Shown here: positions 1 through 49,920 of the stretch, piece after piece
How the letters are laid out: every line of letters begins with the position of its first letter
Numbering within the stretch: position 1 is the first letter of the stretch
Assembly: GCA_016179225.1 (NCBI GenBank)
Contig: JACORV010000039.1
Coordinates: forward strand, 1-49,920
Direction of reading: 5' to 3'
Length of the DNA: 49,920 nucleotides
DNA from: Gemmatimonadota bacterium
GTDB lineage: Bacteria; Gemmatimonadota; Gemmatimonadetes; Gemmatimonadales; JACORV01
The notes under the pieces: generated by a model
The model's input: only the letters and a program-made list of their open reading frames with translations
What the model was told of the DNA's origin: nothing
Databases searched by the model: none
Translations under genes and position numbers: made by a program

Positions 1-356
1 GCGTCCAGCACCGCGCCGAGCAGGGCCTCGTAGGCCGGCCGCGCCCGGGCGGCCTCGCCGGCGGCGGCGATCATCGAGATGCTGCCCATCTTCCGGTCGA
101 AGATGCCGCTCTCCCAGGGCAGCGCGTCGAAGCAGGCGAGACCGCGCAGCACATCGCCCGCCCGCACGCCGTAGACGGCGCACCCCTCTTTGGCGAAGCG
201 TGCCAGGACGTGGGAAACGTGGTACTGCACGATCCGGTCGTTGGAGACGCCGTAGTCGGAGGTGATGGAGAGGTGCGGGTACTGCGCGAGCAGTTGCTCG
301 ATCGCCGCGCGATCCGGAGCGGTGAGCCGGTCTGCCACAAGGGGCCGGTCAGGCAT
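1..356 (-). CDS. CDS running off the window edge (N-terminal ~118 codons present). Possibly a GNAT/WecD-like sugar N-acetyltransferase.
   Basis: I translated the reverse strand from ATG 356-354: MPDRPLVADRLTAPDRAAIEQLLAQYPHLSITSDYGVSNDRIVQYHVSHVLARFAKEGCAVYGVRAGDVLRGLACFDALPWESGIFDRKMGSI... It stays open to position 1 with G/C-rich third positions. The listed 71..340 ORF is a shadow frame. 'LPWESGIF' weakly resembles the WecD N-terminal region. Confidence 0.5.
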   Translation of the reverse strand, partial: MPDRPLVADRLTAPDRAAIEQLLAQYPHLSITSDYGVSNDRIVQYHVSHVLARFAKEGCAVYGVRAGDVLRGLACFDALPWESGIFDRKMGSISMIAAAGEAARARPAYEALLGAVLD

Positions 357-514
357 GGAAGCCTTTCACTGAAGCTGATGGGGACACGGGGTGTTGCGCA
401 CGGTCAACAAGCTTCCCGGCGGTTCGGTTGGCAAGAAGCGCACCTTGACGCCCGGTCGAGCCGCGGTGAAGATAAACCCACCGACATTGTCAATCGTCAA
501 GCTAGGGCCTTTCG

Positions 515-529
515 GGCACGGTACTTGCA
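515..529 (+). promoter_or_regulatory. Candidate sigma-54 (-24/-12) promoter for the operon starting at 606
   Basis: GGCACG(515-520)-gtac-TTGCA(525-529) matches TGGCACG-N4-TTGCW with the correct GG-to-GC spacing. It lies about 77 nt upstream of the GTG at 606, in the divergent intergenic region 357..605. Confidence 0.6.
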
Positions 530-605
530 CCCTCCCCGCCGCGCACGTGGATGACCGGCCCGGGCGATTCCGGGACGCTTCGCAACTTCAACGTCGGATG
601 CACGC

Positions 606-2057
606 GTGACTGAGCCCAGGCCAACCGTGATCGTCCTTGGCGCGGGTCTGGCCGGATTGCGCGCGGCGATCCACCTGCGCGAGAAGGGCTACCAGGTCGA
701 GGTCCTCGAGAAGCTCGGCGAGCCCGGCGGGATGGCCCGGAGCCACGAGAAGAGCGGCTTCATCTTCGATCACGGGCCGCACGGCTTCATGAGCCGCGAC
801 CAGTGGATCAACGAGGAGTTCGAGGAAGTCGTGGCCGGGCAGGGCGGGTGGTATGGCCTCACCAAGTGGTCGCAGATTCACTACCGGCAGCAGTACTTCA
901 ACTTCCCGCTCAAGATGCGGGACATCATCCTCAAGATGGACCCGTTCACCCTGGCGGCGACCTTCGTCGCCTTCGTGTGGGCGCGGCTCCGGGTGATGAT
1001 CACTAAGCGCGCCCCGGCCAACGCCGAAGACTACCTCGTCGACCAGTTCGGGCGCGTCCTCTACAACGAGTTTTTCGGCCCGTACACCAAGAAGGTCTGG
1101 GCGATCGAGCCCCGCGAGCTCGACGCGGACTTCACGCGTGACCGCGTGCCGACGCTGAACCTGTGGGACATCATCCGCCGGATGTTCTCCGACCCCGCCA
1201 AGGACCAGTACCGGATGACGCCGTCGGGCCGGGTGATCACCCACGACCTGCACGCCGGCTACTACCCGAAGCGCGGCGCCCGGGCGCTGCCGATCGGGTA
1301 CTTCGAGAAGGCGAAGCGGCTCGGCGTGACGTTCCGGTTCAAGGTGGAGCTTGACGGGATCGATCTTGAGTCCCGCCGGCTCGCGGCGCGCGAGAACGCT
1401 CAGCCGGTCACGCTGCCCTTCGACCGCGTCGTGAGCACCATCCCGCTGGACGTCCTGGTGCCGCTGCTCGCGCCGCCGGCGCCCGCGGAGATCGGGGAGC
1501 TGGCGCAGGGGCTGCGCTACCGCGGGATCATCCTGGTGAACCTGTGCCTGAGCCGGCCGCAGGTGATACAACCGCACTGGGTCTACTTCACCGACCGGCT
1601 CTTCAACCGGATCTCGGAGTACCGGCACTTCAGCCGCGACCTCGCGCCGCCCGGGAAGACGGGGATCTGTCTCGAGCTGGGCGCGACGGCGAACGACGAG
1701 CTGTGGACCGCGTCGGACGCGGAGATCGTGCGGCACTGCGTACTGGAGCTGGAGGAGCTGGACCTCGTCAAGCCGAGCGAGGTCCTGGACCACCTGGTGA
1801 TCCGCGAGCCGAACGCGTACCCGCTATACGACGTCGGATACCAGGACCGCATCAACCGGCTCGTGACCTGGCTGGAGCAGACGGCGGGCATCGTGACGGC
1901 GGGCCGCCAGGGGCGGTTCCTCTACATCAACCAGGACGCCGCGATCAAATCGGGGTTCGAGGCGGGCGAAGCCGCCGCGCGGCTCGTCGAGACGGGCTCC
2001 GTCGGGGACCGGCCGGTCTGGGGCGACCAGCGACCGCGCCGCAAGATCGTGGTGTGA
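606..2057 (+). CDS. NAD(P)/FAD-dependent oxidoreductase (amine-oxidase / UDP-galactopyranose-mutase-like fold)
   Basis: 483-aa ORF with GTG start. N-terminal Rossmann motif VIVLGAGLAGLRAA...EVLEKLGEPGG. Paralogous to 26791..28299 (shared ...FGP/KTYT-K/EKVW... region). Confidence 0.85.
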   Translation: MTEPRPTVIVLGAGLAGLRAAIHLREKGYQVEVLEKLGEPGGMARSHEKSGFIFDHGPHGFMSRDQWINEEFEEVVAGQGGWYGLTKWSQIHYRQQYFNFPLKMRDIILKMDPFTLAATFVAFVWARLRVMITKRAPANAEDYLVDQFGRVLYNEFFGPYTKKVWAIEPRELDADFTRDRVPTLNLWDIIRRMFSDPAKDQYRMTPSGRVITHDLHAGYYPKRGARALPIGYFEKAKRLGVTFRFKVELDGIDLESRRLAARENAQPVTLPFDRVVSTIPLDVLVPLLAPPAPAEIGELAQGLRYRGIILVNLCLSRPQVIQPHWVYFTDRLFNRISEYRHFSRDLAPPGKTGICLELGATANDELWTASDAEIVRHCVLELEELDLVKPSEVLDHLVIREPNAYPLYDVGYQDRINRLVTWLEQTAGIVTAGRQGRFLYINQDAAIKSGFEAGEAAARLVETGSVGDRPVWGDQRPRRKIVV

Positions 2058-2124
2058 TGCCCTTCGAGCGGTGCCGCGCGAGAGCCCACGCGGGCACCCT
2101 TTCCCTCCAGCAAAGGCACCAGGC

Positions 2125-3375
2125 GTGACGAGGCAGCGGGAGCGGGTGGCGGGCCGGACGCTCGCCATTGAGGGAGGGCAGCCGATCCGGGACACCTACC
2201 TGGTTTTCGGCCGGCCTCTGTTCAGCGAAGAGGAGATCCAGGACGTCGTCGCCGTGCTCCGGTCGGGCTGGCCGGGCATGGGCAAGAAGACCATCGAGTT
2301 CGAGCAGGCCTTCGCCGAGTACTGCGGCGCGCGCCACGCAGTCTCGATCGCGTCGTGCACGGCGGGGTTGCACGTCGCGCTCCTCGCGGCGGGCGTGGGC
2401 AGAGGCGACGAAGTCGTCACGACGGCGATGACGTTTGCCGCGACCATCAACGCCATCCGCCAGACCGGCGCCACGCCCGTGCTGGTGGACATCGACCCAA
2501 ACACCCTGAACCTCACGCCGGAGGCGGTCTCGCACGCCATCACGCCCAAGACCAAGGCCATCCTGCCCGTGCACTTTGGCGGCCTCCCCTGCGACCTGGA
2601 GCGCCTGGGCGAGTTGGCCAGGTCCCACCGGCTCGCCATCATCGAGGACGCCGCCCACGCCGTGGGCGGGGTGTATCACGGCAGGCGGGTCGGAGGGCAC
2701 GGGAACCTCGCGTGCTTCAGCTTCTACCCGAACAAGAACATGACCACGATCGAAGGCGGGATGATCACCACCGACGACGATGGTCTGGTGGAGGAGATGC
2801 GCCTGCTCCGGCTGCACGGGCTCTCCTCCGACGCGTGGAAGCGCTTCGAGAGCAAGGCGTTCATCCCCTCGCGCGTGGTGCGCGACGGGTTCAAGTACAA
2901 CATGACCGACGTGCAGGCCGTGCTCGGGCTGGGCCAGCTCAAGCGGCTCGAGGCGTTCCTGGCGACCCGCGAGCGCTACGCGGCGATCCTCGACGAAGAG
3001 CTGGCGGGCCTCCCGTTCGACCGCCAGCTCCGTCCGCCGCTCGGCGGGACGGACCGGCACGCGCTGCACCTGTACGTGATCCTGCTTCGGCTCGAGGAGC
3101 TGACCGTGGATCGCGATCACATCCTCGCCGCGATCCGCGAGGAGAACATCGGCGTCACGGCCCACTACCTCGCGATCAACGAGCACCCCTACTACCAGCG
3201 GGTCCTGCCGTACCGGCCCGGGGACTTCCCCTTCGCCGAGCGGGTCTCGGCGCGGACGCTGACCCTCCCGATGAGCCCCTCGATGAGCGAGGATGACCTC
3301 TTCGACGTGATCGACGCGGTGCGCAGCGTGCTCGCGCGCTACCGCGTGCCCGCAGCGAGTGCGGCGGCCCGGTGA
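2125..3375 (+). CDS. DegT/DnrJ/EryC1/StrS-family PLP-dependent sugar aminotransferase (WecE-like)
   Basis: The ORF is open from 2071. I prefer GTG 2125, which places LAIEGGQPIR near the N-terminus as is typical for this family. Family hallmarks include FSEEEIQDVVAVLRSGW, VVTTAMTFAAT, IIEDAAHAVG, FSFYPNKNMTT. Confidence 0.85.
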   Translation: MTRQRERVAGRTLAIEGGQPIRDTYLVFGRPLFSEEEIQDVVAVLRSGWPGMGKKTIEFEQAFAEYCGARHAVSIASCTAGLHVALLAAGVGRGDEVVTTAMTFAATINAIRQTGATPVLVDIDPNTLNLTPEAVSHAITPKTKAILPVHFGGLPCDLERLGELARSHRLAIIEDAAHAVGGVYHGRRVGGHGNLACFSFYPNKNMTTIEGGMITTDDDGLVEEMRLLRLHGLSSDAWKRFESKAFIPSRVVRDGFKYNMTDVQAVLGLGQLKRLEAFLATRERYAAILDEELAGLPFDRQLRPPLGGTDRHALHLYVILLRLEELTVDRDHILAAIREENIGVTAHYLAINEHPYYQRVLPYRPGDFPFAERVSARTLTLPMSPSMSEDDLFDVIDAVRSVLARYRVPAASAAAR

Positions 3376-4838
3376 CGGCGAGCCGCGCCTCCGCCGGCGG
3401 CTGGCCGGCGGACGACCGCGTCGTACTCGCGCTGCTCGCGCTGGTCGCGCTCGCGGTGCGCCTGCCAGGCGCCGGGGGCGATCTCTGGCTGGACGAGGTC
3501 GCCACGCTCACTGGATCCGTGAAGCCGCCGCTGGCGGAAATCGTCTCGACCTATCGCACCGCGAACACCCACGTGATGTACTCGGTGCTGGCGCACGTCG
3601 CGATTACGCTCTTCGGCGAGCAGGCGTGGGCGGTGCGGCTGCCGGCGCTGATCTTCGGCGCGGCGACGGTGCCGGCACTCTATTACCTGGCGCGGCTGTG
3701 GCTGCCGCGCCGCGAAGCGCTCGCCGCGGGGCTGATCCTCGCCGTGTCGTACCATCACGCGTACTTCTCCCAGAACGCGCGCGGGTACACCGGACTGCTG
3801 TTCTTCTCCGTGATCTCGACCGCGTGGCTCGCCCAGGCTATGACGACCGGCAAGCGCGGATACTGGATCGGCTACGCGGTGATCACCGCGCTCAACATCT
3901 ACATGCTGCTCAGCGCGGTGTTCGTGTGCGTGTGGCAGTGCGTGGGGGCGGTGCTGGTGTACGTGCTGCCGAGGAGCGCGGCGGGCCGGCGCGGCGAACT
4001 GTTCGGCAGGCTGGTGTTCTGGGTGTTCATCTCGGCGGCGCTCACTGTCGCGCTCTACCTGCCGCTGCTCCAGGACGTGTTCACCTTCTTCACCACCACC
4101 AAGGGCGAAGTCGGCTGGAAGCCTTCGATGGCGCTGGTGAGGGTGATCCTTCGCGACGCGGTGCCCTCTCAGCTGGCCCTCATGGCGGTCGCAGGCGTGC
4201 TGTTCGCGCCTATCGGCATCGCGGGCTTCCTGAGCCTGGTGCGGCGGGCGCCCATCATCTTCTTCGCGCTGGTGCTCCCGCCCACGGCCGAGGTCGCGGT
4301 CGGCCTGGCCATGGGGGCCGGCACCTATCCGCGCCGGTTCCTGTCGGTGCTGCCGTTCGCGATCCTGGTGGCGGTGCGCGGAGTGGCCATGACCGCGGAC
4401 TGGGTGGCGCGGCGGCGCGGCCGGCCCTTGATCGCGGGGCCAGCCTTCGCCCTCTCGGTCGCGGTCGTCGCTCTGGCGGCGGCCATGGGGCTGCCACGGC
4501 TCTGGACCATCCCCAAGCAGGACTACACCGGCGCGCTGGCGTACGTCGCGGCTCACAAGCAGCTGGGGGACGTCGTCGCCGCGGCGTTCGTGACCGACGT
4601 CGCCGCGCAATACTACGACTCGACCGTGGTGTCGGTCCGAACCCGCGGCGCGCTCGAGAACGCCCTCGCCGGGGGGCATACGGTCTGGGTGTTAGGCACC
4701 TTCCTCGGTGAGCTGCGCCGCAAGCGGCCGGCGCTGGAAGCGCTGCTCCGCGAGCGCTTCCTCGAGCAGGCGCGGTTCCGCGGCTTGGTGGGTGCGGGCG
4801 GCATCGTGGTGTGGAAGAGCACGGGCGGCGGGTCGTGA
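3372..4838 (+). CDS. GT-C fold membrane glycosyltransferase (family 39/83, ArnT/PMT-like)
   Basis: 488 aa with many TM helices and an LWLDE acidic motif after the first helix. GTGA start/stop overlap with the aminotransferase (3372-3375). Confidence 0.8.
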
Positions 4839-5707
4839 AAGGGATAATCCTCGCCGGCGGCGCCGGCACGCGGCTCTTCCCGATCACGCGGTCGGTGAAC
4901 AAGCACCTGCTGCCCGTCTTCAACAAACCGATGGTCTATTACCCGCTGTCCACGCTGATGCTCGCGGACATCCGGGACATCCTCGTCATCTCGACGCCGG
5001 CCGACGTGCCGCGCTTCCAGCAGCTCCTGGGCGACGGGTCGCAGTGGGGCATGACCTTCAGCTACGCGGTGCAACCGGCGCCGGAAGGCATCGCCCAGGC
5101 GTTCCTCATCGGTCGGGAGTTCGTGGGGGCGGACCACGTCGCGCTGATCCTCGGCGACAACATCCTGCATGGCCCCGGGCTCTCGGGCGTGCTGGAGCGA
5201 GCCGCGCACCGCGAGGTCGGGGCGGTCATCTTCGGGTACATCGTGAACAACCCGCAGGACTACGCCGTCGCCGAGCTGGACGAGTCGGGCCGGGTTCTGG
5301 GCCTGGAGGAGAAGCCGGCGCAGCCGAGGTCGCACTGCGCGGTGCCGGGACTCTACTTCTACGACAACCAGGTGCTCGACATCGCGCGCGGGCTGAAGCC
5401 GTCGGCGCGCGGCGAGCTGGAGGTCACGGACGTCAACCTGGAGTACCTCAAGCGCGGCCAGCTCTACCTCGAGCGGATGAGCCGCGGCATGGCGTGGCTC
5501 GACATGGGGACGCACGAGTCGCTCCAGGAGTCGGCGAGCTTCGTGGAGACGATCGAGAAGCGGCAGGGGCTGATGATCGCGTGCCCCGAGGAGATCGCGT
5601 ATCGCCGGGGCTTCATCGACGCGGAGCAGGTCCGGCGGCTCGCGGAGCCGATCAAAAAGAACGGCTATGGCCGCTACCTGTTAGACCTGCTCACGGAGGG
5701 CAAGTGA
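4835..5707 (+). CDS. rfbA: Glucose-1-phosphate thymidylyltransferase
   Basis: [54 protein letters not shown] is canonical RmlA. The ORF is open from 4811, but GTG 4835 gives a GTGA overlap with the upstream stop. Confidence 0.9.
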
Positions 5708-6729
5708 CGGGGAGCGGCGTCCAGGCCGATATCCCACTGGAGCGAGGGGCGCCCGTCGGCGAAGCGTCCAGTGCTCCGGCGTCCCGGCGCAAGCTGGTCA
5801 GCGCGAGCGACATCGCGTACGTGCTCTATCCGTTGCTGCCCACGCACTGGCTCTTCGCGGCGGCACGGCTGCGCGGGCGGCTGGCGTACCTGATGGGCGG
5901 ACGGGCGCGGCGCGCCGTGTCGGCGAACCTCCGGGCCGCCTTCGGCGAGACGAAGTCCCCCGAAGAGATCGCGACGCTGACGGGCCGGATTTTCGAGCAG
6001 CAGCAGCTCCAGAACCTGCTGGTCACTCTCGCGCCCCGAATGAGCACGCCGACGCTGGAGCGGCTGGTGCCGATCGAGGGTCTCGAGTACCTCGACGCGG
6101 CGCTCGCCCATGGCAGGGGCGCCATGCTGGTCGCGTCGCACCTCAACTCCGCCTCTCAGTTCGCCGCGCTCATCCTCCTCCGGCGAAAGGGGTACGATGT
6201 CGGCCTGGCGATGCCGAACGCCGACGACCCGTGGGAAGAAACACGCCTGCGCCGCGCCCTCGACCGGTGGGTGCGTCGGCCGAGCCTGCGCGAGCAGATC
6301 GACGCGTTCCCGGCCCAGTTCAACGTGCGCCCCATCGCCGCGCGTTTGGCGAGGAACGCGATCGCCGTAACGACCGGGGACGGCCTGCACTCCGCCGCGT
6401 TCGCGCAGGTTGAGTTCCTGGGTCGGAGACTTCCGTTCACCACCGGCCCCTTCAGCGTGGCCCGCTCAACGGGAGCGCCGATCGTCATGATGTTCTCGCC
6501 CGGAATCCCGACGGAGAGTATGCGCGTCATCCTCGAGCCGCCGGTGACGGTATCGCGCACCGATCCGCCGAGGCAGGCCGTGACGGAGCACGTGACGACG
6601 TTCGCCTCGCGGCTCGACCGCCACGTTCGCGCGAGCCCCGCGAGCTGGCAACATTGGCTCACGGACAACCTGTTGGGCACTATGACCACCTGGCGACAGA
6701 CCTCGCTGAGCGATCGCTACCGGACATAG
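5704..6729 (+). CDS. LpxL/HtrB-like (lipid A biosynthesis-type) acyltransferase, copy 1
   Basis: This is the C-terminal 341 codons of the 4708..6729 ORF. GTG 5704 overlaps the rfbA stop (GTGA). Contains [12 protein letters not shown] (HX4-type acyltransferase region). About 45-50% identical by eye to the 8412..9221 product. Confidence 0.75.
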
Positions 6730-6757
6730 AGCCGGCGCCGCGGAAGGAGCGGATGGC

Positions 6758-7903
6758 ATGGATTTCTCGTGGTCCGACGAGCAGCTCGAGCTGTACCGCT
6801 CGATCGCGTCGTTCGCGCAGAAGGAGCTGAACGACCACACGGTCGAGCACGATCACGCCGGGATCTTCCCGCGCGACCTGTGGCGAAAGGCGGCGGAGTT
6901 CGGCATTCTCGGCCTCCCCTTCCCGGAGGAGTACGGGGGGAGTGGGCAGGACATTCTCACGACGCTCTTTGCGCTGGAGGCGCTGGGTTACGGCTGCCGG
7001 GACAACGGCCTGATCTTCGGCCTCAACGCGCAGATGTGGGCCGTCCAGACACCGATCGTCCGCTACGGCAGCGACGCGCAGAAGCAGGCGTACCTCCCCA
7101 AGCTGATCTCCGGCGCCTGGATTGGCGCGCACGGCATGACCGAGCCCGACGCGGGATCGGATGCCTTCGCGCTCTCCACCGCCGCCGTGAAGCGCGGCGA
7201 CCGGTACGTGCTCAACGGCACCAAGATCTTCACCTCCAACGCGCCTACCGCCGACCTCTTCCTGATCTTCGCGACGATGAACAGGAAGCGCGGCTTCATG
7301 GGCATCACCGCGTTCCTGATCGACAAGGGGACGCCGGGGCTCTCCGTGAGCAAGCCGATCGAGAAGATGGGGCTGCGCACCTCGCCCATGGGCGAGGTGG
7401 TGCTCGAGAATTGCGAGGTGGGCCCCGACCAGCGGCTGGGACGGGAAGGGAACGGCGGGACGATCTTCAAGCACTCGATGATGTGGGAGCGGTGCAGCAT
7501 CCTGGCGAGCTATGTGGGGACGATGCAGCGCCAGATCGAGGTGTGCACGAGGTATGCCAAGGAGCGCCGCCAGTTCGACAGCCCGATCGGCGCGTTCCAG
7601 GCGGTGTCCCATCGTATTGTCGATATGAAGGTTAGGCTTGAGTCGGCACGTCTCTTGCTATATCGTGCAGGTTGGCTGCGGGCCCGCGGCGAAGAAGCGG
7701 GAATGGAGGTCGCGATGGCAAAGCTGTACCTGAGCGAGGCCGCGGTGCAGAACGCTCTGGACGCGATCCAGGTCCATGGCGGCTACGGCTACACGACCGA
7801 GTTCGGAATCGAGCGGGAGCTCCGGGACGCGGTCGGCGGCAGGCTGTACTCCGGCACCTCCGAGATCCAGAAAGAGCTCATCGCGGGCGCCCTCGGCCTG
7901 TGA
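6758..7903 (+). CDS. Acyl-CoA (or acyl-ACP) dehydrogenase family flavoprotein
   Basis: 381 aa. GGAAGGAG Shine-Dalgarno upstream of the ATG. Motifs GAHGMTEPDAGSD, YVLNGTKIFTSN, and C-terminal ...GGYGYTTEFGIERELRDA..IYSGTSEIQ. Confidence 0.9.
   Translation: MDFSWSDEQLELYRSIASFAQKELNDHTVEHDHAGIFPRDLWRKAAEFGILGLPFPEEYGGSGQDILTTLFALEALGYGCRDNGLIFGLNAQMWAVQTPIVRYGSDAQKQAYLPKLISGAWIGAHGMTEPDAGSDAFALSTAAVKRGDRYVLNGTKIFTSNAPTADLFLIFATMNRKRGFMGITAFLIDKGTPGLSVSKPIEKMGLRTSPMGEVVLENCEVGPDQRLGREGNGGTIFKHSMMWERCSILASYVGTMQRQIEVCTRYAKERRQFDSPIGAFQAVSHRIVDMKVRLESARLLLYRAGWLRARGEEAGMEVAMAKLYLSEAAVQNALDAIQVHGGYGYTTEFGIERELRDAVGGRLYSGTSEIQKELIAGALGL
7645..7659 (+). promoter_or_regulatory. Candidate internal sigma-54 promoter embedded in the acyl-CoA dehydrogenase CDS
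   Basis: GGCACG-tctc-TTGCT. The 31-nt block 7637..7667 is 27/31 identical to the intergenic promoter block 14825..14855. Local codons are unusually A/T-ending. Confidence 0.5.
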
Positions 7904-7956
7904 CGGGACCGGCCGGGTCAGACTTTCTAACCGCTTTCTGAGAGAAACCGAATCGC

Positions 7957-8199
7957 ATGACCGCCGAGAAGATCAGGACGTTCATCACGCAGATGTCCAT
8001 GGACGCAAGCGGGAGCGCCATCGCCGACGACACGCCGCTGCTGGACTCCGGCGTCATGGATTCGATGGGGGTGCTGGAGCTCGTGACGTTCCTGGAGTCC
8101 GAGTTCGGAGTCAAAGTCCAGGACGAGGAGATCGTTCCCGAGAACTTCGAGACGGTGGTCCGCATCGCCGCGTTCGTCGAATCCAAGAAGCGGGGCTAG
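7957..8199 (+). CDS. Acyl carrier protein (copy A)
   Basis: 80 aa. The phosphopantetheine-site context is LLDSGVMDSMGVLELVTFLE. About 65% identical to the 16182..16442 product. Confidence 0.85.
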   Translation: MTAEKIRTFITQMSMDASGSAIADDTPLLDSGVMDSMGVLELVTFLESEFGVKVQDEEIVPENFETVVRIAAFVESKKRG

Positions 8200-8411
8200 G
8201 CGCGCCCGGTCTGGCCGCCGCCGTAGCGCCGCAGCCGCCCCGGACCTGGCGCGCCGCCCCCAGGGCGGACGCGGCGCCGCGGCGCGCGCTCGCGAGTCTC
8301 GGCGACTTCCTCTACCTGCTCTATCCGCTGCTTCCGCGAAGCTGGATCTTCGCCACGGCCAGGCTCCGGGGCACGCTCCAGGACCTGCTGCGCACGCGGG
8401 CGCGACGCATC

Positions 8412-9221
8412 GTGCGCGCCAACTACGCCACGCTGTTCCCGGACCGGACCGCGGCCGAACTCGACGCGCTGACGCGGCGGTTCCTCCAGAACCAGCAGTC
8501 TCAGAACCTCCTGGTGATGCTCGCGTCGCGGCTCCGGACCGAGGAGCTGGCGCGCCTGGCACCGTTCGAGCGGCTGGACCGCCTCGAGTGGGCGCTGGCG
8601 CAGAAAAAGGGCGTAATCGTGCTCGTCTCGCACATCAACTCAGCGTCGTTCTTCGCCGGGAACGTGTGGCTGCGGCGGTCCGGCTTCGACGTGCGCGTGG
8701 CGATGCCCATCGTGCGCGACCCGTGGGACCGGACGTGGCTCAGGATTCTTGCCGACGGCATCGCCGGCATCGCGCCGATCAAGGACCAGCTGGGGTGCTT
8801 CTACTGCCAGTTCAACTTGCGGCCCATCGTCGAGCGCCTGAAGGAAGGCGCCGCGGTGGCCCTCACCGGCGACGGCTGGCATTCGGCCGGCTTCGTCGAG
8901 GTCGAGTTCCTGGGCCGCAAGGTGCCGTTCACCACCGGGGCGCTCTCTATCGCCCGGTCGAGCGGTGCGGTCGTGGTGCCGGTGTTCGCCACCGGGGCGC
9001 CGCCCGACCGCCTGCGGTTCGTGTTAGAGGAGCCGTTCACCGTCTCGCGTGAGGGGCCCTCCAAGCGCGCCGTGCAGGCGGCGGCGACGGCGTACGCCTT
9101 GCGCGTCGAGCACCACCTCTTGCGGAATCCGGCGTCGTGGCAACACTTGCTGGAGGAGGATGTGTTTGAAACGATGGCGACCTGGCAGCAGCGGACCCTG
9201 ACGGAGCGGTACGACCTGTAG
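8412..9221 (+). CDS. LpxL/HtrB-like acyltransferase, copy 2 (start uncertain)
   Basis: In-frame homology to copy 1 already begins near 8290 (DFLYLLYPLLPRSWIFATARLRG). However, no ATG/GTG/TTG exists in frame between the ACP stop (8199) and GTG 8412. Contains VLVSHINSASF. Confidence 0.7.
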   Translation: MRANYATLFPDRTAAELDALTRRFLQNQQSQNLLVMLASRLRTEELARLAPFERLDRLEWALAQKKGVIVLVSHINSASFFAGNVWLRRSGFDVRVAMPIVRDPWDRTWLRILADGIAGIAPIKDQLGCFYCQFNLRPIVERLKEGAAVALTGDGWHSAGFVEVEFLGRKVPFTTGALSIARSSGAVVVPVFATGAPPDRLRFVLEEPFTVSREGPSKRAVQAAATAYALRVEHHLLRNPASWQHLLEEDVFETMATWQQRTLTERYDL

Positions 9222-9231
9222 CGGGGACCGG

Positions 9232-10428
9232 ATGATGGATGTGCCGCGGTCGTGTGACGTCGTCGTGATCGGAGGCGGTCCCGGCGGCAGCCTTGGGGCG
9301 ACATACCTGGCCCGGAAGGGGTACGACGTGGTGCTGCTCGACAAGGAGAAGCACCCGCGCTACCGGGTGGGCGAGAGCCTCATCCCGCACATGTGGAAGT
9401 ACCTCCGCCTCGGCGGGGCCGAAGAGAAAATCCTGAACGACGGATTCATCAAGAAGACGGGCGGCACCGTGATCTGGAACGGAGTCATCCGGGAGCTCGT
9501 CTTCGGCCAGTTCGGGTTCGACCGGCCCGCTATGCACGTAGAGCGCGACCGCTACGATCAGATCCTGTTCGAGCACGCCAAGGCGCAGGGCGTGCGGGCC
9601 TTCGAAGAGATGACGGTGCTGGGCGTGGACCTTAACGGCGGCGAGCGACCGTCGGTGCGGTTCCGCGCGGCGGGTGACGACGCGGTGGGGACGATCGCCT
9701 GCCGGTACGTGATTGACGCCAGCGGGCAGAACGCGGTCATCGCCAAGCAGCTCGGTGTTCGCGAGATCGATGAGGGCTTCCGGTTCATGAGCCTGTGGGG
9801 GTACTTCCTCGATTCGAAGTACGTGGCCCTGGGCGGCAAGGTGCACCCGTTCAAGGACCTCAACCAGACGCCGCCCACGACGTTCGTGTGCTCCGTGGAT
9901 GAGCTGGGCGAGTGGGGATGGCTGTGGCACATCCCCCTGCGTGAGAGCACCAGCATCGGCCTGGTGGTGCCGGTCGAGCAGCTGCAGGTGGTGAAGAAGA
10001 GCGACGAGGCGCTGGAGAAGTACTTCCTCCGGAAGTGCTACGAAGTTTCCTATCTCGGAAGGCTGCTGGAAGGCGCGACGTACCTCGAGGGCAGCTTCCA
10101 CGTCATTCGCGACTACTCCTACCGAACCAGCCTTTACGCCGGGCCTGGGTTCTACCTGGTCGGCGACGCGGCAGCCTTCGTAGACCCGCTCTTCTCGGTG
10201 GGCGTCGTCTTCGCGATGTACTCGGCGTTCGCGGCGAGCTGGGCGGTAGACCGTTCGCTGCGCCGCCCCGAAATCGCGGAGAGCAACCGCGCCATCTTCT
10301 CGCGCCAGATCTCGGGCCGGCTCGAGGTCGCTCGCGCGCTCGCGCTCCCGCGCTACGCCAAGTTGGAGAGGCCAGCGACTTCGCTCGGCTGTCCATCCAG
10401 TTCGAGAGCGCGCTGGAGAAGGAGCTGA
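9232..10428 (+). CDS. FAD-dependent halogenase-like oxidoreductase, copy A. Apparently frameshifted near 10363-10366, with the homologous C-terminus continuing in another frame to 10547.
   Basis: GGGPGG dinucleotide-binding motif, GFIKKTGGTVIW lysine region, WLWHIP (9919..9936) and GDAAAFVDPLFSVG. The tail of ORF 10035..10547 (FESALEKELMYTVASLSTRGDN) aligns with the copy B C-terminus (PLLRERLIVLFSGGYDKID). Confidence 0.75.
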   Translation: MMDVPRSCDVVVIGGGPGGSLGATYLARKGYDVVLLDKEKHPRYRVGESLIPHMWKYLRLGGAEEKILNDGFIKKTGGTVIWNGVIRELVFGQFGFDRPAMHVERDRYDQILFEHAKAQGVRAFEEMTVLGVDLNGGERPSVRFRAAGDDAVGTIACRYVIDASGQNAVIAKQLGVREIDEGFRFMSLWGYFLDSKYVALGGKVHPFKDLNQTPPTTFVCSVDELGEWGWLWHIPLRESTSIGLVVPVEQLQVVKKSDEALEKYFLRKCYEVSYLGRLLEGATYLEGSFHVIRDYSYRTSLYAGPGFYLVGDAAAFVDPLFSVGVVFAMYSAFAASWAVDRSLRRPEIAESNRAIFSRQISGRLEVARALALPRYAKLERPATSLGCPSSSRARWRRS

Positions 10429-10617
10429 TGTACACCGTCGCGTCGCTCTCCACGCGCGGCGACAATCTGCTCGACTTGGTCGCGGACGAAGGCAGAGAAA
10501 AGATCACGGCCAAGCGGTTCAACGTCATCAAGGAACTGACGTTCTAGCCGGCCGCCGGGGCGTCACGCCTAGGGGCGCCGGTTGCACCGCTACCACGTTC
10601 AGAAAAGGCCCACTGCG

Positions 10618-10806
10618 ATGATTCGGGAGAGTCTGGCTCGGGTATGGCGGGAGCATCGCCGCGCGGTGCTGGCGGCGGCGATCCTCGCCTGGACGGTTGG
10701 GATCGTGTTCGCGTACCAGAAGGTCAAGCCGAAGCTGCCAGCGGGGATGGCGACGCCGCCCCCGGGCGCCCGGGTCCTGGAGGTCGGCGCGCTGCCGGTA
10801 ACCTGA
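10618..10806 (+). CDS. Small signal-anchor ORF ending at TGA. Probably the N-terminus of the downstream substrate-binding protein (see findings).
   Basis: MIRESLARVWREHRRAVLAAAILAWTVGIVFAYQKV... has one TM helix. It is in frame with 10831..11754. The ORF is open from TTG 10582. Confidence 0.5.
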   Translation: MIRESLARVWREHRRAVLAAAILAWTVGIVFAYQKVKPKLPAGMATPPPGARVLEVGALPVT

Positions 10807-10838
10807 AACCTCACCGGCCCGATCGCCTGTATGGCGAT
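10804..10838 (+). other. In-frame UGA plus downstream hairpin: candidate Sec recoding element (copy A)
   Basis: TGA 10804-10806. Stem ATCGCC 10822-10827 pairs with GGCGAT 10833-10838, with loop TGTAT. It lies within a 64-nt block (10777..10840) that is 62/64 identical to 16617..16680. Confidence 0.4.
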
Positions 10839-11754
10839 GCAAAACGGGACCGACAGCGTGATGGGCGGGATGGCGATGGAAGAGGGCGACAGCCTTGTCA
10901 TACCCGACAGCCTCGGGAACATGGTCGCGCGTTTCACCCGCTACAGCGGGTGGCCCGAGCTCAAGGAAGCGTTGCTCGCGGGCCGGGTGGGCGCCGCCTA
11001 CCTGCTCGCCCCGCTGGCGATGGACCTCGCGGACCGGGGCCTGCCGGTGCGCGTCGTCGCGCTCGGCCACCGTTCCGGCGCGGTCATCATGGTCAAGAAG
11101 GACAACGCCGCCCGCAACCTCGGCGATCTGCGCGGCAAGCGCGTGGCGATCCCAAGCCGCTTCGCGGTGGATCACCTCTTCGTGCGGCGGCTGATGCAGC
11201 AGCACGGCCTGCGCGACGGCGACCTCACGTTGGCCGAGATGGCCCCGCCGGACATGCCGGCCGCCCTTTACGCGGACGCGGTGGATGCCTACGCCACGGG
11301 CGAGCCGTTCGGCGCGCAGGCGGAGCGGGACGGGTACGCGCGCGTCCTTCACTCGACGCGGACCGACTGGCCGAACTACATCTGCTGCGTGCTGGCCGTC
11401 CGGACCGACATGATCCAGCAGGTGCGCCCGGTCGTGCAGCGTCTGGTGGACGACGTCATGTCCGCCGGCGTGTGGCTCGATCGTGACTCCCTGAACCGGG
11501 TGCAGGCCGCGCGGATCGCCGGCCGTCCGGAGTTCTTCAACATGGATCCATCGCTCATCCAGTACGTGCTCGAGCATCCGCACGACCGGGTGACCTACGG
11601 CGACCTCCGCCTCATCCGCACCGAGCTGGACGAGCTGATGAACCTGGCCCTCACGGCCCGGATCATCCAGCACCCGATTCCGTACGAGACGTACGCGGAC
11701 GAGAGCTTCATGCGGCGCCGCCGTCACCGGGAGATACGTTTTGTCGGGCAGTAA
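10831..11754 (+). CDS. ABC transporter substrate-binding protein, NMT1/SsuA/TauA-like (copy A). Conservative ATG-initiated coordinates.
   Basis: 307 aa, with GDLRGKRVAIPSRFAVDHLFVRRLM and YATGEPFGAQA typical of nitrate/sulfonate/taurine-type SBPs. This ORF has no signal peptide of its own. Confidence 0.85.
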   Translation: MAMQNGTDSVMGGMAMEEGDSLVIPDSLGNMVARFTRYSGWPELKEALLAGRVGAAYLLAPLAMDLADRGLPVRVVALGHRSGAVIMVKKDNAARNLGDLRGKRVAIPSRFAVDHLFVRRLMQQHGLRDGDLTLAEMAPPDMPAALYADAVDAYATGEPFGAQAERDGYARVLHSTRTDWPNYICCVLAVRTDMIQQVRPVVQRLVDDVMSAGVWLDRDSLNRVQAARIAGRPEFFNMDPSLIQYVLEHPHDRVTYGDLRLIRTELDELMNLALTARIIQHPIPYETYADESFMRRRRHREIRFVGQ

Positions 11755-12502
11755 GTGGAGGACGCTGATCCCCGTCGCGGTGGTCGCGGCCCTGGTGGCG
11801 GGGTGGTGGGCGGCGGTGGTGAAGACGCACACGCCTTATTTCCCGACCCCCTGGCAGGTCGCCGCGGGGATGGCGGAGCTGGCGCGCAACGGCACGCTGG
11901 TGCAGCACGTCGTGGCGTCGCTGATGCGCGTGACTGTCGGGTACGGGATCGCGGTCATGGTCGCGATCCCGCTCGGCGTGCTGATGGGATGGTTCGGCGG
12001 GCTCTACCTCGCGCTCAATCCCGTCATCCAGATGCTGCGTCCGATCTCGCCGATCGCGTGGATCCCGCTCGCCATCCTCTGGTTCGGCGTCGGCAACCTC
12101 TCGCCGATGTTCCTCATTTTCCTGTCGTCGTTCTTCCCGATGGTGGTCGGGACGGCCTCCGGCGTGCACAGCGTGGACCGGCAGTACATCCGCGCCGCGC
12201 GGAACTTCGAGATCACCGGGCACCGCCTACTCCGCCAAGTGGTGGTGCCCGCCGCGCTGCCGCAGATCATCGTCGGCATGCGGCTCGGCCTCGGCATCGC
12301 GTGGCTCGTCGTCGTCGCGGCGGAGATGGTCGCGCTCGATTCGGGCCTCGGCTACCTGATCATCGATTCGCGCAACGCCGGCAACCGGTACGACCTCGTG
12401 GTCGCGGCGATGGTCATCATCGGCGTGATCGGGTTTCTCCTCGATACCCTCATGCGACGCCTCGAGCGGCTCGAGGAAGTGGCCTGGCGCTATGCCCGGT
12501 AG
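11741..12502 (+). CDS. ABC transporter permease (SsuC/TauC/NrtB-type, copy A)
   Basis: 253 aa with about 6 TM helices. EAA-like loop RAARNFEITGHRLLRQVVVPAALPQI. TTG start overlaps the SBP stop by 14 nt. Confidence 0.9.
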   Translation: MSGSKWRTLIPVAVVAALVAGWWAAVVKTHTPYFPTPWQVAAGMAELARNGTLVQHVVASLMRVTVGYGIAVMVAIPLGVLMGWFGGLYLALNPVIQMLRPISPIAWIPLAILWFGVGNLSPMFLIFLSSFFPMVVGTASGVHSVDRQYIRAARNFEITGHRLLRQVVVPAALPQIIVGMRLGLGIAWLVVVAAEMVALDSGLGYLIIDSRNAGNRYDLVVAAMVIIGVIGFLLDTLMRRLERLEEVAWRYAR

Positions 12503-13280
12503 CATTTCCGCGAAGGGCCTCTTCAAGGCGTTCCCCACGCCGAAGGGCCCGCTCCCGGTCATCGAGGACCTGAGCCTCGACATCGCGGACGGAGAGTTCG
12601 TCGCGCTCATCGGGCCGTCGGGGTGCGGTAAGTCGACCTTCCTCGACATCCTGGCGGGGTTCGAGCGCCCGGATCGGGGGTCGCTGGCCGTGGACGGGCA
12701 GCCCATCGTGGGCCCCAGCCGCAAGCGGATCCTGATCCCCCAGCAGACGTCGGTTTTCCCGTGGCAGAGCGCGCGCCGGAACCTGACCTTCGTGCAGGAT
12801 GGCGTGACCGAGGAAGAGAAGAAGAGGCTCTCGCTCGACTACGTGAACCTGGTCGGGCTCGAGGGATTCGACCAGACGTATCCGCACCAGCTCTCGGGCG
12901 GGATGCTGAAGCGCCTCGAGCTCGCTCGGGCGCTGATCGTGAAGCCGGACATCCTGCTCATGGACGAGCCGTTCGGCCCGCTCGACGCGCTCACCCGCAT
13001 CCGACTCCATGCCGAGCTGCTCCAGATCCTCTCGGTGGAGCGGCACACCACGCTATTGGTGACGCACGACGTGCACGAGGCGCTCTATCTGGCGGACCGC
13101 ATCGTCGTGTTCACGCCGCGGCCCGCGCGCATCCAGTGCATCGTGGACGTCCCCTTCCAGCACCCCCGCGCCCTGGTGGGCGGAGACATCGTGCGGCTCA
13201 AGGCCCGGATCCTCGTGGAGCTGGGCCTCTCGCCTGACGGGAGCTTCGACCGGAGCAAGCGACCCGCCTCTGGCGGATGA
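12492..13280 (+). CDS. ABC transporter ATP-binding protein (copy A)
   Basis: Walker A GPSGCGKST, signature LSGGMLKR, Walker B ILLMDEPF, H-loop VTHD. Confidence 0.9.
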   Translation: MPGSISAKGLFKAFPTPKGPLPVIEDLSLDIADGEFVALIGPSGCGKSTFLDILAGFERPDRGSLAVDGQPIVGPSRKRILIPQQTSVFPWQSARRNLTFVQDGVTEEEKKRLSLDYVNLVGLEGFDQTYPHQLSGGMLKRLELARALIVKPDILLMDEPFGPLDALTRIRLHAELLQILSVERHTTLLVTHDVHEALYLADRIVVFTPRPARIQCIVDVPFQHPRALVGGDIVRLKARILVELGLSPDGSFDRSKRPASGG

Positions 13281-13307
13281 GGCTCCCGCCGGCGCAGCGC
13301 CTAACGC

Positions 13308-14708
13308 CTACAACGTGAACTGTAGTGTCAGGTAGCCGAAATCGACCCCCTTGCTGGGGCCGGACTGCCGGATGAACTCGCCTGGCCAGCAGTGGCTGTA
13401 TCCCGTCACGACCAGCAAGTGGCGGCCCACCGGGTACCGTACGGTCACGTCGAGCTCGGAGCCGATGTCCTTGGACGTGCCGGCGGCTCCGGATCGAACG
13501 GCGCCCGCTGGTGGTGGCAGGAAAGGCGCAAGCGGGCCATACAGGCCGTCTTTCCCGCTGGCGCGCTGGAAACGGTGGAAGTCCACCGCGGTGCTCACCG
13601 CACGCCGCAGCCGGACCGATAGCCCGCCGCTCAGATCCACCACGTTCTGTCGTCCCGCCACGTCCATGAAGCCCAGATACGCGTGTGCGAGCGGAAAGAG
13701 CTGGTTGAACGTCTGCACGTCGGCGACTGCGCTGTCCTTGTCGCCGCTCGCGTAGTCCAGGTTGAGGTAGACGCGCGGCGCGCCCCGCACCTGGGGCAGG
13801 CTGTACCCGACCTGACCCGCAAACATGTACGCGCGGATCTTCCCCGGGCCGACTGTTCCAAACTGCCATGCGGCCTCGGCCTCGTAATCCAGGCGGGCTC
13901 CCTGGCGGGTCGGCCCCCACACGCGCGCGCCGATGGTCTGGCGCTCTTCGCGTCCTGCCGTTCCATTGAACCTGGCGCTGGCCCGCCGGAGGCCCAGCCA
14001 GTAGGCGTCCACCCCGATCACGGTGCGCGGCGGTCTCGCGGTCGCGTACAGGCCGTAGAAAGTAGTCGCCGAATCGCGCTCGTTGAATTCGTACTTGTTG
14101 ACGAGAACCGGACGGGTGAGAAACGCGCTCACGGCGCCGCTCGGGAACGAAAAGGACCCGGAATACCCCTCGAACGTGCGCCTGGTATTCGTCCAGTCGA
14201 GCGGGCTGATCAACCGCTCGCGGCCGTAGGCGAGCTCTTGCCGCCCCACCCGAAATGCGAGCGCTCCAGATCCGGCATGTGGGAATCGAAGCTCGCCGTA
14301 GAATTGTTGGAGATCGAGCTCGTCTTGATCGACGACCCTGATACCGCCCTGGAGCGAGCGGCTGTCGACGGTGGCGCTCTTGCCTTGGACGAAAAACCTG
14401 AGACGGTCGTAGACGTGCAGGTCGGCGGACAGGAAGAGGCGTGTCAGCGTGAAGAAGTCGTCGTGGTCGGCCGTAGGGGGAGCCCCGAAGTTGAAGCCGG
14501 TCCAGCTCTCCACCCGCTCCCTAAGCTGCCCGCCGAATCCGACCCAGAGCCCTCCGCCGGAGCTGAGCCGGACGTGTTTGATCGTGTCAAACCGGTCCCG
14601 TGGCTGGGCCTGCTGGGCGAAAAGCCCGAAGGGGCCGAGCGTCAGCGCAACAGCTGTGGCGCCAGCCCACCTCCAAGCCCATGGAAATGCCGGAAAGGCA
14701 GTCGGCAT
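13308..14708 (-). CDS. Outer-membrane beta-barrel protein, alginate-export (AlgE-like) family
   Basis: The ORF is open to 14816. I prefer ATG 14708 because it has a GGGAGG SD 5 nt upstream and gives a signal peptide MPTAFPAFPWAWRWAGATAVALTLGPFGLFAQQ. The sequence has an alternating beta-strand pattern, with FGGQLRERVESW and a C-terminal ...YLTLQFTL. Confidence 0.65.
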   Translation of the reverse strand: MPTAFPAFPWAWRWAGATAVALTLGPFGLFAQQAQPRDRFDTIKHVRLSSGGGLWVGFGGQLRERVESWTGFNFGAPPTADHDDFFTLTRLFLSADLHVYDRLRFFVQGKSATVDSRSLQGGIRVVDQDELDLQQFYGELRFPHAGSGALAFRVGRQELAYGRERLISPLDWTNTRRTFEGYSGSFSFPSGAVSAFLTRPVLVNKYEFNERDSATTFYGLYATARPPRTVIGVDAYWLGLRRASARFNGTAGREERQTIGARVWGPTRQGARLDYEAEAAWQFGTVGPGKIRAYMFAGQVGYSLPQVRGAPRVYLNLDYASGDKDSAVADVQTFNQLFPLAHAYLGFMDVAGRQNVVDLSGGLSVRLRRAVSTAVDFHRFQRASGKDGLYGPLAPFLPPPAGAVRSGAAGTSKDIGSELDVTVRYPVGRHLLVVTGYSHCWPGEFIRQSGPSKGVDFGYLTLQFTL

Positions 14709-14782
14709 CCGGCCTCCCAGAAGATGTTGATCCAGGCCAACCTGCGACGGCGGACCAAGTATCGTGATGGGTGTTACTGCCG

Positions 14783-14796
14783 GCAACTCTCGTGCC
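14783..14796 (-). promoter_or_regulatory. Candidate sigma-54 promoter for the outer-membrane barrel gene
   Basis: The reverse complement of 14781-14800 reads ATAGGGCACG-AGAG-TTGCCG. The GC element lies 75 nt upstream of ATG 14708. Confidence 0.55.
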
Positions 14797-14832
14797 CTAT
14801 CATATTGGTGCCGCATAGGTTAACCTTGATCG

Positions 14833-14847
14833 GGCACGCCTCTTGCT
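14833..14847 (+). promoter_or_regulatory. Candidate sigma-54 promoter for the 14922..20652 operon
   Basis: GGCACG-cctc-TTGCT, 75 nt upstream of GTG 14922. It diverges from the - strand promoter 37 bp away. Confidence 0.6.
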
Positions 14848-14921
14848 ATATCGTGGGGCGATTTTTTTGTCGGCCCCAGCTGGAGCCCGCAACCCGATAC
14901 TTGGATTCGAGAAGGGAAGTC

Positions 14922-16169
14922 GTGAGCGCAGAGCGATTCGACGTCATCGTCGTGGGCGGAGGTCCGGGTGGCACGAGCACCGGCATCATGCTCGCCAAGC
15001 GGGGCTACAAGGTGCTCCTCCTCGAGCGGGAGCGATTCCCGCGTTTTCACATCGGTGAGTCGCTGCTCCCGGCGCTGTGGGACCTCTGGGACGAGCTGGG
15101 CGTCACGGCGGAGATGGAAGCGGTCGGCTTCGTCATCAAGCAGGGCATCAACTTCGCGATGTTCGAGCCGCCGACCGAGATCGCGCTCCTCACGGGCGAG
15201 TTCCCGCGCTACTTTCAGCGGCCGTACACCTACCACGTCGAGCGGGCCAGGTACGACCAGATCATGCTCGAGCACGCCCGGCGCTGCGGCGTGGACGCGC
15301 GCGAGGAGTGGACGGTCGAGGACGTGCTGTTCGAGGGGGACCGGTGCGTCGGCGTGGTGGCGGGCCCGAACGGCCAGCCGGGCCAGCCGTACCACGCGCC
15401 CATGGTGGTGGACGCGACGGGCCGCAACTGCCTGATGTCGCGCAAGCTGGGGTGGCGCAAGCCCGACCCCACGCTGAACAAGCTTTCCCACTTCACGCAC
15501 TACCAGGGGGCGGACCCTCGGGACCACGATGGTACGACGATGACCGAGATCCACAGCATCGACGGCGGGTGGATCTGGTACATCCCGCTCACCGGCGACA
15601 TCGTGAGCGTGGGCGCCGTGCTCGACGCGAAGGCCTTCGGGAGCCAGAAGGGCCCGCAGGCGCGCTTCGATCACGCGGTGGCGGGCTGCCCGAAGATCCG
15701 CGAGTGGGTCGAGGGCGCGCGCCAGACGATCGACATGCACACGATCTCGAACATCTCCTATCTGAACGACAGCTTCGTCGGCAACGGGTTCGTGCTGGTG
15801 GGCGACGCCTCGATGTTCGTGGACCCGATCTTCTCCGCGGGGGTGACGATCGCCGTCCGCGGCGGCATCTTCGCGGCCGAGTGCATCCACGACTGCTTCC
15901 AGCGCGGCGACTTCAGCGCCGAGCGGATGAGCCCCTACGAGGCCAGGATCCGGCTCCCGATGAGCCGCATCTTCAGGATGATCTACAACTGGTACGGGAT
16001 TCTGGAGAAGAAGGACCCGAACAATCTCATCGCCCGGTCCCGCCGCGTCCCGCTGCTGCGCGAGCGGCTCATCGTGCTCTTCAGCGGCGGCTACGACAAG
16101 ATCGACATGGAAGCCATCCTGCAGGCAGCAGGTGCCGACGCCCAGGGCAACCCGCTCCAGCCCGCGTGA
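14922..16169 (+). CDS. FAD-dependent halogenase-like oxidoreductase, copy B
   Basis: This is the C-terminal 415 codons of ORF 13683..16169. GTG 14922 follows GAAGGGAAG. Motifs VVGGGPGGTSTG, GFVIKQGINF, WIWYIP (15570..15587) and GDASMFVDPIFSAG. Confidence 0.85.
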   Translation: MSAERFDVIVVGGGPGGTSTGIMLAKRGYKVLLLERERFPRFHIGESLLPALWDLWDELGVTAEMEAVGFVIKQGINFAMFEPPTEIALLTGEFPRYFQRPYTYHVERARYDQIMLEHARRCGVDAREEWTVEDVLFEGDRCVGVVAGPNGQPGQPYHAPMVVDATGRNCLMSRKLGWRKPDPTLNKLSHFTHYQGADPRDHDGTTMTEIHSIDGGWIWYIPLTGDIVSVGAVLDAKAFGSQKGPQARFDHAVAGCPKIREWVEGARQTIDMHTISNISYLNDSFVGNGFVLVGDASMFVDPIFSAGVTIAVRGGIFAAECIHDCFQRGDFSAERMSPYEARIRLPMSRIFRMIYNWYGILEKKDPNNLIARSRRVPLLRERLIVLFSGGYDKIDMEAILQAAGADAQGNPLQPA

Positions 16170-16181
16170 GGATCATTCCGC

Positions 16182-16442
16182 ATGTCCGCTGAACAAAGGC
16201 TACTGACCTTCCTCGCCCAGACCTTCCCGCGCGAGGAGGGCAAGGCGATCACGCCCTCCGATCCGCTGCTCGACGAGGGGCTCATCGATTCGGTCGGCAT
16301 CTTCGAGCTGGTGGCGTTCATCGAGCGGGACTTCGGGGTGAACGTGCAGGACGAAGAGATCGTGCCCGAGAATTTCGAGACGGTGGCGCACATCGCGCGC
16401 TTCGTCGAGCGGAAACAGCAGGCCCGCTCGACCGCGAGCTAG
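16182..16442 (+). CDS. Acyl carrier protein (copy B)
   Basis: 86 aa, with LLDEGLIDSVGIFELVAFIE and the same VQDEEIVPENFETV tail as copy A. Confidence 0.85.
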   Translation: MSAEQRLLTFLAQTFPREEGKAITPSDPLLDEGLIDSVGIFELVAFIERDFGVNVQDEEIVPENFETVAHIARFVERKQQARSTAS

Positions 16443-16475
16443 ACGCGCCTCGCCGCGTCTCCACGGAGGAAAGTC

Positions 16476-16646
16476 TTGAATCGTCTGTACCGCGAGCACC
16501 GGCGCGCCGTCCTCCTGGTCGCCGTGCTGCTCTGGGTCGTCTTCATCACCGTCGTCTATCAGCTCAGTAAGCCTCGAGACGTGAGCGCGCTGCCGCCCGG
16601 CACGCCGGCCCTGACGCTGGAGGTCGGCGCGCTGCCCGTCACCTGA
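16476..16646 (+). CDS. Small signal-anchor ORF ending at TGA. Probably the N-terminus of the downstream substrate-binding protein (copy B).
   Basis: TTG 16476 lies 5 nt after GGAGGA (16465-16470). Translation: (M)NRLYREHRRAVLLVAVLLWVVFITVVYQLSKPRDVSALPPGTPALTLEVGALPVT*. In frame with 16671..17597. Absent from the ORF track because it is under 60 aa. Confidence 0.5.
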   Translation: MNRLYREHRRAVLLVAVLLWVVFITVVYQLSKPRDVSALPPGTPALTLEVGALPVT

Positions 16647-16678
16647 AACCTCACCGGCCCGATCGCCTGTATGGCGAT
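16644..16678 (+). other. In-frame UGA plus downstream hairpin: candidate Sec recoding element (copy B)
   Basis: TGA 16644-16646. The stem-loop is identical to copy A: ATCGCC 16662-16667 pairs with GGCGAT 16673-16678. Confidence 0.4.
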
Positions 16679-17597
16679 GCGCATGGAGGCTGGTCAGGAC
16701 ATGGCGGGGATGGAGATGACGGGGGGCGGGGACAGTCTGCGGGTCGAGGAGCGCGGCGTCGCGCTGGTGGCGCACTTCACGCGCTACAGCGGATGGCCCG
16801 AGCTGAAGGAAGCCTTCATCGCGGGCAACGTCGGTGCGGCGTACCTGCTGGCGCCGCTGGCGATGGACCTGGCCGACCGGGGCGTGCCGGTCCGCATCGT
16901 CGCGCTCGGCCACCGGTCAGGTGCCGTGATCATGGTACGGAAGGACAGCCCGGCACGGAACCTGGGCGACTTGCGCGGCAAGCGGGTGGCGATCCCAAGC
17001 CGGTTCGCCGTGGACCACCTCTTCGTCCGCCGGCTGATGCGGCAGCACGGCCTGCTTGACGGGGAGGTGCAGCTGGTCGAGCTCGCGCCGCCGGACATGC
17101 CCGCGGCCCTCTACGCGGACGCCGTGGACGCCTACGCCACGGGGGAGCCGTTCGGGGCGCAGGCGCAGCGCGAGGGATACGCCCGGGTGCTCCATTGGAC
17201 CCGCGACGAATGGCCGGACTACGTCTGCTGCGTGCTCGCGGTGCGGACCGACCTCATTCGGGATGTGCGTCCGCTGGTGCAACGGTTGGTGGACAACGTG
17301 CTCTCGGCGGGGGTGTGGCTGGAGGGCGACTCGACCAACCGGCTCCGGGCCGCCGACCTCGCGGCGCGGCCGGAGTACTTCAACCAGGACCCGGCGCTGC
17401 TGCGGTTCGTGCTGACGAACCCTCGGAACCGGGTGACGTACGGCGACCTGCGGCTGATCCGTCCACAGCTCGAGGAATTAATGAACCTGGCGCTCGAGGC
17501 GCGCGTCATCGACCACCCGATCCCGTACGAGACATATGCGGACGAGAGCTTCCTTCGCGCCTATCGGCCCAGGGAGATCCGCATTGAGCAGAGATAG
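16671..17597 (+). CDS. ABC transporter substrate-binding protein, NMT1/SsuA/TauA-like (copy B)
   Basis: 308 aa, about 80% identical by eye to copy A across the domain. No signal peptide of its own (MAMRMEAGQDMAGMEMTGGGD...). Confidence 0.85.
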   Translation: MAMRMEAGQDMAGMEMTGGGDSLRVEERGVALVAHFTRYSGWPELKEAFIAGNVGAAYLLAPLAMDLADRGVPVRIVALGHRSGAVIMVRKDSPARNLGDLRGKRVAIPSRFAVDHLFVRRLMRQHGLLDGEVQLVELAPPDMPAALYADAVDAYATGEPFGAQAQREGYARVLHWTRDEWPDYVCCVLAVRTDLIRDVRPLVQRLVDNVLSAGVWLEGDSTNRLRAADLAARPEYFNQDPALLRFVLTNPRNRVTYGDLRLIRPQLEELMNLALEARVIDHPIPYETYADESFLRAYRPREIRIEQR

Positions 17598-18345
17598 CCG
17601 GTCCGATTTCTGGCCGTTCCTCCTCGTCGGTCTCCTGATCGCGGGCTGGTGGGTATCCGTGGTGGTGTCGAAGACGCCGTACTTCCCCACGCCGTGGGCG
17701 GTCGTGCTGGGCATCGTCGAGCTGGCGCGCAACGGCACGCTGGTGCAGCACGTCTCGGCGTCCCTGATGCGGGTGACTTACGGCTACCTCGCGGCCGTGG
17801 CCATCGCCATCCCGCTCGGCGTGCTCATGGGTTGGTTCGGTCGGGTGTACCGGGCCGTCAATCCGCTCATCCAGCTGCTGCGGCCGATCTCGCCCATCGC
17901 GTGGATCCCGCTGGCGATCCTCTGGTTCGGGGTCGGCAACCTCTCGCCGATGTTCCTCATCTTCCTGTCGTCGTTCTTTCCGATGGTCACGGGCACCGCG
18001 GCCGGCGTGCACACGATCGAGAAGCAATACATCCGCGCGGCGGAGAACTTCGGGATCAGGGGGGTGCGCCTGCTGCGGCAGGTGGTGCTGCCCGCCGCGC
18101 TGCCGCAGGTCATCGTCGGGATGCGTCTCGGGCTGGGGATCGCCTGGCTGGTGGTCGTCGCGGCGGAGATGGTCGCCATCAATTCGGGACTCGGTTACCT
18201 CATCATCGACTCGCGCAACGCGGGAAACCGGTACGATCTCGTGGTCGCGGGGATGGTGCTCATCGGCGTGATCGGGTTCCTGCTCGACATCGCCATGAGG
18301 AGCCTCGAGGGGCTGGACGAGGTGAGGTGGCGGTATGTCCGGTAG
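17584..18345 (+). CDS. ABC transporter permease (copy B)
   Basis: The ORF is open from ATG 17536. TTG 17584 reproduces the 14-nt overlap geometry of copy A. Highly similar to 11741..12502. Confidence 0.85.
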   Translation: MSRDSRSDFWPFLLVGLLIAGWWVSVVVSKTPYFPTPWAVVLGIVELARNGTLVQHVSASLMRVTYGYLAAVAIAIPLGVLMGWFGRVYRAVNPLIQLLRPISPIAWIPLAILWFGVGNLSPMFLIFLSSFFPMVTGTAAGVHTIEKQYIRAAENFGIRGVRLLRQVVLPAALPQVIVGMRLGLGIAWLVVVAAEMVAINSGLGYLIIDSRNAGNRYDLVVAGMVLIGVIGFLLDIAMRSLEGLDEVRWRYVR

Positions 18346-19087
18346 CATCGTCGCCACCGGGATCCACAAGAGCTTCTCCTCCAGGCAGGGCGCGCTCTCG
18401 GTCATCGAGGGCATCGACCTCAGCGTGGCGGATGGCGAGTTCGTCGCGCTGGTGGGGCCGTCGGGGTGCGGAAAGTCGACGCTGCTCGACATCCTGGCCG
18501 GCTTCGTGAGGCCCGACCGCGGTGAGGTGCAGATCGACGGCGAGCCGGTGGGGAGTGCGAACCCGCGCCACATCCTGATCCCGCAGCAGCCGTCGGTGTT
18601 CCCGTGGCTCACCGCGCGCCGCAACATCACCTTCGTGCTCGACGGCGTGCCGGACGGGGAGCAGCGGCGGCTCGCGTTCCATTATCTCGACCTGGTGGGC
18701 CTCGAGGGCTTCGACCAATCGTACCCGCACCAGCTCTCCGGGGGGATGGTCAAGCGCCTCGAGCTGGCGCGCGCCCTCGCGGTGAAGCCGGACGTGCTCT
18801 ACATGGACGAGCCGTTCGGCGCGCTCGACGCCCTCACCCGGCGCAAGATGCGCGACGAGCTGCGCCGGATCCTCCTGGTCGAGCGGCACACCGCGCTGCT
18901 CGTCACCCACGACGTCGAGGAAGCCCTGCACCTGGCCGACCGCATCGTCGTCATGTCGCCGCGCCCGACCAAGATCCAGTGCATCGTCGACGTGCCGTTC
19001 CCGCACCCACGCAGGCTGGTAAGTGTCGAGATGATTAGGCTGGCGGCCCTCATCCTCTCCGAGCTGGGCGTCGAAACGGAGTCGTGA
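18335..19087 (+). CDS. ABC transporter ATP-binding protein (copy B)
   Basis: Walker A GPSGCGKST, signature LSGGMVKR, Walker B VLYMDEPF. Confidence 0.9.
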   Translation: MSGSIVATGIHKSFSSRQGALSVIEGIDLSVADGEFVALVGPSGCGKSTLLDILAGFVRPDRGEVQIDGEPVGSANPRHILIPQQPSVFPWLTARRNITFVLDGVPDGEQRRLAFHYLDLVGLEGFDQSYPHQLSGGMVKRLELARALAVKPDVLYMDEPFGALDALTRRKMRDELRRILLVERHTALLVTHDVEEALHLADRIVVMSPRPTKIQCIVDVPFPHPRRLVSVEMIRLAALILSELGVETES

Positions 19088-20652
19088 TCTACCTCCTCCA
19101 TCACCTGCTGCCCGAAAGCGCGAGCCGGTTCCCCGACCGTACGGCGGTCCGGTTCGGCGAGGACCGGCTCACCTACGCCGACCTGGAAGCGCAGGCCGGC
19201 AGGCTCGCCGCCGCCCTGGTCGAGGCCGGGGTGAAAAAGGGCGACCGGGTCGGAATCCACTTCCACAAGTCGGCGCGGTCGGTGGTGGCCGTATTCGCCG
19301 TGCTGAAGGCCGGCGGCATCTACGTGCCGCTGGACCCCAACTCCCCGCGCGCGCGTATCGCCCGCATCATCGAAGACTGCGGCATCCGGCACCTCATCGC
19401 GTCCCAGGAGAAGCTCGGCGCCCTGATGGCCGGCACGCCGGAGGCCCCGGCGCCGGCGCTGGACGCCGCGTTCCTGGTGGACAGTGAGACGGCCGAGCCG
19501 GGCACGAGCGTGAAGCGGGTCGTGGGGTGGGGCGAAGTGGAGAAGCTGACGCCGCTCGCCGGCCCGGCGGACGGGGTGGACGGCGACCTCTCGTACATCC
19601 TCTACACGTCGGGCTCCACGGGCATCCCCAAGGGCGTGATGATCTCGCACCGGGCCGCGTTCGCCTTCGTGAACTGGACGCACGACGCCTTCGGGATGAG
19701 CGAGCGCGACGTGGTCTCGAACCACGCGCCGCTCCACTTCGATCTCTCGATCTTCGATATCTTCACGACTATCAAGGCGGGCGGGACGGTGGTGCCGGTG
19801 CCGGAGCGCCTCTCGACCTTCCCGGTACGCCTCGCGGAGTTCATCCGCGACCAGCGCATTACCTGCTGGTACTCGGTGCCCTCGGCGCTCACGATGATGC
19901 TGCTCCGCGGCAACCTCGCCAAGCACAGCTATCCGGACCTCCGTCTGGTCCTTTTCGCGGGAGAGGTCTTCCCGGTCAAGTACCTGCGCGAGGTCATGAG
20001 GTGCTTCCGAGCGAGCTTTTGGAACCTCTTCGGCCCGACCGAGACGAACGTCTGCACGGCATACGAGGTGACGGAGCTACCGGAGGATCGGACCGAGCCG
20101 GTGTCCATCGGGAAGGCGATTGGCAACTACGACGTGTTCGCGCTGAATAACCGGGGCGAGATCGCGGCGGTGGGCGAGGAGGGCGAGCTGTACGGTCGGG
20201 GCCCCGGCATCATGTCGGGGTACTGGGGGGACGTCGAGAAGACCGACCGCGTTCTGGTGCCCAACCCGCTGCCCGCGCCCTTCGAGGAGAGGGTGGTCCG
20301 GACGGGGGACATCGTGGTGCTCGAGGCGGACGGCAATTACACCTACCGCGGCCGCCGCGACAACATGGTGAAGAGCCGGGGCTATCGCATCGAGATCGGG
20401 GAGATCGAGACCGCGCTGTACGGCCACGCGAAGATCACCGAGGCCGCAGTGGTCGCGATCCCCGACGAGGAGGTCACGAATCGCCTCAAGGCCTACGTGG
20501 TGACGGACCCACCGGGCGCGCTCAGCGCGCTGGACGTCCAGCAGCACTGCCGCTCTCGCGTCCCCAAGTACATGATCCCCGAGATGGTGGAGTTCCGGGA
20601 TGTTCTCCCGAAGACCTCCACCGGCAAGGTGGACAAGCAGTCTCTCAAGTGA
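19084..20652 (+). CDS. AMP-forming acyl/aryl-CoA (or ACP) ligase, adenylation superfamily
   Basis: 522 aa. Motifs LSYILYTSGSTGIPKGV (A3), YGPTE-like FGPTETN, YRTGD-like VRTGD and C-terminal PKTSTGKVDK. GTGA overlap with the ATPase stop. Confidence 0.9.
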   Translation: MIYLLHHLLPESASRFPDRTAVRFGEDRLTYADLEAQAGRLAAALVEAGVKKGDRVGIHFHKSARSVVAVFAVLKAGGIYVPLDPNSPRARIARIIEDCGIRHLIASQEKLGALMAGTPEAPAPALDAAFLVDSETAEPGTSVKRVVGWGEVEKLTPLAGPADGVDGDLSYILYTSGSTGIPKGVMISHRAAFAFVNWTHDAFGMSERDVVSNHAPLHFDLSIFDIFTTIKAGGTVVPVPERLSTFPVRLAEFIRDQRITCWYSVPSALTMMLLRGNLAKHSYPDLRLVLFAGEVFPVKYLREVMRCFRASFWNLFGPTETNVCTAYEVTELPEDRTEPVSIGKAIGNYDVFALNNRGEIAAVGEEGELYGRGPGIMSGYWGDVEKTDRVLVPNPLPAPFEERVVRTGDIVVLEADGNYTYRGRRDNMVKSRGYRIEIGEIETALYGHAKITEAAVVAIPDEEVTNRLKAYVVTDPPGALSALDVQQHCRSRVPKYMIPEMVEFRDVLPKTSTGKVDKQSLK

Positions 20653-20991
20653 TCAGCGCGGGGTACCGACCGCACGCCCCGCGCCCGGGGCGGCGGCGCG
20701 GCTGTAGATCGCCGCGATGACGACGCCGATCCCGTAGCCTAGCACGAACGCGTAGATGAAGCCGACCAGGCTCCCGACGAACGTCACCCGATAGCCCGGG
20801 AAGAAGTTGCGGAGCAGCGCGAGGTGCTGCCCCACGTTGACGCCGCCCTTGATGACCAGCCAGTTCGTGGCGACGAAGAGCCCGAGACCCAGCATGAGGC
20901 CCATCGATATCCCCATGATGCGGGCGTTGAGGCGGCGGATGGTCCGGGTCAGGTCCTGGTCCTGCGGTGTGGCCACCGTAGCGTCTCCCAT
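20653..20991 (-). CDS. Small integral membrane protein of unknown function (paralogue of 20998..21375)
   Basis: 112 aa with 2-3 TM helices. Shared motif NFFPGYRVTFVGSLVGFIYAFVLGYG. Confidence 0.6.
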   Translation of the reverse strand: MGDATVATPQDQDLTRTIRRLNARIMGISMGLMLGLGLFVATNWLVIKGGVNVGQHLALLRNFFPGYRVTFVGSLVGFIYAFVLGYGIGVVIAAIYSRAAAPGAGRAVGTPR

Positions 20992-20997
20992 CCGGCG

Positions 20998-21375
20998 TTA
21001 GATGTGATCGAGGAAGTCGCGGCTGGCCGTGAGCTCCTCACGCGTGCGGACGATGAAGAGCCAGGTCGCCACGATGAAGTTGCGGCAGAAGGCGAAGAAC
21101 CAGCCGAACACGAAGCCCACCAGGGCACCCCACAAGAGGCCGATGAAGGCGCCGGTCCAGCTGATCTCGTAGCCGAAGAAGTAGTTGTTCAGCAGCCACA
21201 GCGGGACGCGGCGGTCCACCGGCTGGAACAACGTGAACACCGTCGCCGCGAAGACGAGAAGCCCCGTCACCCCGCCGATGGCCAGGCCCATGGCGCGCTT
21301 GTGGAGCGGGGCGAAGACCAGCAGCAGCTGCTGGGGGACTTCCTGGGAGGCGGGCGGGTGTGCGGGTGTGCTCAT
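20998..21375 (-). CDS. Small integral membrane protein of unknown function
   Basis: This is the C-terminal 125 codons of ORF 20998..22335. ATG 21375 forms an ATGA overlap with the methyltransferase stop. Motif NNYFFGYEISWTGAFIGLLWGALVGFVFG. Confidence 0.6.
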   Translation of the reverse strand: MSTPAHPPASQEVPQQLLLVFAPLHKRAMGLAIGGVTGLLVFAATVFTLFQPVDRRVPLWLLNNYFFGYEISWTGAFIGLLWGALVGFVFGWFFAFCRNFIVATWLFIVRTREELTASRDFLDHI

Positions 21376-22379
21376 GGTGTGACTCCACGGGCTTCGAGAA
21401 GGGGCGCGATCCAGCTCAGCGCGGCGCGCGCCACGGGAATGCTCCGGAGCACTGCATAGGGTGGCGCGGCCACCGCGCCCAGCGCGCCGAGGCGGTCCCG
21501 CTCGCTCGGCAGGAGCCGGGCGGGGCCCACCGCGACGCGCGCGAACCGGGCGCGCCGGAAAGCGTGCGCCAGCTCGCGCGGCGAGAGCGGCCGGTGATGA
21601 AGATACCGCTGGCCGCTCCGCAGTCGGACATACGCGTCGGCCCAGCGCCGCGGCACCAGGCCCACGCCCCAGACGCCGACGTGCGGCTCCGGCAGCGCGC
21701 TGTAGCGATTGGTGGTGCGCAGGCGCATGACGCCGCCCGCCTTCAGCACCCGCCGCCCTTCCGTCGCGATGGGGTCGGGATCGGTGCAATGCTCGAGGAG
21801 GCCGAGCCCGTAGACGCGCGCGAAGCTCCGGTCCGGAAAGGGCAGGGCCTCGGCGCAGCAGCAGACGAGGGGACGGGTGGCCGCGTCCCAGCCCGGTCGC
21901 TTGCGCGCCACGACCAGCCAGCGAAGCGCGATGTCGATCCCGACCACGGTGCGCTCCGGCGCCGCCGCCGCCAGGTCCCCCGTGCCGCAGCCGAGGTCGA
22001 GCCATGGCCCGTCCGGCGCGGCGTCGTCCTCGCTCCCGAACGACGCCAGCCACTCGCGGGTCCGCTGCTCCGCGCCCACGACGTGGGCGATGAAGCGGGC
22101 GGCGAGCGGCGCGGGCGTGGTGAGTGTCATGGCCCAGTAGGCGCGCACCGTGTCCTCGAGCCCCCGGCCGACCGTGGCGGCTTCCAGCCGAAGCGCCTTG
22201 GCGCGATCGTCCTCCAGGCCGATCCACGGGTCCGGCGCGAGCCGGAAGTCCGGGATCCCCGCGACGATCGGGTAGCTCGCGCCGCAGGGCTCGCACCGGT
22301 ACGCATCCGGCGCGTCCGCCACCGGCCCGCGGCATCGCGGGCAGAGGAAGGCGAGGTGGGGCGGGGAGGCGACCGTCAT
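21372..22379 (-). CDS. Class I SAM-dependent methyltransferase with an N-terminal Trm112-like zinc ribbon
   Basis: Starts at MTVASPPHLAF. The ribbon is CPRCRG...YRCEPCG..YPIVAGIPDF, and LDLGCGTGD is SAM motif I. ATGA overlap with the upstream GT2. Confidence 0.8.
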   Translation of the reverse strand: MTVASPPHLAFLCPRCRGPVADAPDAYRCEPCGASYPIVAGIPDFRLAPDPWIGLEDDRAKALRLEAATVGRGLEDTVRAYWAMTLTTPAPLAARFIAHVVGAEQRTREWLASFGSEDDAAPDGPWLDLGCGTGDLAAAAPERTVVGIDIALRWLVVARKRPGWDAATRPLVCCCAEALPFPDRSFARVYGLGLLEHCTDPDPIATEGRRVLKAGGVMRLRTTNRYSALPEPHVGVWGVGLVPRRWADAYVRLRSGQRYLHHRPLSPRELAHAFRRARFARVAVGPARLLPSERDRLGALGAVAAPPYAVLRSIPVARAALSWIAPLLEARGVTP

Positions 22380-23527
22380 GCGGGCGGCGCGCCCTCCGAG
22401 CCGGAGCCGCTCTCCGGCGGCAGGTGCCAGAGGCTGCGGCGGGGGGCCCGCGGCGGCGGCGGCCAGGTCTTCACGCCAAACTGGGCGTGGGCCACCACCT
22501 CGGCGGGCGGGATCGGCTCGCCGAAAAGCGTGTGCACCAGCCATCCGGACGCGACCGAGAAGACGTTGCTCACATAGTAGAGGAGGTGCAGGGGCAGGGC
22601 CGCCAGCGCGAAGCCGACGCCGCGCGCGCGGCGCAGGAAGCGGTAGAAGCCGTAGTTGCTGGCCAGGATCGACAGCAGCGCGAGCGCCGGGACCGCGAGC
22701 GGCCAGCGCGCCTGCCACGCCGCCGCGGCGGCGAGCGCGGGGAACGACAGCCCGACCAGCGCGGTGCACCACTTCTCCATCGTCCGCACGTTGAGCGTCT
22801 TGGAGCCCTCGGGCGAGCCTTCCTGGATGAGCAGCCACATCCACGGCACGCCGCGGTGCCTGAAGTCGGTCTCGAGCGTGTTCTTCAGCGTCCAGCGCTT
22901 GAGGTGCGTGCCCTGGATGTCGGGGTTCAGCACGATCGTGTGTCCGAAGCGGCGCAGCCGGCGGCCCAGCTCGATGTCCTCGATCTGCGGCCGCGCGTAG
23001 TGCCACTCGTCGAACATCCCCACCTCCGCGAAGACGGCGCTCCGGAGCGCACCCAGACCCGCCCAGAACGTTTCCGCCGGCCCGCGATTCCGGTGATGAA
23101 CGTAATGGTGCATGAGGTTGCGGTACTGCGAGACGAGGCCGGGCGCCGTCGGCGCCGCGTCGTAGGATCCGAACGCGGCGTCGATCTCGGGGCTGCGGAC
23201 GAACAGCGCGGCGAGGCGGGGAAGCGCGTCGGGATGGACGACGACGTCGGCGTCCACGAACACCAGCACGTCGCCCCGGCTCGCCTCGAAGCCCCGATTC
23301 CGTGCGAAGGCTGGGCCGTGCGGCCGCCCGGCGAGACGCACCACCGTGTCGGCGTACTCCGCCGCCACGATCATGGTCTCGTCGGTGGAGGCGTCGTCCA
23401 CCACGATCAGCTCCCACGACTCGCGCGGCAGCTCGCTGGCCACCAGCCCGCCCAGCGTGCGGGGGAGGATCGACTCCGCCTGGTGCGCCGGGACGATCAC
23501 CGAGAGGTACGGGCGGTCGACCGTCAT
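22376..23527 (-). CDS. Family 2 glycosyltransferase with a C-terminal membrane domain
   Basis: Starts at MTVDRPYLSVIVPAHQ. Motifs VVDDASTDET and VFVDADV (DxD), with C-terminal TM helices. ATGA overlaps at both ends. Confidence 0.85.
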   Translation of the reverse strand: MTVDRPYLSVIVPAHQAESILPRTLGGLVASELPRESWELIVVDDASTDETMIVAAEYADTVVRLAGRPHGPAFARNRGFEASRGDVLVFVDADVVVHPDALPRLAALFVRSPEIDAAFGSYDAAPTAPGLVSQYRNLMHHYVHHRNRGPAETFWAGLGALRSAVFAEVGMFDEWHYARPQIEDIELGRRLRRFGHTIVLNPDIQGTHLKRWTLKNTLETDFRHRGVPWMWLLIQEGSPEGSKTLNVRTMEKWCTALVGLSFPALAAAAAWQARWPLAVPALALLSILASNYGFYRFLRRARGVGFALAALPLHLLYYVSNVFSVASGWLVHTLFGEPIPPAEVVAHAQFGVKTWPPPPRAPRRSLWHLPPESGSGSEGAPPA

Positions 23528-24327
23528 GCCGAGCCGCCCAGCACCGCGAGCGCGCTCCGCACCCGGCGCGCGCGCCCGCGCAGCCAGAGGTAGCGGCGGA
23601 ACGACCCGCTGCCCCACGACTCGAGGCGGCCCGGCGCGCGGAAATAGTGGGCGTCCAGACGCGGCAGCGCGCTCGGATCCTCCCCCTGCCTCAGCGCCCG
23701 GAACTCGGTGGTGCAGGCCACCCGGTACGCGTGACCCGCCGCCGCCGTGACGCGCGCGTCCGTCGCGCCGTACGGGTAGGCGAACGCGCCCGGCCGGCGG
23801 CCCGTCCGGGCGGCGATGCGCTCGGCCGCGCCCTCGAGCTCGTCCGCGAGCGCTGACGGGTCGAGCGTGCGCAGGTCCGGATGGGTGCGGGTGTGCGCGC
23901 CGATCGTCACGCCCTCCTCGGCGAGGCGGCCGATCGCGTCCCAGTCGAGCAGCCCCAGGGTCGGGATGCCGGGCGCGGACTTGCCCGCCCACGCGTTGGT
24001 GCCGCCGGCGTGGTCGCTCACCACGAAGACCGTCACCGGGAGCCCGCGATCCCGCAGCGGCGGCCACGCTTCGTCGGCGAAGTTCGCGAACCCGTCGTCG
24101 AAGGTGAGGGCCAGCGCGTCTCCCATTGAGTCCCCGCGCACCAGCTCCTCGAGGCCGAGCACCCGCACCGCGCCGCTTTCCAGCCAGCGGGAGTGCGCGC
24201 GCCACCGCTTGGCATCCACGGAAATGACGGACCCCGACGAATCGATCGAGTGGTACGTGAGAATGGCGCGCACCGTCCCGGCGGCCTTCGCTGCCTCAGG
24301 CCGCGTCCGCGAACGCGCGCTGGCCAC
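23524..24327 (-). CDS. Polysaccharide deacetylase (NodB/CE4 family)
   Basis: ILTYHSI..., LTFDDGFANF, GAHTRTHPDL. GTG start at 24327; GTG 24273 is an alternative. Confidence 0.85.
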   Translation of the reverse strand: MASARSRTRPEAAKAAGTVRAILTYHSIDSSGSVISVDAKRWRAHSRWLESGAVRVLGLEELVRGDSMGDALALTFDDGFANFADEAWPPLRDRGLPVTVFVVSDHAGGTNAWAGKSAPGIPTLGLLDWDAIGRLAEEGVTIGAHTRTHPDLRTLDPSALADELEGAAERIAARTGRRPGAFAYPYGATDARVTAAAGHAYRVACTTEFRALRQGEDPSALPRLDAHYFRAPGRLESWGSGSFRRYLWLRGRARRVRSALAVLGGSA

Positions 24328-24345
24328 GCACCAGGTGGCCGATCT

Positions 24346-25611
24346 TCATGTCGTGATCTCCGCTGTGAGGGATTCCACCACGTGCCGCAGCCCTTTCGTC
24401 TCCGCCACCCGGCGCACCACCTCGAGGTAGCGGGGCACCACCGCGCTCTCCGACCAGTGCTGCACGAAACCCTCGTACCCCGCCCGGCCAAGCCGGTCGC
24501 GGCGTCCGGGGTCGCCCAGGAGGCGGCGCATGGCGGCCAAGAGGTCGTCCGGACCGTCGAACAACTCGCCCCCGCCGCACTGTTCCACAATCTCCGGGAA
24601 CGGCCCGATCCGGCGCGCCAGCACCGGCGTTGCCTGGCGAAAAGCCTCGATCAGGATGATCCCGAAGGTCTCGTAGCACACCGAGGGCACGATGAGCGCG
24701 ATGGCGTGCCGGTAGTACCGCGCGAGCGTGGCCTGGTCCACCCGGCCCACAAAGGTGATGCGCGGATGACCGGCCGCCAACCCCTGGAGCGTCGCCGCGT
24801 ACTCGCCGTCGCCCGCGATCACGAGGTCCACCTCCTGCTGAGCCTGGAAGACCGGGATCACGTCGTCGAGGCCCTTGATTTTCTCCAACCGGCCGGCGAA
24901 CAGGAAGAACGGCCGGGGATGCGGCGCCGCGTCCCGGTCCCCCGGGGGTGCCGGCACCTGGTCCGGAAGGAAGGACGGCACCACGTCCATGTCGCGCGGG
25001 AAGCCGAACTCCTGATGCTTCCGCCGGCTGAACTCACTCATGGCGATGAACGCGTCCACGTGCCTGAGCTGGCGCTCGAGGTAGCCGGTGTAGCGCCACA
25101 GCTGCGGGGGGCGCCGGTAGTGGAGCACGCAGCGGAAGCACTGGCGTCCGGTGCACAGCTCGCGCCGGTGGCGCCAGAGCACGTGGCTGGGGCAGACGAG
25201 CCAGTGCTCGTGCGCCATGTAGAGCTTGATGCCGTGCCCGGCCGCGAGGATGCCTGGCCCGCCGACCAGGGAGACGTTGTGGAAGTTGATGACGTCGAAG
25301 CGTCCCGCATCAAGCATGCGCCGGATCGCGCGTCCGTTCACGACCGGCCGCCCCGCCTGCTGCGTCAGCAGGATGGACAGCGCGCCGAACCCGCTCTTGA
25401 TGGGCACGACCTCCACGCCGTCCGCCGGCGCTGGCACGGACGGCTCCGGACCCCGGTGCAGTGTGTGGTAGGCGTCGGCGTCGTGGATCACGGTCACGTG
25501 GTGCCCGCGCCGCGCCAGCGCCTGGGAGAGGCGCTGCACCGCGATCCCGTCCCCGCCGAAGTTGTACGGCGGGTAGAAGGTCGTGACCATCGCGAAGCGC
25601 AGGCCGCTCAC
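24346..25611 (-). CDS. GT-B glycosyltransferase (family 4/1)
   Basis: This is the C-terminal part of ORF 24346..25959. GTG 25611 gives a GTGA overlap with the upstream stop; ATG 25590 is an alternative. Motifs MVTTFYPPYNFGGDG and ...PSVCYETFGIILIEA (E-x7-E region). Confidence 0.85.
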   Translation of the reverse strand: MSGLRFAMVTTFYPPYNFGGDGIAVQRLSQALARRGHHVTVIHDADAYHTLHRGPEPSVPAPADGVEVVPIKSGFGALSILLTQQAGRPVVNGRAIRRMLDAGRFDVINFHNVSLVGGPGILAAGHGIKLYMAHEHWLVCPSHVLWRHRRELCTGRQCFRCVLHYRRPPQLWRYTGYLERQLRHVDAFIAMSEFSRRKHQEFGFPRDMDVVPSFLPDQVPAPPGDRDAAPHPRPFFLFAGRLEKIKGLDDVIPVFQAQQEVDLVIAGDGEYAATLQGLAAGHPRITFVGRVDQATLARYYRHAIALIVPSVCYETFGIILIEAFRQATPVLARRIGPFPEIVEQCGGGELFDGPDDLLAAMRRLLGDPGRRDRLGRAGYEGFVQHWSESAVVPRYLEVVRRVAETKGLRHVVESLTAEITT

Positions 25612-26786
25612 GCCGCGGCCTCGTGCAGGGCGCCGAGCGCGGCCCGCCCGCTGCGCTCCCAATCGAGTCGCGCCGCCTGCTCGCGGGCGCGGCGGCCCAT
25701 GGCCACGCGGCCCGGCTCGTCGGCGATCAGCCGGCGCAGCGCCGCGGCCAGCGCGGCTTCGTCGCCGGGAGGGATGAAGAGGCCGCCGCCCTCGAGAAGC
25801 TGCGGGAGCGGGCTCGCCGTGGTGGCCACCACCGGCGCGCCGCACGCCGCGGCCTCCACCGCCGGCAGGCCGAACCCCTCGCACGCCGAGGGCAGGAGCA
25901 GCGCCAGCGCGCCGGAGTGGACGTGGCGTAGCTCCTCGTCGGGCAGGAACCCGGTCCACTTCACGAGCGCCTCGGTGCCCGAGTCCCTGATGGCCCGGCG
26001 GATGCGCGGCAAGTCGCCGTGGAAGACGTCACCGCTGAGGGTGCCGACCAGCAGCAGATAGGGCGCCGTGGCGCCCAGCTCGGTCGCGACCACCGCGTGC
26101 GCGCGCACGATCGTGTCAACGTGCTTGTGGGGGCTGAAGCCGCCCACGTACGTGAACCAGCGCGCGCCGGCCGGGAGCCCGAGCTTCGCGGCCGCGGCGC
26201 CAATCGCCTGCGCCGATTCGCTGGGGCGGTAGACGGCCGAGGGCGCCTCGACCGCGATGCGCAGCCGCGCGGGCGCGACGTGCAGGACTTCCGCGATCTC
26301 CTTCGCCGCGAAGTCGGAGACCGTGAGCACCAGCCGAGCCTGAAAGAGCGCGAGCGCGACCTTGGCGCGCCAGAAGAGCCTGGCGCGCCACGAAGGGAGC
26401 GTGAGCTCGGGGAAGCGCTCGGCGATGGCGTCGTGCACGGCGATCACCGCCCTTAGACCGGGCGGCAGCGGGAAGAACGTGTAGACCGACGGCGAGAAGA
26501 AGACGTCGAGCCGCTCGCCCCACACCGCCCGGGTGAGCCGCAGCATGTCGATCGGCGAGCGGCTGCCTTCCGCGGCGGCCGCCTGGGTGGGCGCGACCGA
26601 CTGCGCGACGCGCACGGGCCGGACGTTGGGCGCCACGAGGTCGAAGCGCTGGGCCGCGACGGGGTCGAGGAAGCAGACGAACTCGTCGTCGGGCGCGAGG
26701 GCCACCATCGCGGTGAGGAGCTCGCGGGTGAAGCGGCCGTACCCGCGGCCGTTGGCCCAGCAGCAGGCATCCACGCCGATGCGCAT
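25608..26786 (-). CDS. GT-B glycosyltransferase (family 4/1)
   Basis: 392 aa. Motifs MRIGVDACCWANGRGYGRF and LLLPSACEGFGLPAVEAAACGAPVV. Confidence 0.85.
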   Translation of the reverse strand: MRIGVDACCWANGRGYGRFTRELLTAMVALAPDDEFVCFLDPVAAQRFDLVAPNVRPVRVAQSVAPTQAAAAEGSRSPIDMLRLTRAVWGERLDVFFSPSVYTFFPLPPGLRAVIAVHDAIAERFPELTLPSWRARLFWRAKVALALFQARLVLTVSDFAAKEIAEVLHVAPARLRIAVEAPSAVYRPSESAQAIGAAAAKLGLPAGARWFTYVGGFSPHKHVDTIVRAHAVVATELGATAPYLLLVGTLSGDVFHGDLPRIRRAIRDSGTEALVKWTGFLPDEELRHVHSGALALLLPSACEGFGLPAVEAAACGAPVVATTASPLPQLLEGGGLFIPPGDEAALAAALRRLIADEPGRVAMGRRAREQAARLDWERSGRAALGALHEAAA

Positions 26787-26790
26787 CCTG

Positions 26791-28299
26791 TCAGCCCGAC
26801 GGCGCGCCGGCTGGCGCTGCCGCGCGATCGGCTTGGGGCGCCTCCAGGCGCTGCTCCTCGTGGTACTCGTAGTCGGTGTTCACGGACCAGACGTCGTATT
26901 TGGCGCCCTGCATGTTCCACACGGTCATCATCGCCGTGAGCATCGAATGATCCTGGTTGTTGTACTTGTGCATCCCATTCCGGCCCACGAGGTGCAGGTT
27001 CGGGATCGGGTCCAGGAACGTCCGTACCGTGTCCAGGTGCGCGCGGTACTCGCCGTCGTAGATCGGGTAGGCCTTCGGCATTCGGACCACCGTGCCATCC
27101 ACGACCTTGCTGGGATCCACCAGGCCGAGCATGGCCACTTCCTTGGTCGCCAGCGCGATGAGGTCGGCGTCGGGCATCGTCCACAGCCCGTCGCCCTCGA
27201 AGCAGAAGTACTCCAGGCCCAGGCACGTCGCGCCCGGCCTGGGCACCATCGCCCGACTCCAGTTGTTGAAGTTCTGGATCCGCCCGACCTTCACGCCCGG
27301 CGAGTGGATGTAGATCCAGTTGTCCGGGAAGAGGTTGTCCCGGTCGATGACCAGCGCCACGGTGACGAAGTCCCGGTACCGGAGTCCCTCGCCGGATTTC
27401 CGGATGGGCTCGGGCGCCGGCGGCTGGATCATCCGCACCAGCGAACGGATGTCCGTCGTCGAGATGAAGTGCTCGCCTTCGAAGCGACGCTCGCCGCCCG
27501 GGGTCTTGACCCGCGCCGCCACGATGCGCCCGTCTTGCATCTCGAGCGCCTTCACCCGGTGCCGGAGCAGCACCTCGCCGCCCATCTCGCGTATGCGCCC
27601 CGTGCACATCTCCCACATCTGCCCCGGCCCCAGCCGCGGGTACTGGAACTCGTGGATCAGAGTCTTGATCGTCGTGGATCGCCGAGTGAGGGCCGCCGCG
27701 GAGAGGATCGCCTTGGCGAGCGAGAGCCCCTGAATGCGCTGCGCGGCCCACTCGGCGCGGATCTCGGTGCAGGGAATGCCCCAGACCTTCTCCGTGTAGG
27801 TCTTGAAGAAGATCTGGTAGAGCCGCCGCCCGAAGCGGTTCGACACCCACTGCTCGAAGTTCTCCTCGACCGGGTTCGGCCGGAGCCGCGCCTTGAAATA
27901 GCTCAGCACGATCAGCACCGCGTTCCAGATGCCGAGCCCGCGCAGCGCGTTCGCCGCCTTGAGCGGATAGTCGAAGAACCTGCCGTTGTAGTAGATCCGG
28001 GAGAGCCGTGGGACGGAGATGAACTCCTTGCCCAGGATCTCGTGCCACAGCTCTTCGACCGGGGTGATCTTGGTGAAGAAGCGGTGACCGCCGATGTCGA
28101 ACCGGTAGCCCTTGTACTGGGCGGTGCGCGCGATACCGCCCACGACGTCGTCTCCCTCGAGCGCCGTGACCGGGACGCCCTGCTTGGTCAGGAGGTACGT
28201 GGCCGTGAGGCCGCCCGGGCCCGCGCCGATCACGACGACGCGATCCCCGGGCTGGAGCTGGGCGACGGCGCGCGGTTTGCCGGCCTGCGGTTCGGTCAT
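26791..28299 (-). CDS. NAD(P)/FAD-dependent oxidoreductase (paralogue of 606..2057)
   Basis: Starts at MTEPQAGKPR (ATG 28299, 1 nt after the upstream stop). Motifs VVVIGAGPGGLTATY..ALEGDDVVGG. Confidence 0.85.
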   Translation of the reverse strand: MTEPQAGKPRAVAQLQPGDRVVVIGAGPGGLTATYLLTKQGVPVTALEGDDVVGGIARTAQYKGYRFDIGGHRFFTKITPVEELWHEILGKEFISVPRLSRIYYNGRFFDYPLKAANALRGLGIWNAVLIVLSYFKARLRPNPVEENFEQWVSNRFGRRLYQIFFKTYTEKVWGIPCTEIRAEWAAQRIQGLSLAKAILSAAALTRRSTTIKTLIHEFQYPRLGPGQMWEMCTGRIREMGGEVLLRHRVKALEMQDGRIVAARVKTPGGERRFEGEHFISTTDIRSLVRMIQPPAPEPIRKSGEGLRYRDFVTVALVIDRDNLFPDNWIYIHSPGVKVGRIQNFNNWSRAMVPRPGATCLGLEYFCFEGDGLWTMPDADLIALATKEVAMLGLVDPSKVVDGTVVRMPKAYPIYDGEYRAHLDTVRTFLDPIPNLHLVGRNGMHKYNNQDHSMLTAMMTVWNMQGAKYDVWSVNTDYEYHEEQRLEAPQADRAAAPAGAPSG

Positions 28300-28300
28300 C

Positions 28301-29206
28301 CTAGCGCACTTTCTCGAGAGCGTCGCCGGGCCCGAACCAGGAGCCAACGGCCTCGCCCCACGCCCAGGCGATCACGAAGATCGCGAGCAACGGCAGCGAG
28401 AGCGCGAGTTCCCGGCGATAGCGCCCGGTCCGGAGCACGTTGGTGACGATACGGTAGAACAGAAGCGGGGGGAGCGCGCACACCGCGAAGCCGTACGCCG
28501 ACCGCCGGCGGATCCCGGCACCCGCTACCCGCACCCCCGCGTAGGAACGGGAGTAAAGATACCGCTGGTGGACGTATTCGCCGACCGTGTAGTGCTTCTG
28601 GTGGCCGACCACGATGTCCGGCCGGCTCTCCAGCGCGATCCCCGCCGCCTTCATGGCGTCGTGCAGGCGGTTCTCCCACCCGCCTTCCGCGATCGTGGCG
28701 CGGAAGCGCTCCAGGAGGGCACGCCGGTAGGTCACGTTGTTCCCGGTGAGCCACGGCGCCGGCCCCCGCGGCGGCGGCACCAGGCAGTGGCTGTACTCGC
28801 AGAGGAACGCCGCCCAGTCCACGACCCGGTCACGCGCCGCGTTGTCGACCGCGCCGCCCACGACTTCGGCGCCGCCCTGATGCTCGGCGAGCATGCGCTC
28901 GGCCCAGTCCGGCGGAACGATGACGTGGTCCTCGATGACGCCGACCACGTCGGCGCGCGCCGCGCCGAAGGCCATCTCGCGCAACCGCGGGATGGTCGTC
29001 CCGGCGGGCGCTTCCAGTAGTCGCACCTCCGGGTGCTCCCGGCGCACCCTCTCCCGCACCTCCTCGCCGACCCGATCGGCGACGATCACCTCGAGGGCGA
29101 CGCCGTTGGGCTGCGCCTCCAACGCCCTAAGGCAGCCGGCAAGATCGCCCCAGCCGTTGACCGACGGCACCACGACCGCCAGGTCGGGCTTCCCGCGGTC
29201 AACCAT
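28301..29206 (-). CDS. Family 2 glycosyltransferase (tandem paralogue 1 of 3)
   Basis: 301 aa. Motif LAVVVPSVNGW...; C-terminal TM hairpin ending IAWAWGEAVGSWFGP. Confidence 0.8.
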   Translation of the reverse strand: MVDRGKPDLAVVVPSVNGWGDLAGCLRALEAQPNGVALEVIVADRVGEEVRERVRREHPEVRLLEAPAGTTIPRLREMAFGAARADVVGVIEDHVIVPPDWAERMLAEHQGGAEVVGGAVDNAARDRVVDWAAFLCEYSHCLVPPPRGPAPWLTGNNVTYRRALLERFRATIAEGGWENRLHDAMKAAGIALESRPDIVVGHQKHYTVGEYVHQRYLYSRSYAGVRVAGAGIRRRSAYGFAVCALPPLLFYRIVTNVLRTGRYRRELALSLPLLAIFVIAWAWGEAVGSWFGPGDALEKVR

Positions 29207-30140
29207 GCGCGCTCTCGGCGGGCGCCGGGCCGCGCCAGTAGCCCACCGCTTCGCCGACCGACCAGGCGGCGAGGAACGTGAAGGTGATCGGCAGGGCGCG
29301 CAGGAACGGCCCGCGTTGGCGGCGCGCTATGGCCTGAGACACCCGGCCCGTAAGCAGGAAGGGTAGGGCGAGCGTGCCCGGCAGGTAGAGCCAGCGCCGC
29401 GCGCTCCCCTCCTCTCGCAGCCGGCGCCGCGCGAAGGCGAGGCCGTGGCCGTATCGGTCGCGGCAGAAATCGAGGAAGCGGTAGTTCTTGTTCTGATACA
29501 CCGCGGCCGTCTTGAGAAACTGCATGGTGCTGCCACGCTCCAGCAGGCGCGCGTGGGCGACGTTCTCCCACTCCCCGTCGCGGGCCAAAGCCGTGACCTC
29601 GTCCACGACGCGCCGGCTGTAGGCGACGTTGGCGCCGGTGAGGAGCGGGGCGTCGCCCAGGCTCCCGCCGTCCTCCGCGAAGAACCCGTACTCCGCGAAG
29701 TACGCCGCCCAGTCGATGGCGCGCCCCTGCTGCGCGTTGTCCATCGCGCCGCCCACCACGTCGGCGCCGTCCTTCCGGTGCGCCGCCACAAGCTGCGCGA
29801 TCCAGTCCGGGGCCGCGACGCAATGGTCCTCGGTGAGGGCGACGATGTCGCCTTCGGCGGCGGCCAGTCCGGCGCCGCGCAGGTAGGGGACCGTCGCGTC
29901 CTCCGGCGCTGGCACGAAGAGCACCGAGGGGTACTCGCGCTCCAGCTGGCGGAACTCGGTGTGCGCTCCCGCCCGCGCCACGACCAGCTCGGCGGAGTGC
30001 TCCCGGCACTGGGGCAGCAGCGATGCCAAACAGGCGTCGAGCAGCGGCCGCTCTCGGAACGAGGCGACGACCACCGAAATCGTCGGCGTCTCGCTCAACC
30101 TGACGCCGCGCTCGCCTGGCGGAATATCGCGCGCCTGCAT
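29199..30140 (-). CDS. Family 2 glycosyltransferase (tandem paralogue 2 of 3)
   Basis: 313 aa. Motifs ISVVVASFRE and LTEDHC; C-terminal AAWSVGEAVGYWRGP. Confidence 0.8.
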   Translation of the reverse strand: MQARDIPPGERGVRLSETPTISVVVASFRERPLLDACLASLLPQCREHSAELVVARAGAHTEFRQLEREYPSVLFVPAPEDATVPYLRGAGLAAAEGDIVALTEDHCVAAPDWIAQLVAAHRKDGADVVGGAMDNAQQGRAIDWAAYFAEYGFFAEDGGSLGDAPLLTGANVAYSRRVVDEVTALARDGEWENVAHARLLERGSTMQFLKTAAVYQNKNYRFLDFCRDRYGHGLAFARRRLREEGSARRWLYLPGTLALPFLLTGRVSQAIARRQRGPFLRALPITFTFLAAWSVGEAVGYWRGPAPAESAHG

Positions 30141-30147
30141 GGTCGGC

Positions 30148-31053
30148 TCAGGCCGCCACGGGCTGGGGCGCGGTGCCGCGACGGGCGCGCCACGCGCCCC
30201 ATCCCTCGCCCGCGGCCCACGCCGCGCCCAGCACCAGCAGCAGCGGCAAGGCGACCACGGCGCGCGTGAAGAGCCCCGGACGCGACCGCACGCGCCGCAA
30301 CACTCGGGCCGCGAGCGCCACGGGAACCAGCGGCGCCGCGGCCATCACCCGAACCGGTGGAACGCTCTCAGCGGTCACGCGATACTCCCCAAAGCGGCGT
30401 CCGTGATGGAAACGGTGACGGAAGATCGTGCCGAACGCGAACGACGGCCCGAACTCCACCGTCGCGTCGGCCGCGAACGTCAGGCGCGCGCCCTCCGCCC
30501 GGATCCGGCGATGAAACTCGACCTCCCAGAACCCGGCCGCGAAGCTGCCGCGGTGGCGCTCGAGCGCCGTCCGTTCATACGCGGCGTTGTCACCGGGGAT
30601 CTCCGGAACGACGCCCGTCGGCGCCGGCGGCAGGAACGCGGAATAGCGCAGCAAGTACACCGCCCAGTCCACCACGCCGGTCCCGGCGGCGAGTGCCAGC
30701 GCGCCCCCCACGCCGGTGAAGCCGGCGTCTATACCCTGTAGCAAGGCCCGTGCCCAGGCCGGCCCCGCGAACGTGTGCCCCGTAAAAAACGCCACGACCG
30801 TGCCCTTGGACACCCGGAACCCTTCCGCCCAGAGCTCCGGCACTAGGGCTCCCGGGTGGGCTGCCACCAGGCGGACCGCGGGACGCGACCCCCTCACGTG
30901 GTCCGCGAGCACCTCGTCCTCAGGGTGCACCACCAGGATCTCGGCGGGGACGTCGGCGCAGGCGGCCTCCAGCGAGGCGAGACAGCGATCGATGCTCCGC
31001 CGGGCCTCCACGCACGCCACCACCACCGACAGCCGGGGCGCCTCCGCGCTCAC
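30148..31053 (-). CDS. Family 2 glycosyltransferase (tandem paralogue 3 of 3)
   Basis: The ORF is open to 31113. GTG 31053 gives a GTGA overlap with the upstream stop and a 301-aa product. Motif LSVVVACVEA...; C-terminal AAWAAGEGWGAW. Confidence 0.75.
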   Translation of the reverse strand: MSAEAPRLSVVVACVEARRSIDRCLASLEAACADVPAEILVVHPEDEVLADHVRGSRPAVRLVAAHPGALVPELWAEGFRVSKGTVVAFFTGHTFAGPAWARALLQGIDAGFTGVGGALALAAGTGVVDWAVYLLRYSAFLPPAPTGVVPEIPGDNAAYERTALERHRGSFAAGFWEVEFHRRIRAEGARLTFAADATVEFGPSFAFGTIFRHRFHHGRRFGEYRVTAESVPPVRVMAAAPLVPVALAARVLRRVRSRPGLFTRAVVALPLLLVLGAAWAAGEGWGAWRARRGTAPQPVAA

Positions 31054-32711
31054 GGGTCGTGCTCGAAGTCGCGATGGGCGTTGTCGCGCAAGTAGGCCGC
31101 CACCGCGCCGCACGCGGCGTCGTCCGGATCCGCCGCGTCGGCGTCCTGCAGGTGGAACAGGAACGTGCGCGGCGGGAACGTGCCCGCCAGCGCGAACGCC
31201 CGGCAGTTGGCCTGAAGGAGCGGCGCGATCCGCCCGATCTCCTGCGGCTGGAGGCTCGAGAGCAGCACGTAACTGACTCGGCTGCGCCGCAGGAAGGGGA
31301 CGAAACTCGCGGAGTCCTGGCGCAGCGCCCGCTCAAACACCGCGGTTTTGCGCTCGGTATAGAGGTAGAAGCTCGTGGGCTTGGCGGTGAGGAAAGCCGC
31401 CTGGTGCGGCGTCGCTTGGTTCACCAGCCTCACGGCCGCGAAGAAGCTCACCTGGTCCCGCTTCAGGCACGCTGGGTCGGGGAGCTCCGTGCCTCGCTCG
31501 CAGCGGCTCATCTGCGCGAGCATGGGCGCGGAGCGGTACGTGGCGTTGACCGTGAGCACGACGGCGCACAGCGCCATCGCGGGGACGCTCCACGACGCTC
31601 GGACCTTGCCGGCGAGCGTCCCCAACCCGATGATCGTGACCGGCACCAGGACGGGCAGGAGCGGGACCGTGAACCGCCCGATCCGCCAGGGCCAGAAGGC
31701 GAGGAGCAGGGCGGTGAACACGACGTACAGCGCGGCGACCCGCCACCGGCGGTAGAACACGACCAGGCCCGTGAGGAACGCCAGGCAGACGGCGACGACG
31801 CTCACGATGTTGTCCGCGCGCGTCCCCTCGATCGTGGGCACTGGTAGGCGAAAGGGGATCGAAGTCGTGAGGTACCCGAACAAGTTTCCGAAGCCGCGCT
31901 TGAGGAGCTGGAAGTGCTGCACCGTGGCGCCGCCCACCCGCGCGACTTGCTCCACCGCGCCGTGCGTGGCGTCGGCTACATACGAGCTTCCGACGTAGCG
32001 CTCCGGCGCGACTATCGTCCACGCGAGCCACAGCCCCTTGGTGGCTGCGCCCGCCACCGCGAACGCGACGACGGCGGTCCAGCGCCGCTCTAGGATCCAG
32101 TGCAGGCCCACCGCCGCCAGCAGGGTCACCCCCACGCTGCGCGTGAGGGCGCCCGCGATCGCCGCCGCACCTGCCGCGATCAGCGTCCCGCGCGAGCGCG
32201 AGCCACGCGTGAGCAGGAACAGGGTGAGCATGCTCCAGAGGCCGAACGGCGGCTCCGAGAGCAGGCTCCCGGCGTCCCGAATGAGGTAGGGGTTCACTGC
32301 CAGCACGGCGAGACACAGCAGCGCCACGAGCGGCGACCAGAGCCGCTTCACCGCGGCGTACACCAGGGCGAGCGTCCCCGCCGACGAGAGGATGCTGAGC
32401 GTGACCAGAGCGTCGAAGCGGTCGCTGAACACGGCCCCCCACAGCGCCAGCATGGCAGGATAGCCCGGAGGGTACAGGCTGTGGATCGGCGCGTCGAGAC
32501 GCCAGAGCTCGTGGTAGCTGAGGTGACGCAGCGCCCGGGCGAGTAGCACGTAGCGCGCATCGTCCTGGGCGGTCTCGATGCCCGGCAGGCGCGCGATCCA
32601 CGCGAGCACGACGTGGACGAGGAGCAAGGCGATCGCCGCCCAGCCCAGGGCGGACGCACCCTGGTCGGTGGGAAGCGCGCGTTCGTCGGCTTGTGGAGCG
32701 GGTGGGTGCAT
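31050..32711 (-). CDS. Large polytopic membrane protein, GT-C/ArnT-PMT-like glycosyltransferase (or polymerase-like)
   Basis: 553 aa with about 11 TM helices followed by a soluble C-terminal domain. Acidic first loop (ETAQDDARY) and YPPGYP motif. Confidence 0.65.
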   Translation of the reverse strand: MHPPAPQADERALPTDQGASALGWAAIALLLVHVVLAWIARLPGIETAQDDARYVLLARALRHLSYHELWRLDAPIHSLYPPGYPAMLALWGAVFSDRFDALVTLSILSSAGTLALVYAAVKRLWSPLVALLCLAVLAVNPYLIRDAGSLLSEPPFGLWSMLTLFLLTRGSRSRGTLIAAGAAAIAGALTRSVGVTLLAAVGLHWILERRWTAVVAFAVAGAATKGLWLAWTIVAPERYVGSSYVADATHGAVEQVARVGGATVQHFQLLKRGFGNLFGYLTTSIPFRLPVPTIEGTRADNIVSVVAVCLAFLTGLVVFYRRWRVAALYVVFTALLLAFWPWRIGRFTVPLLPVLVPVTIIGLGTLAGKVRASWSVPAMALCAVVLTVNATYRSAPMLAQMSRCERGTELPDPACLKRDQVSFFAAVRLVNQATPHQAAFLTAKPTSFYLYTERKTAVFERALRQDSASFVPFLRRSRVSYVLLSSLQPQEIGRIAPLLQANCRAFALAGTFPPRTFLFHLQDADAADPDDAACGAVAAYLRDNAHRDFEHDP

Positions 32712-32759
32712 GAATGGTGGCTGTAGAATAAGCCCAGAGGGGGGGCTTGGGTATTCGTG

Positions 32760-33404
32760 CTAGCCCGGGAGGGCCGCGCCAAGGGCCGGCAGGATCTCGG
32801 TCGCGACGCGCGACGCCAGCCTGAAGGCGCTCTCTTCGTTGTCGGTGATCGGGACCATCACCCGCACCAGCGCTTCCTCACTGCGCCGGCGCAGCGCGGC
32901 GTCGCGCAGGAGATTCCACTTCACGACGTACTCGCTCGACTCGATGCGACCGCGGCCCTGGTACCAGTACAGCACCAGCGCCCGGTCCGCGCCCTTCTGG
33001 ATCAGGTAGCGGTTCACCGCGACCGCGCCGCCCGGGGCGGGGATGCGCGCCGTGGTCGAGGCGAGCGCCTCCCAGCCGGATCCCGGCAGGCAGTTCTTCG
33101 GCGAGTGGATCGTGCGGCCCTGGGTCTGGCTCTCGTAGTAGCCGACGAAGAGGTAGGCGGTGTGCCCGGGATCCGCCTCGGCGTTGGCGTACACGCGCAC
33201 CAGGTAGTCGTCCACGCCCGCGGCCTGCCGTTCCTCCGCAGCCAGCACCCCGTCGCGTCCGCGGTAGTCGGCAACGGCGGCCGGCAGCGCGGCGGTGAGC
33301 GTCGTGCGCAGTGGGAAGCTCCGCTGCGTGTTGATTCCCACCGTCAGCAGGGCTCCCCCCACCAGGAGGGCGGCGGGCGCCCAGCCCGCCAGCGGCCGCC
33401 TCAT
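32760..33404 (-). CDS. EpsI-family exosortase-associated protein
   Basis: This is the C-terminal 214 codons of ORF 32760..34139. ATG 33404 forms an ATGA overlap with the exosortase stop. It has an N-terminal anchor plus HSPKNCLPGSGW and LVLYWYQ motifs typical of EpsI. Confidence 0.8.
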   Translation of the reverse strand: MRRPLAGWAPAALLVGGALLTVGINTQRSFPLRTTLTAALPAAVADYRGRDGVLAAEERQAAGVDDYLVRVYANAEADPGHTAYLFVGYYESQTQGRTIHSPKNCLPGSGWEALASTTARIPAPGGAVAVNRYLIQKGADRALVLYWYQGRGRIESSEYVVKWNLLRDAALRRRSEEALVRVMVPITDNEESAFRLASRVATEILPALGAALPG

Positions 33405-34297
33405 GGCGTCCTCCGCCAGCCCTCGGCCAGATGGAGCACCCACGCCACCCCGCCCAGAATTGTGAACGCAGCCACGAATAGCGCCCAACCCTCGGTGTAG
33501 TGCATCACCCCGTCCCCCAACTCCGGGCTGACGAAGAAGACGAGGAACCCGGTGAGGAAGATCCTGAGGCCGTTGAGCAGCATTGCCACCGGGATGGCCG
33601 CGAGCACCAGCATGAGGCGCGACCACGGCGAGCGCAGCCACAGCCCGCCGATCAGCACGCCGAGGGCGATAAGCGCGGTGAGCGACCGGAGTCCGCTGCA
33701 CGCCTCGGTGACAAACAGGGAGCGTCCCGGCAACCTGATCACGTTCCCGGCGAGCGCGACCGGCACGTGGCGCGCCTCGAGCAGCGTCGCCCCGAACTCC
33801 GAGGCCTTGAGCTGCAGCGGGAGCGCCAGGCTGCTCAGCACGACGGCGGGGAGCGGGATGGACAGCAGGAGGAGGAGGGCGGAAAGCCACCAGTGCACGA
33901 GCTGGCGGACCCCGAGCCCGTAAACGAGAAGGGCGCCCAGCGCGCCCATCATCGAGAGCCGCATCGTGAACGGCTCCGCGGCGAGGCCCGAGACGTACCG
34001 GAGGAGCACCGCCCCGGCCAGCATGGTGAGGCCGAGGACGTGCTGAGGCCGCGGGCTGGAAACCCGCCCGCGACGCCAGGCGAGAACGATGGCTAGAGGA
34101 CCCAACAGGAGACCGTGCCCCGCGTCGGGGGCGCGCCACCAGTCCCCGACCAGGCTCACCATAGGCTGAAAGAAGAGAACCAGGTAACCTAGCCCCGCCG
34201 CGAGCATCGGGACCAGGACCCTCCAGTCAGCCGACGCCACGCGCCCGAGCGTGAGGGTCACACCGGTCACACTACCATGCGCCCCGCCTGAAGACAA
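33401..34297 (-). CDS. Exosortase (EpsH/Xrt family transpeptidase)
   Basis: 298 aa, polytopic. Catalytic-type motifs VTEACSGLRSL (Cys), LLNGLRI (Arg) and MHYTEGW (His). The start is uncertain: TTG 34297, GTG 34270 or GTG 34263. Confidence 0.85.
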   Translation of the reverse strand: MSSGGAHGSVTGVTLTLGRVASADWRVLVPMLAAGLGYLVLFFQPMVSLVGDWWRAPDAGHGLLLGPLAIVLAWRRGRVSSPRPQHVLGLTMLAGAVLLRYVSGLAAEPFTMRLSMMGALGALLVYGLGVRQLVHWWLSALLLLLSIPLPAVVLSSLALPLQLKASEFGATLLEARHVPVALAGNVIRLPGRSLFVTEACSGLRSLTALIALGVLIGGLWLRSPWSRLMLVLAAIPVAMLLNGLRIFLTGFLVFFVSPELGDGVMHYTEGWALFVAAFTILGGVAWVLHLAEGWRRTP

Positions 34298-35003
34298 CCA
34301 CCGGCGCCGTCATGAGCATGATTTTCAGATCTTCCATGACCGACCGGCGCGCGATGAACTCGAGATCGTACGCGACCTTGCGTCGCACGTCGTCCAGGTT
34401 CGCGTCGTAGCCGCTGTTGACCTGCGCCCACCCCGTGATGCCCGGCCGAACCCGCTGCCGCTCCGCATAGCCATCGACCTTCTCGCGCAGATTGGCGAAG
34501 ATCCTGAGCTGCTCGGGGCGCGGCCCCACGATGTTCATGTCGCCCCTGAGCACGTTGAAGAGCTGCGGTAGCTCGTCCAGCCGGTACTTGCGCAGGATGC
34601 GCCCGACCGGCGTGACACGCGGGTCGTCGGGACGCGCCCACACCTGGTCGTCGCCACTCGACTTCTTCGCGGACATCGTGCGGAACTTGTAGATCGTGAA
34701 CGGCTTCCCGCCGTAGTCCAGCCGCCGCCGGCTGTTGCCGCCCTCGTTCCCGCGGTCACGCCGGTTGAGTCCGACGCGCGCCTGGCAGAAGAGCACCGGA
34801 CCGGGCGAGGTCAGCTTCACCAGGATGGCGATCACGATGATGAGCGGCGCTGCGAGTATCAGCGCCAGGAGTGCGACGGTCACGTTCAGGGCCCGCCGCG
34901 CTCCTTCCTGCGGCTCGGCGAACGCCTCCTCTTTGGCGACCGCCCGCAGGGGCTGCGCGCCAGCCGTCAACTCATAGGTCTCGTACATCTCGAGCGAGGT
35001 CAT
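34272..35003 (-). CDS. Polyprenyl-phosphate sugar-1-phosphate transferase (bacterial sugar transferase, EpsB/WbaP C-terminal type)
   Basis: 243 aa. Motifs [43 protein letters not shown] and PGITGWAQV. Confidence 0.9.
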
Positions 35004-35106
35004 GCCGCGATCCGCTCTCCCGGTGTTGAGGCCTGGTCGGCAACTGCGGCGGTTTATGAATGCCAGGCCCGGTCACGCGTGCGATTAATTTCGACCTCTC
35101 TATCTC

Positions 35107-35121
35107 GCAAAGAGCGTGCGC
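35107..35121 (-). promoter_or_regulatory. Weak sigma-54-like element upstream of the 14-kb EPS operon
   Basis: The reverse complement reads GCGCACG-CTCT-TTGC, so one G of the -24 GG is replaced. It lies 104 nt upstream of ATG 35003. An overlapping TTGCGA-N17-TAATCG could instead be a sigma-70-type promoter. Confidence 0.25.
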
Positions 35122-35292
35122 GGGCCGGTTTTTTGGTCCCCCTCATGTAAGCCAAAGCGAAATATGAAGTTACGAGGCCGTCGAGGGCGGAATTACCTGT
35201 GGCGCTGTTGCGGCGCGGCTTCTAACTGTGGGGGGGGTGCTACAAGTGGAGTCGCTTCCCTCGCGTGCTGGCGAGGGCGCCGTGGCAGTCTG

Positions 35293-36429
35293 TCACAAGT
35301 GACTGGACGGTGGGAGGTTAAGCTCGAAGAAGAACCGCGTGCCCCAGTCTGGGCGTGTCTCGAGCTTGAGCTCGGAGCCCATGGCCTGCACGAGCTTCCT
35401 ACACATCGCCAAGCCCAGTCCGGTGCCGGAGAAGTAGTACCCGCTCCGGCCGGCGCGCCCGCGCGTGCGCCGGAACGGCTGGTACAGGTTGGCGAGCGCA
35501 TCGGAGCTGATCCCGTGACCGGTGTCCCGCACGGCGAACTCGATCACCGAGAGTCCCTTGGCCTGCGCGGCGATCTCGACGTACCCCTCGTCCGTGAACT
35601 TCAGCGCGTTCGTGGTGAGGTTGAGCAGGACGCGGCTCAGGGCCAGCGACCGTCCCATGCGGTTGTCCGAGGCCGGCGGCACGAGGCGCAGGGTGAGGCC
35701 CTTTTCCTCGGCGATGAGCCGGACCATGTCGCGCACCGCCTCGAGGATGGCCGTCACCGAGAACGCCGAAGGATCCTTCTCCACCAGCTGGTCGCCGCCG
35801 CGGGCCAGTTCGATCACGTCGCTAGCCATCGAGCTCAGCCCCAGCGCGGCGGCGTAGATGAGGCCCAGCTGGCGCCGCTGGACGTCGTTCACCTCGCCGC
35901 TCTGGCCGCGCTGCAGCGTTTCGGCGAGAAACAGCACCGAGGTGAGCGGCGAGCGGAGGTCGTGCGCCACCTCCACGACGAGATCCAGCCCGTCGGGCCC
36001 GGAGAGCCGCGAGCCGAAGTACTGCGCCCAGTCGGGCTCGATCGCCGCGCGCACCACGTCGATCGCGTTCATCGTGGCGAGCGCGTGCCCCATCTCTGGC
36101 GATTCTCCGCCCTGGCCCCAAGCCCTGAGGGTCTCGGTGCGCAGCAGCGTCAGCAGGTGGCGGCCGAGCACGGTGGCGGCCGGCCCGTTGCCCGGGACGG
36201 CCCCGCCGTCGCGGACCGCGTTGACGGCCGTGACGAGCCACTGGAGCACCTCCGTGGCCTCCGACGTCGTCAGCGCGTCGCCGCGGTCGTTCTGCCAGCT
36301 GGCGATGACTCGGCTGGCGGCCTCCTGCACGTCGGGGCACGGCTCGGGGCGGCCGGGCTCGGCTCCCACCGCGGCGAGGATTCGGGCCCCTTTCTCCCGC
36401 TCCGGCATCCTTAGCTCGGGGACGCTCAT
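35293..36429 (-). CDS. Soluble sensor histidine kinase (HisKA + HATPase_c, no TM segment)
   Basis: Starts at MSVPELRM (ATG 36429, ATGA overlap with the regulator stop). H-box VAHDLRSPLTSV, N-box LLNLTTNALKFT, G-boxes DTGHGI and GTGLGL. The longer ORF extending to 36801 overlaps the regulator gene. Confidence 0.85.
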   Translation of the reverse strand: MSVPELRMPEREKGARILAAVGAEPGRPEPCPDVQEAASRVIASWQNDRGDALTTSEATEVLQWLVTAVNAVRDGGAVPGNGPAATVLGRHLLTLLRTETLRAWGQGGESPEMGHALATMNAIDVVRAAIEPDWAQYFGSRLSGPDGLDLVVEVAHDLRSPLTSVLFLAETLQRGQSGEVNDVQRRQLGLIYAAALGLSSMASDVIELARGGDQLVEKDPSAFSVTAILEAVRDMVRLIAEEKGLTLRLVPPASDNRMGRSLALSRVLLNLTTNALKFTDEGYVEIAAQAKGLSVIEFAVRDTGHGISSDALANLYQPFRRTRGRAGRSGYYFSGTGLGLAMCRKLVQAMGSELKLETRPDWGTRFFFELNLPPSSHL

Positions 36430-37964
36430 GCTTCCTGGGGAAGGACCGTGATCGTCTCCCGCTGGAGCCCGTGGCGCTCCATCAGGCGGTACAGCGTGGT
36501 GCGATCGACGCCCGCCACGCGCGCCGCTTTCGACATGTTGCCCCCGACGCGGTTGACCAGCCAGGTGAGATATCGGCGCTCGAACGACGCGATTACGCGC
36601 TCGCGCGCCGCGTGGTAGCTCTCCTCCACGATCCCTTCGCCCGGGAAGAGCATCACGCTGTCGGCCAGCGGCACGCCTTTCTGGTCCCCGATGAACGGTA
36701 TGTCGTCGGGCTGGATCACCTGGCCGGACTCGAGGAGGACGACGGCGTGCTCGAGCGCGTTCTGCAGCTCGCGCACGTTGCCCTGCCAGGGATGATTGCA
36801 CAGCGCGCGGATCGCGGCGTCGGACAGCTGCGGTAAGGCGGCGCCCGGTTCCCGGTGCCGCTTCCAGTAATAGCGCAAGAAGTGGTTCGCGAGCAGCGTG
36901 ACGTCCTCGAGTCGCTCGCGCAGCGACGGCAAATGGATCGGTACCACGCGCAGGCGATAGTACAGGTCCTCGCGGAGCGCTCCCGACTTGGTGGCCTCCT
37001 CCGGATCGCGGTTGGAGGCCGCGATGAAGCGAACGTTCACCACCGCGTTGGTGGTCGAGCTGCCCAGCCGCCGGACCACGCCGTCCTGGATCACGCGAAG
37101 CAGCTTCGCCTGGACCGACTTGGGCATCTCGACGAGCTCGTCAAGGAACAGCGTGCCGCCGTTGGCCGCCTCGAGCAGGCCGGGCTTGTCGCGGATCGCG
37201 CCCGTGAACGCGCCTTTGACGTGCCCGAACATCTCCGATTCGAGCAGCGCCTCGGGGAGCGCGGCGCAGTTGACCGCCACCATCGGACGGCTGCTGCGCC
37301 GGCTGTGCTGATGGATGAACTGGGCGATCAGCTCCTTGCCCGTGCCGCTCTCGCCGGTGATGAAGACCGAGGCGTCGGTCGTCGCGACCTTACGCGCGAG
37401 GTCGATGGCCTTCCGGAAGGCGGGCGAGAGGCCGAGGACCGTGATCTTCTCGCTGGTGCTGTCACGCTCCTCCAGCTCGGCGCGCTGCGCACCCGACTCG
37501 CGCGCCACGACCACCGCGTGCGCGGCGCGGCCCACCAGGATCTGGAGATGCGTCGCCGAGAACGGCTTCGGGAGGTAGTCCCACGCGCCGGCCCGTAGCG
37601 CCTCGATGTTCGACGCGACGCTGGGGTTGCCAGTCATCACGATGACGATCGTGCCCGGATGCGCGGCGAGCGCGGCCTGGAGCAACTCCATTCCACCGAC
37701 ATCCGTCATGTAGAGGTCGGTCAGGACGATGTCGAACGGACGGCGCCGCACCAGGTCGAGCGCGTCGGTCCCCCGACCGCAGACCTCGACCCGGTAGCCT
37801 TCGACCTCGAGGACGCTCTTGCAGCTCTCCCGCAACGTCCGCTCGTCGTCGATGACGAGGAGGCGCAGGTTTGCCCGCACCTCAGGGGTGATCGCGAGGC
37901 TTTCCGAGACTGTCGCACCTGCGGGGGTGTCACGCGACTCCGGTGCGTGTACCGGCGAACGCAT
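36426..37964 (-). CDS. Sigma-54-dependent response regulator (NtrC/PrsR-like enhancer-binding protein)
   Basis: REC domain (LLVIDDE...DIVLTDLYM...KPF), AAA+ domain with [14 protein letters not shown] and LFLDE, and a C-terminal Fis-type HTH ([18 protein letters not shown]). Confidence 0.9.
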
Positions 37965-38053
37965 CGAGCGACCTCCAACGTGTCCCTATGCTGCGATAAA
38001 ACTGGAAGCCCTACGAATATCCGACAACGGAACGCATGTCAACAGCTTTCGTT

Positions 38054-38111
38054 GTGTCGGTGCGACAGGTGACCCGACACAGTCGGCGACTGTTGTATTG
38101 GTGCAACAGTC
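38054..38111. promoter_or_regulatory. Two perfect inverted repeats, candidate enhancer (UAS) sites
   Basis: GTGTCGG-N13-CCGACAC (38054..38080) and GACTGTTG-N8-CAACAGTC (38088..38111), centred about 90-130 bp upstream of the 38186 promoter. Confidence 0.3.
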
Positions 38112-38185
38112 CCATATACCACCACTTCGGGGTAACAGCAAGTGTCCATCAGATGAGCCAGGGGTGCCGTGGCCCGGAAAGTGTA

Positions 38186-38201
38186 TGGTACCGAGCTTGC
38201 T
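38186..38201 (+). promoter_or_regulatory. Candidate sigma-54 promoter for the Wzc-like gene
   Basis: TGGTAC-cgagc-TTGCT has GG and GC at the canonical spacing. The GC element lies 83 nt upstream of ATG 38283. Confidence 0.5.
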
Positions 38202-38282
38202 GCTTATATTCATCGTTTGGGGAAGACCGTAGCCCCAGGCGCGACCGCCGCCTGGTTACTGTGAGGAGAACCGCGCACCTCG

Positions 38283-40718
38283 ATGTCCAGCAATCTGCCA
38301 TCGGACCACGACCCACTTCATCGGGAGGCGCTCGTCCGGCCCGAGGCAGCGGGCACCCACGCCCTGGCCGCGCCACTCCCGCCTGAGGAGGACGAGGGCG
38401 CGGGACTCGATGTCCGGCGGTACTTGGCGGCGCTGCTGCGCTACAAGTGGATGCTGATCCTCGCGTCCATTCTGGGCGCGGCGGCAGGATTCGTGATCGC
38501 GCGGATCCAGGATCCGGTGTTCCAGTCCGCGTCGACCATCTGGGTCGAGTCGTCCGGCGGCGAACGTGGCAGCGGTCGCGAGCAGGGACCCATCTCGACG
38601 GGAGCGCTCTTCTCGGCCCAGGGGTGGGTGGACCTGCTCAAGTCCAACGCGGTGATGGAGCCGGTGGCCCGCCTGCAGCGGCTGTATCTGTTGCCCAGGC
38701 CCCCCGCGGACTCCGTCGCGCTCACGGCGTTTCGGGTGAAAGACACGTACCAGCCGGGCATCTACCGGCTCGTCATGCACCCGAATTTGCCGCGGTTCGT
38801 CTTGTATCGCGGTGAGCTGGAGGTCCAGCGCGGCCAGCCCGGCGACTCGGTCGGCAACACTGTCGGGTTCGAGTGGGTCCCCTCGGTCACGGTGCTGCGT
38901 CCCGGGCGGACCATCGAGTTCGCGGTGATGCGCATGCGGAGCGCCGCCGTGGCGCTCAGCCGCCGGATGGAAGCGACGGTACCGAGGACCGGCAACTCCA
39001 TCAAGATCACGCTCACCGGGACGAGTCCCGGCTCGACCGTCGCGCAGCTGAACGCGATCACGGAGCGGTTCGTCAACCTCGCGGCGGAGCTCAAGCGCGA
39101 GAAGTCGACGGAGCTCAAGAACATCCTGCAGGAGCAACTCGAGGCATCGGCGACGAACCTGCACCGGGCCGAGGCCGAGCTCGAGGGCTTCCGCGTCAGC
39201 ACGATCACGCTCCCGTCGGAGCCGTCGTCCCCGCTTGCCCCCGGCCTCCAGATCACGCGCAGCCCGGTGTTCGACGCGTTCTTCGCGATGAAGGTCGAGC
39301 GCGACCAGCTGCGGCGCGATCGCGAGAGCCTGGCGCGCGCGCTCGCGGAGCGCGGCGACTCGGGGTTCTCGGCGCTGGATCTCCAGGGCATCGCCTCCAC
39401 GCGCGGCGCGAGTGAACTGCAGGCGGCACTGCAGACGATGACGACGAAGCAGGTGGAGCTTCGCGTCATGCGGGCGCGCTACACCGAGGAGTACGAGCCG
39501 GCGCGGCGCCTGGCCGCCGAGATCGCCACCCTCCAGCGCCAGACCATTCCATCGCTGGTGCGGCAGCTGGTCGCGCAGGTCCAGCAGAGCGAGCGCGACC
39601 TGGACGGCCGGATCGAGGCCCAGTCGCGCGACATGCGCCAGATCCCGACGCGCACGATCGAGGAGGCCCGCCTCCAGCGTGACGTGGAGATCGCGTCGCA
39701 GCTCTACACGACCATCCAGGCGCGTTACGAGGAAACGCGGCTCGCCGAGGTGAGCACCAAGGCGGACATCCGCATCCTAGATCCCGCCTCGCCGGCCGAC
39801 GCCCCGATCAAGCGCACGGCGCTCCTCCTCCTGGCCGGTGGCCTGGTTGGTGGGTTCGGGCTCGCAGCCATGGGCGCGCTGATGCTGGACCGCTTCGACC
39901 GGCGGGTGCGCTACCCCGAGCAGGTGACCAAAGAGATGGGCCTCGCGATGCTGGGCACGATCCCGCGCGCCGCGAACGGCAGCAAGCCGCCAACCGAGGA
40001 CGACGCGGCGCAGGTCGTGGAGGCGCTGCGGAGCCTGCGGCTCAACCTTGTGCACGCGCATGGGACCGCCGGGCCTCTGATCGTGACGATCACGAGCCCG
40101 GGCTCGGGCGACGGGAAGTCCTTCATCGCGTCCAACCTGGCGCTGGCGTTCGCGGATGCCGGCTACCGGACGCTACTGATCGACGGCGACATCCGCCGCG
40201 GGGCGCTGCACCGGATCATGAGCGCCAACCGGAAACCCGGCCTGCTCGACCACCTGAGCGGCCAGGCGACGCGCGAGGAGATCGTCCAGACGACGAACAT
40301 CCCGTCGGTGGACTTCCTCGGCTGCGGGACACGGAAGGCGGGTGGCCCGGAGCTCCTGGCCTCGGCCGCGATGTCGCAGCTCCTGATCAGCCTGCGGACG
40401 TCCTACAACGTGATCCTGGTGGACAGTGCGCCGCTGGGCGCGGGCGTGGACCCGCTGGTGCTCGGCTCTCTCACCGGCAGCATGCTGCTGGTGTTGCGCA
40501 CGGGCGTCACCGATCGCGAGCTCGCGGAAATGAAGCTGCACCAGGTGGACCGCCTGCCGATCCGTCTCCTGGGCGCGGTGCTCAATGACGTGCAGCCGTC
40601 GGGGGTCTATCGCTACTACTCGTACCTGTCCGGCTACGGGGCGCACGACGAAGAAGAGAGCGTGGCCGCGACGGGAATCAAGCAGATTCGTGGGTGGGTG
40701 AAGCCCCGCAATAGCTAG
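38283..40718 (+). CDS. Polysaccharide co-polymerase / BY-kinase (Wzc/GumC-type chain-length determinant with a tyrosine autokinase domain)
   Basis: 811 aa with an N-terminal Wzz-type TM, a long coiled-coil and a second TM. Walker A SPGSGDGKS, A' LLIDGDIRRG, Walker B VILVDSAP. Tyr-rich tail VYRYYSYLSGYG. Confidence 0.9.
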   Translation: MSSNLPSDHDPLHREALVRPEAAGTHALAAPLPPEEDEGAGLDVRRYLAALLRYKWMLILASILGAAAGFVIARIQDPVFQSASTIWVESSGGERGSGREQGPISTGALFSAQGWVDLLKSNAVMEPVARLQRLYLLPRPPADSVALTAFRVKDTYQPGIYRLVMHPNLPRFVLYRGELEVQRGQPGDSVGNTVGFEWVPSVTVLRPGRTIEFAVMRMRSAAVALSRRMEATVPRTGNSIKITLTGTSPGSTVAQLNAITERFVNLAAELKREKSTELKNILQEQLEASATNLHRAEAELEGFRVSTITLPSEPSSPLAPGLQITRSPVFDAFFAMKVERDQLRRDRESLARALAERGDSGFSALDLQGIASTRGASELQAALQTMTTKQVELRVMRARYTEEYEPARRLAAEIATLQRQTIPSLVRQLVAQVQQSERDLDGRIEAQSRDMRQIPTRTIEEARLQRDVEIASQLYTTIQARYEETRLAEVSTKADIRILDPASPADAPIKRTALLLLAGGLVGGFGLAAMGALMLDRFDRRVRYPEQVTKEMGLAMLGTIPRAANGSKPPTEDDAAQVVEALRSLRLNLVHAHGTAGPLIVTITSPGSGDGKSFIASNLALAFADAGYRTLLIDGDIRRGALHRIMSANRKPGLLDHLSGQATREEIVQTTNIPSVDFLGCGTRKAGGPELLASAAMSQLLISLRTSYNVILVDSAPLGAGVDPLVLGSLTGSMLLVLRTGVTDRELAEMKLHQVDRLPIRLLGAVLNDVQPSGVYRYYSYLSGYGAHDEEESVAATGIKQIRGWVKPRNS

Positions 40719-41650
40719 TTGCTGAAGCGGGGCTCGAAGGGCCGAATCCAGCCGCCGTCGGATTCGGCCTGGGACGTCCGCATGGCGATCGTGGCCCGGA
40801 CCAGCATGTCCGCGGGCTCGATCGGCGCCTCGTGGTAGTTCGACACCGCATCGTACCCCGCACGCATCCTGAACTTCGTGCTCCCCTCGCCGGTGCCTTC
40901 GATCGTGCGCGCGAGGCGCTCGGCCAGCTTCACCGCCCCCTCCGCATCCGTGCCCTGCGCGATCACGGCGAATTCCGACGGTCCCAGGCGTCCGATCGCG
41001 TCGGACACGCGACCGCTGTCGCGCAGCGCCTTGGCCAGGCGCTCGGCCGCGGCCGACGCGGCCGCCTCCGCTTCTGCCGATTCCATCTCTTCCACTTCCA
41101 CATGCGGCGCAAAGACGACACAGGCGAACGGCGCGCTGTTGCGGAACGCCTGCGAGCCCAGCTCGCGGGCGCGCCGCGCCAGCCCTCGGATGTTGTAGAG
41201 GCCCGTGAGCTCGTCGAGGAGTCCTTCCTCACGCGCCCGATCGGCCTCAAACTTGGCACGCACGTACGCGTCGAGGCGGAGCTGCAGCTCCTCGCCGTCC
41301 AGCGGGCGCGTGAGGTAGTCCCACGCGCCGGCGCGCAGCGCATCGAGCCGCTGCTGCCGGTTGGGGTGACTAGCGCTCGTGACGAGGATCGGCGTGGACG
41401 CGCTGATGCGCGGATTGTCGCGCAGCGCACGACACACCTCCAGCCCGTCCATGTCCGGGAGGTCGGCGTCGACGATGATGACGTCCGGCTGGGCCCCGTG
41501 CGCGCGCTCTAGCGCCTGCTTGCCGGTGTACGCCCTGAGCACGGCGTATCCGTGCGGCCCGAGGATGCTTTCCAGCGATCGTGTGTGCCACTCCTGGCCA
41601 TTGGCGATGAGAACCAGGGGCGGATGGCTGCGCGGCGTCCGATCAGGCAT
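40715..41650 (-). CDS. Atypical receiver domain fused to a degenerate GGDEF domain
   Basis: I prefer ATG 41650 (MPDRTPRSHPPLVLIANGQEW); the ORF is open to 41722. DELTGLYNIRGL marks the GGDEF-domain start, and RLGPSEF replaces RxGGDEF. Confidence 0.75.
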   Translation of the reverse strand: MPDRTPRSHPPLVLIANGQEWHTRSLESILGPHGYAVLRAYTGKQALERAHGAQPDVIIVDADLPDMDGLEVCRALRDNPRISASTPILVTSASHPNRQQRLDALRAGAWDYLTRPLDGEELQLRLDAYVRAKFEADRAREEGLLDELTGLYNIRGLARRARELGSQAFRNSAPFACVVFAPHVEVEEMESAEAEAAASAAAERLAKALRDSGRVSDAIGRLGPSEFAVIAQGTDAEGAVKLAERLARTIEGTGEGSTKFRMRAGYDAVSNYHEAPIEPADMLVRATIAMRTSQAESDGGWIRPFEPRFSN

Positions 41651-42081
41651 CGATTTTCCCACGTCGAGTGTGGACCGAAAAAGTGCGAAGCTGTCTCGGT
41701 TTGTCCTCTGCGACCCGGTCAACCCGGACTGCGACGGCCATCCTGCACGATTGCAGGACTCGTGCGCCGACCGTTGGGTTTCATAAGCCTTTTGTCACCA
41801 ACGGCTTAAGTGCTCACAGGCCAGCGCGTCCGCAGCGCGAATCGCTGCGCCGGCTCTACAAAACCATTGTTTCTTGACGCGATGGCGCAACGCAACTGAA
41901 GCAGCGGAGGGCGCAGCCAGATGTTGATTGAGTCGCCGTAAGTCGTTGCCGAATAGGGGGGTGAGCCCGTAATCCGTCAAGCCCCGAAGGCGTTCGGCCT
42001 CAAATTTGAGATGGGGTTGAAGCGGCCTTCCGCGATGCGCTTCGATGCCGCCGCGCGGTAGGTCTTCGCAAGGGGAACGGC

Positions 42082-42321
42082 ATGGTTTGTGGACGCTGCG
42101 GTAACGACGTGGGGGAGGTGGCGATCGGGATCCGGAGGGGTGCCGGCCGCCAGCCGTGGAGGATCGACCGGCTGCGCGGGATCTTGTGCCCGCACTGCGG
42201 CGAGGTGCTCCACGCCATCGATACCACGGATCGTCTACTCGGAAAGCTGAGCCAACTGGCGCAGTTCGGCCTCAACGGCGATGGGCCGGTGCTGCTCGAG
42301 CCGATGCGGGAGGACTCCTAG
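42082..42321 (+). CDS. Small zinc-ribbon protein (hypothetical)
   Basis: 79 aa with an AAGGGGA SD 5 nt upstream. Two CxxC pairs (CGRC ... CPHC). It ends 3 nt before glmS. Confidence 0.5.
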   Translation: MVCGRCGNDVGEVAIGIRRGAGRQPWRIDRLRGILCPHCGEVLHAIDTTDRLLGKLSQLAQFGLNGDGPVLLEPMREDS

Positions 42322-42324
42322 GGG

Positions 42325-44151
<1,827 letters not shown>

Positions 44152-44190
44152 CGCGGCCCACTGGCGCGCCACTATCCTTCACCGGTCTCG

Positions 44191-44982
44191 ATGAAGACAC
44201 CCAGAGCCGCACTCCTCGCGGCCAGCTTTCTCTTTCTGCTCTCCGCCCGGGGAGCCGCCCAGCGGACCATCGATTCCGATCCCACTCGCGTGCTCGTCAC
44301 CCGACAGCAGCTCCAGGAGCAGCTGAACCAGCTGGAGCAGGCCGCCGAATCCGGCGTGTACAGCTCGGCGTTGCGGTCCCGCGCCCGGCACGAGGCGGAG
44401 CTGATCCGCACCCGCCTGGCCGAGGGGGACTTCCAGGTTGGCGACCGCCTCGTGCTGGCGGTCGAAGGGGAGCGGGCGCTGGGCGACACCTTCACCGTCG
44501 AGATTGGACGGGTCATTACCCTTACGAACATCGGCCCGATCCCGCTCGCCGGGGTGCTGCGTTCCGAGGCGAAGGACTACCTCCGGGAGCGGATCGCCCG
44601 TTACATCCGAGATCCGGTGGTGAGCGTCCGCTCGCTGATCCGGGTATCGATCCTCGGCGACGTCAACCGACCCGGCTTCTACACGATCCCCACCGAGGCG
44701 CTCGTTGAGGACGTGCTCATGGTGGCCGGCGGTCCAGCCCGGACGGCGAAGCTACTGGCCATCCGGATCGAGCGGGGGGAAAAGGAGCAGGTCTGGGAGG
44801 GCCAGGCGCTCCAGCAGGCCATCGCGGAGGGCCGCACGGTGGACGGGCTCAGCCTGCGCGCGGGGGACCGGTTCTTTGTGCCTCGCGAGGGCCGGGGCGC
44901 CGACCTCCAGTCGTGGGCGCGCACCTTCACGCTGGTGCTGGCCATCCCCGGCGCGATTTACGGTCTGCTCCGACTCTTCTGA
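44191..44982 (+). CDS. Polysaccharide export protein (Wza-like, Poly_export + SLBB)
   Basis: Signal peptide MKTPRAALLAASFLFLLSARGAAQ. Motifs GDRLVLAVEGE and VSILGDVNRPGFY. C-terminal hydrophobic helix. Confidence 0.8.
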   Translation: MKTPRAALLAASFLFLLSARGAAQRTIDSDPTRVLVTRQQLQEQLNQLEQAAESGVYSSALRSRARHEAELIRTRLAEGDFQVGDRLVLAVEGERALGDTFTVEIGRVITLTNIGPIPLAGVLRSEAKDYLRERIARYIRDPVVSVRSLIRVSILGDVNRPGFYTIPTEALVEDVLMVAGGPARTAKLLAIRIERGEKEQVWEGQALQQAIAEGRTVDGLSLRAGDRFFVPREGRGADLQSWARTFTLVLAIPGAIYGLLRLF

Positions 44983-45070
44983 GTAGGGTGAGACGGGGCT
45001 TCGGCCCTGTGGGTGAGGAACGCCGCAGCCTTCATTGACCCCCACCATCCAAGGGCCGATACTTCAGGCC

Positions 45071-45667
45071 ATGGACGAAATAGGCATCACGGCTGAGCCG
45101 GTCGACGACCAGCGCTGCAAGTTCGTCGTGAGCCGCCCGCTCTACACGGCCGGTGTGCGGCGCTTCAGCTCCATCGAGGATGCTCAGGGCTCGCCGCTGG
45201 CGGAGAACCTCTTCGCCATCGAGGGGGTGAGGGAGGTGATCGTCTCGGCCAACCTGGTCACCGTTGTGAAGGTCAATCCCGCGCCGTGGCAGGTCGTGGG
45301 GAGGGCGGTGGGTGCGGCGATCCGGTCGGCGCTGGCGTCGGAGCGGGAGCCGGTGGCGGTCAAGGCCGACGTGGCCGGCGCCGCGGATGACGACGCGCTC
45401 TACCAGCGCGTGGCGCAGGTGTTTGAGTCGCGCGTCAACCCCATGGTAGCCGGCCACGGCGGGCGCGTGGACCTGATCGACGTCCAGGACGCGACCGTCC
45501 TGCTGCGGATGGCGGGCGGGTGTCAGGGGTGCGGGATGGCCGACGTCACGCTGCGGCAGGGCATCGAGCAGATCCTCCGGCAGACCGTTCCCGAGGTCCG
45601 GGGCATCGTGGACGTCACCGACCACTCCTCGGGTGAGAACCCGTACTTCGCGTCGTCAAAGAAGTAG
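45071..45667 (+). CDS. Nfu/NifU-type Fe-S cluster assembly/carrier protein
   Basis: I prefer ATG 45071; the ORF is open from TTG 45035. C-terminal NifU domain VNPMVAGHGGRVDLIDV....MAGGCQGCGMA. Confidence 0.8.
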   Translation: MDEIGITAEPVDDQRCKFVVSRPLYTAGVRRFSSIEDAQGSPLAENLFAIEGVREVIVSANLVTVVKVNPAPWQVVGRAVGAAIRSALASEREPVAVKADVAGAADDDALYQRVAQVFESRVNPMVAGHGGRVDLIDVQDATVLLRMAGGCQGCGMADVTLRQGIEQILRQTVPEVRGIVDVTDHSSGENPYFASSKK

Positions 45668-45692
45668 CCCGGCCGCCGCGCCGAGGCCCGAG

Positions 45693-46937
45693 GTGGCGCG
45701 CCCACGCCTGCTGCTGTTGCTTCCCACCACGACGTACCGGGCCGCCGCGTTCGTGGAAGCCGCACGCCGTCTCGACCTCGATCTCACCGTCGCGTCGGAT
45801 CACGCGAGCGTTTTCGCCGCCGTGGAGCCGACCGCGCTGATGGCGCTCGACTTCGCACGGCCCGAGCGCGCCGCGACCGAGGTCCTCTCGTTCGCGGCCG
45901 AGCATCCCGTCGCGGCGGTCGTCGGCGTGGACGATGATACGGCGGTCCTCGCCGCCGCCATCGCCGAGGCGCTGGGCCTCCGTCACAATTCGGTCCCTGC
46001 GACGATTGCGGCGCGCGACAAGCACCGGCAGCGCGTCCTGCTCATAGAGGCGGGCCTGCCCGTGCCTCCCTTCGCGCTGCACTCGGTGACGGACGATCCC
46101 GAGTTACCGGCGCGGGACGCACCCTACCCGTGCGTCCTCAAGCCGCTCCGGCTCTCGGCGAGCCGCGGCGTCATCCGAGCGGACACGCCGGAGGAGTTTG
46201 TCGCCGCGTTCCGCCGGATCGCGCGCATTCTGGAGGAGCCCGACGCGGCGGCCTGCGGGGAGCCGGCTCGGCGAATCCTAGTGGAGTCGTTCGTGCCGGG
46301 CGCGGAGGTCGCGCTCGAGGGGCTGCTGGACGACGGCCGGCTGCGCGTGCTCGCGCTCTTCGACAAGCCCGATCTTCTGGACGGGCCGTTCTTCGAGGAA
46401 ACGATCTACGTCACGCCGAGCCGCCTGCCAGCGGCCGTGCAACGCGCGATTATGCGGTGCACGGAGCGCGCGGCGCGGGCGCTTGGCCTCGAGCGCGGGC
46501 CGATCCACGCCGAGCTGCGCACCAACGCGCGCGGGCCGTGGGTGATCGAGGTTGCGGCACGACCCATCGGCGGGCGGTGCGGGCAGGTGCTCCGCTTCGG
46601 GGAGGGGGAGGGCGCGATCTCGCTGGAGGAGCTGCTGCTCCGGCACGCGCTCGGCCTACCGGTCGCGAGCTTCGAGCGCGAGCGCGCCGCCTCGGCCGTG
46701 ATGATGATCCCGACGCCGCGGGCCGGCCGGCTCTCGGAGTTACGCGGCGTGGACGACGCGCGCGCGGTGCCCGGCGTTGACGCCGTGGCCATCACCGCCC
46801 ACCGGGGCCAGCAGCTGGTGCCGCTGCCGGAGGGCTCGCGCTATCTGGGGTTCATCTTCGCGCATGCCGATGCGCCCGAAGCCGCCACGCGGGCGCTGCA
46901 CGCGGCGCACGCCAAACTGGACATCGTCATCACTTAG
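45693..46937 (+). CDS. ATP-grasp domain protein (carboxylate-amine ligase type)
   Basis: GTG 45693 is the first start after the upstream stop. Motifs ARDKHRQRVLL..AGLPVP, YPCVLKP, ILVESFVPGAEVALEG and IEVAARPIGG. Confidence 0.8.
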   Translation: MARPRLLLLLPTTTYRAAAFVEAARRLDLDLTVASDHASVFAAVEPTALMALDFARPERAATEVLSFAAEHPVAAVVGVDDDTAVLAAAIAEALGLRHNSVPATIAARDKHRQRVLLIEAGLPVPPFALHSVTDDPELPARDAPYPCVLKPLRLSASRGVIRADTPEEFVAAFRRIARILEEPDAAACGEPARRILVESFVPGAEVALEGLLDDGRLRVLALFDKPDLLDGPFFEETIYVTPSRLPAAVQRAIMRCTERAARALGLERGPIHAELRTNARGPWVIEVAARPIGGRCGQVLRFGEGEGAISLEELLLRHALGLPVASFERERAASAVMMIPTPRAGRLSELRGVDDARAVPGVDAVAITAHRGQQLVPLPEGSRYLGFIFAHADAPEAATRALHAAHAKLDIVIT

Positions 46938-46943
46938 GGGCAC

Positions 46944-48344
46944 ATGAGACTGTCACCCGTTCTCGCCGCCGCGCTTGCCGGCGCGCTCGCCGCGCCGAAC
47001 GCCCTCGCCGCGCAGGCCGCGGCGGGCGATCCCATCCGCGTCCGCTACCAGGCAGTGGCCGACCGCATTATCGCTGAGGCCACGCGCGACAGCTCGGCGT
47101 GGCAGCGGCTCGCCCGGATGGTTGACACCTTCGGCCACCGCCTCAGCGGCTCGACGAGCCTCGAGCAGGCGATCGACTGGGTGCTGGCCGAGATGCGGCG
47201 CGACGGCCTCGAGAACGTGCGCGGCGAGCCGGTGATGGTGCCGCGCTGGGTGCGCGGCAGCGAGTCGGCCGAGCTGGTGTCGCCCCGCCCGCAGCGCCTG
47301 CCGATGCTCGGTCTGGGCGGCAGCGTGGGCACCCCCCGGGGCGGCATCACGGCGGAGGTGCTCGTTGTGAGCAGCTTCGCCGAGCTCCAGGCGCGCGCGG
47401 CGGAGGCCCGTGGGAAAATCGTTCTCTTCGACGTGCCGTTCACGGGCTACGGCCAGACGGTGCAGTACCGGGCGGGCGGTCCGAGCGCCGCGGCGCGCGC
47501 GGGCGCGGTGGCGTGCCTCATTCGATCGGTGGCGGCATACTCGATCCGCTCCCCGCACACCGGCGCGCTGCGCTACGACTCGACTGTGCAGCAGATCCCC
47601 GCCGCGGCGCTCGCCGCCGAGGACGCCATGATGCTCCGCCGGATGCAGGAGCGCGGCGATCGCGTCGTGGTTCGCCTCACGATGGAGGCGCGGACGCTGC
47701 CCGACGCCCCGTCGCGGAACGTGGTGGCGGAGATCGTGGGCAGCGAGCGTCCCGGTGAGGTCGTGGTTGTGGGCGGGCACATCGACTCGTGGGACGTGGG
47801 GCAGGGAGCGATGGACGACGGTGGCGGCGTGGTCGCGGCCTGGGAGGCGTTGCGCGTGATCCAGCGGCTCGGCCTCCGGCCGCGGCGAACGGTGCGCGTG
47901 GCCGGCTGGACGAACGAGGAGAACGGGCTGCGCGGCGGCAACGCGTATCGCGACGCGCACGCCGCCGAGCTGGACAGTCACGTCCTCGCGATCGAGACCG
48001 ACGGCGGCGTCTTCCGGCCGCTCGGTTACGGCTTCACGGGCTCCGACTCGGCGATGGCGATCGTGCGGCAGGTGGGGAGCCTGCTGCAGTCCATCGGCGC
48101 CGATTCGATCGCGCGGGGCGGCGGCGGCGCCGACATCGGGCCGCTCATGCAGCGGGGCGTGCCGGGGATGGGGCTCATCGTGGACGGCGCCCGCTACTTC
48201 TGGTTCCACCACAGCGACGGCGACACGGTGGACAAGCTCGATCCGCGGGAGATGGCGCAGTGCGTCGCGACGCTCGCGGTCATGGCATACGTGGTGGCCG
48301 ACCTGCCGGGGCCGCTGCCGCGCGCCGCGGTCGCGACCCGCTAG
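46944..48344 (+). CDS. M28-family metallopeptidase (carboxypeptidase Q-like) with signal peptide
   Basis: Signal peptide MRLSPVLAAALAGALAAPNALAAQ. Motifs VVVVGGHIDSWDVGQGAMDDGGG, GWTNEENGL and WFHHSDGDT. Confidence 0.85.
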   Translation: MRLSPVLAAALAGALAAPNALAAQAAAGDPIRVRYQAVADRIIAEATRDSSAWQRLARMVDTFGHRLSGSTSLEQAIDWVLAEMRRDGLENVRGEPVMVPRWVRGSESAELVSPRPQRLPMLGLGGSVGTPRGGITAEVLVVSSFAELQARAAEARGKIVLFDVPFTGYGQTVQYRAGGPSAAARAGAVACLIRSVAAYSIRSPHTGALRYDSTVQQIPAAALAAEDAMMLRRMQERGDRVVVRLTMEARTLPDAPSRNVVAEIVGSERPGEVVVVGGHIDSWDVGQGAMDDGGGVVAAWEALRVIQRLGLRPRRTVRVAGWTNEENGLRGGNAYRDAHAAELDSHVLAIETDGGVFRPLGYGFTGSDSAMAIVRQVGSLLQSIGADSIARGGGGADIGPLMQRGVPGMGLIVDGARYFWFHHSDGDTVDKLDPREMAQCVATLAVMAYVVADLPGPLPRAAVATR

Positions 48345-48363
48345 CCCCGCCGCTCGAACGCGC

Positions 48364-49548
48364 ATGCCCACCACCCGCGGCCGCCTCGCGGTCATTTTTC
48401 TTACGGTCTTGATCGACCTGATCGGGTTCGGGATCGTCATCCCGATCCTGCCGTACTACGCGCAGCAGTTCGGCGCCAAGGGGCTCGGGTTCGGACTGCT
48501 TCTGGGCGCGTTCTCGGGCATGCAGTTCCTGGCCACCGCGCTGCTCGGGCGCTGGTCCGACCGGGTGGGGCGGCGGCCGATCATCCTCGCGACCACGCTG
48601 ATCAACGTGGCCGGCTACCTCCTCTTCGCGTACGCCGGCTCTTACGGGATGTTGCTGATCGCGCGGCTGATCTCGGGCTTCGCCGGCGGCAACATCTCCG
48701 CGGCGCAGGCGTACGTCGCGGACGTGACGACGAGCGCGGAGCGGTCGAAAGGGATGGGGTTGATCGGCGCTGCCTTCGGCATCGGCTTCACGGTGGGGCC
48801 AGCGGTGGGCGGGCTCGCCGGCCATTACTGGGGCCACGTGGGTCCCGGCCTGGTCGCCTCGGGGCTCTCCGCCGTGAACTTCGTGCTGGCATACCGGATC
48901 CTTCCCGAGTCTTTGAAGCAGGAGCATCGCACGGTCAGCGAGCTCTGGCCGTTCGGGCACATGGCGCAGGCCTTCGCGAACCTGCGGCTCCGCCCGCTCA
49001 TGGTCGTGTGGGCCCTGGCGCCGTTCGCGTTCGCCGGCTACACCGTGGCGCTGCCGCTCTTCGTGGTCGCGGTGTTCGGGTGGCACGAGCGCGACCTGGG
49101 CCTGCTCTTCACGGTCATCGGCATCACGGCGGCCGTGGTGCAAGGCTGGCTCTTCGGGCGGCTGGTGCGCGTCGCGGGCGACCGCGCGCTGCTCATCGCC
49201 GGTACGTTCGGGATGGCGGTGGCGATCGCGGCGGTGCCGTTCCTCTCGACGACGGCGGTGATGTACGGCTGGACGGTGGTGCTGGCGTTTGCCAACAGCG
49301 TGTTCGCGCCGGCGGCGACCGGCATGGTTTCGGTGCTCGCCGGGCCGGCGCAGCAGGGGACCGTGCTCGGCGTGGCGCAGTCACTCGGCGCGCTGGGACG
49401 CCTACTGGGCCCGGAGGCGGCGGGAACGGTGTACGACGGCGCCGGGGCGAAGGCCGCCTTCCTCGCTGCGGCGGCGATCATGGCGCTCGGCGGATTGGCT
49501 GCGCTCGGGGTGCAGCGGCCCGTCACGGGGGCGTCCAAAGCGGACTAA
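48364..49548 (+). CDS. MFS transporter (TCR/TetA-like drug:H+ antiporter type)
   Basis: 394 aa, 12 TM helices. MFS motif A: GRWSDRVGRRPII. Confidence 0.9.
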   Translation: MPTTRGRLAVIFLTVLIDLIGFGIVIPILPYYAQQFGAKGLGFGLLLGAFSGMQFLATALLGRWSDRVGRRPIILATTLINVAGYLLFAYAGSYGMLLIARLISGFAGGNISAAQAYVADVTTSAERSKGMGLIGAAFGIGFTVGPAVGGLAGHYWGHVGPGLVASGLSAVNFVLAYRILPESLKQEHRTVSELWPFGHMAQAFANLRLRPLMVVWALAPFAFAGYTVALPLFVVAVFGWHERDLGLLFTVIGITAAVVQGWLFGRLVRVAGDRALLIAGTFGMAVAIAAVPFLSTTAVMYGWTVVLAFANSVFAPAATGMVSVLAGPAQQGTVLGVAQSLGALGRLLGPEAAGTVYDGAGAKAAFLAAAAIMALGGLAALGVQRPVTGASKAD

Positions 49549-49755
49549 CTGGTGAGGGGAGTGGAGAGGGGCGCGCGACGTTCCGCCGCGGCGCGCGCCT
49601 CAAGGCGCCGGCGGCTCGAGGACCTCGGCGAGCGGGCGTCGCGGCGAGCGGCGGCGCTCAGGTCTGGCGGCGTAGCCAAGGCGGAAAGGCTGCAGCGGCA
49701 CGACGCCCCGCAGCGGCAACCGCGCGGCAAGCTCGACGCGCTCACGCTCGCCGGC

Positions 49756-49920
49756 TCAGCGTCCCGCAAACTTCGGCAGCTGGGCCCGGTGGCGTTCGAG
49801 GAACTCCTCGTAGAGGTGCGAGTCGGTGTAGTCGCGCATCTCCGAGATCCGGTCGCCGCGGAACTTCAGCACCACGCACGTCCGCTGGTCCATGACGTCC
49901 GCCGGGGCGCTCTTCAGCCA
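49756..49920 (-). CDS. CDS running off the window edge (C-terminal 54 codons). Possibly a SnoaL/NTF2-like protein.
   Basis: I translated the reverse strand: WLKSAPADVMDQRTCVVLKFRGDRISEMRDYTDSHLYEEFLERHRAQLPKFAGR*. The stop is the complement of 49756-49758. Confidence 0.45.
   Translation of the reverse strand, partial: WLKSAPADVMDQRTCVVLKFRGDRISEMRDYTDSHLYEEFLERHRAQLPKFAGR

Follow-up and report, generated by a model that had tools for sequence, protein, structure and literature searches.

The window analysed here, a 49,920-nucleotide stretch of Gemmatimonadota contig JACORV010000039.1 (assembly GCA_016179225.1), carries two paralogous ABC transporter loci on its forward strand, copies A and B, in both of which an in-frame TGA lies between a membrane-anchor ORF and a binding-protein ORF. 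The copy A frame runs from ATG 10618 (alternative start, TTG 10582) through TGA 10804–10806 to TAA 11752–11754 with no further stop and comprises 378 codons plus the stop. Its N-terminal part (10618..10803, +) encodes an arginine-rich n-region (REHRR), a single transmembrane helix in the position of a signal anchor, a linker and β-strand 1 (LEVGALPVT), an assignment based on the same layout in full-length Cys homologues. The TGA itself (10804..10806, +) would specify selenocysteine (Sec) as residue 63 of the 378-residue product, as judged from its alignment with an invariant Cys, and the remainder of the binding protein (10807..11754, +), of the NMT1_2 or NitT/TauT type, contains Cys71, a Met-rich insert, His151 (codon 11068–70) and the Cys256-Cys257 pair (codons 11383–88). 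A SECIS-like hairpin occupies positions 10822..10838 (+), where the stem ATCGCC (10822–10827)/GGCGAT (10833–10838) closes the loop UGUAU (10828–10832) and the element as a whole includes both the TGT codon of Cys71 and ATG 10831. Genes for an ABC permease (BPD_transp_1; 11741..12502, +) and an ABC ATPase (12492..13280, +) follow directly.

The second locus repeats this arrangement. The N-terminal part of copy B (16476..16643, +) begins at TTG 16476, preceded by GGAGGAAAG, and encodes the transmembrane helix, the linker and the β1 stretch LEVGALPVT; the UGA (16644..16646, +) would correspond to Sec57; the hairpin (16662..16678, +) is identical in sequence to that of copy A; and the rest of the binding protein (16647..17597, +) ends at TAG 17595–97. 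The permease gene, homologous to that of copy A, is placed at 17584..18345 (+), as its ORF opens at 17536 and the likely start by analogy with copy A is TTG 17584, and the ATPase gene spans 18335..19087 (+). A 64-nucleotide block around the TGA is identical at 62 of 64 positions between the copies, the whole proteins being 74% identical.

The original prediction that UGA 10804–10806 lies in frame between the anchor and binding-protein ORFs is thus confirmed, and in both paralogues, and the selenoprotein interpretation is supported, every proposed check that was run having turned out in its favour; some of its details require revision. The interval from the TGA to ATG 10831 measures 24 nt and eight codons (NLTGPIAC) rather than 27 nt and nine sense codons, a count that included the TGA itself. 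The upstream ORF does supply a membrane anchor, but not an anchor alone, as its C-terminal LEVGALPVT is the first β-strand of the binding-protein fold. ATG 10831, which shares its frame with ATG 10618 and had been taken as the start of the binding-protein ORF, is an ordinary internal codon within the hairpin loop, where relatives have AGG, AAG, CAG, ACG or TCG. Finally, the predicted read-through product of about 378 residues, with anchor, linker and substrate-binding domain in succession, is supported by relatives with Cys at the UGA position (Cys forms), in which anchor and domain form a single ORF.

Alignment with homologues, by which the original prediction was to be checked, places Cys at the UGA column in 24/24 full-length proteins, each encoded by a single ORF that continues through that point. 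The column sits in an invariant motif, G-[AG]-LPVT-(U/C)-NL, just past the first β-strand of the domain, and each of three apparently short database homologues proved to have an in-frame TGA at the same column. Among genome loci from 80 representative species the codon at this position is TGA in 27 cases and TGC or TGT in 57, and the TGA forms belong to five phyla or classes (Gemmatimonadota, Binatia, Rokubacteria, Vicinamibacterales and Thermodesulfobacteriota), occurring at the exact column on independent contigs from several phyla. A metagenome scan yielded 93 distinct UGA-form sequences, and no other in-frame TGA with coding-type composition on both sides recurred in the 1.9 Mb of related loci. 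Assemblies with UGA forms include GCA_975099695.1 and the ENA contig set ERZ25039510. The second Cys codon of the motif is TGT in every UGA form, even though the search pattern allowed TGY, and mostly TGC in the Cys forms; the residue is replaced by Ser in three UGA forms, and Cys71 is therefore not essential.

The 6-bp hairpin that had been predicted 15 nt after the UGA is present and coincides with the centroid fold. Its folding z-scores (−1.6 to −2.0) are unremarkable in isolation, and it stands above chance because of its conservation. All six stem pairs are formed in 91/93 distinct UGA forms as opposed to 1/56 Cys forms, where the pattern used for metagenome retrieval fixed part of the 5′ arm and left the 3′ arm and positions +23 and +26 free. 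In the UGA forms, 99.5% of stem cells are paired, whereas shifting the 3′ partners by one to three columns leaves no more than 54% paired, and 0/500 shuffles reached the observed pairing value, a statistic that overstates independence since the sequences are related. Pair +20/+32 is CG in 68 sequences, UA in 16, UG in 8 and CA in none, and thus changes on both sides, through synonymous sites; such compensatory change is confined to one of the six pairs, and three pairs never vary. Furthermore, the third codon positions +23, +26 and +29 show no variation in UGA forms (entropy 0 bits), as opposed to 1.37, 0.75 and 1.58 bits in Cys forms, while the third codon positions of the spacer are equally free in both. 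The loop, which begins 21 nt after the UGA, has the consensus UGUNN with an invariant UGU in UGA forms, and use of TGT for the second Cys therefore retains the loop G and U. The predicted SECIS hairpin is hence conserved and covarying, and in UGA forms only; at the level of sequence, a conserved, covarying hairpin with frozen synonymous sites is the classic signature of a bacterial selenoprotein.

Loop-to-UGA spacings of bacterial SECIS elements range from 16 to 37 nt, and the hairpin described here falls inside this interval. It shares with the Escherichia coli fdhF and fdnG elements its placement as a stem-loop in coding sequence just 3′ of the UGA and a conserved apical-loop G and U, and differs from them in its short stem of 6–8 bp and in having no obvious bulged U. 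A permissive Rfam search of positions 10500–17000 gave no SECIS family match and two chance-level hits only; the hairpin is a candidate SelB ligand.

The binding-protein domain matches Pfam NMT1_2 with 93.4 bits (cut-off 24.7), and the match of the downstream ORF begins at profile position 34–38 of 252, which means that the first strand is missing from that ORF. An AlphaFold2 model of a Cys homologue (P0002; pLDDT 89.7, pTM 0.85) matches 3UN6, NrtA, SsuA and TauA and thereby the type II binding-protein fold; in it the equivalent of LEVGALPVT forms β1 with pLDDT above 90, and the Cys lies in the following loop with pLDDT of about 95. The best structural match is the Zn-bound 3UN6 (Foldseek E 4e-26, TM-score 0.90 normalised by target length), which is also the best match by sequence (profile E 7e-40). 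His151 and Cys256-Cys257 are invariant and align with the GHH and CC motifs of 3UN6, which reads LPIT-H at the Sec column and so places a His opposite Sec or Cys, in an N-terminal alignment segment that is weak (3.5 bits); a PDB search with the N-terminal peptide alone returned no match. In published models of related binding proteins, two Cys and one or two His hold a metal (PMC13592312). A thiophilic metal site is suggested by the invariant His and Cys-Cys residues of the family and by the 3UN6 His in alignment with the Sec column. The speculative soft-metal site of the original prediction thus gains indirect support from these residues and from the Sco1-like partners or Met-rich inserts described below.

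We weighed several ways of reading the UGA. Gene callers annotate two genes in all database entries examined, and a small membrane protein ending at a genuine UGA stop, followed by a cytoplasmic binding-protein-like gene from ATG 10831, would also fit the downstream ATG or nearby Met codon found in most UGA forms. Such a downstream gene, however, would be devoid of β1 of its own fold, the upstream ORF would terminate in the invariant domain motif LPVT, and the supposed spacer shows the constraint of coding sequence in the same frame; each Cys form consists of a single ORF, no Shine-Dalgarno sequence precedes ATG 10831 as opposed to the GGAGG ahead of the upstream TTG of copy B, and many relatives have a codon other than ATG at 10831, the Rokubacteria forms having ATC at the next Met position. 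Taken together, these observations make two separate genes highly improbable. Barely credible is a pair of pseudogenes created by TGC-to-TGA nonsense mutation, or a sequencing error: a single substitution would suffice, and the halogenase-like gene adjoining copy A is frameshifted, so the assembly or genome is not free of lesions, but the identical substitution at the identical codon is shared by the two paralogues and recurs across several phyla, in 93 distinct sequences. Moreover, in the UGA forms the downstream frame is intact, catalytic-type residues do not vary and a dedicated hairpin is conserved, and decay would not freeze synonymous sites in these forms only.

Programmed read-through without Sec, in which a near-cognate tRNA such as that for Trp or Cys decodes the UGA with the aid of the hairpin, or reassignment of UGA in the lineage, would fit the fact that we found no Sec machinery in the window or the related loci. 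A tRNA scan of the window and ARAGORN searches of all related loci gave no tRNA-Sec, and no Sec-machinery gene was recovered when E. coli SelA, SelB and SelD served as tblastn queries for the window and the 1.9 Mb of related loci. Four SelB-like tblastn matches were GTPase-domain matches, and the one at locus L013 was on inspection a CysN/APS-kinase fusion and not SelB. In the accessible part of a 2016 survey, the table of Sec-using organisms does not include Gemmatimonas, and our literature search found nothing on Sec use in Gemmatimonadota or on this binding-protein family as selenoproteins. Downstream structures can stimulate read-through in some systems. Against a non-Sec reading, UGA alternates only with Cys codons, at a putative metal-ligand site; the hairpin agrees with bacterial SECIS elements in its position, with the loop starting 21 nt downstream of the UGA, and in its loop G and U; and the trait is scattered over lineages as in Sec/Cys families. 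TGA is, in addition, the commonest ordinary stop codon of the window, and because most genes there end in it, global reassignment can be excluded, as the original prediction had argued. Overall, we regard decoding of the UGA without Sec as quite unlikely.

In line with these comparisons, the in-frame UGA almost certainly specifies selenocysteine within a single uninterrupted gene, the product of which is the membrane-anchored binding protein of an ABC transporter. We consider it highly probable that both loci are single selenoprotein genes in which Sec is inserted into an importer receptor under the direction of a SECIS, probably as part of a thiophilic metal site. The course of translation and the nature of the product are derived from comparative sequence data, while the role of Sec and the choice of metal are inferred. 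Translation would start upstream of the UGA, at ATG 10618 in copy A and TTG 16476 in copy B, and the ribosome would synthesize the arginine-rich signal anchor, the linker and the first β-strand of the NitT/TauT-type domain before meeting the UGA. The GC-rich 6-bp hairpin 15 nt downstream, with the conserved loop G and U, would then act as a bacterial SECIS and recruit SelB carrying Sec-tRNA(Sec), so that Sec would be inserted as Sec63 in copy A and Sec57 in copy B, after which translation would proceed to the normal stop. The predicted product of about 378 residues would be membrane-anchored and outward-facing and would serve as the receptor of the ABC importer encoded by the permease and ATPase genes directly downstream. 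Sec, presumably taking the place of the Cys used by relatives, would lie in the β1-α1 loop at the mouth of the binding cleft, where it probably forms a thiophilic metal site with Cys71, His151 and Cys256-Cys257; the metal would most likely be copper, or zinc, and could be the imported substrate in its own right or a cofactor to which a soft anionic cargo binds.

The genomic surroundings bear on the ligand. Permease and ATPase genes accompany the binding protein in 53/54 loci with enough flanking sequence, and the surrounding genes code for halogenase-like proteins, carrier proteins and acyltransferases, or for Sco1-like proteins. One operon partner, a protein of 145 aa with the motif C-x2-H-x4-M, is a candidate for a cupredoxin fold. 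A Sco1/SenC gene is found in the operon at 39/40 Cys-form loci versus 12/41 UGA-form loci, and loci without Sco1 carry an insert of about 47 residues with a median of 8–11 Met; Sco1 neighbours or Met-rich inserts point to copper. A literature search on Sco1-linked NitT/TauT transporters returned nothing relevant. Within the window, each transporter copy adjoins a WxWxIP-type halogenase-like gene in a prolyl-carrier-protein (halopyrrole-type) pathway, and at another locus (L203) the transporter lies among five halogenase paralogues, one of which is joined to the ATPase as a fusion of 705 aa in one ORF. A doubtful extension of the model is that the binding protein holds copper (or zinc) on a selenolate/thiolate/His site and thereby captures a soft anion (bromide, iodide or chloride), the system serving as a dedicated halide importer that feeds the adjacent flavin-dependent halogenases; if so, the cofactor would be loaded by Sco1 and a cupredoxin-like partner or, alternatively, by the Met-rich insert. 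We know of no such halide ABC importer. A vanadium-haloperoxidase-like gene beside the transporter at yet another locus would fit the same reading.

The UGA-form binding proteins almost certainly define a widespread selenoprotein family of soil bacteria that we did not find in current catalogues, a proposal built on comparative sequence data. It would add a large and taxonomically broad group, with members in five or more phyla or classes, mostly of soil bacteria, and with 93 distinct UGA-form sequences, to a class first proposed in 2022, Sec in transporter binding proteins, whose known examples have so far come mainly from anaerobes. Because existing gene calls break each UGA form into a “hypothetical protein” of 60–75 aa and a signal-less binding protein, these annotations are systematically wrong. 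The Sec/Cys pair probably marks the ligand site of an uncharacterised transporter family, and with its Sco1-like, cupredoxin-like or Met-rich partners the family can be tested as a thiophilic-metal ABC importer that may be linked to copper, for which the Cys-form hosts in culture (Pseudoduganella, Duganella and Undibacterium) offer a route to experiments.

Sec-containing ABC substrate-binding proteins have been described in the SAO system, as SaoB and SaoX (Haft & Gwadz 2022, bioRxiv 10.1101/2022.07.06.499078), and a Sec form of BtuF is listed in PMC13188914. Like SaoB and SaoX, the proteins described here would place Sec in the ligand cleft of an ABC importer's binding protein, and their genes are likewise split or truncated by gene callers; in both groups a soft-metal ligand is suggested by Cys-rich motifs, among them the CC motif of SaoX. 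Both systems belong to the nitrate/sulfonate/taurine transporter group, and the permease is closest to SaoP (178.7 bits, cut-off 295), although, unlike in the SAO system, it is devoid of Sec. Membership in the SAO families themselves was rejected: the SaoX model gives 51.7 bits (cut-off 300), no match to SaoB was obtained, and both Sec position and gene context differ. The Sec site is T-U-N in the β1-α1 loop here, CU at 71–72 in SaoB and TU at 191–192 in SaoX, and a Pfam scan of the neighbouring genes revealed none of the other SAO families (MerB-like SaoL, SaoE, SaoC, SaoT and SaoD). It is chiefly soil Gemmatimonadota and other non-clostridial lineages, rather than the strict anaerobes of SAO, that carry the present family. 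The family is separate from SaoB, SaoX and BtuF, the Sec binding proteins already known.

Its closest structural relative, 3UN6, is a Zn-bound ABC binding protein of Staphylococcus aureus whose relatives adjoin clade B CO dehydrogenases (PMC6344411, PMC13592312). The two have in common a GH motif, a Y-CC-VL motif and LP[IV]T before the ligand column, but 3UN6 has His for Sec/Cys, no second Cys eight residues on and no Met-rich insert, and is not a selenoprotein; the genomic partners also differ, with CO dehydrogenase for 3UN6-type proteins and Sco1-like or halogenase-like genes for the present family. The fold and operon layout are those of the NitT/TauT anion-binding proteins NrtA, CmpA, SsuA and TauA (Pfam NMT1/NMT1_2). 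Assignment to the SsuA family (TIGR01728) failed at 97.7 bits, below the cut-off of 163.5. NrtC/NrtA-type proteins have Asp at the Sec column, and none of NrtA, CmpA, SsuA and TauA combines the Cys/Sec, His and CC set that characterizes the family described here.

Copy A, one of two paralogous NitT/TauT-type binding-protein genes in the window, reads on the + strand from ATG 10618 to TAA 11752-11754 as 378 codons with a sole internal stop, TGA 10804-10806, and ATG 10831 lies in the same frame as ATG 10618 with no further stop before the TAA. The reading frame, in-frame TGA, downstream frame and hairpin (+ strand; ATCGCC 10822-27, loop UGUAU, GGCGAT 10833-38; the centroid of the predicted fold) are all present as described in the original prediction, except that the TGA and ATG 10831 are eight sense codons (24 nt) apart rather than nine. 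The upstream ORF, proposed to be a membrane anchor, does carry the anchor but is not that alone: its last nine residues, LEVGALPVT, are part of the binding-protein domain. Copy B, whose protein is 74% identical, matches this anatomy on the same strand, with start TTG 16476 preceded by GGAGGAAAG, TGA 16644-46, hairpin 16662-78 and stop 17595-97. In a 64-nt block around the TGA the copies differ only twice, both times at synonymous third positions that precede the TGA; beginning with the TGA itself, 37 nt match exactly. Taken by itself, the hairpin is unremarkable (folding z-scores of -1.6 to -2.0).

Two readings without selenocysteine were weighed, namely two separate genes sharing a frame and a reassigned UGA. 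The read-through proteins score well above the Pfam NMT1_2 cut-off with a match that enters the profile no earlier than position 34-38 of 252, so the domain's N-terminal strand is absent from the downstream ORF. A protein search returned 4889 relatives in two length classes (~370-385 and ~300-330 aa), and all 24 aligned long relatives are single ORFs with Cys exactly at the UGA column, within an invariant motif G-[AG]-L-P-V-T-C-N-L; the proposed comparison with homologues thus finds anchor and domain in one ORF and Cys aligned with the UGA. In the confident AlphaFold2 model of P0002, the closest Cys-form homologue (pLDDT 89.7, pTM 0.85), RTLEVGA forms strand beta1, the Cys sits in the loop after it, the second Cys lies in helix alpha1, and the Met-rich insert is disordered. 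Strand beta1 missing from the downstream ORF, together with the single-ORF Cys homologues, makes two separate genes very unlikely. Global reassignment, already discounted in the original prediction, is ruled out, since TGA terminates most genes in the window.

The UGA recurs across distant lineages. Three short homologues whose contigs were inspected are each preceded by a 61-65 aa ORF ending in an in-frame TGA after ...GALPVT and followed by NLT.P.AC. Scanning one genome per species turned up relatives in 470 stretches, and in the best 80 loci the column read TGA 27 times, TGC 50 times and TGT 7 times. These loci were retrieved via peptide patterns far downstream of the column, so the upstream motif played no part in their choice. 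The UGA forms belong to Gemmatimonadota (the majority), Binatia, Rokubacteria/Methylomirabilota, Vicinamibacterales and Thermodesulfobacteriota; the Cys forms to Longimicrobium, Burkholderiales (Massilia, Duganella, Pseudoduganella, Undibacterium), Steroidobacteraceae, Lysobacterales and Myxococcota. A metagenome pattern scan brought the total to 93 distinct UGA-form sequences. When 1.9 Mb of loci were scanned blindly for in-frame TGA with coding-type composition on both sides, this site was returned repeatedly and others only scattered; the one scattered site inspected was an ordinary same-frame junction between adjacent genes.

All six stem pairs (+18..+23 with +29..+34, counted in nt after the UGA) form in 91 of 93 UGA forms versus 1 of 56 Cys forms, the metagenome search pattern having fixed part of the 5' arm. 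Across these related sequences, 99.5% of alignment cells are paired; sliding the 3' partners by 1-3 columns lowers this to 20-54%, and none of 500 shuffles matched the observed pairing or covariation score. Pair +20/+32, both synonymous third positions (Ile/Val and Ala codons), is C-G in 68 UGA forms, U-A in 16, U-G in 8 and never C-A; it is the only pair with a double change, three pairs are invariant, and +18/+34 varies between A-U and G-U. Third positions +23 (stem), +26 (loop) and +29 (stem) have zero entropy in UGA forms (versus 1.37, 0.75 and 1.58 bits in Cys forms), whereas those of the spacer vary in both (1.60 versus 1.70 bits at +11, 1.76 versus 1.18 at +14, 1.66 versus 1.32 at +17). 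The second Cys codon is TGT in every UGA form, despite a TGY search pattern and G+C-rich genomes, and mostly TGC in Cys forms; UGA forms thereby retain U-G-U in the loop. To judge from these alignments, the hairpin is a conserved element specific to UGA forms. Two metagenome UGA forms deviate: in one the 3' arm is broken (GGCGCG in place of GGCGAT), and in the other the covarying pair has become a U-C mismatch. Decay of these copies or an alternative pairing might account for them. No Rfam family matches the hairpin, and server-based SECIS prediction is reported to fail for accepted bacterial selenoproteins (Haft & Gwadz, 10.1101/2022.07.06.499078).

The Cys alignment, the recurrent UGA and the UGA-specific hairpin support the proposed read-through selenoprotein, and the UGA is very probably a genuine Sec codon within a single gene. 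Neither tRNA-Sec nor selA, selB or selD was found in the window or the 1.9 Mb of related loci; selB-like matches covered the GTPase domain only, and the one examined, at locus L013, is a CysN/APS-kinase fusion. In the tables of a 2016 survey, Gemmatimonas is absent among Sec users; some Oxalobacteraceae appear there as Sec users and yet have Cys at this column.

The binding protein comes with permease and ATPase genes in 53 of 54 loci, and a Sco1 homologue is found no more than 5 kb away in 39 of 40 Cys-form versus 12 of 41 UGA-form loci. The Pseudoduganella operon runs binding protein, Sco1/SenC, a 145-aa protein with a C-x2-H-x4-M motif, permease and ATPase; in L083 (10900-11915) and 38-39 of 40 Cys-form loci, Sco1/SenC (CxxxC) and the 145-aa protein, cupredoxin-like, without a Pfam match and with the motif at its end, likewise stand between binding-protein and permease genes. 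The insert after the second Cys has a median of 19-21 aa and 0-1 Met in loci with Sco1, against 46-48 aa and 8-11 Met in those without; the window copies have no Sco1 neighbour and inserts of 34-35 aa with 6 Met each (10831-10932, 16671-16775). This complementarity suggests that the Met-rich loop stands in for the Sco1 partner. Cu(I) handling typically involves features of both kinds, and the metal may serve either as cargo or as a cofactor that binds a soft anion. In proteobacterial and myxococcal Cys forms a lipobox Cys comes after a twin-arginine-type signal (RRRxxLQG), and the Gemmatimonadota forms have a TM anchor, with HRR or RHR, that looks uncleaved; the binding protein could possibly be exported folded or cofactor-loaded. 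An Alginate_exp-type outer-membrane porin gene adjoins the transporter in several loci, among them the window (13308-14816, - strand), L001 and L204, and may provide outer-membrane passage for the cargo.

In the window, a gene that resembles flavin-dependent halogenases and has a WxWxIP motif precedes each transporter copy; such neighbours occur in 7 of 21 UGA-form versus 3 of 33 Cys-form loci. At locus L203 the transporter sits amid five halogenase-like paralogues, and one 705-aa ORF (9882-11999) there joins the transporter's ATPase to a halogenase-like FAD domain; four further halogenase paralogues and PAPS/APS sulfur-activation genes flank the operon. The neighbours and the fusion raise the reading of a halide importer, which we consider unlikely. 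Also in the surrounding cluster of the window are genes for a carrier protein, an adenylation enzyme (19084-20652), LpxL-like acyltransferases and a prolyl-carrier-protein dehydrogenase-like enzyme (6758-7903) that scores just below cut-off with the PigA and RedW models (473 and 435 bits). Within 6758-20652, a duplicated module comprises the halogenase-like FAD enzyme, an 80-86 aa carrier protein, an LpxL-like acyltransferase and the binding protein, permease and ATPase; with the nearby dehydrogenase and adenylation enzyme, it resembles a halopyrrole-carboxyl pathway whose product would enter a lipid or glycolipid. The halogenase-like gene beside copy A (9232-10547, + strand) changes reading frame near 10356-10380, where homology to a 437-aa L001 protein passes out of frame 1 and on to frame 3; the cause is either a genuine frameshift (pseudogene) or an indel introduced in assembly. 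The remaining window (20653-49920), in which no selenium-related genes were seen, is an exopolysaccharide/exosortase locus with several glycosyltransferases, exosortase EpsH, a Wzz/tyrosine-kinase-like protein, a polysaccharide export protein, a sigma-54 response regulator and a GGDEF regulator.

Structurally, PDB 3UN6, a Zn-bound ABC binding protein from S. aureus, matches best (TM-score 0.90, normalised by target), and NrtA, SsuA, TauA and CmpA come next. 3UN6 shares with the family a GH motif (His151 in copy A) and a Y-CC-VL motif (Cys256-Cys257), and reads LPIT-H where the family reads LPVT-U/C, in a weakly aligned segment. In a 2026 study (PMC13592312), 3UN6-like binding proteins were modelled as holding a metal through two Cys plus one or two His; by analogy with these models and 3UN6, we infer with moderate confidence that Sec63 could be one ligand of a putative thiophilic metal site. 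In three UGA forms, including those at L060 (689) and L078 (1360), which read ...UNLTLPIAS..., Ser replaces the second Cys, so a family member can do without the U-x7-C pair. The first proposal of Sec in ABC binding proteins, for SaoB and SaoX of the SAO system, dates from 2022 (10.1101/2022.07.06.499078), and the text of a 2026 review (PMC13188914) names SaoB, SaoX and a BtuF form only; a term search of that text did not find the NMT1_2 (PF13379) family. Membership of the SAO system was rejected: the SaoX and SaoP model cut-offs are missed, and both the Sec site and the gene neighbourhood differ from those of SaoX and SaoB. Since the family also falls short of every NCBIfam cut-off and the UGA-form database entries examined are truncated proteins, we file it as a putative new bacterial UGA/SECIS selenoprotein family of the already known Sec-bearing binding-protein type.

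Follow-up and report, generated by a model that had tools for sequence, protein, structure and literature searches.

An in-frame UGA, most likely a selenocysteine codon, in the binding subunit of a putative metal-binding transporter

In canonical bacterial selenoprotein genes, such as those of the E. coli fdhF type, an in-frame UGA is followed within the coding sequence by a stem-loop, the bacterial SECIS (bSECIS). According to the consensus model summarised in PMC13188914, this element has an apical loop of 3-9 nt, an upper stem of 4-16 bp, a G in the first two loop positions, 16-37 nt between the UGA and the loop, and a minimum free energy of -7.5 kcal/mol or lower. Among transporters, selenocysteine (Sec) has been described in the SAO (selenocysteine-assisted organometallic) ABC system (Haft & Gwadz, bioRxiv 10.1101/2022.07.06.499078), whose SaoX subunit is an SsuA-fold substrate-binding protein (SBP) with a CC motif and further Cys residues predicted to converge in the cleft, and is a selenoprotein in one species. 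Other SBPs of the NitT/TauT type are related to 3UN6, a ligand-binding protein of S. aureus that was crystallised with Zn, and include those associated with clade-B CODH (PMC6344411, PMC13592312). For 3UN6-like SBPs, a metal site of 2 Cys plus 1-2 His has been modelled, the metal is discussed as a possible cofactor, and the substrate is unknown (PMC13592312).

Here, a pair of paralogous loci was analysed in a 49,920-nt stretch of DNA from a Gemmatimonadota bacterium (hereafter, the window; GCA_016179225.1, contig JACORV010000039.1). A sequence-only reading had proposed that, in both copies, a UGA is decoded rather than used as a stop, and that the RNA surrounding it is constrained. The relevant features, all on the forward strand, are as follows.

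16465-16470, forward: Shine-Dalgarno-like GGAGGA, 5 nt upstream of the TTG start of copy B
16476-17597, forward: copy B, read as one selenoprotein gene of 373 codons plus stop, for a membrane-anchored SsuA/NMT1-fold (NitT/TauT-type) ABC substrate-binding protein with Sec at codon 57
16476-16643, forward: N-terminal segment previously read as a separate 56-aa ORF, comprising a TM signal anchor, a linker and strand beta1 (LEVGALPVT) of the SBP fold
16644-16646, forward: in-frame UGA, read as the selenocysteine codon (Sec57)
16662-16678, forward: bSECIS upper stem-loop, with 5' arm 16662-16667 (AUCGCC), apical loop 16668-16672 (UGUAU) and 3' arm 16673-16678 (GGCGAU); the apparent start ATG 16671-16673 lies inside it
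16617-16680, forward: identity island shared with 10777-10840, covering beta1, the U-x7-C motif and the SECIS
17536-18345, forward: permease of transporter B (longest ORF; the true start is probably TTG 17584, by analogy with copy A)
18335-19087, forward: ATP-binding subunit of transporter B
10618-11754, forward: copy A, the paralogous selenoprotein SBP gene, with a probable start at ATG 10618, although the ORF is open from TTG 10582, and the Sec codon at 10804-10806
10822-10838, forward: SECIS upper stem-loop of copy A, identical in sequence to that of copy B
11741-13280, forward: permease (11741-12502) and ATPase (12492-13280) of transporter A, paralogous to 17536-19087 at 77% and 66% amino-acid identity

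Each of the sequence observations behind that proposal was confirmed. TTG 16476, TGA 16644-16646 and ATG 16671 are in one frame, and the frame is also continuous across the TGA in copy A. The 56-codon ORF contains AVLLVAVLLWVVFITVVY, and its N-terminus, MNRLYREHRRAVLL..., resembles those of full-length homologues such as P0027 (MNRRVVLAV...). Read with Sec at the UGA, the junction becomes LPVT-U-NLTGPIACMAMR. The island is 62/64 identical between the two copies, which are 72% identical at the amino-acid level, and the two differences are synonymous (CCC/CCG and GTC/GTA). Sliding-window identity peaks at 0.95 over the island and is 0.42-0.57 immediately on either side; the island therefore does not extend beyond the junction. 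Nevertheless, within the paralogue pair alone, the excess of identity at synonymous sites is modest (16/18 identical codons against a background of 0.573, P about 0.004) and is tied with two permease stretches. So the island is largely a very conserved peptide, and the constraint on the RNA becomes decisive only when different species are compared. In this respect the sequence-only reading needs refinement, and the ATG at 16671, which it had considered as a possible site of re-initiation, is not a start codon.

Full-length homologues of 370-380 aa are single ORFs with Cys exactly at the position of the UGA (GALPVT[C/U]NLTxP[IV]AC), as observed in 19 of them, and the motif G[AG]LPVT-U-NL[TS]xP[IV]AC is conserved on both sides. 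Unbiased retrieval by distant protein motifs, across 160 independent loci, gave 41 unique TGA forms and 95 unique Cys forms (TGC or TGT), the former from Gemmatimonadota, Binatia, Rokubacteria, Thermodesulfobacteriota and Deltaproteobacteria MAGs. The family tree needs at least 6 Sec/Cys switches, and one locus, L081, is a fresh TGA-to-TGT convert with an intact fossil SECIS. A genome-wide reassignment of TGA was rejected, as this codon terminates 20 of the 37 other genes called in the window, where it is the commonest normal stop.

The stem proposed at 16662-16678 is real. It starts 15 nt after the UGA and folds at -9.7 kcal/mol (z = -3.6), with 0 of 200 shuffles folding as well. With its 5-nt loop and 6-bp stem, a G followed by U at loop positions 2-3, and 21 nt between the UGA and the loop, it satisfies all four published bSECIS criteria (PMC13188914). 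The hairpin is fully paired in 40/41 TGA forms but in only 2/95 Cys forms (Fisher p = 8e-31). Across 38 Sec forms, 99.6% of cells are paired, against 20-54% in slid controls, and RNAalifold predicts the same hairpin. One pair shows compensatory change (CG:31 / UA:5 / UG:1), with the C-G to U-A replacement in 5 sequences from two groups, although only this one of the six pairs covaries, and four are invariant and overlap conserved codons. Synonymous choices specific to the Sec forms are also observed: UGU for the second Cys in 41/41 against 22/95, CUC in 40/41 against 53/95, AAC in 40/41 against 59/95 (Fisher tests were applied to these three), and GCC in 41/41 against 68/95. Rfam gave no matches at gathering thresholds over the whole window and only chance hits around the hairpin at E up to 10, and it has no model that fits this bSECIS.

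It could be argued that the island is a recent short gene-conversion tract between the paralogues, or that the TGA marks pseudogenes or an assembly error, and the two permease stretches that reach the same synonymous identity are in line with this view. However, the same nucleotides are conserved in 39 further TGA-containing orthologues from other organisms, the ORF is intact on both sides in all of them, and identity collapses at once outside the 64 nt. Pseudogenes would not keep a Sec-specific hairpin with a compensatory change, and the 50-70% protein identity of the orthologous TGA forms argues against their being one recently transferred sequence. This explanation is thus contradicted by the cross-species data and is extremely unlikely.

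A second possibility is that there are two genes, as gene callers annotate the locus, with termination at UGA 16644 giving a 56-aa membrane peptide and re-initiation at ATG 16671 giving a 308-aa SBP. Databases hold many versions of 305-315 aa that start at this Met, including the window's own P0001 and P0015, and UGA is a genuine stop elsewhere in the window. Moreover, Sec insertion in bacteria is probably inefficient as a rule, so some termination product is likely to be made anyway. Nevertheless, the 308-aa product would lack a signal or anchor sequence, strand beta1 and two of the four conserved Cys/Sec; no Shine-Dalgarno-like motif precedes ATG 16671, which is buried in the hairpin; Cys homologues are single ORFs; and the hairpin and codon constraints specific to the TGA forms have no explanation under this model, which is considered very unlikely.

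The UGA might also be read through, but not as Sec, by a near-cognate Trp or Cys tRNA or a suppressor tRNA, with the hairpin acting only as a generic read-through stimulator or pause site, as downstream hairpins may do in other systems. No Sec machinery was seen in the available sequence: ARAGORN found no tRNA in the window and no tRNA-Sec in 31 Sec-form loci, and no selA, selB or selD was found in the flanks examined or by Pfam annotation of about 30 window genes. However, the position alternates only with Cys, which is the pattern expected for Sec and not for Trp. In addition, the hairpin meets the specific bSECIS rules, and the rare UGU codon fixed in the Sec forms is what supplies the G-U of the apical loop. 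This alternative is also very unlikely.

Taken together, 16476-17597 is one gene, not two, and, with high confidence although without experimental evidence of selenium incorporation, the UGA at 16644 is most likely decoded as selenocysteine by the standard bacterial route. By inference, and assuming that the Sec machinery is encoded outside the sequence examined, the hairpin would be bound by SelB carrying GTP and Sec-tRNA(Sec), which delivers Sec when the UGA reaches the ribosomal A site. The proposal of a decoded stop within constrained RNA is therefore supported, and two of the conditions it had set against itself, an island extending well beyond the junction and a stem not maintained in orthologues, do not hold. 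Consequently, both window genes, and many database entries of about 305-315 aa, would be truncated halves of one protein. The 41 Sec and 95 Cys forms, including the fresh convert, provide a clean data set for studying how SECIS elements are gained and lost inside coding sequence.

The product is a membrane-anchored SBP of a NitT/TauT-type ABC transporter, inferred to be an importer. It scores 93.9 bits against PF13379 (NMT1_2; threshold 24.7). In the AlphaFold model of P0002, a 70%-identical Cys homologue, strand E46-53 lies immediately before the Cys that aligns with the UGA (pLDDT about 90), and Foldseek matched the fold to 3UN6, 3UIF, 2X26, 2G29 and 6SSY, all with probability 1.00. The permease and ATPase genes that follow were confirmed with PF00528 and PF00005. 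No curated NCBIfam model reaches its cutoff for this family; with the aliphatic sulfonate SBP SsuA model (TIGR01728), the score is 104.3 bits against 163.5, so the substrate should not be assumed to be a sulfonate.

Sec57 lies in the loop between strand beta1 and helix alpha1 and, together with the invariant Cys65 and Cys251-Cys252, probably forms a soft-metal site of selenolate and thiolates. The metal is most likely copper, as Cu(I), but this rests only on inference from gene neighbourhood and composition. Orthologous operons either encode SCO1/SenC, sometimes with PCu(A)C, between the SBP and the permease, or else the SBP carries a Met-rich MxGMDM insert, as both window copies do. The two features are mutually exclusive: 91 loci have SCO1 only, 22 have the Met-rich stretch only, 0 have both and 1 has neither. 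SCO1 and PCuAC were confirmed by Pfam, and PCu(A)C, a dedicated copper chaperone, appears in several operons. Another recurrent neighbour, protein c4, has no Pfam, NCBIfam or PDB sequence match, and the idea that it is cupredoxin-like rests only on a C-x2-H-x4-M pattern; a further cluster, c5, was the antisense ORF of the SCO1 gene, an artefact of ORF calling. Neither window copy has an SCO1, PCuAC or c4 neighbour. Instead, they sit beside Trp-halogenase-like and ACP genes in an exopolysaccharide locus, which also includes acyltransferase and AMP-ligase genes.

Alternatively, the Sec/Cys cluster could hold a permanently bound metal or form a redox-active selenenylsulfide that captures a non-metal cargo, such as a small anion, a sulfur or selenium species, or a metabolite made by the neighbouring halogenase-like/ACP/adenylation enzymes, with SCO1 serving as its thiol-disulfide reductase and copper not being the transported substrate. 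Relatives of the fold bind sulfonates, nitrate, bicarbonate and PQQ, halogenase-like neighbours recur in 21 loci, and SCO1 has a thioredoxin fold and gives weak TlpA/ResA-type hits. Nevertheless, neither the exact substitution of an SCO1 neighbour by Met-rich inserts nor the presence of PCu(A)C is expected if copper is irrelevant, and this alternative is possible but doubtful. More speculatively, and less likely than not, this could be the founding example of a widespread family, seen in at least 545 species genomes, of SBP-dependent ABC copper importers, in which Cu(I) would be captured by a Cys3-Sec or Cys4 site fed by an operon-encoded SCO1/PCu(A)C relay or by a built-in Met-rich arm. Sec would then have been recruited repeatedly as a metal ligand in aerobic soil bacteria, a non-redox, extracytoplasmic use of this residue. 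A 2020 review of bacterial copper import (PMC7558416), which covers CcoA/CalT MFS importers, YcnJ, TonB-dependent NosA/OprC and chalkophore uptake, lists no SBP-dependent NitT/TauT-type ABC copper importer, and none of the listed systems uses selenocysteine. If the copper inference is right, the system would supply periplasmic or cytoplasmic copper alongside SCO1 and PCu(A)C chaperones, as those routes do.

In comparison with canonical selenoprotein genes of the fdhF type, the inferred mechanism is the expected one, and Cys-containing homologues that interconvert with Sec forms exist in both cases. However, the protein is an extracytoplasmic transporter subunit and not a redox enzyme, the hairpin is short, with 6 bp conserved and a lower helix that is not consistently predicted, and the two codons after the UGA (AAC CUC) are also fixed. 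The family is absent from the selenoprotein table of a 2026 review, as far as its text could be searched, and Sec occurs here in lineages such as Gemmatimonadota that are not classic Sec-rich anaerobes. No usable literature on the Sec trait in Gemmatimonadota was found.

The closest solved homologue is 3UN6 (E = 1.3e-38; TM-score 0.86 on the target), which shares the GWP(E/D), GH(R/H)xG and YxCCVL motifs. Its YCCVLVLR aligns with YxCCVLAVR, and its LPITHSANL with LPVT[U/C]NLTL, so that both have the CC pair, present in every locus of this family, and a putative metal-ligand residue in the beta1 loop. This residue is His in 3UN6 but Sec or Cys here, and this family adds a further Cys eight residues downstream, plus either a Met-rich insert or an SCO1 partner. 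No selenoprotein has been reported in the 3UN6 clade in the papers that could be searched.

Finally, among curated NCBIfam models, SaoP is the best hit for the window's permease (179.4 bits against a cutoff of 295), and SaoA is second to the nitrate NtrCD model for its ATPase (198.4 against 360), while the SBP scores 46.6 against 300 with SaoX (NF040735). All three subunits are therefore far below the SAO cutoffs. Scans of the neighbours with Pfam and NCBIfam recognised none of the other SAO families, although the SaoL/E/C/T/D models were not searched directly. Sec sits here in the beta1-alpha1 loop (PVT-U-NL) and not at the TU 191-192 site, neither window permease contains any Cys or in-frame TGA, and the hosts are mostly soil lineages rather than the strict anaerobes of the SAO system. 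The neighbours across the other loci are copper chaperones, not MerB-like lyases. Nevertheless, in both systems Sec is proposed to act as a metal ligand rather than as a catalytic residue, and the locus described here extends this idea of Sec as a soft-metal ligand.

The sequence-only reading had placed a GGAGGA motif, a TTG start, an in-frame TGA and a downstream ATG in copy B of the gene, and all of these coordinates are correct. In copy B, the 56-codon ORF that begins at the TTG has one hydrophobic helix, and this small ORF, the TGA and the downstream 308-codon ORF share one reading frame. The single reading frame also holds for copy A. The relevant features are as follows.

16465-16470, GGAGGA of copy B
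16476, TTG start of copy B
16644-16646, in-frame TGA of copy B
16671, ATG downstream of the TGA in copy B
10804, in-frame TGA of copy A
10831, ATG downstream of the TGA in copy A
16617-16680 (copy B) and 10777-10840 (copy A), island of nucleotide identity
16662-16678 (copy B) and 10822-10838 (copy A), hairpin with a 6-bp stem and a 5-nt loop

The two segments of the island are identical at 62/64 positions, and both differences are synonymous. In a sliding comparison of the two paralogous operons, identity is 0.95 over the island and 0.42-0.57 directly on either side. The island is short and centred on the junction. It had been argued from the sequence alone that such an island is expected if the stop codon is decoded and the surrounding RNA is constrained. 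Nevertheless, the paralogue comparison by itself is suggestive rather than decisive. Among codons that encode the same amino acid in both copies, 57% are identical overall, while in the island the figure is 16 of 18 (P about 0.004), a value that is also reached by two stretches of the permease. Much of the island is simply a highly conserved peptide, LEVGALPVT-x-NLTGPIACMAM.

The downstream ORF is an NMT1_2 / SsuA-like (NitT/TauT-type) ABC substrate-binding protein (SBP), and it is followed by a permease and an ATPase. In copy B, the longest permease ORF overlaps the end of the SBP gene by 62 nt (17536-17597), although a TTG at 17584 matches the start used in copy A (TTG 11741) and is the more likely start. 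When the read-through protein was used for a homology search, with Cys at the TGA, two length classes were returned: proteins of about 305-315 aa that begin at or just after the internal Met, and proteins of about 370-380 aa that cover the whole query. Every one of the 19 long homologues inspected is a single ORF, with an N-terminal anchor or lipoprotein signal followed by G[AG]LPVTCNL[TS]xP[IV]AC, where the first Cys lies exactly where the window has TGA. In the AlphaFold model of the closest full-length homologue (P0002, 70% identical, mean pLDDT 83), the first strand of the SBP fold lies immediately upstream of that Cys, and helix alpha1 starts just after it. The UGA therefore splits a single domain. 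This bears on the possibility that translation terminates at the UGA and re-initiates at ATG 16671, since a protein started there would be a non-exported, incomplete domain lacking its export signal, strand beta1 and two conserved Cys/Sec residues. In addition, this ATG, which is used as the start by gene callers, sits inside the loop and 3' arm of the hairpin and has no Shine-Dalgarno-like motif upstream.

Orthologous loci were retrieved through protein motifs far from the junction (GWPE[LIV]KEA and HRSGAV[IV]M[VT]). This yielded 80 loci from species genomes, with at least 545 species holding a relative, and 80 loci from metagenomes. The codon at the critical position is TGA in 41 unique sequences and TGC or TGT in 95. 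The TGA forms come from Gemmatimonadota, Binatia, Rokubacteria, Thermodesulfobacteriota and Deltaproteobacteria MAGs, while the Cys forms are mostly from Steroidobacteraceae, Burkholderiales, Longimicrobium and Myxococcota. A neighbour-joining tree of the SBP domain needs at least six Sec/Cys switches. Locus L156 is a Sec form with Thr instead of Asn after the Sec (PVT, the Sec position, then TLTLPIACMAM), and locus L009 carries two tandem SBP genes of this family with an SCO1 gene between them (10001-13500).

The TGA forms share the consensus UGA AAC CUC ACN NNN CCN RUY GCC UGU NNG GCR AU, whose last 17 bases form the hairpin. This hairpin satisfies each criterion of the bacterial SECIS consensus quoted in PMC13188914.

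Comparison of the hairpin with the bacterial SECIS consensus (criterion; required; found)
Apical loop; 3-9 nt; 5 nt
Upper stem; 4-16 bp; 6 bp
G in the first two loop positions; yes; G at position 2, followed by U
Distance from UGA to loop; 16-37 nt; 21 nt
Free energy; -7.5 kcal/mol or lower; -9.7 kcal/mol

As the hairpin overlaps the conserved peptide [IV]AC[MRKTQS]AM, sequence conservation alone proves little, and four other comparisons are more informative. First, the hairpin is fully paired in 40 of 41 TGA forms but in only 2 of 95 Cys forms (Fisher p = 8e-31). Second, synonymous choices are fixed only in TGA forms: the second Cys is the rare UGU in 41/41, against 22/95 in Cys forms, and supplies the loop G-U; Ala is GCC in 41/41; and the codon after UGU always ends in G. 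Third, the one stem pair that can vary synonymously does covary, being C-G in 31 sequences, U-A in 5 (from two sequence groups) and U-G in 1, with one mismatch. Overall, 99.6% of cells are paired, against 20-54% when partners are slid. Finally, RNAalifold independently predicts the same hairpin.

One of the two fully paired Cys forms, the metagenome locus L081 (1450-2562), is the sister of a TGA form, L082 (4001-5110). L081 differs from the Sec consensus only by TGA to TGT and still carries the complete hairpin and every Sec-type synonymous codon, so it looks like a fresh one-base Sec-to-Cys conversion with a fossil SECIS. Fixed codons also lie outside the conserved 6-bp hairpin. The two codons immediately after the UGA (16647-16652 and 10807-10812) are AAC CUC in 40/41 Sec forms but vary synonymously in Cys forms (AAC/AAT 59/36; CTC/CTG/TTG/CTT 53/35/5/2), perhaps because of lower-helix pairing or a release-factor/SelB context effect. 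Both paralogues can extend the hairpin with a lower helix (16653-16694 and 10813-10853), which uses the shared 5' strand (CCGGCCC) but different 3' partners that lie outside the identity island. Nevertheless, a lower helix is not predicted in all orthologues.

Other explanations of the UGA fare less well. TGA terminates 20 of 37 other genes in the window, and thus it is not reassigned in this genome. A pseudogene, an assembly error or a gene-conversion tract cannot explain 41 intact, diverged orthologues that share a TGA-specific hairpin. Similarly, read-through with an amino acid other than Sec does not explain the exclusive alternation with Cys, or the SelB-type loop. The main gap in the Sec reading is that no selA, selB, selC or selD is present in the window or in any fetched flank, although the rest of the genome could not be examined.

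Within the window, the two transporters are part of a duplicated module composed of a Trp-halogenase-like FAD enzyme, an ACP, the SBP, the permease and the ATPase. The two halogenase-like genes are only 23% identical, whereas the transporter genes are 66-77% identical. The module and its surroundings are arranged as follows.

About 7957-13280, first copy of the module
13311-14816, minus strand, alginate-export-type porin lying between the two copies
About 14913-19087, second copy of the module
19084-20652, adenylating enzyme
33404-34297 and 34275-35003, an exosortase (EpsH) and a sugar transferase, 13 kb downstream

The adenylating enzyme passes the amino-acid adenylation domain model (TIGR01733) and resembles the exosortase-A-associated ligase. 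Lipid-A-type acyltransferases and an acyl-CoA dehydrogenase are also found around the modules, and all of this is embedded in an exosortase and exopolysaccharide locus with EpsH, sugar transferases, Wzz and Poly_export. Related Gemmatimonadota loci share the halogenase-like, ACP and ligase neighbours.

The function of the protein can only be inferred. Three Cys residues are conserved alongside the U/C position: C65 was present in nearly every locus, and the C251-C252 pair in every family member retrieved. The closest solved structure by both sequence and fold is 3UN6, a S. aureus SBP of unknown function crystallised with zinc (E = 1.3e-38; TM-score 0.86 on the target). It has His at the U/C position (LPITHSANL, residues about 40-50) and keeps the CC pair (YCCVLVLR, residues about 215-225). 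SBPs similar to 3UN6 have been modelled with a metal bound by two Cys and one or two His, and their substrate remains unknown (PMC13592312, PMC6344411).

Across the 160 loci, the commonest gene order is SBP, then SCO1/SenC, sometimes PCu(A)C, then a protein of about 150 aa here called c4, and then permease and ATPase. PCu(A)C appears in 8 loci, 7 of them Sec forms. The c4 protein lies between SCO1 and the permease in L010 (12227-12721), L058 (11615-12064) and 35 further loci, and has one TM helix and, in most copies inspected, a C-x2-H-x4-M pattern. It has no Pfam, NCBIfam or PDB sequence match, although it may be cupredoxin-like. A Met-rich insert (4 or more Met) after the U/C-x7-C motif and an SCO1 neighbour are mutually exclusive: 22 loci have the insert only, 91 have a Met-poor linker and SCO1, 0 have both and 1 has neither. 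Both window copies are of the Met-rich type (MAMRMEAGQDMAGMEM...; 16680-16760 and 10840-10920). Two alternative copper-capture devices attached to the same transporter point to Cu(I) as the ligand of a site made of Sec or Cys plus three Cys. This remains an inference, however, as it does not rest on measured side-chain geometry, SCO1 might serve as a reductase for the SBP rather than as a copper chaperone, and the metal might be a cofactor for binding some other cargo.

The recoding mechanism proposed here is canonical, and this functional hypothesis is more novel but unproven. The family was not found in the searchable text of the 2026 selenoproteome review, no NCBIfam model reaches its cutoff, and a 2020 review of copper import lists no such ABC system. 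Among curated NCBIfam families, the permease is closest to SaoP, while for the ATPase, SaoA scores second to the nitrate NtrCD model. Both SaoP and SaoA are subunits of the SAO system, whose SBP, SaoX, also has a Cys cluster and is occasionally a selenoprotein (bioRxiv 10.1101/2022.07.06.499078). As all scores are far below the cutoffs, the transporter is a relative of that system and not a member. Selenoprotein SBPs are already known, namely SaoB, SaoX and a BtuF form. By contrast, the family described here has Sec at a different position from the known selenoprotein SBPs and is linked to copper chaperones.
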